Shown piece after piece: positions 1 to 41,953 of a stretch of 41,953 nucleotides of DNA; the stretch's first letter is position 1, and the number at the start of each line of letters is the position of its first letter. Location: sequence record SRR31156797_2984; one strand, written 5' to 3'. The notes under the pieces are model-generated. The model did not search any database. It saw nothing but the letters and a program-made list of their open reading frames with translations, and was not told the DNA's origin. The translations under genes and the position numbers were made by a program.

Positions 1-28
1 AGGCCCCCGGCAGGGCCGCCGGAGGCAT
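1..28. repeat. Possible tail of a GC-rich intergenic (REP-like) element, cut by the window edge
   Basis: GC-rich AGGCCCCCGGCAGGGCCGCCGGAGGCAT abuts an AT-rich spacer. The GCCGCCGGAGGC end resembles repeats I recall from Desulfovibrionaceae intergenic regions. Only one partial copy is present here. Confidence 0.3.
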
Positions 29-49
29 ATCATATAAAAAAGAACTCTT

Positions 50-886
50 ATGAAAACACGAGCATTATCATTTACACTTCCTGTTATGGCTCCGGCTTTA
101 CTGGCCGTGATCTGGATCGGACTTGCCCGCGAGATCGGCAATCAGGTCATTTTACCCGGCATAGAACAGGTCGGTCAGATTGTCTTTCATCCCACCGAAG
201 ATTTGATCAGTATGGGATCACTGGCTGGCAATGTGCTGGTCAGCCTTGTGCGGGTAATCATGGGCTATACGCTGGCGGCCATTGTTGCCATTCCGCTGGG
301 GGTGGTCATGGGCTATTATGGGGTGGTCTTTAAATTTTTCAACGGCTTCCTGAACCTGTTCCGGCCCATCCCTCCGCTGGCATGGGTTCCGCTGGTCATG
401 GCCTGGTTCGGAATTTCCAGTCTTGCAACTTTAAGCGGTGTAGAAACAGGTCAGCTATATATCTATCTGGACAACATCAAATTTTCCATGCTGTTCATTA
501 TTTTCATCGGTGCCTTCTATCCCATCCTGACCTCGACCATTCACGGGGTACGCAATGTTAATAAGACACTGATTGATTCCGCGCGCGTGCTTGGCGCTAA
601 CGAGCGGCAGATTTTCCGCAAGGTACTGCTCCCGGCGGCAATGCCTTCCATCATCACCGGAATGCGTATCGGGCTGGGTATTGCGTGGATGTGCCTTGTT
701 TCCGCAGAAATGCTCCCCGGATCACTTTCCGGTATCGGCTACATGATCACCCACGCATTTACACTGGCTTCAACGGACATTGTCATTGCCGGGATGATTT
801 CCATCGGCGCGGTGGGAGCTGCAATGGACGCGGTATTCCGCCGCGTTGAACACAAACATTTTTCATGGCGCAGGCAGGCGGACTAG
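50..886 (+). CDS. ABC transporter permease, SsuC/TauC/NrtB family
   Basis: Multiple TM segments, the RPIPPLAWVP motif and the EAA-loop LIDSARVLGA. Abuts the ATPase gene. Confidence 0.92.
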   Translation: MKTRALSFTLPVMAPALLAVIWIGLAREIGNQVILPGIEQVGQIVFHPTEDLISMGSLAGNVLVSLVRVIMGYTLAAIVAIPLGVVMGYYGVVFKFFNGFLNLFRPIPPLAWVPLVMAWFGISSLATLSGVETGQLYIYLDNIKFSMLFIIFIGAFYPILTSTIHGVRNVNKTLIDSARVLGANERQIFRKVLLPAAMPSIITGMRIGLGIAWMCLVSAEMLPGSLSGIGYMITHAFTLASTDIVIAGMISIGAVGAAMDAVFRRVEHKHFSWRRQAD

Positions 887-1648
887 ATGAACCAGAAAAT
901 AGAACAAGTCATAGAAATCAACAGACTAAGCAAAGAATACACAACCGGGACAGGAAATACAGTTCTTGCTGTAGACAGTGTCAGCCTGCAAATTCCCCGC
1001 AATTCCTTTACCTGCATTGTAGGCCCTTCCGGCTGCGGAAAATCCACCATTCTGCGTATAGCAGCAGGTTTGGAGAAAAGTTCCTCAGGTACTATTCATT
1101 ACAATGGATGCCCAGTCAGCAAACCTTGCGCGGAAATAGGTCTTGTGTTTCAGGAATACTCACTATTTCCGTGGTTGAACGTGCTCGATAATGTCGCTTC
1201 CGGGCCGGAATTTGCCGGGGTTGATAAGGACAAACGGTATGAAGACGCACTTCGCTACATACGCATGGTCAACATGATTGATTTCAAAGATGCCTATCCT
1301 CATGAACTTTCCGGAGGCATGCGACAACGGGTTGCCATTGCCCGTGCCCTTACTAATGAACCGGACGTCCTGTTCATGGATGAACCCTTCGGGGCCCTTG
1401 ATGCCCACACCCGTATCCTGCTGCAGAAAGAATTGCTCAAGGTATGGGAGATGACCCGCAAAACAATCGTGCTGGTCACCCACTCTGTTGATGAAGCAAT
1501 CTACCTCGCTGACCGCATTGTAATTATGTCCAGCCGTCCGGGCCGCATTCACAAAAGTCTTAATGTGGAAATGGAACGCCCCCGCAGCAGGGCTATGCCT
1601 GAATTTGGAGAGTTGACTGACTATATTTTGAAAGAGTTGGAACACTAA
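887..1648 (+). CDS. ABC transporter ATP-binding protein, SsuB/TauB/NrtD family
   Basis: Walker A GPSGCGKS, signature LSGGMRQR, Walker B LFMDEPFGALD and H-loop VTH. Confidence 0.95.
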   Translation: MNQKIEQVIEINRLSKEYTTGTGNTVLAVDSVSLQIPRNSFTCIVGPSGCGKSTILRIAAGLEKSSSGTIHYNGCPVSKPCAEIGLVFQEYSLFPWLNVLDNVASGPEFAGVDKDKRYEDALRYIRMVNMIDFKDAYPHELSGGMRQRVAIARALTNEPDVLFMDEPFGALDAHTRILLQKELLKVWEMTRKTIVLVTHSVDEAIYLADRIVIMSSRPGRIHKSLNVEMERPRSRAMPEFGELTDYILKELEH

Positions 1649-1731
1649 CTTAAATATTGATTTTTATCCCTTACCCCCCTAGTAAGGCCGGAAAGCCAAA
1701 CCAAACTTCTGATCATCAGGGATAAATAACC

Positions 1732-2187
1732 ATGCAAATCTGGGTCGACGCCGATGCCTGCCCCAAAGCAGTAAAAGAAATTTTGTTCAAGACAGCCACG
1801 CGCAGGGAAGTAAAACTTACCCTTGTGGCTAACCAATACATGAATATTCCCACATCACCTTTCATTGATATGATCAAGGTCGGTGCCGGATTTGATGTAG
1901 CCGATAATGAAATAGTTAAGCAGTGCAATCCCGGAGATCTAGTCATCACCGCAGACATACCACTTGCAGACAAGGTCGTTGAAAAAGGCGCAACAGGCCT
2001 TAACCCCCGCGGCGAACTTTACACCGAGGACAACATCAAAGGCATACTGAGCATGCGTAACCTCATGGAAGAACTGCGCAGTGCTGGAACTGTTTCCGGC
2101 GGTCCGGCCGCGTTCAGCCCCAAGGACAAGCAAAATTTCACCAACCAGCTTGATAAATTCCTGACCCGCAGCCTGAACCGAATTTAG
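1732..2187 (+). CDS. yaiI: YaiI/YqxD family protein (UPF0178)
   Basis: [11 protein letters not shown] start, [12 protein letters not shown] and PRGELYT family motifs. Confidence 0.93.
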
Positions 2188-2291
2188 CAAAGCATAAAAA
2201 TTTACCCGTAAATATATACACCTCCTCCCTAAATCTGCTAAGCTTAGTCTGAAAACCAAGCTCTGATGATTGAATAACCAAGGGAGGCAGC

Positions 2292-3569
2292 ATGACCGAT
2301 CTCCATTTCTCAGACAAAAAGACTGCTGAAATACACCAACTGGAAAAGCTGAATCAGATTCTGGGTATTGCCGTTCAAGCCCCTTTTTATAAAAAACTTT
2401 ATCAGGGTATTGAATTGCCACTGAAGAGTCTGGACGATCTTAAACAAATTCCGGTTATCGACAAGCAGGCCCTCTGCACTGAAGGACAAGCCTGTAAGAA
2501 GGCCCTGTATACCCGCACTACCGGAGGCTTCTATAAGTTTTCCACCGGAGGGACCTCCGGCAGAATGACTTTTGCCCGCTACGGCCTGGATGAATTCCGG
2601 GAAGTCTGCGAAGGCGCGGCATACGGCCTTATCGCCTGCGGCATCACCCCTTCGGACGTGGTTGCCAACTGCATCCGGGCCGGAGCTTTCTGGACCGGTT
2701 TTCTGACCAGCTACCGTGCCCTTGAAATGATCGGCTGCAACATCCTGCCTATCACTGACAACCAGCCCGTGGAACGGACCCTCGATTATCTGGAGATGAT
2801 GGGACCGAACACACTTTTCGGCATTTCCCCCACGCTGGTCCAGATTGCGCAGGCAGCCACACGGCGTGGTCTCAAGCTTAATATTGAAAAAGTAGCTTTT
2901 GCCTCCACTCCCCTGACCACCGAACAGGAAAGCTACCTTTCCTCAATCTGGCCCAACGCCACTTTCCATTCTGCCGGATACGGCGCAGCCGAAGTTGGCC
3001 CCATCGGATTCCAGTGTGAACATTGCACCGGAACAGAACATCATATCCTGCAACCGCACTGCATTGTGGAACAGGATGACGACGGCGGAATAATTGCCAC
3101 TTCACTGATCCGTTCCCTGCAACCCGCCATACGCATGAAAGTAGGCGACAACATCGAATGGATGGACGGCGAATGTCCCTGCGGAAGAACCAGCCCGCGC
3201 TTCAAGCTCTTGCAGCGTTCCGATGAAATCATCGAATTCCAATACGATTCCATGTCGTTGGAACAGATCGGTCATTGTCTCGGCAATTTCAAGGAACTGG
3301 CCCCGGTCTTCCAAGTCCGGCTGGACCTCAACGGAGAGGAAACAGACATCATTATCCGCGTAGAAGCAGCGGATGGTGAGGCTGTGGATGATTATCAGCT
3401 CTGCTCCAAGGTCTATGAATGCCTTACTGACGACATCCCCGCAGTAGGCGTCAACCGCAAGAAGAACAGTATCCGCGCATTCAAAATTCTGGTTGTACCC
3501 TCCGGCGGCATACAGAGAGTGGAAACCACAGGTAAGATCAGACGGGTCATTGATAAGCGATTCATGTAA
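2292..3569 (+). CDS. Phenylacetate-CoA ligase/F390-synthetase-like adenylate-forming enzyme, substrate unknown
   Basis: AMP-binding loop STGGTSG, YGAAEVG, CPCGRTSPR and C-terminal TGKIRRVIDKR. Strong RBS AGGGAGG at 2281-2287. Confidence 0.85.
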   Translation: MTDLHFSDKKTAEIHQLEKLNQILGIAVQAPFYKKLYQGIELPLKSLDDLKQIPVIDKQALCTEGQACKKALYTRTTGGFYKFSTGGTSGRMTFARYGLDEFREVCEGAAYGLIACGITPSDVVANCIRAGAFWTGFLTSYRALEMIGCNILPITDNQPVERTLDYLEMMGPNTLFGISPTLVQIAQAATRRGLKLNIEKVAFASTPLTTEQESYLSSIWPNATFHSAGYGAAEVGPIGFQCEHCTGTEHHILQPHCIVEQDDDGGIIATSLIRSLQPAIRMKVGDNIEWMDGECPCGRTSPRFKLLQRSDEIIEFQYDSMSLEQIGHCLGNFKELAPVFQVRLDLNGEETDIIIRVEAADGEAVDDYQLCSKVYECLTDDIPAVGVNRKKNSIRAFKILVVPSGGIQRVETTGKIRRVIDKRFM

Positions 3570-3584
3570 ATTTAAATCAGAACT

Positions 3585-3624
3585 CAAAGCCCCTCTTTGC
3601 CGAAACAGGTAAAGAGGGGCTTTG
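3585..3624 (+). terminator. Intrinsic terminator hairpin after the PaaK-like gene
   Basis: Perfect 14-bp inverted repeat CAAAGCCCCTCTTT / AAAGAGGGGCTTTG followed by TTAT. Confidence 0.8.
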
Positions 3625-3630
3625 TTATGC

Positions 3631-3687
3631 AAAATTACACTCATGTAATTTTCAAGTAATGAGGACGCAATGGTGAGGCCTCACTAT
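3631..3687 (+). promoter_or_regulatory. Putative response-regulator-activated promoter (copy 1)
   Basis: 22-bp palindrome AAAATTACActcaTGTAATTTT, G(T/C)AAT half-sites at 3645, 3656 and 3667 (11-bp period) and a -10-like CACTAT at 3682-3687. Same layout recurs at 6611-6667. Confidence 0.75.
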
Positions 3688-3727
3688 TCCCCGTATATGA
3701 AAACTCATTTCACTCAAGGGGGAAAAC

Positions 3728-4510
3728 ATGAAACTTTATAAAAAAGACACGCCATTTACCTTTTCAAGGGACGCCATACGATTTTTCTTCGCCGCCAATT
3801 TTTATATTATGATGAAAATTCTAGGGATAGAATTTGAACTTGAAAGCGAATACCTCGTACTTGGTTCTATAGTCCTTTTCGGACCGTTCTTCTGTAGCTG
3901 GGCCTGCCCGTTCGGAAGTGCTTCCTATTTTGCCACCCGCATCGGCAACAAGATTTTTCCGAAGCTGCAATTTAACATCCCACAGCCCTATGATAAGTGG
4001 CTGCGCCTGCTGCGTTACCCGCTGCTGGGATTCTTCCTTTACCTGTTCTTCATCAAAGGGGTCAGCTATTTCGGTGACCATATCGAAATGTATAAATCCA
4101 CTGCATTCTCTTGGAATTTCATCAAAGCCAAACATTTTGCGGTCCTGCTCATCCCCCTGTTCATTCCCAACTTCTTCTGCAAATATATGTGCTTTCAAAA
4201 AGCAGGCTACAACCTGATCAATAAAGTCTGCAAACTCTGTAAAATCAAAAGAAATACTGAAGCCTGCATCGACTGCAAAAAATGCGACCGGGTCTGCCCT
4301 ATGCAGGTCAATCCCTCATCCAAAAAAGAAATCTGCGGTGATGACTGCCTGAGCTGCTATAATTGTCTGGATGATGTATGCCCATCCAAAGCAAACGCTC
4401 TTTCACTGGAATTTCTCGGACGCAAAGTCAATCCGTCACTGTTCTCAGCTCTGGCTATAGCCGTATATCTGGTTGCCACCTATCTGGTCTTATTCGTATA
4501 TCACTGGTAA
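3728..4510 (+). CDS. 4Fe-4S-binding membrane protein (NapH/MauN/YccM-like)
   Basis: FCSWACPFG and FCKYMC membrane-proximal motifs, two ferredoxin motifs (CIDCKKCDRVCP and CLSCYNCLDDVCP) and several TM helices. Confidence 0.85.
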   Translation: MKLYKKDTPFTFSRDAIRFFFAANFYIMMKILGIEFELESEYLVLGSIVLFGPFFCSWACPFGSASYFATRIGNKIFPKLQFNIPQPYDKWLRLLRYPLLGFFLYLFFIKGVSYFGDHIEMYKSTAFSWNFIKAKHFAVLLIPLFIPNFFCKYMCFQKAGYNLINKVCKLCKIKRNTEACIDCKKCDRVCPMQVNPSSKKEICGDDCLSCYNCLDDVCPSKANALSLEFLGRKVNPSLFSALAIAVYLVATYLVLFVYHW

Positions 4511-4517
4511 AGATATG

Positions 4518-4547
4518 GGCAGTGCGGCCGAACAAGGCCGCACTGCC
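4518..4547 (+). other. Intercistronic GC-rich stem-loop without a U-tract
   Basis: Perfect 12-bp stem GGCAGTGCGGCC-gaacaa-GGCCGCACTGCC, a few nt upstream of the regulator RBS (AAGGAG). Confidence 0.65.
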
Positions 4548-4564
4548 ATGCAAAGGAGATTCTG

Positions 4565-5245
4565 TTGAGGATACTTATTGTTGAAGACGATACTACCATT
4601 GCCGACTATATTGCCCAAGGATTGCGCGAATCCGGCTTTACAGTGGATCATGCTACGGATGGAAATGACGGGCTGAACTTCGCCCTGAACACAGAATACG
4701 ATGCAGCCATAATAGACCTTATGCTTCCGGGCCGCGACGGGCTGAGCATCATAGCGGAGATGCGGGGCCGCGCAATCGAAACCCCGGTGCTTATCCTCAG
4801 CGCCCGCCAAAGTGTTGATGACAAGGTCTCAGGCCTTCAGGCCGGGGGCGACGATTATCTGACCAAACCCTTCTCCTTTGTGGAACTGCAAGCCCGTTTG
4901 CAGGCCCTTATCCGCAGGTCATCCCGGACCCCGTCAGAATCAAAGCTAAAAGTCGGTGATCTGGTCTTAGACCGCTTCACCCGTGAAGTCAGCCGCGATG
5001 GGACACAGATAATCCTTCAGGCAAGGGAGTACGGACTGCTGGAATATATGATGAACAATGCCGGCCGGGTAATCACCAAAACAATGATCCTTGAGCATAT
5101 ATGGGATTACAGCTTCAATCCACAGACCAATGTAGTGGAGGTGCTCATGCACCGGCTACGCTCCAAGGTGGACAAGCCTTATGCAAACAACCTGATATCC
5201 ACAATTCGCGGGGTCGGTTATGTGCTCACTGACAAAAAAGATTAA
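4565..5245 (+). CDS. OmpR-family response regulator, CusR/CopR-like
   Basis: REC domain (IVEDD, IIDLMLP, DDYLTKPF) plus winged helix (TNVVEVLMHRLRSKVD, TIRGVGY). TTG start with RBS AAGGAG. Confidence 0.93.
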   Translation: MRILIVEDDTTIADYIAQGLRESGFTVDHATDGNDGLNFALNTEYDAAIIDLMLPGRDGLSIIAEMRGRAIETPVLILSARQSVDDKVSGLQAGGDDYLTKPFSFVELQARLQALIRRSSRTPSESKLKVGDLVLDRFTREVSRDGTQIILQAREYGLLEYMMNNAGRVITKTMILEHIWDYSFNPQTNVVEVLMHRLRSKVDKPYANNLISTIRGVGYVLTDKKD

Positions 5246-6611
5246 ACAACATTTATTATCATCCCGAATTATTACCTCTTATTTTCTACTCTTTGTCGTC
5301 AGCACGCTCTGTTTGTTTGCGCTGAGCACTTTTATGCTCGACTTCTACCTGACCCAGATGGAGCGAGAGCGCATAAACGAACGAGTACAAGCATATAAAA
5401 ATATAAACGAAGAAAAAGGGTTCGAGTCACTCCTGAAAACAATACGCGTTCAGCATCAAGCCAACAGATTCAGCAATATTTTTATTTATATAACTGACGC
5501 GAACGGCAAAACAGTCTGGCTTACCATACCGCAGGATCTCGAAGAACTGGAATGGACCCCGTTCATACTGTCAACCTTCCCGAAACAATCAGGATGGCAC
5601 CCAGTGGACCTGCCCATACTGAATGATCTGGACATTCTCATTACCCCACTTGAAAACGGATACACCCTGCGTACCGGACGCACCACCGAGCGGCAGGAAT
5701 TCATGGTTGAAGGATTGCAAAGCGTATTTATGATAGTCCTTGGCGGAGTGATCATTCTAGGACTCATCGGCGGAGTAATGTTTTCCCGTCATGTTCTTCG
5801 CCCCGTACGGGAACTAGCTACAACAGCTAAAAACGTTTCCTCCGGCGATATGAAAAGTAGGGTCCCGGTCTTTGAAAAAAGCGGGGAACTGCGTGAACTG
5901 GCAGAGCTTTTCAATATCATGCTGGAACGGATTGAAATTCTGATCACAGCCATGCGCGACACCCTCGGCAATGTAAGTCATGATTTGAGAACCCCGCTGG
6001 CCCGCATGAAGGCTCGCATTGAACAGGTTTTGTTGTCTGACTCTTCAGCAGAAGAACAGCGGGAAGTACTCATGGACTGCGCTGAAGACGTGGAACGCAT
6101 CGACAAACTCATCAACATGCTCATGGATATTACCGAGGCGGAAACAGGTCAGATGAACCTTTCCCTCAAACCTCTTTCCTGTGCTGATTTAATTGCTGAG
6201 ACAATTGATCTCTATGAAATAATTGCCGAAGATCGCAATATCAGTATGGACAGTCAAGCCAATAACTTTATGATTTCAGCGGACCGTCAACGCACTCTGC
6301 AAGTCCTCGGCAACCTGACTGACAACGGGCTAAAATACACCCCGGAAGGCGGGAAGATTATTTTCAGAACCGATCTTGAAGATAAATTCACGGTAATTTC
6401 CATACAAGATACCGGACCGGGTATTCCTGAAGAAGAAAGGGAACGCATATTTGAAAAGTTATACCGAGAAGACAAAAGCCGCTCCACAAAAGGCGTAGGA
6501 CTGGGATTAAGCCTTGTCCGTGCGGTAATGCAGGCCCATAGCGGAAGCGTAACTGTTCGTAGTGCCCCGGGAGGCGGCAGTATTTTTGAAATCCGCTTTC
6601 CAAGAGCCTAA
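5220..6611 (+). CDS. HAMP-domain sensor histidine kinase
   Basis: Two TM helices, HAMP, H-box SHDLRTPL, N-box NLTDNGLKY and G-boxes DTGPGI/GVGLGL. Overlaps the regulator gene. Confidence 0.93.
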   Translation: MCSLTKKIKQHLLSSRIITSYFLLFVVSTLCLFALSTFMLDFYLTQMERERINERVQAYKNINEEKGFESLLKTIRVQHQANRFSNIFIYITDANGKTVWLTIPQDLEELEWTPFILSTFPKQSGWHPVDLPILNDLDILITPLENGYTLRTGRTTERQEFMVEGLQSVFMIVLGGVIILGLIGGVMFSRHVLRPVRELATTAKNVSSGDMKSRVPVFEKSGELRELAELFNIMLERIEILITAMRDTLGNVSHDLRTPLARMKARIEQVLLSDSSAEEQREVLMDCAEDVERIDKLINMLMDITEAETGQMNLSLKPLSCADLIAETIDLYEIIAEDRNISMDSQANNFMISADRQRTLQVLGNLTDNGLKYTPEGGKIIFRTDLEDKFTVISIQDTGPGIPEEERERIFEKLYREDKSRSTKGVGLGLSLVRAVMQAHSGSVTVRSAPGGGSIFEIRFPRA

Positions 6612-6667
6612 AAATTACACCTAAGTAATTTTCGGGTAAGCAAAGGGCAATTCCCTGTGTTCATTAT
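6611..6667 (+). promoter_or_regulatory. Putative response-regulator-activated promoter (copy 2)
   Basis: AAAATTACacctaaGTAATTTT palindrome, half-sites GTAAT/GTAAG/GCAAT at 6625, 6636 and 6647, and a -10-like CATTAT at 6662-6667. Offsets are identical to copy 1. Confidence 0.75.
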
Positions 6668-6697
6668 GTTCTCAACAAGCAAAAAAGGAGAACCATA

Positions 6698-7297
6698 ATG
6701 TCCAAAAAAATCATCAAAGAAGTGCTTATCGTAACCTGTGCAGTAACCACTATCAGCTTCGGAGCTATTACCGCTACTGCAAATGATTTCGGCAGCGACG
6801 ACTACATCAAAAGTGCGGACTACATCATGAAATCCGCAGAGCAGAGCAACTCCACCCTTGCAAGTCTGGTCGGCAAAGCCGAGAACGCCGCTCAAGGTAT
6901 TGCAGTTGAAGTAGAAATTGAAGATGAAAACGGAGAACAATATGTTGAAGTCGACATCCTCCGCCAAAAAGAAATTGTACAGGTCAAATGTTCGCTCATA
7001 ACAGGAGAAATCCTGAACATCAGCCAGCCGGAATTCCTGTCCAGCCTGATTGAAAAATTGCACAGCCAATATCAGTCAGCACAGGATAAAAAACTTAATA
7101 TGGAACAAGCCATTCGTCAGGCTGAAATCAGCACCCTTAGCACTGCCTACCGGGCCGAGCTAGAAAACATTGACGGCCTGCTCTGCTACCAGATCCACCT
7201 ATTCACCCCGCAAAGAAATATAATGGTCATGCTTGACCCGGAAAACGGACGAGTTCTAAGTCATCGGGATATTGAACGTCGGGATGACGAACATTAA
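6698..7297 (+). CDS. Exported protein with two PepSY-like domains
   Basis: Signal peptide ending ATA. Two repeats of the helix-beta pattern (AVEVEIEDENG..YVEVDI..LITGEIL and AYRAELENIDG..YQIHL..DPENGRVL). RBS AAGGAG. Confidence 0.8.
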   Translation: MSKKIIKEVLIVTCAVTTISFGAITATANDFGSDDYIKSADYIMKSAEQSNSTLASLVGKAENAAQGIAVEVEIEDENGEQYVEVDILRQKEIVQVKCSLITGEILNISQPEFLSSLIEKLHSQYQSAQDKKLNMEQAIRQAEISTLSTAYRAELENIDGLLCYQIHLFTPQRNIMVMLDPENGRVLSHRDIERRDDEH

Positions 7298-7302
7298 AAA
7301 AC

Positions 7303-7334
7303 AAGGGCGGAATGTCACAGACACTCCGCCCTTT
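7303..7334. terminator. Bidirectional terminator between convergent genes
   Basis: AAGGGCGGA-ATGTC-aca-GACAC-TCCGCCCTT hairpin, with an A-run before and TTT after. Confidence 0.75.
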
Positions 7335-7348
7335 GCAATCCCAAAAAG

Positions 7349-8428
7349 CTAATTATCTTCCAGCCCCTGCACCATCATCAGTTTAAACAGCATCTCGATG
7401 AACTTACCGGAAACCACATCCGGCAGTGCAAAAAGCGGCAGCTTTCCCTCTTGCATGGTTCCTGTGCAGGCGAACCAAATTTCCTTGGAAATTTTATCCA
7501 GACCGGGCATGAGTTCCTCGCGCCACAACTGCCCGTTTTCCGATGTATCCAATCCGAAAGCACGGCATTGCAAGGGTCTAAAATCAAAAAGCCGACATTT
7601 TCCTTCCTCCAGTAACGGGCAAATGGAATCCACACCGGAAAGACAGAATCCGGCTTCGTTATCGCTGGAAATTTCCCGCATGGCCAACCGCTCAGCCCGC
7701 GCTGTAACAACTGCTTTTTCGATAACCGCCAAACGATCCTCGTGAGTCAGTTCAAGATTCACACAATGACTAAGATGAAGGGCCTCAGCTAGAGTCATCC
7801 GCAATGGAGTCCGGCAGCAACGGTCATGATCCAATCCGCATTGCTGAAGATCTTTAAATTTTATAGCCCGTTGTTCAACCTTGCCTGCTAATTCAAGATA
7901 ATCATTAAAAAAAGGGGATAGATCTGCCCGCCGCTTAAACTCAACACTGGGTGGGCGCGCGGTAAGTTTGCCACTTTTGCGGCCATACTTGCGAATAGTC
8001 CACCACTGCGAAAAGTTCGCTGGTTTGGAACGCAATGCCTTCATTTTCCGTCCGGCCAGCTTGTGCCCCAGCCCGCGCCGTAACAGGTATGCATTGAGCA
8101 CTGTCCCGGTTCTGCCGATACCGTGACGGCAGTGAATAAGCACCTTCTTGCCCAGATAAATTGACTCATCCAGCCACTCAAGCGCGTTTTCCAAATCCAC
8201 CAGTCCCGGAGCCTCTTCGTCTTCAAGGGGTAAATAATAGACCTCAAACCCGGCATCCTGCTCAATCTCATGCAGGTCGCAAAATTCACCACAAAGATTA
8301 ATGATCCCGTCAATACCCTGTGCTTTGAGGGAATCCAACTGGGCATGACTCATGGGGGCGCAGCCGACGGCCAGCTGATCGGTCACCCAGCTGGGCTTAT
8401 ATACATGTCCGCTGTTCTGCTCAGACAT
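7349..8428 (-). CDS. Dual-specificity (CX5R) phosphatase fused to a YkgJ/FliB-like cysteine-cluster domain
   Basis: P-loop IHCRHGIGRTG and acid loop LPLEDEEAP. C-terminal Cys pattern C..CC..CPLL..CRLF..RPLQCRAF. Confidence 0.85.
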   Translation of the reverse strand: MSEQNSGHVYKPSWVTDQLAVGCAPMSHAQLDSLKAQGIDGIINLCGEFCDLHEIEQDAGFEVYYLPLEDEEAPGLVDLENALEWLDESIYLGKKVLIHCRHGIGRTGTVLNAYLLRRGLGHKLAGRKMKALRSKPANFSQWWTIRKYGRKSGKLTARPPSVEFKRRADLSPFFNDYLELAGKVEQRAIKFKDLQQCGLDHDRCCRTPLRMTLAEALHLSHCVNLELTHEDRLAVIEKAVVTARAERLAMREISSDNEAGFCLSGVDSICPLLEEGKCRLFDFRPLQCRAFGLDTSENGQLWREELMPGLDKISKEIWFACTGTMQEGKLPLFALPDVVSGKFIEMLFKLMMVQGLEDN

Positions 8429-10871
8429 TAATCCCCTCCGCTGCGGATATAAATTTCGCCAACTCCGCTTCCACCTGCCCGGAATTTTCCAGCCGCATAT
8501 CCATCATCCGGGTCAAAGCAATGAGATATCCCAGAATAGCAAGCTGCTTTGCTGTATCCTTTGAATCAAGACGGGAACTGAAGGCTAACAGCATGTCCCC
8601 GCGAATTTCAGTTTCAAATCCGTAATGCTCAAGGGCTTTGCTGATAAATTCCAGCCGCAGAACCCGGTTATCAAATCCGGCCCCGCCACCCTTGAAACGG
8701 AACTTAATATAATTATGCCCAGACACAGGTCCGCAAAGGGAATCAACTTCAGAAAAATGATAACCGAAACGGACCAACAGATGCATATAATCTTCCGCCA
8801 GCAGACCATAACTGGCGAGAATTTTTGAATCCTTACTGAAAATACCCGCAGACATGCGATCGAACTCTTCCCAATCCACATGAGTCATTTCCTCAGGCCA
8901 GCCCACCCGTTTATCGGAAAGCCCCTTCCAAAAAAACTGCATAGGGAAACTCTTGACATCATCAGCCTGAACTTCTTTTTTCTGTTCAGCACCCGGATCA
9001 AGCCCCCGCTCCAAATCAATCAGGTAAACCACCAGCGGCAGAGAGGTTGCCAGCCGTTTTGAACTACCCATGCCCAGCCCGCGCTTATCCACCAACGAAA
9101 ACATTTCCTGCACTGCCATTTCATGACAGTAACGTATTAGGTCATGCATGGATTCACATCCGGACGGGGTAAAATTCTCAGCACGAGGGTCGACTAAATT
9201 AAGGTGAACCAACTGCGGAACCATATCCTTATATAAATCAAGTATACGTTGCGGAACCTGCGAATCACTGCAACTGCGAGTCAACACCCCCTCTACACAA
9301 CCATTATAAACTGCTCCGGCAGTTCCATCCACAGTAATCAGCTGCCCCGGTTCGAACCGATCCAGAATATCTCCCACCAGCACAGGAATTCCCATCTCCC
9401 TTGCAACAGAACCGAAGTGACTGGCCCTGCTTCCGGCAGCAGAGAGTACACCATTCATCTTTGCGGCAAAAGTCAGCAGGGAAGGTTTCAAAGCCGGGGT
9501 AACCACGATGGCTCCCTCAGGGATACGGGCTATTTCCTCACCACTACAGGCAAAATATACTTTACCACACCCGGCACCACCGGAAGCCCGTTCCAGCCCT
9601 TCAATGAGCGGCATTGCTGCTATAGGAGCAAGCTCCCCCAACTGTCCCGCCGATTCCTGCTGTAAGGGACGTGTCTGAAGAATATGAAATTGGCCTCCCT
9701 GATCCACTGCCCATTCCATATCCTGCGGACAACCAAACTGTTCTTCCAGCTTCAAAGCGCATTTGGCCAGTTGAACAAGCATCCGTTCATCAGGCAATGC
9801 AGCGCGATCAAACGCACATTCACTAACCAACCGGGGCTCTTTACCACGGAACAGCGAACCTTTGACTGGAACTACACTTCCATCCACAAGGGAAGCGCCC
9901 AGTCCGGATACACCGTAAACCCCTACGCTATCCCGACTGAGACAATCCGGGTCCAAGGAATAAACCACCCCGGAACTACGGGCATCTATCATAGGTACAA
10001 TGAGTACAGCCATGGCAGTATCGTTATCGGTCAAGCCGTTGGAAATACGGTAAGAAACAGCACGCGGACAATACTTCCCAGCCAAAACCCGTTTGTAAGC
10101 CTCAAGAACATCATCAGGATGTACATCAAGTTCGCTGGCATATTGTCCGGCAAATGAAATTTCACTGTCCTCGGCCAAGGCACTGGAACGCACCGCGAGC
10201 CGGCCGGTACCGTCAAGATAAACTGTAAGACCGCGTTTTATTTCTGCAGCCACTCCGGGTGGGACCTCGCCAGCAAGAAACAATTCCTGAAGCTCAAGGG
10301 TTAGAGATGAAAGCAAACGTACATTACCCACATCCATACGGCAAAGCCTCTTATTCACGGCACTGCGCAGATTGTTATGATCCAGATAAGCTTGAAAAGC
10401 ATTGGCAGTAACCACAAAACCGGGAAGAGCCTCCACATGCCCGAGCCCGTGCACCCGCCCAAGATTAACTCCCTTCCCCCCCGCCAAATCGGGACATTCA
10501 CCAGCAGCAGCCAGAGGGACCGTGTACGGCGGCTCGGAATCAGAGACAGGCAGGGCAACGGCCTTACGGGCTTTCAAATCAATTCGCTGAAATTCTGCCA
10601 ATAGATCACGAAACTTGTGAGGGTGCATTTCCTGCAATTCCCCAATCATTCCATAAACAGCCTGTGCCATCTGAATTTGCAGACAATTAGCCTGCATGCG
10701 GTCTGAAAGATTCCTGCCGTAGAACAATTCTTCAAGGTCAGCCACAAGGTCGAGAGCCTGCGAATCGTATTCCAACAAGATTTTGAATGCTTCATATTTA
10801 CGTTGCAGCAAAGCTCGCGGGGCCAACAAGGTTTCAGCCCAAAATTTCAAACTTTTTAATGGAAGCATCAA
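8421..10871 (-). CDS. PEP-synthase/PPDK-like water dikinase family protein (ATP-grasp, phospho-His and non-canonical C-terminal domain)
   Basis: GGKGVNL, AVRSSALAED, SFAGQY, QDMEW and ILQTRP ATP-grasp motifs, plus the swivel-His motif SRASHFGSVAREMGIP. No pyruvate-binding TIM-barrel motifs recognised. Confidence 0.88.
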   Translation of the reverse strand: MMLPLKSLKFWAETLLAPRALLQRKYEAFKILLEYDSQALDLVADLEELFYGRNLSDRMQANCLQIQMAQAVYGMIGELQEMHPHKFRDLLAEFQRIDLKARKAVALPVSDSEPPYTVPLAAAGECPDLAGGKGVNLGRVHGLGHVEALPGFVVTANAFQAYLDHNNLRSAVNKRLCRMDVGNVRLLSSLTLELQELFLAGEVPPGVAAEIKRGLTVYLDGTGRLAVRSSALAEDSEISFAGQYASELDVHPDDVLEAYKRVLAGKYCPRAVSYRISNGLTDNDTAMAVLIVPMIDARSSGVVYSLDPDCLSRDSVGVYGVSGLGASLVDGSVVPVKGSLFRGKEPRLVSECAFDRAALPDERMLVQLAKCALKLEEQFGCPQDMEWAVDQGGQFHILQTRPLQQESAGQLGELAPIAAMPLIEGLERASGGAGCGKVYFACSGEEIARIPEGAIVVTPALKPSLLTFAAKMNGVLSAAGSRASHFGSVAREMGIPVLVGDILDRFEPGQLITVDGTAGAVYNGCVEGVLTRSCSDSQVPQRILDLYKDMVPQLVHLNLVDPRAENFTPSGCESMHDLIRYCHEMAVQEMFSLVDKRGLGMGSSKRLATSLPLVVYLIDLERGLDPGAEQKKEVQADDVKSFPMQFFWKGLSDKRVGWPEEMTHVDWEEFDRMSAGIFSKDSKILASYGLLAEDYMHLLVRFGYHFSEVDSLCGPVSGHNYIKFRFKGGGAGFDNRVLRLEFISKALEHYGFETEIRGDMLLAFSSRLDSKDTAKQLAILGYLIALTRMMDMRLENSGQVEAELAKFISAAEGINV

Positions 10872-11122
10872 CTCTCCGGGACATGCTTGGGTATAAAATT
10901 TTCTGCCTTAAAAACAGGTTATCGTATTACAATAGAAAATCACAACCCGGAAAATCGGTTTGAATGATTTATTTCTCTCCACCCATCGGCAACACATCTT
11001 TTTTACACCACATATTGATTTTATCTCTCCGGCAAGCTAAATATTAAACAGTGCCCTTTGCGCACCAGTAATAAAATTACGGGATAACCGCCCGGCAAAA
11101 TATGTGGAGATGTTTTCAGACA

Positions 11123-13390
11123 ATGAGTTATTTAAAAAAATGGTGGCTGACCATCTGTTTCATATCACTGACAGTCATCCTAACTGCGATAATTATCGTC
11201 CCCCACTCCACCACCTCCCGCAAGGCCCTGACCGGACTGGCTCATGACATTATGCTCAATATATCGTCATATACGCTGGATAAGTCAGAAAGCTACCTGC
11301 GTCCGGCGGAAAATGCAGCAGAACTGACCCGCTTCCTTGCAGACAGCAATATTGTCAGCAGCGCGCATTACGAAAACATGATCCGGTATTTCAGCGAACA
11401 GCTTTCTCTCTACCGCCAGCTTTCAGGCATCTACTACGGAACCACCAAGGGTGAATTTTTCATGGTTGCCCGCTCCGATGACAAGATAAAGAATGGTTTA
11501 TTCGCGAAAACAATTCTCTTTGAAGACGGGGAACGCAAAACCACAATGACCTGGACCACTGCAGAAAATAAAGTGCTGCAAAGCGACATGGTTCCGCTGG
11601 ATAAATATGACCCCCGGAAACGTCCTTGGTTTATTGAAGCACTGATGGCCAACGATGTAATCTGGACTGAACCTTACATTTTTTTTACCAGCCAGAAACC
11701 GGGGATAACCACTGCCAGCCCGGTTTACGATAAAAAAGGTAAATTGCAGGGGGTTGTCGGCGTAGATATAACAATTGCTGAACTTTCAACTTTTTTAAGT
11801 ACTCTAACCATTGGACAAAACGGCAAAGCCTTTATTGTGGATACAAGTGGAAATGTAGTTGCATTCCCGGACCTTGAAGCACTCAAACAAACCTCACAAA
11901 ATAACAAAATCCGGTTAAGCAAAATCAACGAATTATCAGACGAAATATGCCAAAAAGCCTATAAATCTCTAAGCGTACACCCTGATCAGCTTCCGCAAAA
12001 ACCGATATTCACAACATTTAAACATCAGGGCGCGCGTTATAATGCAGTATTTACCCCTTTTAAAAACAGTCACTGGCCTTGGATTATCGGTCTCTACATC
12101 CCGGAAAACGACTATTTGGGAGACATAAAAAAAGACTATAACTTAAGCATCATGACTGCAGCCCTGGCTATCCTTCTTTCCGGTCTGATCGGCTGGGTGG
12201 TAGCCCGGAAACTGAATGCAGCAAAAGAAGACGCTGTAGCGGCAAACCATGCCAAGAGCCAGTTTTTAGCTGTAATGAGTCATGAGATCAGAACCCCCAT
12301 GAATGTAATTCTCGGCACAACAGACCTGCTCAAGGATTCCAATCCGCGCGCTGACCAGAAAAAATATATCAAGCTGCTTGATAATGCAGGAGAAGGACTG
12401 CTTTCCCTGATAAACGACATACTCGATATGTCCAAGGTGGAAGCGGGACTGCTGGACCTTGAAAGCATAGATTTCAATCCCTCAAAAATTATGCGTCAAT
12501 GCTGCAATGTATTCGAGCACTCAGCCTCCCAGAAGGGAATTGAGCTAGCCTGCCGCATTGACGGTAAACTGCCTGACCTTGTCGAAGGCGATCCGGTACG
12601 GGTCAAACAGATCTTGCTGAACCTAATCGGTAATGCAATAAAATTTACAGAAACAGGCGGGGTATATGTCCAAGCCGGGTACACCCCTCTGGCTAGCGAC
12701 AACGTTGAATTAAAATTTGAAATTCAAGATACTGGCCCTGGAATTCCTCAAGACAGACAAGATGCTATTTTTGAGCACTTTACGCAGGCAGATAGTTCCA
12801 TAACCCGCGAATTTCAAGGAACCGGGCTAGGGCTTTCAATCAGCAAAAAACTCTGCGAAATGATGAATGGTCAAATTTCACTTTCCAGTTCACAGGGCAA
12901 CGGGAGTACGTTCACCTTTACCATTACCCTGAAAGAAGTGAAAGGTTTTCACGCTAAAGGAGACAGTGATAAGAACCTGCCTGAAAACCGCACTCTGCCA
13001 CGCAAAGTGCTGCTTATTGAAGATAATAAAAGTAACCGTCTTCTTTTCAAGCATTTCATTTCCGACTCACCTCACATAATGAAATGTGCCTCAAATGGAG
13101 AAGAAGGAATTGAAATATACAAAGAATTCCAGCCTGATATCATTTTCATGGACATCGAAATGCCTGTTATGGACGGTTACAAAGCCACAGAAGAAATCCG
13201 CGACTGGGAGAGGATTATAGGTCTATCTCCTGTTCCAATCATTGCTCTTTCCGCTCATGCTATTAAAGGTACCGCAGAATCGGCCCGCGAAGCGGGTTGC
13301 TCCAGTTACATGACCAAACCAATAACAAAGTTGCAATTCCTTGAGCGTATTGAGCGGGACAGTCAAACGAATAATAGGAAGCGTTATTGA
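11123..13390 (+). CDS. Hybrid sensor histidine kinase (Cache-type periplasmic domain, HisKA, HATPase, REC)
   Basis: YDPRKRPWF and WTEPY Cache motifs, MSHEIRTPM, NLIGNAIKFT, GTGLGL and receiver IFMDIEMP. Second ATG (11123) is preferred because of the upstream GGAGA; the ORF opens at 11102. Confidence 0.92.
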   Translation: MSYLKKWWLTICFISLTVILTAIIIVPHSTTSRKALTGLAHDIMLNISSYTLDKSESYLRPAENAAELTRFLADSNIVSSAHYENMIRYFSEQLSLYRQLSGIYYGTTKGEFFMVARSDDKIKNGLFAKTILFEDGERKTTMTWTTAENKVLQSDMVPLDKYDPRKRPWFIEALMANDVIWTEPYIFFTSQKPGITTASPVYDKKGKLQGVVGVDITIAELSTFLSTLTIGQNGKAFIVDTSGNVVAFPDLEALKQTSQNNKIRLSKINELSDEICQKAYKSLSVHPDQLPQKPIFTTFKHQGARYNAVFTPFKNSHWPWIIGLYIPENDYLGDIKKDYNLSIMTAALAILLSGLIGWVVARKLNAAKEDAVAANHAKSQFLAVMSHEIRTPMNVILGTTDLLKDSNPRADQKKYIKLLDNAGEGLLSLINDILDMSKVEAGLLDLESIDFNPSKIMRQCCNVFEHSASQKGIELACRIDGKLPDLVEGDPVRVKQILLNLIGNAIKFTETGGVYVQAGYTPLASDNVELKFEIQDTGPGIPQDRQDAIFEHFTQADSSITREFQGTGLGLSISKKLCEMMNGQISLSSSQGNGSTFTFTITLKEVKGFHAKGDSDKNLPENRTLPRKVLLIEDNKSNRLLFKHFISDSPHIMKCASNGEEGIEIYKEFQPDIIFMDIEMPVMDGYKATEEIRDWERIIGLSPVPIIALSAHAIKGTAESAREAGCSSYMTKPITKLQFLERIERDSQTNNRKRY

Positions 13391-13495
13391 CTAAGGCTTA
13401 ATTTAATGTATGAATATTGTGAACAGCATTTTCGATGCACTACTATTGTTGAGCTATAAGCGGGAACAAAGGCTAAACGCCTTAAGGAGACAATT

Positions 13496-13909
13496 ATGAA
13501 TTCCAGAAGAAAATTCATGGCTATGTCCGTCGCAGCTACTGCAGCAATCCTAATGCCTGTAACCAACGCCGCTGCTGATAAAAGCCGCAGGTATCCTTCC
13601 AACATTATCTATACCCGAAAAGATCCTGGGGTATGGAGCAAAAAAGCAGGTTCCCATCTCCCACAGGTGGAAGTTAAAAACGGCAAAGCCATTATCCGCA
13701 CTCTGCATCCCATGACAGAAAAACATTATATCGTCCGCCACACATTAGTAGATGCCGACGGCAATGTTATCGGCGCAAAAACCTTTTCAAATACCGACGA
13801 AAAGGCGATTTCACGCTTCAAACTCCCGGCTGACAGCAAAGGCAAAAAATTCTTTGCTACCAGCTTCTGTAATAAGCATGATTTCTGGGTAACTCCGATA
13901 ACATTGTAA
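13496..13909 (+). CDS. Tat-exported neelaredoxin/superoxide reductase-like protein (desulfoferrodoxin centre II domain)
   Basis: Twin-arginine signal MNSRRKFM..TNA. Four-His/one-Cys iron ligands in SHLP, HPMTEKHYI and FCNKHDFW. Confidence 0.85.
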   Translation: MNSRRKFMAMSVAATAAILMPVTNAAADKSRRYPSNIIYTRKDPGVWSKKAGSHLPQVEVKNGKAIIRTLHPMTEKHYIVRHTLVDADGNVIGAKTFSNTDEKAISRFKLPADSKGKKFFATSFCNKHDFWVTPITL

Positions 13910-13973
13910 AATCCAAAAGCGGACTCTACCTCTCACGCTCTGAAACTGAATTTAGTAACAGGAGAACGCATAA

Positions 13974-15353
13974 ATGTATTTCAAACAACTTACCACTGAA
14001 GGACTGGGCTGCTACTCTTACGTTATCGGCTGCCCAGCCTCCGGTGAAATGGTCATTGTGGACCCGCGCAGGGATGTTCAGGAATATCTGGATATTTCCC
14101 GCGAGGAAGGCATGAATATCAGCAGAGTAATCAACACTCATGTCCATGCCGACCATGTGGGCGGTGAGCAGGAACTTAAATCCATTGTCGGTGCGGAACT
14201 GTTCATCCACGAAAATGCCGATGTGGGTTATGAGCATACCTCCATTAAAGAAGGAGACACCTTCATTGTGGGAGCAGCAAAACTGGATTTCCTGTTCACT
14301 CCCGGGCACACACCCAACGCCATATCCATTCTGGTCACCGACACCATGCGTGGTAATGAACCTTGGATGATCCTTACCGGGGACCTGCTTTTTGTAGGTG
14401 ACATCGGACGCCCGGACCTACCCGGCGATGAGATTCTGGATGAACAGGTGGCCAACCTCTATGACAGCTTGTACATAAAACTTGGCAAGCTCCCGGACTA
14501 TCTGGAAGTTTATCCGGCCCATGGACAGGGATCCCTCTGCGGCAAGGGCATGAGTGCAAAACCAAGTACCACACTTGGCTACGAACGACGCTACAACCCC
14601 ATGCTCCAGTTTGAAACTTTTGAAGACTTCAAAGCCAAGGTGCTGGAATCTTTCCCCAGCCGCCCGAAATCCTTCACCCACATCATCAATACCAACTTTG
14701 AAGGCGCACCTCTATTGGAACGCTGCCCTCTTGACCGGGCCATGAACCCGGAGAAATTCAAGCAGATGATTGATCAGGGCTGTACGGTGATTGATGTACG
14801 TGATGCAGCCGGATTCGGCGGCTTCCATATTCCGGGCAGTATCAACATCGGCCTTGAAAAACAGCTCGCTAACTGGGTAGGTATGGCAGTGGAACCAGAT
14901 TCAGACCTACTGCTGGTAGTCAATTCCAAGGAAGATTATGATCGTATGTGCACTGAACTGCACCGCATCGGCTACGACAGAATTTTCGGCTATCTGCACG
15001 GCGGGATTGCGGCTTGGCTCATGGCTGGATATCCAGTTGAAAATCTGGCCCAGAAATCCACAAAGCAACTCCATGAGACCATTGAAGAAGGCAAAAAATT
15101 CACTCTGCTTGATGTGCGCACCCCCGCTGAATGGAGCGGAGGACACATTAAGGGAGCAATCCACAAACCTTTCGTTAAAGTTCTTGATGAAGGGATTGAC
15201 GTGGACAAGGACAGTCCGGTCATTGTCATGTGCGGATCGGGATATCGTTCCAATATTGTCGGCAGCTATCTGCAAAGTAGCGGATTCACACAGGTCTGCT
15301 CACTTGCAGGCGGGGCAATAGCTTGGGCACGTTCAGGATATGAACTGGAATAA
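13974..15353 (+). CDS. MBL-fold persulfide dioxygenase-like protein with two rhodanese domains (CstB-like)
   Basis: THVHADH, TPGHTP, TGDLLFVGDIGRPDL, YPAHGQGSLCG, a pseudo-rhodanese domain, then a rhodanese with active-site loop CGSGYRS. Confidence 0.9.
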   Translation: MYFKQLTTEGLGCYSYVIGCPASGEMVIVDPRRDVQEYLDISREEGMNISRVINTHVHADHVGGEQELKSIVGAELFIHENADVGYEHTSIKEGDTFIVGAAKLDFLFTPGHTPNAISILVTDTMRGNEPWMILTGDLLFVGDIGRPDLPGDEILDEQVANLYDSLYIKLGKLPDYLEVYPAHGQGSLCGKGMSAKPSTTLGYERRYNPMLQFETFEDFKAKVLESFPSRPKSFTHIINTNFEGAPLLERCPLDRAMNPEKFKQMIDQGCTVIDVRDAAGFGGFHIPGSINIGLEKQLANWVGMAVEPDSDLLLVVNSKEDYDRMCTELHRIGYDRIFGYLHGGIAAWLMAGYPVENLAQKSTKQLHETIEEGKKFTLLDVRTPAEWSGGHIKGAIHKPFVKVLDEGIDVDKDSPVIVMCGSGYRSNIVGSYLQSSGFTQVCSLAGGAIAWARSGYELE

Positions 15354-15361
15354 CCAAAATT

Positions 15362-15391
15362 AAACCTCGGAGTAACGCACTCCGGGGTTTT
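15362..15391. terminator. Bidirectional terminator ending both the sor-MBL unit and the pel operon
   Basis: AAACCTCGGAGT-aacgc-ACTCCGGGGTTT(T) hairpin between convergent stops. Confidence 0.75.
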
Positions 15392-15394
15392 CAC

Positions 15395-16453
15395 TTACTC
15401 TTCTAAAATCAAAAAAACGTCGTTTATTAATCTTCGTATCTCAGGCAATAATTCAATCATCTGTTCAGCTGTAATGCCGATATTTTCCCATGCAGTGCGG
15501 TCAATAAATCCGATTACCGGAGAAATCCCAAGTCCATAACCAAGAGCCTGAGCAATAAAATCAGCCACGTGAATGACCATGGCATCGGGGTCAGTTTTTA
15601 TTTTACGCGGGTCATGGTGCCCCCATGCTGCAGCAATCAGCTGCCGGGGGAATTTCCACTTCATGAGAAGATACCCGCCAAGATCTGCATGATTAAAACC
15701 GAGCACCTCACGCTCTGCCCTATAAAGATTATACCCATCGCTACGAGCCAACTCAAAAAGCTCAATCGCTAAACTATAATCGCTTTCGAATATTACATGC
15801 AGCCCGACATCATGCATCAATCCACCAGCAAAAAAACGCTCCGGGTCACCAAGTCCTGCAGTCACAGCCATCTCCTGCGCCACAACCCCGCAGGCAATGG
15901 AATGTTTCCAAAATTTTTCCAGATCAAGGACCGCTTCATCAGTACGTCTGAATAAGCTCAAAGACGCAGTTCCAAGGGCAAGTACCCCGGCCTTCTCAAA
16001 ACCAAGCAATTCAACGGCCTTAGACGGTGTTTCAATTTTTGCCTCAAGCTTATAGAGCCCGCTGTTCGCCAGTCGCAGCACAGCAGCCGCTAATTTCGGT
16101 TCCCTACTGATTATCTCCGCAAGATCACTGATGGTGCTTTCAGGATTATCGAGCACTTCCTGCAACTGACCCTGCACTTGAGGCAATGAAGGCAAGACAA
16201 GAGACCCGGCAAGAAAAGCTTCTGGTCCTTTTGGCTTCTCACCGCTCCAAGGCTCTATATCAGAAGAAAATGTCCGGGGTAAAAAAGAATCAGGGTCAGC
16301 AAGCATTTGTTTGTAGACTCGTTTGAACGCTTCCTTCTTAAGCAACCTGACCAGATTGGAATTCCCGGCTTGCGCAAAAAGATTATGCACATAACGAGCC
16401 GCCGCTTCCTTGATATCCGGCCTTATTTTATATGGCTTCCCAGTTTTAACCAC
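15395..16453 (-). CDS. HDOD domain signalling protein (copy 2)
   Basis: LPSLPQV, EPKLAAAVLRLANS, FWKHSIACG, GGLMHDVG and WKFP..HHDP. GTG start. Confidence 0.9.
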   Translation of the reverse strand: MVKTGKPYKIRPDIKEAAARYVHNLFAQAGNSNLVRLLKKEAFKRVYKQMLADPDSFLPRTFSSDIEPWSGEKPKGPEAFLAGSLVLPSLPQVQGQLQEVLDNPESTISDLAEIISREPKLAAAVLRLANSGLYKLEAKIETPSKAVELLGFEKAGVLALGTASLSLFRRTDEAVLDLEKFWKHSIACGVVAQEMAVTAGLGDPERFFAGGLMHDVGLHVIFESDYSLAIELFELARSDGYNLYRAEREVLGFNHADLGGYLLMKWKFPRQLIAAAWGHHDPRKIKTDPDAMVIHVADFIAQALGYGLGISPVIGFIDRTAWENIGITAEQMIELLPEIRRLINDVFLILEE

Positions 16454-16476
16454 TATTTATCTCTACTGAAATTACC

Positions 16477-18516
16477 TTAAGCTGGATTTAGTATTTCTAA
16501 AATTTCTTCAATCAACTTCTGCACTTCAGGAATCATATCAACAAACATTTCCCCGCTGAGTCCGAAGCTTTCGTAAATCTTTTGATCAAGCACACCAAGT
16601 ACAGGAGATAAGCCCAGATGATACCCCAGCGCTCTGGAAATAAAGTCGGCCACGTGGATTATTCCGGCATCAGGATCTTTCTTAGCCTTGGCCGGATTAT
16701 GATGAGCCGCAGCGGCAACCACCAAAGATTTAGGAAAATTCCAATCTTTGAGAATAACCCCACCTAAAGCGGCATGGCTGAAGCCAAGCAACTCCATCTC
16801 GGCATCATACAGGCTGTTTCCATTAATACGGGCTAACTTAGACAGCTCAAGACCAAGACTTTTATCACTTTCGAAAATCACATAAAGCCCAATATCATGA
16901 AGCATTCCTGCAACAAAAAAACGCTCACAATCCTGAAATCCGGCCAGCTTTGCTATTTCCTGCGCAATTACTCCACAGGCTATGGCATGTTTCCAGAACT
17001 TCTCAACCTGCAAAACCTGTGCTCCCTCACTCCTTTTGAAAAGACTAAGCGAAACAGTTCCAAGAGCAAGAGAGCTGGCCTGTTTAAAACCCAATAAAGC
17101 CACCGCTCTGGAAGTAGTATCAACCTCAGTACGAAAACTGAACATGGCACTATTAGCGAGCCTCAGAATAGCTGCCACCAGCTTGGGGTCCTTGTTGATA
17201 ATAGTAGCAAGATCATCTGCGGAACTGTCTGGATCTTTAACAACCTTCTGAATCTCCAACAAAACCTGAGGTAAAGAAGGAAGAACCAATTTTGATTTCA
17301 AAAAATCTTTTGGACTTTCAGGCTTAGGCCCCTCCCATGGGCCGACATCAGCCGGACGGGGTTGAGGCATAAACTCATCCGGCTCTACAATCATCTTCTT
17401 ATAAACATTCTTGAATGCTTCCTTTTTTAGAAGACGGATAAAATCAGAATCATCAGCCTGACTGAAAAGATGTCTTACATATTTAACTGCCGCATCTTTA
17501 ACCTGCGGATTAAGAGTTGTCGTCTGCTCAACTTCCTGCATATCTATCCTTTTAGAAACTTGGGACTTAGATCTTATGGCCCAATCAACAGTACGCGCCA
17601 GGCCATTCTCAAAAGAAACTTCGGCTTTAAAACCTTCGGCTGAGAGCTTACTTACATCCGCACAGGAATGTTTGATATCCCCGGCCCGCTCCGGTTTAAA
17701 ATCAATATCTTCCGGTGCAGAAGTCAACCCTGCAATAATCGTTGCAAGCTCGCGTACAGACCGGCCAATTCCGGTTCCTACATTGTAGATACCGGTCAAC
17801 GGACCGCGACCATGCTCATCAAGTCCGGCGGCAATAAAATATGAAGTAACCACATCGGAAACATAAAGAAAATCCCTTGTCTGCTCCCCGTCCCCGAAGA
17901 TGACCATATTTTTTCCGGACAATCCGAAATCCACAAAACGGGAAATGACTCCACTATATTGGCTGGTGGGGTCCTGACGCGGACCGAAGATATTAAAAAA
18001 ACGCAAGGAACAACCGTAACCGGACTTTGCTATGTACTCCGAAGACTTATATTTAGCCACTCCGTAAGGACTGAGTTGCTCGGCCTGTGCTGCGTATTCT
18101 TCCTTAACCGGAAGCCGGTCTTCATTGCCGTATTCTGCTGCGGACCCTGCAAAGACAAAACTGGAAATCCCAAGCTCCTTTGCAACATCAAGCATATCCC
18201 GGTTAGCTTCAAAATTGACCTGCATGGTCAGTTCTGGATGCTCCACAGAATATGGAACACTGACTACAGCCGCTAACTGGAAGATCACATCCAAATCAGG
18301 GTGAAAATGTTTAAGGTCCACTAGTAAATTTTCTTCAACTATGGACCTTTCGTAAAATGTGAACCCGGCATGATCAATGAAGCCTTCCATGTTATGGGCA
18401 TATCCACTAGCAATATTATCCACTCCCACAACAGAATGCCCAGCATCCAACAAAATCTGCGTCAGGTGGCTGCCTATAAACCCCGCACATCCGGTAACAA
18501 GACAGGTCTTCGTCAT
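16477..18516 (-). CDS. pelX: PelX-like UDP-(N-acetyl)glucosamine/glucose 4-epimerase fused in frame to an HDOD domain protein
   Basis: GCAGFIG, AGSAAEYG, YGVAK and FFNIFGPRQDPTSQYSGVIS in the first ~325 aa, with HDOD motifs afterwards. ATG at 18516 has RBS GGAGGGG (ORF opens at 18531). An internal RBS+ATG lies at 17541. Confidence 0.8.
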   Translation of the reverse strand: MTKTCLVTGCAGFIGSHLTQILLDAGHSVVGVDNIASGYAHNMEGFIDHAGFTFYERSIVEENLLVDLKHFHPDLDVIFQLAAVVSVPYSVEHPELTMQVNFEANRDMLDVAKELGISSFVFAGSAAEYGNEDRLPVKEEYAAQAEQLSPYGVAKYKSSEYIAKSGYGCSLRFFNIFGPRQDPTSQYSGVISRFVDFGLSGKNMVIFGDGEQTRDFLYVSDVVTSYFIAAGLDEHGRGPLTGIYNVGTGIGRSVRELATIIAGLTSAPEDIDFKPERAGDIKHSCADVSKLSAEGFKAEVSFENGLARTVDWAIRSKSQVSKRIDMQEVEQTTTLNPQVKDAAVKYVRHLFSQADDSDFIRLLKKEAFKNVYKKMIVEPDEFMPQPRPADVGPWEGPKPESPKDFLKSKLVLPSLPQVLLEIQKVVKDPDSSADDLATIINKDPKLVAAILRLANSAMFSFRTEVDTTSRAVALLGFKQASSLALGTVSLSLFKRSEGAQVLQVEKFWKHAIACGVIAQEIAKLAGFQDCERFFVAGMLHDIGLYVIFESDKSLGLELSKLARINGNSLYDAEMELLGFSHAALGGVILKDWNFPKSLVVAAAAHHNPAKAKKDPDAGIIHVADFISRALGYHLGLSPVLGVLDQKIYESFGLSGEMFVDMIPEVQKLIEEILEILNPA

Positions 18517-18535
18517 CTCCCCTCCCGGCATTACA

Positions 18536-19906
18536 TCAGAACAACGGCTGACTTGAAAAAGTTATATACTCCAGATCACTAACGCTTTTTGAGACAAGGT
18601 AATAGGAAAACATCAAGGCAATGAAACATGAATAACAATAGCCATAACCATAAAAGGTAAACCCGAGCTGCATACTCAACCAGGTCAGCCCCACGTTACT
18701 CAGCAGAAAGACTAGGGTAACTGCCAACACTTCCTTACGCAGATCAAAATAAAACAGAATGATCACAGCCACAGAAAGCATAACCTGTAACAGGGAACCT
18801 ACCAAGGCAATCTGCAAAAGAGGCTGCTGCAAAGGAGAAAGACCGACCAGATCAACAAATGCGGGAGCCAGAAAAATGCAAAGCATTGTCAGTGTACCCT
18901 GCACAATCAAAATCTCACGCAAGCTTTCCTTGAGCATTTTGATCATGCCTTTCTTCTCCTGCAAAATACTGGAAAGGTCTTCCTTAGATATTATTTTCGC
19001 AAAATAGTCATGATAATGCTCGTAAAACTTGGTTTCAATCTTAACCAGAAAGATGGCGAGAGTAGGTACAATGGTCAGATAAGCGAAAAAAATTGGCCCC
19101 TCATACATGTCATGGGTGCGCAGGTAAGGCACCACCATTCTGGAATCCGGTGCGAACCAGAACATGATTTTGTCCACCCAGATGGCAAGGTTGAAAAACA
19201 TGCCGATCAGAGCCAGTTCCCAATATTTGATAAAGTATGAAAACATAGCCGAATCCCAAACCCTGCCCGGAGGGAATTCGGCAAGCAAACGGGCCAGCAG
19301 CCAGAAAAAAATCACCGCCTGACCAAAGGTGTAGCCGAGCAGGTAGCCCTCAAGCCCTGCAAACGGATAAAGCAGAAAAGCACTACCCACGCTACACATG
19401 GTCCCCACTGCGAAAGCCTGCACAATGGAACGGAAATCCTTTACTGCTGAGAGAAAAATCATAGTCAGCCAGATCATAGCCACAAGAAGAAAAAGTATCA
19501 CCGCAATGATCTTGTAAGTTAAAGCCAGCTCAAAGAACCAGATTCCGCCCACGCCGATAATTGCCCCGGCTGCAAGCACAATGACCGCACTGGTAAAAAA
19601 AGCGGTAAGGGTAACCTTTTCATCTCCCAAGTAAAAACGGTCGGCAAGGTAACGAGTCACCACCAACTGAATATAGCCCACGTAAATGAGGGTAAAGGCG
19701 TAGACATAAACAATGGTGGTCCGGAAAATATCCTGATCCATCCGGGAAAAGCCAGAATAGGAGTATAGTCCCAGCACAGCAAGACAGAGAACGCTCATCA
19801 GCCAAGGTCCGGATGAAACCATAGCCGCGTACAAATAGGCGGACACATCAGAAAGAAAGCTGTCCCCGCGCAGCATTTTTCTCAGTTCAAATCCTATTCC
19901 AGCCAT
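18536..19906 (-). CDS. pelG: Pel exopolysaccharide inner-membrane transporter PelG
   Basis: Diagnostic N-terminus MAGIGFELRKM..SSGPW, WVDK..FW, ET.FY..Y and about 12 TM segments. Confidence 0.95.
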   Translation of the reverse strand: MAGIGFELRKMLRGDSFLSDVSAYLYAAMVSSGPWLMSVLCLAVLGLYSYSGFSRMDQDIFRTTIVYVYAFTLIYVGYIQLVVTRYLADRFYLGDEKVTLTAFFTSAVIVLAAGAIIGVGGIWFFELALTYKIIAVILFLLVAMIWLTMIFLSAVKDFRSIVQAFAVGTMCSVGSAFLLYPFAGLEGYLLGYTFGQAVIFFWLLARLLAEFPPGRVWDSAMFSYFIKYWELALIGMFFNLAIWVDKIMFWFAPDSRMVVPYLRTHDMYEGPIFFAYLTIVPTLAIFLVKIETKFYEHYHDYFAKIISKEDLSSILQEKKGMIKMLKESLREILIVQGTLTMLCIFLAPAFVDLVGLSPLQQPLLQIALVGSLLQVMLSVAVIILFYFDLRKEVLAVTLVFLLSNVGLTWLSMQLGFTFYGYGYCYSCFIALMFSYYLVSKSVSDLEYITFSSQPLF

Positions 19907-19909
19907 ACT

Positions 19910-21415
19910 CTACTCCAGATCATCCATTGCCATGTAATCTTTATAAATATTTAAATAAGTCTCATTAAGATCCGACTCTTTATAAAAAGTCTTCACCCGT
20001 TCAATCCCAGCTTTTGACATCTTACTGCGCAGAATCGGACTAGTCAGAATTTTCAGAATAGCCTCTCCGGTGCTGACCGGGTCCGCAACCTTGGTCACAA
20101 TCCCGGACGGCCCAAGGGCCTGATCCGCCACAGTACGTCCCTCCAAAAGCTCCCGGCAGGAACCAACATCCGAAGCAACCGCCGGAATTCCTGCACAGTT
20201 TGCTTCCATGATAACCAATGGCTGAGCCTCACTGATACTGGTCAGCACGATAACATCAAGCTTGGGCAGATAATCCGTAACCCGGACCTTACCCGTAAAC
20301 TCCACCACATCCTCAAGATGCAACAGCCGTACAAGATTGACACATTCTTCGTAATATTCCTTGTCCTCCTCAGTGGGACCCATGATATAAACCTTAAGCG
20401 TTTCAAGCTTAATGGCCACAATCTTGATGGCACGCAGAAAGGTCTTCACATCCTTGATAGGCACCACGCGGCCCACAAAACCTACAGCAAATTCAGTCTG
20501 CCCCATATAGTCATGGTCTGCAGGCTTAAGTCCAAGGAAATTATCAAGGCTGATGCCGTTAGGAATAATCCTAATCTTGTCCGGGTCGGCACCTTCCTGA
20601 ATCTCAAGCTGACGGTTCCCCTCGTAAAGAGTATAGATTGCGGAAGAATAATCGTAGCACAACCGGGCCAACTGCTCGAACATCCTGATCCAGAAAGTCT
20701 GAAACGCACCGAGCTTACTTTCAATACGCATCCGCTCATCTTCCTTGCGGTAAACCCACTCGGCCTGAGAAATTTCAATTTTGCGTTCTTTAACATAGAT
20801 GCCGTGCTCGGTTAGCAGCAGCGGACGCCCGGTCATAACCCGGGCCACAACCCCAAGAAGCCCAGCATATCCAGTAGAAATAGTATGATAAACCCGTGCC
20901 TTCGGCAGATCGAGGGGAAGCATTTTGAAAATAGGCAGATGGGTAAACCGGTAAGTCCAAAAATAATCAATGAATGACTCTTCATTTCCATCCGGCTTAT
21001 AGCGTTCCACGAGCACATCCCATGCCTTCTTTCCATGGAACAATTCGGAAAGAGGATATTTATCATGACGAAAAAGCTCAACCATGTCCTTCATCATACT
21101 GATATCATTGCGATCAAGACGGTAATGAAATTTCCTGAGCTTCTCTATATTGGCAGTAGAAATCTTCTTGAACGGATTCTGTGAAATTTCAACCGGGTCA
21201 TGTAAGTAGACAATCTTGGGATCAACAAAATTATCCGGTACATCGTAACGGTACTCAGCTTTTTCTTTAGAAGAAGCGAGAATACAAACAGCGGTAAAGG
21301 TCAACTCCGGCATACCCTTGATAAGGTTATGAATCCATGTAGAAACACCCCCAGCCACAAAAGGATAGGTACCCTCAAGAAGCAAACAGACATCATACTG
21401 TTTATCCGAACTCAT
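19910..21415 (-). CDS. pelF: GT4 glycosyltransferase PelF
   Basis: LLLEGTYPFVAGGVSTW, STGYAG, LLTEHGIY..ER, GRVVPIKDVKTF and SISEAQPLVIME. Start placed at ATG 21415 (RBS GAGGT); ORF opens at 21427. Confidence 0.95.
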   Translation of the reverse strand: MSSDKQYDVCLLLEGTYPFVAGGVSTWIHNLIKGMPELTFTAVCILASSKEKAEYRYDVPDNFVDPKIVYLHDPVEISQNPFKKISTANIEKLRKFHYRLDRNDISMMKDMVELFRHDKYPLSELFHGKKAWDVLVERYKPDGNEESFIDYFWTYRFTHLPIFKMLPLDLPKARVYHTISTGYAGLLGVVARVMTGRPLLLTEHGIYVKERKIEISQAEWVYRKEDERMRIESKLGAFQTFWIRMFEQLARLCYDYSSAIYTLYEGNRQLEIQEGADPDKIRIIPNGISLDNFLGLKPADHDYMGQTEFAVGFVGRVVPIKDVKTFLRAIKIVAIKLETLKVYIMGPTEEDKEYYEECVNLVRLLHLEDVVEFTGKVRVTDYLPKLDVIVLTSISEAQPLVIMEANCAGIPAVASDVGSCRELLEGRTVADQALGPSGIVTKVADPVSTGEAILKILTSPILRSKMSKAGIERVKTFYKESDLNETYLNIYKDYMAMDDLE

Positions 21416-22481
21416 GACCCACCTCACTGAAATCAGCTTCTGTTGCTTCTTCTCCGGACAATGCCTTTTCCTTCCAGAAATTATAAATCAAAGCCTTAAA
21501 TGGATCGGGAGACTCCAGTTCAGGACGTACCCGCAACTGTTCAACTTCCTGAAACAATGCAACATAATTACCCACTTCAAAAAAAGTCCTACAAATACCA
21601 AGACGGGATTCCATTTCAAGTTCAGGAGATTTCATAGTCTCGCGGTAAATATGCAACGCTTCACTAAAACTTTTGCTCTCAACATATGCTTCAGCAAGAC
21701 GCATCAGGTAATCCTTATTTTCCTGATCCCTTTCAACGGCCTTACGCCAGTGCCCACAGGAAAAGCCCATGGAACGTTCCTGCATATTCACTTCCGGCAA
21801 GCCACTACGGGCATAATTACGATAGACGGAAGCAAGCTCAGCATGTGACTGTGCGCTATCGTATTTGTCAGCGCGGAAACGGGCCTTTTCCACTGCCTCT
21901 GCATAATCCTCTTCAAGCCTTGTCAAAGCAGTATGGGCATAAAAGCGGACCTCGGCATTCTCATCGGAAAGACTCTTACGCAACAACTTGACTGCTTCGG
22001 CAGACCCGATGCGACGCAACAAATTAACCGCTCCCCTTTTCATCTCCATGTCATCCCCGGTCAAAATATCCGCAATGGGATGGACATCAACTTCATCGTA
22101 TAAAAATTCGGTAATATCCGTGGGCAGGTCAACATCGATCCCTCCCCCCTCGTAAGCCTTTTCCTTATACTCCTCAGCCAGCCCGAAACTTTTCATAAAT
22201 ACACGGGACATAAGCAGGGTTATCGAAATTCCTACCAATCCGATCAAAGGCATGAATATAGTGAACAAAGCCGCGATACGAGGATAATAAAACCCCATGC
22301 CAGGCAAGGCGCGTGGTTTGGAAGCGGTAAAAAGCACAAAGGACAAACCCGAAAAAATGTGAACTCCAATTGCAGCGTAGACGTACCAAGAGACGACCTC
22401 CCTGTTCAGGTAGAGCCAGACAGCCCCGCCTTCTAACAGATAGGAAGCAGCAAAAGCCCCCAGCAGGCGCATCCGCGCCAT
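21402..22481 (-). CDS. pelE: PelE-like membrane protein with HEAT/TPR repeats
   Basis: N-terminal TM helices (..FMPLIG..), the HEAT-like LRKSLSDENAEVRFYAHTAL typical of PelE, and TPRs. Lies between pelD and pelF. Confidence 0.8.
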   Translation of the reverse strand: MARMRLLGAFAASYLLEGGAVWLYLNREVVSWYVYAAIGVHIFSGLSFVLFTASKPRALPGMGFYYPRIAALFTIFMPLIGLVGISITLLMSRVFMKSFGLAEEYKEKAYEGGGIDVDLPTDITEFLYDEVDVHPIADILTGDDMEMKRGAVNLLRRIGSAEAVKLLRKSLSDENAEVRFYAHTALTRLEEDYAEAVEKARFRADKYDSAQSHAELASVYRNYARSGLPEVNMQERSMGFSCGHWRKAVERDQENKDYLMRLAEAYVESKSFSEALHIYRETMKSPELEMESRLGICRTFFEVGNYVALFQEVEQLRVRPELESPDPFKALIYNFWKEKALSGEEATEADFSEVGHEFG

Positions 22482-22491
22482 TCTAATTACC

Positions 22492-23925
22492 CTACTCCGC
22501 AAAAAGTACACTGACCATGTCCTCTTTCACATTGTTGACCAGTTCCTCAGGGTCTTCCATTCCCAGACTATATCCGGCTACTCCGGCCCGAAGCTCCACA
22601 AGATTCTGATCTGTTTCGAAAGCCATCACACTAAGCGCCTTAAAAGAACTAAGCAGGTTGTTAACCACTACACGCGCTCCTGCAGCAGGAGTGGTCGGGA
22701 GGATCATATAAAAGGCCCCCGGCTCATCACTCATGAACAGAATGTCGATTTCACGAATCTGGTTTTTAAGGATCATACTGAAAGCCATGAGAACTTCATC
22801 ACGGCCTTCGTCAGAAGCATTGGAAAGCCCCGGAAATTCAAGCATGATCAACGACAGATCCAACTCATAACGCCGCGCTCTGACAAATTCTTCCCGCAAT
22901 CTGCGCAGGAAATAGTCAAAGGTGTAGGCATCAGTTATTTCATCAGCGATCAGCTTGTCTTTGGTCTCCGCAAAAACAGTAGCATTTTCAACACTACTAC
23001 CGCACCAGTCAGCGACCAGCCCGGCCACCCGCACTGAATCACTGGTAAACTTAAGAAAAGGCATCTTCTCAACATTCAAAACCCCGACCACATGCTGGTG
23101 GTTATCAGCCATAATAGGAGCGGAAATGACAACACCGCTGGGCATACTCTCGGTGCTGGCAATATCCCTGATAGACACAGCTCTCTTTTGAGCTGCGGCA
23201 ATACTCATCAAACTTTCGCCCCAAGGAATTACTTCCGGCAAATAACTCTTGCCATGCCGCAAAGCAGTATCAAGCCTGAATTCAGTTCCATCCAACAGAT
23301 AGATTGAACATTCCTCTACATCCATAAACTCGCGCAGAATTTCCAGCACTGCCGGGTAGATGCTGTCGATACTCAAAGTACGCAAGCCCTGCGCAGCTTC
23401 ATAAAGGGTACCCAGAGTACTTTCCTGCGAAAGGATCTTGCTGTCTAACTCCTGCTTGGCCTCACTGAGTATGTCATATTTAGTTTTGACCTTATCAAAA
23501 GCATCATGAAAGGCATCCCTTTCTTCGCAGACACCATTATACTCCTTGATATGTAGTTGGCGCATCTCGCCAAGCATAACACCGACCAGAAAAAAAAGTA
23601 TGGGCTTACCCCACATTGATAGGGTCCTGAAATCCATCAACTCAATATCAGGGATGGTCAAACTTTTAAAAACAACAAAAAATAAACCCGCCATAATTCC
23701 GGAAAAAAGACCTCCGGCAAAACCGTAACGAGCCGAAGTCAGCAAGACCACAATCCAATAAGGATGAGGAGAAACAGAAATGAATCCCGGGTCCTGCCGA
23801 AAAAAAATCAAGTTGGCCGCAGTTATGGCAACCAGTCCGAGCAGGACTTCATAATATTTTGAAAGCTTGTATTTTTTGGCAGCTGCTTTGACTTTAAACA
23901 TATTCACCGGCCTAATTATTTTCAA
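22492..23925 (-). CDS. pelD: PelD-like c-di-GMP receptor (TM, GAF, degenerate GGDEF)
   Basis: N-terminal TM region (PHPYW..RYG), coiled coil, GAF (VLNVEKMPFL), and a GGDEF fold with intact I-site RxxD (REID, 22744-22755) and degenerate active site. Start uncertain (TTG 23925 or ATG 23901). Confidence 0.88.
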   Translation of the reverse strand: MKIIRPVNMFKVKAAAKKYKLSKYYEVLLGLVAITAANLIFFRQDPGFISVSPHPYWIVVLLTSARYGFAGGLFSGIMAGLFFVVFKSLTIPDIELMDFRTLSMWGKPILFFLVGVMLGEMRQLHIKEYNGVCEERDAFHDAFDKVKTKYDILSEAKQELDSKILSQESTLGTLYEAAQGLRTLSIDSIYPAVLEILREFMDVEECSIYLLDGTEFRLDTALRHGKSYLPEVIPWGESLMSIAAAQKRAVSIRDIASTESMPSGVVISAPIMADNHQHVVGVLNVEKMPFLKFTSDSVRVAGLVADWCGSSVENATVFAETKDKLIADEITDAYTFDYFLRRLREEFVRARRYELDLSLIMLEFPGLSNASDEGRDEVLMAFSMILKNQIREIDILFMSDEPGAFYMILPTTPAAGARVVVNNLLSSFKALSVMAFETDQNLVELRAGVAGYSLGMEDPEELVNNVKEDMVSVLFAE

Positions 23926-23930
23926 ACACG

Positions 23931-25787
23931 TTAGAAAACAAAACCGATCCCACCGCTAACGAACTGGGTTTCCCCGCCCCCGGCAAGCCCGGAATCACTG
24001 CTGTATTCATAGTTAAGGCTCAACTCAAACCTTCCCAGTTTTAAAGCCAATGACGGTCCCCCGAAATAACTGGGACTGTTCTTGAACTCATCAAGCCTTA
24101 TCCCTCCGGCTGCCTGAAAGACAATTGTATCACAAATGGACTTGCTGAAACTGGCACTGAAGGTGTGGATACTCTCATTTTCCACCACTTCGAACGGCTT
24201 GAAGGTTTCATCATCGTACTTAAAGTAAGAACGGTAGAAAGAGTAAGAAACGAAAAGATCAGGGTCAGCAAGAAGCCTGCGGGTCAAGATGACGTTGTAG
24301 AGTCCCTTGGCCCCGTAATTCCGGTCTGATTCCAGCTTATATTGCCGCAACTGACCATTAAGAAAAAGTCCCCAAGTATCATCGTAAAAACCGTCATAGG
24401 TCAGGGAAAGTTGATTGTAATGCCCTTCATAGTTGGCTGCGGAAGGTTCATCGAGCCACGGATTATTGTAATCGATCATGGCAGAGAAGGTTCCGGGATC
24501 ATGAATACGCCAATCAAAACCAAAGGCACCGGAAATTCCCGAAGCAGTTCCCTCATACGCACCTACGCCCACAATACCGGTAAAGGTGCGGGTAAAATCT
24601 CGCTTCAGCAAAACTGCTGCCTGATTGACATCCTTATCGATCTTCTCAACTCCATCCTGCTGAGGACGGTAAATACGGGTATTAGCGTAGTAAAACTCCC
24701 CTCTGGTCTGATCGGTAATCTGCATAGAAAAACGGCTGCCCAGAGCTGTGGTTATAGACTCATCTGCCTGCAGATAGACACTGGGAATGAGTTCAAGACG
24801 CGGCCTGCGTTCCATGAGCAGGTTTGAAAGAGCCTGCCGTGCTTCATAATTATCCGGCTCAGCATCGATAAGTTCCGAAAAGCTCTCGATTGCGCCCAGC
24901 CAGTCCCCCCCCTGCTGAGTACTGTAAGCCTTGGCGGAAATGGAATCAGTGTCACCAGGCCGCAACCGCAGCAGATAATTGAGGGTATCGATCTGTACGG
25001 AATAATCCCCGGCCAGCAAACGCAGACGGGCTTCCTGCCGCAAGGCACGCGGAGAATCTGGATCAAGGTAAAGCCAGCGACGCAACAGGGCCTCAGCCTT
25101 TGCGGTTTCATTATTATCGATAAGTGCGCCAATATACTCTTCACGCAACTCCAAATCATCTGGGTAGATCTTAAGCAGCTTAGCATAAAGCCTGACCCCG
25201 TCTTCCACATATCCGCGGCGGATCATGATCCGGGCAAGAATTACATTCTGCTGCCTGTGCCCTGTCGCCCTCAACACATCACGCTGTCCCAATTCGTAAA
25301 AAAGGGATTCCGGTGCACCGACTAACTTCGGCTTGCCCTGCGAAGAATTCTCCGCACCTTTTGCTCCCTGCATAGTGGTCTGCGGCGGCAATGGGGTTTT
25401 GCGGGAATCCAAAGTCCGCTCTTCCAGCATAGTCACGGGCATGGAGCGGACCATATAATCAAGTTTAATCTTCTTCTTGAAAAGACGTCCGGCAACCCGC
25501 GCCTGACTACGGGTGGGATAATCACCTATCTGAATCACCCGCCAGCCTTTGCCTTGTCCATCGTACAGATAGACCATGACCGGGGAGTAACCTTCACTTT
25601 TCAGATAGGACATGAAATTCCATGCAGCATCAGCCCCCAGAAAAGAACTGACCCTGACAGTCCATGTAACATCATTCTTTTCTTCTACAGGCACAGCGGT
25701 AGTGTCCTCCGCCCAGAGCGGAGTTCCATGCATGACCGGCATCAATACCGTCATCAAAACAAAAATTCCAAAAACTAATTTTTTCAA
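23931..25787 (-). CDS. PelB C-terminal-like outer-membrane export protein with N-terminal SPOR domain (signal, SPOR, TPR, beta-barrel)
   Basis: Signal peptide ending LWA. SPOR pattern WTVRVSSF..A..L..GY..WRVIQIGDYPTRSQA, TPRs, then alternating aromatic beta-strands ending in the BamA-type GIGFVF. Occupies the pelB position. Confidence 0.78.
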   Translation of the reverse strand: MKKLVFGIFVLMTVLMPVMHGTPLWAEDTTAVPVEEKNDVTWTVRVSSFLGADAAWNFMSYLKSEGYSPVMVYLYDGQGKGWRVIQIGDYPTRSQARVAGRLFKKKIKLDYMVRSMPVTMLEERTLDSRKTPLPPQTTMQGAKGAENSSQGKPKLVGAPESLFYELGQRDVLRATGHRQQNVILARIMIRRGYVEDGVRLYAKLLKIYPDDLELREEYIGALIDNNETAKAEALLRRWLYLDPDSPRALRQEARLRLLAGDYSVQIDTLNYLLRLRPGDTDSISAKAYSTQQGGDWLGAIESFSELIDAEPDNYEARQALSNLLMERRPRLELIPSVYLQADESITTALGSRFSMQITDQTRGEFYYANTRIYRPQQDGVEKIDKDVNQAAVLLKRDFTRTFTGIVGVGAYEGTASGISGAFGFDWRIHDPGTFSAMIDYNNPWLDEPSAANYEGHYNQLSLTYDGFYDDTWGLFLNGQLRQYKLESDRNYGAKGLYNVILTRRLLADPDLFVSYSFYRSYFKYDDETFKPFEVVENESIHTFSASFSKSICDTIVFQAAGGIRLDEFKNSPSYFGGPSLALKLGRFELSLNYEYSSDSGLAGGGETQFVSGGIGFVF

Positions 25788-25791
25788 AACA

Positions 25792-28632
25792 CTACCTGTT
25801 AATTTTATTTACATCCCTACCGGAAACATTCTTGCGTCCTTCACGGCGGAGAATACGTGCCGCCCGCTTAAATTCACGAGCAGCATCATTTTCCCGGCCC
25901 ATAAGCCGATAAATTTCACCCAACTGGTAACGCCCTTCGGCATCTTTGGGAACTAGCCTTAAATATTTCCGCAACTTGGAGACAGCTCTTTTGTACTGTT
26001 CCCGTTCACCATAAATAATTCCCAGTCCCTTGAGTGCTGTATGATTTTCTGGGTTAACCTTGAGGGCCGTCTGAAACAGGTCATAAGCATCGGTCTGAAA
26101 ATTATTAAACAAGGCTTCCGCACCCAACCGGGCTAGGAATATTTCGTCTTTATTGTACTCTTTTTTCAACCTTTTATAAACATCGGAACCCTCACTTCCG
26201 CGTCCGGCCATCTGCAATGCCGAAGCCAGTAAAAAGCCTTCAAAGCGGGGCAATTTTTCCAAACGGCCATAAGGTTCCAGAATCCGCAAAGCGGCTTCGG
26301 GTGCTCGCTCATCAAGATAGGCCCGGGCCAGTTCGATACGTTCGGCCTCAGGCAATTTTCCTGCAGCCTGTAATTCCTTGAAAACCCTGATCTGATCTGT
26401 AGACTTTCCTGCAAAACCATAGACCCTTGCGAGATCTAATTTCAGCTCATAATCACGAGGCTTAATAGCGATAGCCCGTTCATAGTAATCAGCAGCTTTA
26501 AGGTACTCCCCGGCATCAGACCAAGCCTTCCCCGCTCGCTTGGCTAGGTCGAAGTTACCCGGAGATTCATTAGATATTTCAGCGTAAAGCTTTGCCGCTA
26601 CAGCAGGACGTGCGGTCCATTCAGCCAGTCTGGCAAGACTTTCCCTGATTTCTTTACGCTTGTAATCACGCGAATACAACTCATCATAAATACGGTAAGC
26701 CTCTTCACTAAGTCCAGCCTGATCAGCGAAATCCGCCCACTTATGCAAGACATTGAGATTCTTAGCACTCTGCCCTGCAAAATGGGAAATTAGCTGTTCC
26801 GCTTTTTTACTATCACCAGCAGCAGCCCATACCGCAGCAGCCAGCAAAGCAACCTGCTCATCATCCGGACGCAAGCTGATGGAGGTCTCAGCGGCATCGC
26901 GAAAAATAGCCTTGTCCCCAGTGTAAGATGCAATCTGAATAAGGTTCATGACGTATTCACGATTGCCCCCGGTCATAATCGCAGCCTTTTTGTAATAGGG
27001 ATAACCGTCTATTGGAGAATTCAGCCAAAGCATAATTTCCCCGGCCTGCGCGATTACCTTCACATCCTTAGGCGCAATCTTTTCTGCATACTTAGCGGCC
27101 TGCTTTGCCAACTTAAGATCCTGAGTCTCAGAAGCAGCCAGCAGCATGTCGAGAATATCCTGCTGCTCCTGCTCCCTTTTCAACAATTCACGATAAATAA
27201 GGTAAGCCTTATAGGGCTTGTTAACATTACGATACGCTGACCCGGCAGTACGCATGATATTGATGTCATTGGGGAAGACTTTAAGAGCCAATTCCACTGT
27301 TTCGGCCAAAAGTTTATTATCAGCTGTGGTTGCGGCCGCATCAATAAGCGTCTGGTAATCTTCCAGAGTAGCACCGGGACTATCCACGACCTTGCGCAAA
27401 ACATCGTAGGCTTCGCGCGGACGTTCAAGGGTCAGCAGCAATGTACCGCGAGTACGCAGATAATCAGGCTCGGAAAAATCAACATCCTTGGTATCTTCCA
27501 CCACCTCGGCCATAAGTACCCGATCTTCACTGAACAAGGCCGCCCGCAGCATATCATGAGCATAAACAAGCCAGTTCCCTACCCGCTCGGCCAAATCACG
27601 GAACAGAGAGACGGCCTTACGGTGATTACCGGTCTGCATATAGACATCGCCGAGCGCCTGATGATGAGCATGATTATCCGGCTCGATCTGGACTAATTTT
27701 TCCAAAACCAATTGTGCAAGATCATGCCTGTCAGCACTGCGGGCCATCCATGCTGTTTCGGTCAGCAGATGCACATTTTCAGGACTTATCTTGAGGAGTC
27801 TTTGCGCCACATCCAAAGCCCGGTCATAATCACCGGCCCACCCCAGAACCTTGACCAACTGCACCCTGCTCTCAACATCAAGCCCGGCCTGCTCATCCAT
27901 GCGGGCAGCATATTCATAGCCATCCTCCATGCGATCCACGGCAACAAAATACTCAAGCACATAAACTACATACCGCAGAAAATCGACTTTTTCCCCAGAC
28001 TCAGCCCTGAACTCGGTTTCTGCCTTAAACTGCTCTCCGACAATGAAAATCCGCTGAAGCAAAAAATTGAGGTAGGGGTCATCCAAATTCTTAGCATGTT
28101 CCGCGCCGAGCAACTCAATTTCATCACTGAGCACACGCATGAAATCGCCGCGGAACGGTCTTTTGCCCTGCAACTCGTTGAGTTTTATTATGGCATCCAC
28201 TTCCTCCGAAAACAGATTGAAGTATCGGTAATACATTACCATCTGCTCCAAAGGCTTCATCTTTCCAGGCTCAATCTTTGAAATCTTTTCCCATGTATGC
28301 AAAGCTTCCCGAGGCATGACATTCCACTCAAAAACCTGCACAAGCTTCCGCAATTCGGGAACACGGTACGGTTTCTGCTTTAAAATCTCCTCAAGACTGG
28401 AAATAGCCTTATCCGGCATCCCACGCTTAAGATAAACATCCGCACCAATGGCCAAGAGTCTCAGGTCATGAGGATCTTTTTCAAGAAGCTCACTGATAAG
28501 GTCCGCAGCTTTGGAAATCTCACCGCTCCGCAGGTACAACGGGACCATATCCCTCGGAAAGGGATAGATAAGTACGGTCGTCCCGATTATGATGAGTACG
28601 AAAAGCAGTACCCGCCAGAGCTTTATGTTCAA
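25792..28632 (-). CDS. Large TPR scaffold, PelB N-terminal-like, with N-terminal membrane anchor
   Basis: Hydrophobic N-terminal helix followed by ~900 aa of TPR-like repeats, no beta-barrel. TTG start overlaps the upstream TGA. Confidence 0.8.
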   Translation of the reverse strand: MNIKLWRVLLFVLIIIGTTVLIYPFPRDMVPLYLRSGEISKAADLISELLEKDPHDLRLLAIGADVYLKRGMPDKAISSLEEILKQKPYRVPELRKLVQVFEWNVMPREALHTWEKISKIEPGKMKPLEQMVMYYRYFNLFSEEVDAIIKLNELQGKRPFRGDFMRVLSDEIELLGAEHAKNLDDPYLNFLLQRIFIVGEQFKAETEFRAESGEKVDFLRYVVYVLEYFVAVDRMEDGYEYAARMDEQAGLDVESRVQLVKVLGWAGDYDRALDVAQRLLKISPENVHLLTETAWMARSADRHDLAQLVLEKLVQIEPDNHAHHQALGDVYMQTGNHRKAVSLFRDLAERVGNWLVYAHDMLRAALFSEDRVLMAEVVEDTKDVDFSEPDYLRTRGTLLLTLERPREAYDVLRKVVDSPGATLEDYQTLIDAAATTADNKLLAETVELALKVFPNDINIMRTAGSAYRNVNKPYKAYLIYRELLKREQEQQDILDMLLAASETQDLKLAKQAAKYAEKIAPKDVKVIAQAGEIMLWLNSPIDGYPYYKKAAIMTGGNREYVMNLIQIASYTGDKAIFRDAAETSISLRPDDEQVALLAAAVWAAAGDSKKAEQLISHFAGQSAKNLNVLHKWADFADQAGLSEEAYRIYDELYSRDYKRKEIRESLARLAEWTARPAVAAKLYAEISNESPGNFDLAKRAGKAWSDAGEYLKAADYYERAIAIKPRDYELKLDLARVYGFAGKSTDQIRVFKELQAAGKLPEAERIELARAYLDERAPEAALRILEPYGRLEKLPRFEGFLLASALQMAGRGSEGSDVYKRLKKEYNKDEIFLARLGAEALFNNFQTDAYDLFQTALKVNPENHTALKGLGIIYGEREQYKRAVSKLRKYLRLVPKDAEGRYQLGEIYRLMGRENDAAREFKRAARILRREGRKNVSGRDVNKINR

Positions 28633-30713
28633 ATCAGATTAATCTCCATGGGGCCGGAAGCAACATCTTCGACCAATAAAACTCCCTCCCCATTAGTGAT
28701 AAGTTCCTGCGGCGCTCCATCCTTACGGATAAACATGTATTTCCTGTTTGGAATCAAACCTGCCAGCTCAAATTTCCCCTTACTGAAACATTCAAAATCA
28801 AAACGTACCCCCTTGCCCATACGCTCAAAATTACGCACCCAACCGGAACCGTTCTTGAGATAAGGTAAGTTCTCGTTAACCTTTTTCTCCACACTCAAAA
28901 CCAGCTCCGCACGCTCAGTTCCGGGATTAAGATGCACGAAAATTCCTTCCGGCTGAATATCATAGCCGAGCACATTCTTGCATTTGGCAAGATCAGGAAC
29001 CTTATCCATGCCGTCCAGTCGTACGGAAAGGCAGTCGCTATAATTACTGAAAACAAATCGGTCCGGGGAAATCTCCTCCACTTTCGCAACAAGGCTGGCG
29101 TTCACCATTTTGATGTAAGCTGAAGCATAGACCCGTGCCGTATCCTGGCTGAGTGCCCATTCGTAAACATCTTCAAGAGCCTTGAGAGATGCGAATTTCT
29201 CACCGCTGTAAAAATGGTAGTAGATATCAATAGGCATGATCCGACGCGGAGAGCCAGTCCGCTTCATGGTATCCACAATATTGCGGAACCCGAAGTACGG
29301 CCCGGACCAAAGATTGGTCAGAATATTCTCATTGGCCTGCCCGGTATAAATCTGGTTGTATTTGCCTAAAGCACGATAAAGAGGTGAAACTCCGAAATAT
29401 GAATTGCGGCGGGCATCAAAGACAGTATCCCCGCCATTCATGTTTAGGATCCCAGCCTTATCAGCAATAGCAACCTGATCTTCTGTGGGTTCACACATAC
29501 CAGACCAAAACAACACCCGGCAGGGTTTTTCCAGCGGAGCAAGATTCTCGGAAATATAATCACAAGACCCAACAATTTCGTAATGGGCATCAAATTTATA
29601 ACCTGCAATTTCGTACTGCCCGATGACAAAATCCTCGGCATATTCCTTGGACTCCCGGGTCTTAGCGTTCCATGCAAAAGGATGGGTGTAGGAATGGGAT
29701 GATGTCTCCACATTCTCCATCTCAAAAAGAGTTCTCGCCAGCTCCACATTCTCCACGCTACCCTTCACATCAGGATTGATTTCCCCGGCAATAACTGAAG
29801 CTGAATTAGGAAAGTCATAACGCTCAAAAATGCGCTCCATGACAATTTCCCCGCAAACCTTATGTAGGTCCACCTCGGTATAACCAACGAAGCCGTCACC
29901 ATCGATATGAGCAAAAGCAACCCGCTTGCCATTCAAGGTGGTTGGAGTTAGCGCCGGCATGCCTTCCGCTCCCAGAGCAATCCGTAAAAATTCAAAGGGA
30001 TTCAAATACCACTGTTTATTAAAATCAACCGGGTCCTGCCAGCGCATATACCCGTCAAGAGCAAATCCGCCGTACGCCCCCAAGCCCACAGCAGTTGCTG
30101 TTGTACTGGATTTTCCCTTCAACCCCACGCTTACCCATGAAATGACATCCTTCCCGGTGGGGATAATCTGAATATACTTATCCGGGAATAACGGAAGCTT
30201 GCGCTCAAAATTCATATTCTGCGGATCAACATACTCATATTTCAAGCGGTAATCGTCATTGGTAGCATTGCCTTGGTATGAAAATCCGAGATTGGAAAAT
30301 ACCTTCTTAATCAACAGCGGCTCAGCCGGAGCTCTGTCAAAACCACTGAAAGCACCCAAGGTTCCGGCAATTATGACCTTCTTGCCCTGCTTCTGCTGCC
30401 TGATCAGCCAATTGAGAAACTCATTGGGATTGTTCATCAGGTCTTCGGAAAAGGAAGTGAAGACAGCCCGGTATTCCTCCATCGCTTTGTCAGAAGGCAA
30501 AGGCCGCTGCGCAACGTCGCGCACCTCGTACAAGAAGCCGAGATAATTAAGGGGAGCGGCAAAGCCTTCGATAAAATTGTTATCCACAGCTGATCGATCT
30601 TCAGCGCCATTATAGAGTACCAGCACCTTACGCTTAACCGGCTCGGCATAAGCGCAGGACAAAGCAAGAAGAACAATCAGAAATGCGACAACAAGCCTAT
30701 TCACCAGACGCAT
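28629..30713 (-). CDS. pelA: PelA C-terminal half: polysaccharide de-N-acetylase
   Basis: Own signal peptide (..SCAYA). PelA motifs TTLNGKRVAFAHIDGDG, SHSYTHPF, FWSG, NMNGG, NENI and IYYHFYSG, with metal ligands DxD and HxxxH intact. Confidence 0.9.
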   Translation of the reverse strand: MRLVNRLVVAFLIVLLALSCAYAEPVKRKVLVLYNGAEDRSAVDNNFIEGFAAPLNYLGFLYEVRDVAQRPLPSDKAMEEYRAVFTSFSEDLMNNPNEFLNWLIRQQKQGKKVIIAGTLGAFSGFDRAPAEPLLIKKVFSNLGFSYQGNATNDDYRLKYEYVDPQNMNFERKLPLFPDKYIQIIPTGKDVISWVSVGLKGKSSTTATAVGLGAYGGFALDGYMRWQDPVDFNKQWYLNPFEFLRIALGAEGMPALTPTTLNGKRVAFAHIDGDGFVGYTEVDLHKVCGEIVMERIFERYDFPNSASVIAGEINPDVKGSVENVELARTLFEMENVETSSHSYTHPFAWNAKTRESKEYAEDFVIGQYEIAGYKFDAHYEIVGSCDYISENLAPLEKPCRVLFWSGMCEPTEDQVAIADKAGILNMNGGDTVFDARRNSYFGVSPLYRALGKYNQIYTGQANENILTNLWSGPYFGFRNIVDTMKRTGSPRRIMPIDIYYHFYSGEKFASLKALEDVYEWALSQDTARVYASAYIKMVNASLVAKVEEISPDRFVFSNYSDCLSVRLDGMDKVPDLAKCKNVLGYDIQPEGIFVHLNPGTERAELVLSVEKKVNENLPYLKNGSGWVRNFERMGKGVRFDFECFSKGKFELAGLIPNRKYMFIRKDGAPQELITNGEGVLLVEDVASGPMEINLI

Positions 30714-31611
30714 GAATAAACACCTCGTTTAATGCCGGAGTACTGACATATGGGATAAAGCCCAGCTTGCGGGAAAAATCGTAAGCTTTCTTAATTTCCT
30801 GTGTATCCCCGGCAGGTACATAGTCAAGAGTCAGGACCACCAGCTTGGGGTTGGCCTTCAAGGCAGTTTCCGCCTTGGCGATGAGAAAATTACGATCCGC
30901 TTCCGATACGTCAGTACGGGTGGAAGTGGCCAGATCCATGGAACTGCTCAGCCCCTCAATCAACAGGTAGTTGAGATACGGGGCTGTACGCCGGACAATT
31001 TCAAATCCCCGGTTCTGGCAAAGCAACAGCTTGGGGAATTTTTTTCTGATAACCCGGAGCAAATCAACACAAGCCCGCTCGGTACCCTTGTAGCTCTCCG
31101 GGTCCCTCCGCTGCATATCGATGGGAGAATCCAACGTATCAAAAAAAAGCCCGTCATATCCGGCCGAAAGAGCGTCGGGGATAATACGGGTAAAAAGCAA
31201 TTCGCTCCACTCCGGGCGGCGCACATCCACCACCCATGAATCCCAATTCTCATTATGACGCACGAGCAGGCCAAGACGCATAGCCTCCTCATAATAAGGA
31301 CCGTCCCCGGCAACCTCACCGAGACTTACGTAAGCCAGCACCTTTGCTCCTTTTGCGCGCAAAAGAGCCGGGTCCTGCCCTCCGGGGTCCGAGACTAACA
31401 GATCGAAACCGGAAAGTTTGTCCGTCCGGTCCTCACTTCCGTAATAGCAGGCCCACGATTCAACAGCATTACTCCCGCCAAACACGAGAGTCCTGCCGAA
31501 CAAGGAAAAGGTAACCACAAGCAGTGCGACTACTGCGCAGAAACGGAAGACATTGCTGCCACCATTTCCGCAAGGGTTTCCTGCGCTACGCTGTTCAGGG
31601 ATTCCGTACAT
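30697..31611 (-). CDS. pelA: PelA N-terminal half: endo-alpha-1,4-(N-acetyl)galactosaminidase (GH166/GH114-like)
   Basis: WACYYG, LAYVSLGEV, NENWDS..D, GYDGLFFDTLDS, NRGFE, IEGL and LDY..GFIPYV. Start is ambiguous (ATG 31653, ATG 31611 or GTG 31518) because the 5' end overlaps pelC. Confidence 0.88.
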   Translation of the reverse strand: MYGIPEQRSAGNPCGNGGSNVFRFCAVVALLVVTFSLFGRTLVFGGSNAVESWACYYGSEDRTDKLSGFDLLVSDPGGQDPALLRAKGAKVLAYVSLGEVAGDGPYYEEAMRLGLLVRHNENWDSWVVDVRRPEWSELLFTRIIPDALSAGYDGLFFDTLDSPIDMQRRDPESYKGTERACVDLLRVIRKKFPKLLLCQNRGFEIVRRTAPYLNYLLIEGLSSSMDLATSTRTDVSEADRNFLIAKAETALKANPKLVVLTLDYVPAGDTQEIKKAYDFSRKLGFIPYVSTPALNEVFIHASGE

Positions 31612-32090
31612 CCGAAAAAGCACCCCCCGCTCTTGGAAGAAGATGAAGCCCAAAGCACATTGCCGGAAGAAACATCAATCATACGCAGATTAATGCCCAC
31701 AGTAGGACTCTGGTTAACACCGCGCTTGTACTGGTACTCGGTCACAGAACCGTAGATGACGGTATCCACACCGAGTTTGCTGCCCAATTTCTGGGCCACA
31801 ACGTCTTCCATAACGAATTCGAGATCATCCTCATCACCCTTGATGCGCTTAAACATCTCAGTTGATTCCATGAGGTCGAACTTGGTGGAAGCATACAGTT
31901 CGGTTGTCAGCAGGTCACCGACCATACGTCCGGCATTAGGAGTGTTAGTCAGGTTCACCAGCGGCAACACAGCAGCATGGCGGGCTTCACTGGCAACACC
32001 GTTAGGCTGGACGTAATCTTTCATGTAAGTACCGGAACATCCGGCAAGAAAGAAAATAAAAATCAAAGTAGTGAAAAAGCTCTTTTTCAC
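31530..32090 (-). CDS. pelC: Pel export lipoprotein PelC
   Basis: Lipobox LAGC, VLPLVNLTNTPNAG and YGSVTEYQYK..PTVGINLRMID..SG.VLW. GTG start with RBS AAGGAGG. First gene of the operon. Confidence 0.9.
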   Translation of the reverse strand: MKKSFFTTLIFIFFLAGCSGTYMKDYVQPNGVASEARHAAVLPLVNLTNTPNAGRMVGDLLTTELYASTKFDLMESTEMFKRIKGDEDDLEFVMEDVVAQKLGSKLGVDTVIYGSVTEYQYKRGVNQSPTVGINLRMIDVSSGNVLWASSSSKSGGCFFGCTESLNSVAQETLAEMVAAMSSVSAQ

Positions 32091-32379
32091 AGCACCCTCC
32101 TTATTTTAGAAAAATTTTAATCTTTAATTCAACCTAAACATACAACTTAAAACACAAAACAATCCATATCTAAAGATAAAAATCATAACTTTACATTAAA
32201 TTATTCATTTATTTAAGATACTATAATCCTAATCCATGGCTATGCAAAGTATTTTTTGTTTGTAACCTTCAAAAATTACATTATTTTTTATACTGCAATC
32301 ACAGCCAGAACTCTTTAATTTTATCTTCTCCCATGTTATTCTTCCAAAACACAAAATATTAACCGGGAAAATTCCAATT
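32091..32379. promoter_or_regulatory. AT-rich divergent promoter region between pelC and the GH114 lipoprotein gene
   Basis: 289-bp strongly AT-rich intergenic region between divergent starts, with a TATAAT at about 32222-32227. No operator could be assigned. Confidence 0.6.
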
Positions 32380-33339
32380 ATGAGAATACATACCATTATA
32401 ATTATGACCTTTTTATCCATTATTGCCGGCTGCGTATCAACAACCAGCAACGCTCCATCAAGCAGAACTGTGGAGCAATCAAAACAGGAAATACCAATGA
32501 CCCCGCCGCACAAAGAAATCAACAGCTGGGCCTATCAACTGCAAGGCCCTAAAGTGGCAACACTGGCAGAATCCCCCTATGATCTATTGGTCATTGATTA
32601 TTCAAAAGACGGCTCAGACAAGAACAGATTTTCCGCCAAGGAAATTTCCACACTCCATAAATTCAATAAAACGGTGCTATGTTACTTTTCTATCGGCGAA
32701 GCAGAAGATTATCGTTTATACTGGCAGAAACAATGGAAGGACAGTCCGCCCCGTTTTCTCGGACCGGAGAACCCGGACTGGGCAGGTAATTACAAAGTAA
32801 AATACTGGCGCGAAGATTGGTGGAAAACAGGATTGCGCCCTTATCTGGACCGCATCCTTGAGGCAGGATTCGACGGTGTTTATCTCGACATTGTCGATGC
32901 ATACTGGTTCTGGCACGAGCAGGACATGGACGTGCGGAATACTGCGGACGATATGGTCAAGCTAATCAAAAGAATAGCTGACTACACCCGCAAAAAAGCC
33001 GGGAAAAATTTCATCATCTGCCCCCAGAACGGCATGGGTGTATTTAACGACTGTTCCCCGGAATACAAAGACGTCTACTTCAAAACTGTAGATATGATAG
33101 GTCTTGAAAGCCTGCTTTTCAATTACTATAGTGAAGGAGACAAAAACTACCGCCTGCAATTAGCAAAACAACTAGCCGAGGCAGGTAAAACCGTCCTTGA
33201 TGTTGAATACATTGAATCGTCTCAATACGCTGACTATCTGAAACAGGTTAAGGCACTTGATTTCAAGCTGATTCCCTACGGATCAACACCCGATGCGGAA
33301 TTAGATAGGGTCACGGATTTTTGGAAGTTTAGAGAGTAA
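32380..33339 (+). CDS. GH114-like (TM1410/MJ1477 family) endo-alpha-1,4-polygalactosaminidase lipoprotein
   Basis: Lipobox IAGC, WAYQLQ, DLLVIDYS.DG, CYFSIGEAEDYR.YW, ENPDW.GNY.V.YW, GFDGVYLDIVD and PQNG. Confidence 0.9.
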   Translation: MRIHTIIIMTFLSIIAGCVSTTSNAPSSRTVEQSKQEIPMTPPHKEINSWAYQLQGPKVATLAESPYDLLVIDYSKDGSDKNRFSAKEISTLHKFNKTVLCYFSIGEAEDYRLYWQKQWKDSPPRFLGPENPDWAGNYKVKYWREDWWKTGLRPYLDRILEAGFDGVYLDIVDAYWFWHEQDMDVRNTADDMVKLIKRIADYTRKKAGKNFIICPQNGMGVFNDCSPEYKDVYFKTVDMIGLESLLFNYYSEGDKNYRLQLAKQLAEAGKTVLDVEYIESSQYADYLKQVKALDFKLIPYGSTPDAELDRVTDFWKFRE

Positions 33340-34708
33340 ATTTCAAAATCCCCCCGGCATGCAGGGCATTCAGCGCAATGGCAATCCCTGCCAGCATAAC
33401 CAGTCCGGCACTGAGCACGGGCAGGTTCTCAATCCATTTGCGGGAACCGGAAAACCTTTCGGTAAATTTCGAGGCCCGCACGGTCAAAATTCCAATAATG
33501 ATCAGCACTGCGGCGAGGCCTAGGCTAAAAGCAAGGATCAACAGCAGCCCGAAAACAATCCTCCCGAAAGCCACCGAGGCGAGCAAAACGACTAAAGCCG
33601 TGGGACAAGGAACCATGCCCCCGGCAATACCGAGACTAAGCATGGACCACCATGAGACCGGCTCCGACTCGTTTTCATGCTCATGAGAATGGTCATGCGA
33701 ATGTCCGTGATGGTGGGAGTGCCCATGATGCACAGCCCTGCGGGCCAGCATCATGTAACCGACCGCGAAAACCAATGCACCGGAAAATGTCCCCAACCAT
33801 GGGTAGAGATCGCCGGGCAAGAAATAGCGCGAAAGCAGCAATGCGGCGATACCGAGCACGATCACGCTGGCAACATGGGTAATGGTCACAATTGTGCCGA
33901 GGGTAAAAGCATCGCGGATGCGCCCGCTACGCCCGATAAGATAGGCAGCCACCATGGCCTTCCCGTGTCCGGGACTGAGCGCATGGCCCATCCCCAGAAA
34001 AAAGGCCAAACCGAGAGCGAAAAGAATAGTCCCCGGTCCAAGATTTTCCTGCGCAAGGTAATCCTTAAGCGCAACCTGACTGGAATCCTCCTGTGGGCTG
34101 GGCTTAAGACCACTTCCATCCACAGTTGGAGACGGAGCGGAAAAAGACGCTCCCTGCCCTTCAACTTTCTTGGCAAAAAACTGATAATTCAATTCCCGCG
34201 AATCAGGCGAAGTCTTAACCACACTGAACTGCGGGTCCGCCTGCACCTTCCACTTCAGCCACTTGAGTTCCCCGGTCTGAAAATTGTTGTCTGAAAATTT
34301 AAGATAATGCTTGCCGAAATCCTCTTCCGGCAAAGGAATAGCGTAAACCAAATTAGAACGCAGTCCATTATTGTAACCGCCCGGTGCCGGGAACACTGAA
34401 TCATAATAAAGCTCGGGCACTACGAGGTTATCGTCAAGATAGACCTCTAAATTAGGCAACAAAAGCCTATTGATATCCTGTGATAACTTTCGCTCCTCCG
34501 AACCGGAAACTTTGCCGTCATGGTCAGCATCCGGGATGAGCGTGGCAGTGATGGAAGGCCCGATTGAGGTATCATAAACTATAAGCAACCTCCCACCCTC
34601 ATTCATGACAGTGGTTTCCTGCACCACTTCCCCCAGTGGATGCGCTTGGACAACCGCTCCAATCAGACAGCAAATCAGGACAATATATATGATAAACAGC
34701 TTTCGCAC
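33329..34708 (-). CDS. RcnA/NicO-family nickel/cobalt transporter with fused N-terminal periplasmic domain
   Basis: Signal peptide then HPLG. Membrane domain has GMGHALSPGHGKAM..YL, the His-rich loop HHGHSHHHGHSHDHSHEHE and VPCPTAL. Confidence 0.88.
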   Translation of the reverse strand: MRKLFIIYIVLICCLIGAVVQAHPLGEVVQETTVMNEGGRLLIVYDTSIGPSITATLIPDADHDGKVSGSEERKLSQDINRLLLPNLEVYLDDNLVVPELYYDSVFPAPGGYNNGLRSNLVYAIPLPEEDFGKHYLKFSDNNFQTGELKWLKWKVQADPQFSVVKTSPDSRELNYQFFAKKVEGQGASFSAPSPTVDGSGLKPSPQEDSSQVALKDYLAQENLGPGTILFALGLAFFLGMGHALSPGHGKAMVAAYLIGRSGRIRDAFTLGTIVTITHVASVIVLGIAALLLSRYFLPGDLYPWLGTFSGALVFAVGYMMLARRAVHHGHSHHHGHSHDHSHEHENESEPVSWWSMLSLGIAGGMVPCPTALVVLLASVAFGRIVFGLLLILAFSLGLAAVLIIIGILTVRASKFTERFSGSRKWIENLPVLSAGLVMLAGIAIALNALHAGGILKFTL

Positions 34709-34768
34709 TTTGAATTATTCCTCTTGTTGGTTTTGAACTAACTGAGCCCAAATTGTCATAGATAGAAG

Positions 34769-34797
34769 TTGACAGCAATAGTGCTCAAAGCTATACA
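34769..34797 (+). promoter_or_regulatory. Putative sigma70 promoter of the tetR-TRAP operon
   Basis: Perfect TTGACA (34769-34774), a 17-nt spacer and TATACA (imperfect -10). Confidence 0.55.
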
Positions 34798-34807
34798 CCA
34801 TAAAAAA

Positions 34808-34838
34808 TGACCAACGGTCACTTTATGACCAAAGGTCG
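34808..34838. promoter_or_regulatory. Tandem TetR-type operators
   Basis: TGACC-aac-GGTCA (34808-34820) and TGACC-aaa-GGTCG (34826-34838), 18 bp apart, between the promoter and the tetR start. Confidence 0.75.
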
Positions 34839-34863
34839 CAAAAACAATTAACCAGAAGACCAA

Positions 34864-35490
34864 ATGGCTAGAAAACAACAGGAAAAATCGCTCCAGACCA
34901 AGAAAGAGCTAATGGAATCAGCCAACGAACTTTTCGGTAAAAAAGGTTTCGTGGAAACCACGGTGGCAGAAATAACCAAACATGCCGGGTACGCCAAAGG
35001 CAATTTTTACCGCCATTGGGTGAGCAAGGACAAACTCTTTCTGGAAATAGTGGAAGAAAAGCTGACCGAGTACCGCAATTCCCGCGATGACAGGCTGGAT
35101 AAAGCCCAATCCCTTGAAGAAGTAATGAACATCATTTGGGATTTTCTGGAAAACATTGTCCGCGACCAAAACTGGGCCAAAGTCTTTCTGGAGTTCACTA
35201 TCTATGCCTCACGGGTACCGGAACTACGCGAAGACCTCAGCCTTAGCCAATACCGTCTTTCCGAACAAGTCTTTGCCGATCTGGTTCGTGATTTTGTAGA
35301 GACGGATTATCCTCCCGAAAAGATCGGAGCCTTCAACACCGTACTATTTGAAGGTTATATGGTACGAAGCTCCATTGAAAGCGGATTCATGATTCAAAAC
35401 AGTAATGGAGCCGGGTTGATCGGTTTTACCGATGTCCGGGAAGCCGCGGTAACTCTCGCCTTAAAAAATGGACTTAAAAAAGCTGAATAA
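34864..35490 (+). CDS. TetR/AcrR family transcriptional regulator
   Basis: N-terminal HTH A.ELF..KGF..TTVAEI...AG.AKG.FYRHW.SK. Confidence 0.93.
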   Translation: MARKQQEKSLQTKKELMESANELFGKKGFVETTVAEITKHAGYAKGNFYRHWVSKDKLFLEIVEEKLTEYRNSRDDRLDKAQSLEEVMNIIWDFLENIVRDQNWAKVFLEFTIYASRVPELREDLSLSQYRLSEQVFADLVRDFVETDYPPEKIGAFNTVLFEGYMVRSSIESGFMIQNSNGAGLIGFTDVREAAVTLALKNGLKKAE

Positions 35491-35523
35491 ACAGCCATTC
35501 TACATAAAACAAACGGAGGGAAC

Positions 35524-36534
35524 ATGAAAAAACTTTTAATTACAGTAGTAGCCGCAGCCATGTGCATGTGCGCCCTGCCTCTTACTGCAGGTGCAAAATC
35601 CATTAACCTGACCTATTCCAACTTTTTCCCGCCCACCCACATCCAGTCCAAGCTGGCCCAGCAGTGGAGTGATGAAGTTACCAAACGCACTGATGGCCGC
35701 GTAACTATCGCTTACTTTCCCGGCGGAACCCTGACCAAAGCCAAGCAGTGCTACGACGGTGTAGTTGAAGGCCTTTCCGATATCGGTATGTCTGCACTTG
35801 CATATTCCCGTGGCCGTTTCCCGACCATGGCTGCAGTAGACCTGCCCCTTGGATACAAATCCGGCGTTGCCGCTACCAAAGTTGCCAACGCGGTTTACGA
35901 TAAGTTCCAGCCCAAAGAACTGCGCGACGTAAAAGTACTTTTCTTCCATGCTCACGGTCCCGGACTGCTCTTCACAGCGAAGAAACCAGTTAAAACTCTC
36001 GAAGACCTCAAAGGCATGAAACTGCGCGGAACAGGTAACTCCGCACAGTTGCTCAAGGCACTCGGTGCAGCTCCGGTTGCCATGTCCATGCCCGATACCT
36101 ATCAGGCCATCCGCAAAGGCGTTGTTGACGGCGGTGTTTACCCCATGGAAACCAACAAGGGTTGGAAAATGGGCGAAGTAGTCGACTACTGCACCCTTGA
36201 CTACCCTGTGGGCTACACCACCACTTTCTTTGCAGTTATGAGCAAGGACAAATGGAATGCCATCTCCGAACAGGATCAGAAAATCATAATGGAAGTCAGC
36301 AAAGAATTTGCTACCAAGCACGGTCAGGCATGGGATGAAAGCGACAAGGAAGGCCGCGAATTCCTGACCAAGAAAGGCGGACAGTTTATCGAACTGAGTG
36401 AAGCCGAAGGCAAACGCTGGAAAGAAAAAGCCGCGCCCATGATGGATGATTACATCAAGAAAGCCGGCAAGAAAAAACTCGACGGCAAAGCAATTCTCGA
36501 CTTCACCGTTGAAACTTTAAACAGCGTACAATAA
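35524..36534 (+). CDS. dctP: TRAP transporter substrate-binding protein DctP
   Basis: Signal peptide, conserved DLKGMKLR with the carboxylate-binding Arg, and LGAAPVAM..TYQAI.KGVVDG. RBS GGAGG. Confidence 0.93.
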   Translation: MKKLLITVVAAAMCMCALPLTAGAKSINLTYSNFFPPTHIQSKLAQQWSDEVTKRTDGRVTIAYFPGGTLTKAKQCYDGVVEGLSDIGMSALAYSRGRFPTMAAVDLPLGYKSGVAATKVANAVYDKFQPKELRDVKVLFFHAHGPGLLFTAKKPVKTLEDLKGMKLRGTGNSAQLLKALGAAPVAMSMPDTYQAIRKGVVDGGVYPMETNKGWKMGEVVDYCTLDYPVGYTTTFFAVMSKDKWNAISEQDQKIIMEVSKEFATKHGQAWDESDKEGREFLTKKGGQFIELSEAEGKRWKEKAAPMMDDYIKKAGKKKLDGKAILDFTVETLNSVQ

Positions 36535-36558
36535 TCGCAGACGAATATAGATTCTATA

Positions 36559-36593
36559 TCCCCCGTCCTGTTATGCAAGGCGGGGGAAATTTT
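36559..36593 (+). terminator. Stem-loop after dctP (partial terminator or mRNA stabiliser)
   Basis: TCCCCCGTC..GGCGGGGGA hairpin followed by AATTTT. Confidence 0.55.
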
Positions 36594-36611
36594 GTAAATT
36601 TGGAGATTGTA

Positions 36612-37097
36612 GTGGGTAATCAAGTCACAGGCTTCATTGATAAATTTGAGGCACTTTTAAAAAAAATTGCCGCCATCTGCCTGATCGGCATGGCCCTTTT
36701 GACCGGGGCGGATATTATTTCGCGCGGAGTGCTGGACACCCCAATTTTCGGGGTTGAAGATGTCGTAGCGGTTCTGGCTGTACTAACCACCGGACTGGCC
36801 CTCGGATACGCAGAGAGTCAAAAGGCAAACATCGGTGTGGAATTCCTGTACAGCAAAATGAACGCCCGTACCCGGTGCACCGTTAAGATGATCACCACTT
36901 CCATAAGTGTTGCATTGTTTGGTCTGGTAACTTGGAGACTATATCTTTACGGATGTTCCATGCGTGAGGCTGAGGAAGTTTCCATGACCCTTGAATTACC
37001 CACTGACATGGTCATTTTCGCACTGGCTTTCGGTTTCGGTTGTTTTACCCTCACCCTGCTGAAAGAACTCATCATGCTTTTCAAAGGGGAAGAATAA
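36612..37097 (+). CDS. dctQ: TRAP transporter small permease DctQ
   Basis: Four TM helices, ADIISR..PIFG and NIGVEFL. GTG at 36612 follows GGAG; ORF opens at 36573. Confidence 0.88.
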   Translation: MGNQVTGFIDKFEALLKKIAAICLIGMALLTGADIISRGVLDTPIFGVEDVVAVLAVLTTGLALGYAESQKANIGVEFLYSKMNARTRCTVKMITTSISVALFGLVTWRLYLYGCSMREAEEVSMTLELPTDMVIFALAFGFGCFTLTLLKELIMLFKGEE

Positions 37098-38411
37098 ATG
37101 GAACCGACCACTCTTGGAATCATCGGCATCTTCGTGATGCTAGCCCTGCTCATGACCCGCATGCCCGTGGCTTATGTCATGACCCTTGTGGGCTTTGGCG
37201 GGTTCTCCATGCTCATTTCCGTGAAAGGTGGTATGAACCTGCTTTCGCGCAGCTTTTACGACACCTTTTCATCCTACAGTCTGTCCACCATTCCGCTGTT
37301 CATCCTCATGGGCCAGCTAGCCTTTAACAGCGGGATCAGCCGCAGGCTGTACAGCACGGCATACCATTTTATGGGCCATATTCAAGGCGGTCTGGCTATG
37401 GCAACTGTTGCCGCCTGCACCGCTTTCGGATCAGTTTGTGGTTCCAGTCCTGCTACCGCTGCCACAATGGCAACTGTCGGCATCCCGGAAATGAAACGCT
37501 ACGGCTACTCCAATTCCCTTGCGGCTGGCTCCGTTGCTTCCGGCGGAGGTCTGGGTATGATCATGCCGCCCAGCATCGTGCTCATCGTTTACGGCATCCT
37601 CACCGAGCAATCCATTGGCGAATTGTTCATGGCCGGCATCCTGCCTTCAGTGGTGTTGACCATCCTGTTCATAATCGCCATTGCACTGGTTTGCCACCGC
37701 GATCCCAGTCTCGGACCCAAGGGCGAAAGATTTCCATTAAGCGCAAAACTGAAATCCCTTATGGGACTGCTCGACACCATTGCTGTGTTCGCTCTGGTAA
37801 TCGGTGGAATGTTCTTTGGATTCTTTACCCCTAATGAATCAGCGGCAGTGGGCGTACTGGGAATTCTAGCACTCGGCATCATCAAACGCCAACTGACTTG
37901 GCAGGCTTTTGTGAATTCGCTCTATGAGACACTGCGTACATCGGTAATGGTGCTCTTTCTCGTTGCCGGTGCGTTGATTTTCGGCAAATTCCTAGCCGTA
38001 ACCCGCATTCCCTTTAATGTTGCAGCATGGACCGCATCATTTGACCTACATCCGCTGATCATCGTTTCCATGATCCTCATCGTCTACTTCATCGGCGGCT
38101 GCATCATGGATGCACTGGCCTTGATCATGCTGACAATCCCGGTTTTCTACCCGGTCATCACCACTCTGGGCTTCGATCCAATCTGGTTCGGGGTCATCAT
38201 TGTACTGGTCACCCAGATAGGAGTCATCACCCCGCCCGTAGGCATCAACGTCTACGTGGTTTATGGCATGGCCCAGAAATTCGCGCCGGATATCACTCTT
38301 GAGGATATCTTCAAGGGAACCATGCCCTTCCTAATGGCCATTCTGGTGGGGATAATGCTTTTCGCCATCTTCCCGCAAATTATTTTATATCTGCCGCAGG
38401 CGATGTACTAA
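37098..38411 (+). CDS. dctM: TRAP transporter large permease DctM
   Basis: IPLFILMG, GGLAMA, GSS.ATAA, MPPS and ITPPVG.N motifs, about 12 TM segments. Confidence 0.95.
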   Translation: MEPTTLGIIGIFVMLALLMTRMPVAYVMTLVGFGGFSMLISVKGGMNLLSRSFYDTFSSYSLSTIPLFILMGQLAFNSGISRRLYSTAYHFMGHIQGGLAMATVAACTAFGSVCGSSPATAATMATVGIPEMKRYGYSNSLAAGSVASGGGLGMIMPPSIVLIVYGILTEQSIGELFMAGILPSVVLTILFIIAIALVCHRDPSLGPKGERFPLSAKLKSLMGLLDTIAVFALVIGGMFFGFFTPNESAAVGVLGILALGIIKRQLTWQAFVNSLYETLRTSVMVLFLVAGALIFGKFLAVTRIPFNVAAWTASFDLHPLIIVSMILIVYFIGGCIMDALALIMLTIPVFYPVITTLGFDPIWFGVIIVLVTQIGVITPPVGINVYVVYGMAQKFAPDITLEDIFKGTMPFLMAILVGIMLFAIFPQIILYLPQAMY

Positions 38412-38427
38412 GACAAACGACTCATAC

Positions 38428-38472
38428 AAAAAAGAAATCCGCAGTACCAGATGGTGCTGCGGATTTTTATTT
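38428..38472. terminator. Bidirectional terminator
   Basis: AAATCCGCAGTACCA-ga-TGGTGCTGCGGATTT hairpin flanked by A- and T-runs between convergent genes. Confidence 0.85.
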
Positions 38473-38497
38473 ACTTTCACAAACGAACTAATCCCAC

Positions 38498-40303
38498 TTA
38501 AAAAAACATCTGCATCCCCGCCACCAATACGACCATAAAAATAATAGTCATTCCGGTTCCTGCACGCAGATAATCAACAGCCTTCAGTCCAGCAGGACGC
38601 ATAACCAAGGCATTAACCTGATGAGTTGGTAGAATAAAAGTATTAGACGCCGCCAAAGCCACTGTCATAGCCGCCACACGCGGATCTGCCCCGCAGGATA
38701 AAGCCAGGTTCATGGACAATGGGACCAGTAAAACCGTGGCTCCTACATTGGAAGTAAAGAGAGTGAAGAATGATGTTAACAACCCGATACAGATAAGCAG
38801 GACCGTTGGCGATGGTACTCCAACGGCGTTCATGAGCATATCTGCAATCATCTTGGCTGCCCCGGTATTCTCAAAAGCAAGCCCTAGCGGAATCAATCCG
38901 GCCAGCAGAAAGACAGTCATCCAGTCCACAGAACGGTAAGCTTCATCAATAGTCAGCACCCGCCCGAGAATCATGGCCATGGCTCCGAAAAGCAGCGAAA
39001 TGGAAAGCTGAATATCCAACCCCAGAATCATAAACATGGTCACAGCCAGGCAGCCCAATGCAAAGGGGGCCTTGTCCTCGCGCAACAACTCACCTTTAAT
39101 CGGCTCGGTAAAAATCAAATCATTCTGATCCTTAAACTGATGGAAAGCGCTCCACTTACCGTGCAGCAGTAAAGCATTCCCCTCACTGACGACCAGATTG
39201 GAAAGATCGCTGATTATCATCTCGTGCCCTACATAAACGGCCAGAGGCACTACGCCAAATTTTTTACGTAACTGAATCTCACCGACAGTCATCCCGACCA
39301 TCTGTGACCGAGGGGAAACAATCCCTTCCATTATCCCTGAATTTGTGGGCGCAAGATCATCAGCAAAGACCTTCAACTCACGCGAATACGACCAACCGAA
39401 ATCAGCTGCCAGCTTTTCAATAAACATAGCCTCACCGATGACGGCAATAGTGTCCCCGGGACAAAGAGTATCTTCCGGACGAGGCGCAACATTCCTTTTA
39501 TGAGTTACAGCGTTGTATGAGGCCAAAACTGAGCAGGCATAGTTTGAACGAATCTGGAGTTCTGAAAGACACTGCTCACTGAAGCCAGTAGCTGGAATTT
39601 TCATCTCATAAATCTCACCCACATCATGGTAAGTTTTATCTAATAGAGGCGAAAGCGGCCCACTAACCTTGCTGGCCTTACTGTGGGGTAAAATCCATTT
39701 TCCAAACACGCTGAAGTAAAGCAAGGCTGATATTATAAGCATGATCCCGATTGGAGTCATGCTGAACATGCCGAAGTGATCATAGCTTACACCACGCACA
39801 GTAAGTAAATCATTTAGCAAAATCAGAGGGCTTGATCCGACCAGAGTTAAAGTGCCGCCAATGATGGCGCAGAAAGCCATGGGCAATAAAATATGCGAGG
39901 CAGGAACACCTGTTTGGGTGGAAATGCGTCTAGCAGCAGGCATGAAAAGCGCAGCAGCTCCAATGTTCTGCATGAACCCGGATATCCCGGCAACAGTTGC
40001 CGCGACCATTGAAGTAATCTTCTTTTCATCCTTTCCTGCAAACTTAAGAATCAATTGAGCCAGCTTATTCATGACCCCGGTTTTATCGAGAGCTGCCCCG
40101 AGAATGATGACAGCAATGATGGACACAACGGCATTACTACTCAAACCGCTGATCGCCTGTTGTGGGGTAACCAGACCAAGCAAGGGCAAACAGACCATGA
40201 CCATAATACCAACCATGTCTACGCGTACCCATTCAAAAACGAAGAACAGTACGACTAAAAAAAGAACCGAGAGAACGAGAATTATATCGGGAGTTATAGG
40301 CAT
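38498..40303 (-). CDS. SLC13/DASS-family permease with two TrkA-C (RCK) domains
   Basis: SGFMQNIGA, GGTLTLVGSSP, central TrkA-C repeats, FTSNVGA and TH(Q)VNALV. Confidence 0.9.
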   Translation of the reverse strand: MPITPDIILVLSVLFLVVLFFVFEWVRVDMVGIMVMVCLPLLGLVTPQQAISGLSSNAVVSIIAVIILGAALDKTGVMNKLAQLILKFAGKDEKKITSMVAATVAGISGFMQNIGAAALFMPAARRISTQTGVPASHILLPMAFCAIIGGTLTLVGSSPLILLNDLLTVRGVSYDHFGMFSMTPIGIMLIISALLYFSVFGKWILPHSKASKVSGPLSPLLDKTYHDVGEIYEMKIPATGFSEQCLSELQIRSNYACSVLASYNAVTHKRNVAPRPEDTLCPGDTIAVIGEAMFIEKLAADFGWSYSRELKVFADDLAPTNSGIMEGIVSPRSQMVGMTVGEIQLRKKFGVVPLAVYVGHEMIISDLSNLVVSEGNALLLHGKWSAFHQFKDQNDLIFTEPIKGELLREDKAPFALGCLAVTMFMILGLDIQLSISLLFGAMAMILGRVLTIDEAYRSVDWMTVFLLAGLIPLGLAFENTGAAKMIADMLMNAVGVPSPTVLLICIGLLTSFFTLFTSNVGATVLLVPLSMNLALSCGADPRVAAMTVALAASNTFILPTHQVNALVMRPAGLKAVDYLRAGTGMTIIFMVVLVAGMQMFF

Positions 40304-40471
40304 AGTGAATTTAGATTTCCTTTAAATAATGAATTTGCATCATCTAAAAATGCCTTAGTTCTTTTTTTTAGACAAGGGAGAGTTGTTGGGTATATTGTAT
40401 CCTCCTCCCCAAACCACAAGAAAGACTCACTCTTAAAATTACGAGGTTAATTTGCGTAGCTAAGCTGGCAA

Positions 40472-41734
40472 TTAATGAACATCAGGTATATTATTGTAAC
40501 CAGACACCCCTTCCTTATTTGTTAAAATCATTCCCATTCCAAACAATACACTCCGCTGAATGTCAGGATCAGAATCCTCATAAGCCTCCAACAGCACATC
40601 TAGATCACCGGCATCACCAATCAACCCCAGTCCCGCAGCGGCCCTGCAGCGGATTGTTCTAGCAACTTCATGATTCTCGACTAGTGAAACCAAAGTCTCC
40701 GTGTATCTATCAGAATTTGAATTTGCAATAGCATCAACCATGACAACATATTTTGCCAACTCGTCATCCTCAGGACGCTTATCAGACCATATTCGATCAA
40801 CGATATCTTCAAGATTGTCATTGAACTTTGTAAAACATGACAGAGCTTCTGCTTTTGGCATCCCCTTACGGCTCTCAACATCAAACTTTTGAAATAAAGA
40901 AAGTAAATCGTTCAACACTGCGTTAAATTGAAGAGAATCCCCTTCGCTGTACTCATAGTCTTCATAGTATTTATTCATATCTTCGATGGCATCGTCAATT
41001 TTAGCAATTACATTCAGTCCGTCAATCATTCTTTGTTCATTGCGTGTACTCTCATTCTCAGTCATTCGCTTACGAATACGCCGCAATTTTTCCATAGAAG
41101 AAGCAATCTGTGCCGATATAGAATTACTAAAATCGATCTCGGATAATACTTTATTTGACTCTACTTTTTTAAGTTCGTGAACAACTTTATTGGAAGCGTA
41201 CGAATAATCCTTTTGTTTCTTAGAACTTAATAAAATATTTTTTAAACTTGCGAGTCGTGGGTCAGCGATACTGGCTTCGTTTATAGCATCCAGACTGTAT
41301 TTACTATTAATCCTCGCCAAAGCAATCAGCGCAGCTTCTTTAACCTCCAAAGATTCAGAGTTATTAACAGCCTCAACAATAACATCAATTGATTTAGCTC
41401 TCAGTTCCTTATTCTTGTAGTAGCTTAAAGCTTTAGGGCCGATAAACAACAAAACCAGTAAGCTTACAAAGACGGGGACAATAATATGAATAGAAATTTT
41501 TTCACCAATGCGCAAAATATAGGGAGAAATAAATTTCCATATATATATAGCAAAGACCCATTCAACAATCATGAGCAAGCCGATTATCAAAAATGAATTT
41601 GATATAAAACGGCTATGTGACTGGATAAACATGGGAAAAAGATGAGGATAATTTTCAATGAAATATCCTGATGCACAGAACAATACAGCAGTAAAAATTT
41701 GGCCAAAGCGATAATTATCAAAATTATTTTTCAT
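40472..41734 (-). CDS. Hypothetical membrane protein with HEAT-like repeats and coiled coil
   Basis: Three N-terminal TM helices and HEAT-like units (EVKEAALIALA, IRCRAAAGLGLIGD, DSDPDIQRSVLFGMG). ATG 41734 has RBS GGAGG (ORF opens at 41779). Visibly AT-rich. Confidence 0.7.
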   Translation of the reverse strand: MKNNFDNYRFGQIFTAVLFCASGYFIENYPHLFPMFIQSHSRFISNSFLIIGLLMIVEWVFAIYIWKFISPYILRIGEKISIHIIVPVFVSLLVLLFIGPKALSYYKNKELRAKSIDVIVEAVNNSESLEVKEAALIALARINSKYSLDAINEASIADPRLASLKNILLSSKKQKDYSYASNKVVHELKKVESNKVLSEIDFSNSISAQIASSMEKLRRIRKRMTENESTRNEQRMIDGLNVIAKIDDAIEDMNKYYEDYEYSEGDSLQFNAVLNDLLSLFQKFDVESRKGMPKAEALSCFTKFNDNLEDIVDRIWSDKRPEDDELAKYVVMVDAIANSNSDRYTETLVSLVENHEVARTIRCRAAAGLGLIGDAGDLDVLLEAYEDSDPDIQRSVLFGMGMILTNKEGVSGYNNIPDVH

Positions 41735-41953
41735 ACCACCCTCCATATGAAACATACTCACCCAAATAGACATAGGCACATCTATACATGGCTAGCACTT
41801 ATAATTAACGACATCAACCGAGAGTTATTGAAATTCAAACACTACCCTCTCCCACTGGCTACCTAGCAGTAACATCAGCGATGAAGAGTGAACTTCCTAG
41901 TAGAGATCAAAAATTACATACAGCCGAAACAAGTAAAGCCCCCGAACCTAAGT

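Follow-up and report, generated by a model that had tools for sequence, protein, structure and literature searches.

The pel locus and its outer-membrane pore

The window, by which we mean the whole 41,953-nucleotide stretch of DNA analysed here, contains a complete pel operon (both halves of pelA, pelC and pelDEFG). The gene for an outer-membrane pore belongs to this operon, which is the gene context expected of PelB. We call the operon Maridesulfovibrio-like because of the names of 36 close homologues of the pore protein (mostly Maridesulfovibrio or Desulfovibrio), which match it at 55-86% identity over nearly the full length. The genes lie at the following positions.

16477..18531, minus strand: C4-epimerase fused to an HDOD domain (profile matches)
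18536..19906, minus strand: PelG exporter (PF16933, 481 bits)
19910..21427, minus strand: PelF glycosyltransferase (NF038011, 517 bits)
21402..22511, minus strand: PelE-like HEAT/TPR membrane protein, named from position and architecture
22492..23925, minus strand: PelD-like protein with GAF and degenerate GGDEF domains (one RxxD motif, at residue 391)
23931..25787, minus strand: outer-membrane pore ORF, 618 residues, TTG start
25792..28632, minus strand: N-terminal PelB half, 946 residues, with a hydrophobic N-terminal helix and a long TPR array, no barrel
28629..30713, minus strand: deacetylase half of PelA, CE4-like (PelA 9cgy, E 4.5e-75)
30697..31653, minus strand: GH114 hydrolase, the other PelA half (PF03537); its true start is probably downstream of the listed TTG
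31530..32090, minus strand: PelC lipoprotein (PelC 9h80_C, E 2.9e-13)
32380..33339, plus strand: second GH114, a lipoprotein-like hydrolase, divergent; beside the operon in 8 of 10 loci

The pel gene order was conserved in all 10 loci compared, as far as their contigs extend. From the homology of PelF, PelG and PelA we infer that the product of the operon is a GalNAc/GalN polymer. The C4-epimerase, which we take to be PelX-like, is fused in frame to HDOD, with a second HDOD gene behind it (15395-16453, minus strand); the fusion may be a strain-level read-through, because the two are separate ORFs in most relatives. The split of PelA into a hydrolase and a deacetylase gene (28629-31653, minus strand) recurs in relatives, as does the divergent GH114. 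In the PelC alignment, which sets the register, there seems to be an Asn at the D-loop Asp of the P. aeruginosa protein and a Cys-Phe-Phe-Gly-Cys loop at the site of its membrane-facing Trp. A NicO/RcnA-type metal transporter, whose N-terminus includes a long periplasmic region (33329-34708, minus strand), adjoins the pel locus in several relatives. Elsewhere in the window, a PPDK_N/PEP-utiliser protein lies next to a dual-specificity phosphatase that weakly matches CxxCxxCC (7349-10871, minus strand). Promoter and terminator counts were near the level of shuffled sequence, and an Rfam scan of 31500-33500 gave no match.

From N- to C-terminus, the pore protein consists of a signal peptide, a SPOR domain, a short linker, four TPRs and a 16-strand barrel, all encoded on the minus strand.

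25710..25787, minus strand: putative signal peptide, residues 1-26 (from sequence)
25428..25676, minus strand: SPOR domain, residues 38-120 (Pfam, fold and conservation)
25308..25406, minus strand: variable low-complexity linker, residues 128-160 (composition, model and conservation)
24813..25259, minus strand: four TPRs and a stalk helix, residues 177-325 (Pfam and structure model)
23931..24809, minus strand: 16-strand PelB-like outer-membrane barrel with a C-terminal Phe (structure model and fold matches)

The N-terminus has a basic start followed by a hydrophobic core, and Ala26 is nearly invariant (at least 90% of the 37 homologues in the alignment), from which we infer a signal peptide cleaved after this residue. 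The linker (about residues 128-160; 5 Pro, 3 Gln and 3 Ser among 33 residues) is modelled with low confidence and is the least conserved section of the protein (0.42, against 0.75 for SPOR, 0.79 for the TPRs and 0.82 for the barrel). In the structure model, residues 177-325 form nine helices, which make up the four TPRs and the stalk, and residues 330-617 form 16 strands if 605-611 and 614-617 are taken as one. The initial annotation had described a cleavable signal peptide, a SPOR pattern at residues ~38-115, a Pro/Gln/Ser-rich linker, and TPRs followed by a beta-barrel ending in Phe. These elements were all recovered, the linker being real yet short, and the Pfam and structure-prediction check that it proposed gave a SPOR fold at the N-terminus and a barrel at the C-terminus.

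The C-terminal half of a split PelB

The pore protein is the C-terminal, outer-membrane half of a split PelB, a point absent from the initial annotation. Its best whole-protein fold match was PelB of the PelBC structure 9h80 (Foldseek E 1e-14; Z 26.6, rmsd 4.9, 350 residues aligned), and the next matches, the PgaA-type 4y25 (Z 24.6) and BcsC 6tzk (Z 24.4), came about 2 Z below. PgaA and BcsC have the TPRs and the 16-strand barrel in common with this pore, but their operons differ, its own neighbours being pel genes. Besides these shared parts, a Plug-I-like short helix (residues 448-452) joins barrel strands 7 and 8 in the structure model, and a Plug-S-like Gly-rich loop joins strands 15 and 16. 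P. aeruginosa PelB (9h80) likewise has TPRs, a stalk, a 16-strand barrel, a strand 7/8 helix and a Gly-rich strand 15/16 loop; Plug-type gating features have been described for it, and its last TPRs dock in the PelC ring (PMC12141448). The P. aeruginosa operon also keeps pelC, pelA and pelDEFG together, although pelA is in halves here. The pore differs from P. aeruginosa PelB in being split over two genes, in having only four TPRs on the barrel, in its own signal peptide and SPOR, and in the strand 11/12 loop (12 residues against 31). The Pfam PelB barrel (PF24604) did not match the pore protein and matched relatives below its cut-off (best E 8.6e-6), and a direct match to a canonical PelB barrel was not significant (E 0.16).

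In place of the single polypeptide with a long TPR array that defines PelB, there are two genes. In three relatives (P0102, P0108 and L021) PelB is unsplit: their sequences follow the 946-residue protein as far as its residue 930-943 and continue with the pore protein, starting at its residue 162-178. Because these relatives are colinear across both halves, the signal peptide, SPOR and linker fill the break in PelB. When the SPOR-TPR part was co-folded, without alignments, with the last 247 residues of the 946-residue protein, the score was 0.00, which we count neither for nor against contact between the halves. Two genomes have only a short signal peptide-TPR protein at the pore position (G700, L060:10763-11524; G641, L070:8767-9390), with no barrel match elsewhere in their assemblies and no pelC within the 20 kb fetched.

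In aquatic thermophiles, fission of pelB with rearrangement is already on record (PMC7112194, Fig. 5 iii). The fission is shared with the pore described here; the accessible part of that paper does not mention a wall-binding module, and a word search of it for Desulfo- gave 0 matches. The pore and its relatives are a divergent split PelB family, labelled in databases, as the close homologues are, just 'SPOR domain-containing' or 'TPR protein'.

The SPOR domain and its binding face

The Pfam SPOR model (PF05036) matched residues 41-104 at 25.8 bits (cut-off 21; E 1.3e-5). Predicted alone, the domain folds as beta-alpha-beta-beta-alpha-beta (pLDDT 88), with the four-stranded sheet backed by two helices that is typical of the family, and in the full-protein model it spans residues 40-117. 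The top structural match was a putative exported protein (6ozd, Z 10.7), followed by CwlC (1x60; Z 9.2, rmsd 2.1, 75 aligned), RlpA (6i0n; Z 8.4, rmsd 2.9, 76 aligned), DedD (Z 7.6) and DamX (Z 6.9), the sixth match dropping to Z 5.1. We turned to the fold search and to a wider profile because sequence and narrow-profile searches were too weak: a PDB sequence search with the whole pore protein returned TPR matches only, and a profile built on close homologues reached CwlC at E 0.13. A word-indexed search based on the wide alignment retrieved Maridesulfovibrio proteins nearly exclusively.

The pore SPOR shares with those of FtsN, DamX, DedD, RlpA and CwlC the fold and the Trp at the start of beta-3 and, judging by alignment and net charge, probably also the Phe after beta-1 and a basic surface. 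It differs from them in its N-terminal position, in an Arg for the beta-1 Gln and in its fusion to an outer-membrane polysaccharide pore, whereas the others are on a division protein or hydrolase. Trp42, Trp82, Gln86, Gly88 and Tyr90 are invariant, Phe49 (at the post-beta-1 Phe) and Arg/Lys114 are each found in 36 of 37 homologues, and the net charge of the domain is +5. In the profile alignment, Phe49, Ser48 and Trp82 line up with the Phe, Ser and Trp of FtsN, and Val84 with its beta-3 Arg, DamX likewise having Val there. The conserved beta-1 Gln of septum-targeting SPORs (RlpA Q270, FtsN Q251, DamX Q351) is absent. Arg45 occupies its position, by profile alignments to FtsN, DamX and CwlC, in 37/37 close homologues, and among 24 Desulfovibrionia pores with SPOR, 21 have the Arg; the related pores L063, L064 and L068 retain Gln. 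We considered that Gln and Arg might have traded places between beta-1 and beta-3, but dropped the idea because CwlC too has Gln at the Gln86 position.

In the RlpA-glycan structure the contacts are mostly main-chain, the key side chains being the beta-1 Gln and a basic patch; this Gln is the sole highly conserved contact side chain, and its mutation is among those that lower septal localisation of FtsN and DamX (PMC6895207). The septal selectivity of the pore SPOR is uncertain because Arg45 replaces it. This residue weighs on the proposal that the domain addresses the pore to the septum or new pole: by binding denuded septal glycan it would pre-install the pore at the division site, and Pel would then emerge from the new pole. 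Binding to denuded glycan is common to every SPOR domain characterised (10.1101/2022.07.01.498525), and the FtsN-like Phe, Ser and Trp, the Val shared with DamX and the three related pores that keep Gln agree with such an address, but the nearly uniform change to Arg does not. We regard septal addressing as possible, though rather unlikely.

The initial annotation had also suggested that the SPOR fold was repurposed to bind the exported glycan. The domain could then bind nascent Pel coming off the TPR rail and pass the polymer on to the pore. In favour are the glycan-binding sheet of SPOR, its place at the junction of the two TPR halves and the change of its binding face at the key Gln. However, exported Pel is cationic. 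The net charge of +5 and the invariant Arg45 would therefore fit an anionic glycan such as murein and fit Pel poorly, and they contrast with the anionic Pel route in PelB (PMC12141448). The RlpA SPOR moreover depends on lactyl carboxylates and is intolerant of N-deacetylation (PMC6895207). Pel binding would also leave unexplained why AMIN-like or NTF2-like modules replace SPOR in relatives, and we consider it very improbable.

Modules in the N-terminal slot and a possible wall tether

A barrel-only profile recovered 71 clusters among 1.84 billion representatives; a Pfam scan covered 58 of the 70 new clusters, and the N-termini were inspected. The slot holds SPOR in 11 clusters, an AMIN-like module in 9, a Cds6_C NTF2-like (Csd6-type) domain in 2 and no module in 35, the remainder being unsplit (2) or fragments (12). 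The 35 comprise 25 with a signal-like N-terminus and 10 in which it is doubtful or cut. Five of the SPOR clusters are distant ones above the Pfam cut-off, one is the pore protein's own and five are weak calls, made from a local profile or sub-threshold Pfam match (P0076, P0073, P0042) or from pattern and pairwise score only (P0089, P0051); one distant relative carries three SPOR copies. The AMIN-like module exceeds the Pfam cut-off (PF11741/PF24837) in 2 of the 9, P0041 and P0052. Taken as single domains, 8/8 match PF24837 with E no higher than 0.1, at a score below cut-off in the one case with a reported score; a PDB profile search reached PilQ at E 0.85, and the language-model neighbours were AMIN clusters (0.90-0.91). 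Metagenome loci retrieved with an AMIN-form alignment had pel genes beside the pore in 11/11 cases and the AMIN-like module in 6, and the AMIN-like forms L079 and L080 have the same pel gene order and position as the SPOR pore at 23931-25787.

PelG was present in 43 of 351 Desulfovibrionia genomes. A pore was found in 30 of the 40 Desulfovibrionia regions fetched, 19 with the Maridesulfovibrio-type SPOR, 5 with a more distant SPOR and 6 without; three further genomes have, just beyond the stretch retrieved, a short pore that leaves no space for a module. This brings the pores without one to 9 of 33, which also weighs on septal targeting. PelG searches in other genome sets gave 10/401 and 1/101, and a phylum-wide search with the pore profile, scoring 3 candidates per genome, gave 3/401.

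A single clade of SPOR-bearing pores was rejected (AU p 1.4e-5) on 42 rows under a simpler model, with near-duplicates, long branches and basal no-module rows of the 71 left out. The SPOR label has to change 7 times across the pore tree; the trees were quick ones without bootstrap, on which gain and loss are indistinguishable and some rows without a module are truncated proteins. By pairwise score the SPORs of these pores fall into at least two subtypes, and because AMIN and NTF2 come in addition, we count at least three, probably four, separate acquisitions. As a narrow control, 39 canonical PelB proteins, mostly Geobacteraceae-type, were checked, and 0/39 list a SPOR, AMIN or NTF2-type domain. 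One relative encodes a cell-wall amidase, and there are 6-7 SPOR matches per genome; amidases are not discriminating because they also occur in genomes whose pore is without SPOR.

In G001, the genome of a relative, SPOR was also seen on two other proteins. In a second polysaccharide locus (L018:1630-3318), a SPOR-linker-membrane helix-ATPase protein, presumably tyrosine-kinase-like, lies directly upstream of a Poly_export gene, and its SPOR is of the second subtype found on Pel pores. The other (L016:2313-3986) has a Peptidase C25 (gingipain-like family) domain with a C-terminal SPOR.

The folds in the slot are all associated with peptidoglycan. PilQ has AMIN domains that bind peptidoglycan and direct this secretin to the septum and the new pole (PMC5285504, PMC10653833), and the NTF2 domain of Pgp2 also binds it (PMC8038945). 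PilQ, like this pore family, is a channel of the outer membrane that can carry a peptidoglycan-binding module at its N-terminus, AMIN in PilQ and one or two AMIN-like domains in pore relatives; unlike the Pel pore, which is modelled as a monomeric barrel, it is a multimeric pilus secretin with demonstrated polar targeting. That a module resembling this septal and polar targeter occupies the same slot would favour septal addressing of the pore, but the NTF2 module of Bd1075 goes to the convex side wall and not to the septum (PMC8938487).

With three unrelated peptidoglycan-associated folds in one slot, a wall tether is therefore favoured over Pel binding, and the conservation of SPOR, close to that of the TPRs and barrel, supports it too. 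We propose, at about even probability, that the SPOR domain is an accessory peptidoglycan tether on the outer-membrane half of the split PelB. An unsplit PelB would have broken into an inner-membrane-side TPR rail (the 946-residue protein) and a TPR-barrel that has a signal peptide of its own and is exported separately. The barrel would sit in the outer membrane with its last TPRs inside the PelC ring, as in P. aeruginosa, and the new N-terminus would hang under the ring on a linker of 30-45 residues, close to the wall. There SPOR, or an AMIN-like or NTF2-like module in relatives, would grip wall glycan chiefly by main-chain contacts and a basic patch (Arg45, Arg/Lys114), keeping the pore over a wall opening and in register with the synthase and with the rail that is no longer covalently attached. 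Such a tether would be helpful and non-essential, because many pores have no module; in the lineages of the 25 or more clusters that combine a signal peptide with an empty slot, it would be dispensable. The pinning of the Pel pore to the wall put forward in the initial annotation thus gains indirect backing from the conserved SPOR fold and from the AMIN-like and NTF2-like modules of relatives, and its septal targeting is at best tentative.

Instead of gripping the wall, the SPOR domain might dock on the TPR half, the deacetylase or PelC, or it might be a nearly neutral passenger in an N-terminal slot that tolerates additions. In favour, the SPOR subtype of the pore has lost the canonical Gln, relatives vary at this position, and modules come and go freely across the tree. 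A neutral slot should, however, gather arbitrary domains, and all three module types are peptidoglycan-associated; the SPOR is strongly conserved within the genus, and a specific protein partner would hardly tolerate three unrelated folds. We therefore judge this explanation unlikely.

A more speculative idea goes further. Fission of PelB may have freed an N-terminal slot that was filled at least four times by unrelated wall readers (two SPOR subtypes, AMIN and Csd6-type NTF2), each a swappable postcode that fixes the site of Pel extrusion at the septum, new pole or side wall. If true, this would be a synthase-dependent polysaccharide machine with a built-in wall address, possibly giving a polar, holdfast-like adhesin in marine sulfate reducers, and the Gln-to-Arg SPOR would read a differently edited wall.

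A literature search with most subscription journals outside its scope found no description of a PelB bearing SPOR, AMIN or NTF2. Pel operons have been reported in syntrophic sulfate reducers in a paper whose main text, as far as accessible, mentions neither PelB nor SPOR, and 12 of its 17 supplementary files contain no SPOR, AMIN or PelB match (PMC10553843). The split Pel pore with a putative wall-binding domain is a real and conserved variation on Pel export that seems to be new, the fission of pelB itself being already published. How synthase-dependent polysaccharide machines cross or sit relative to peptidoglycan is an open question according to a review of cellulose secretion (PMC8892547), and our analysis suggests that the pore of marine sulfate reducers is tied to the cell wall. 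The natural Gln-to-Arg variant can be used to probe what SPOR domains recognise, and the pore family as a whole is a natural experiment, with a SPOR, AMIN-like or NTF2-like module or nothing on the same pore, in culturable biofilm-forming sulfate reducers.
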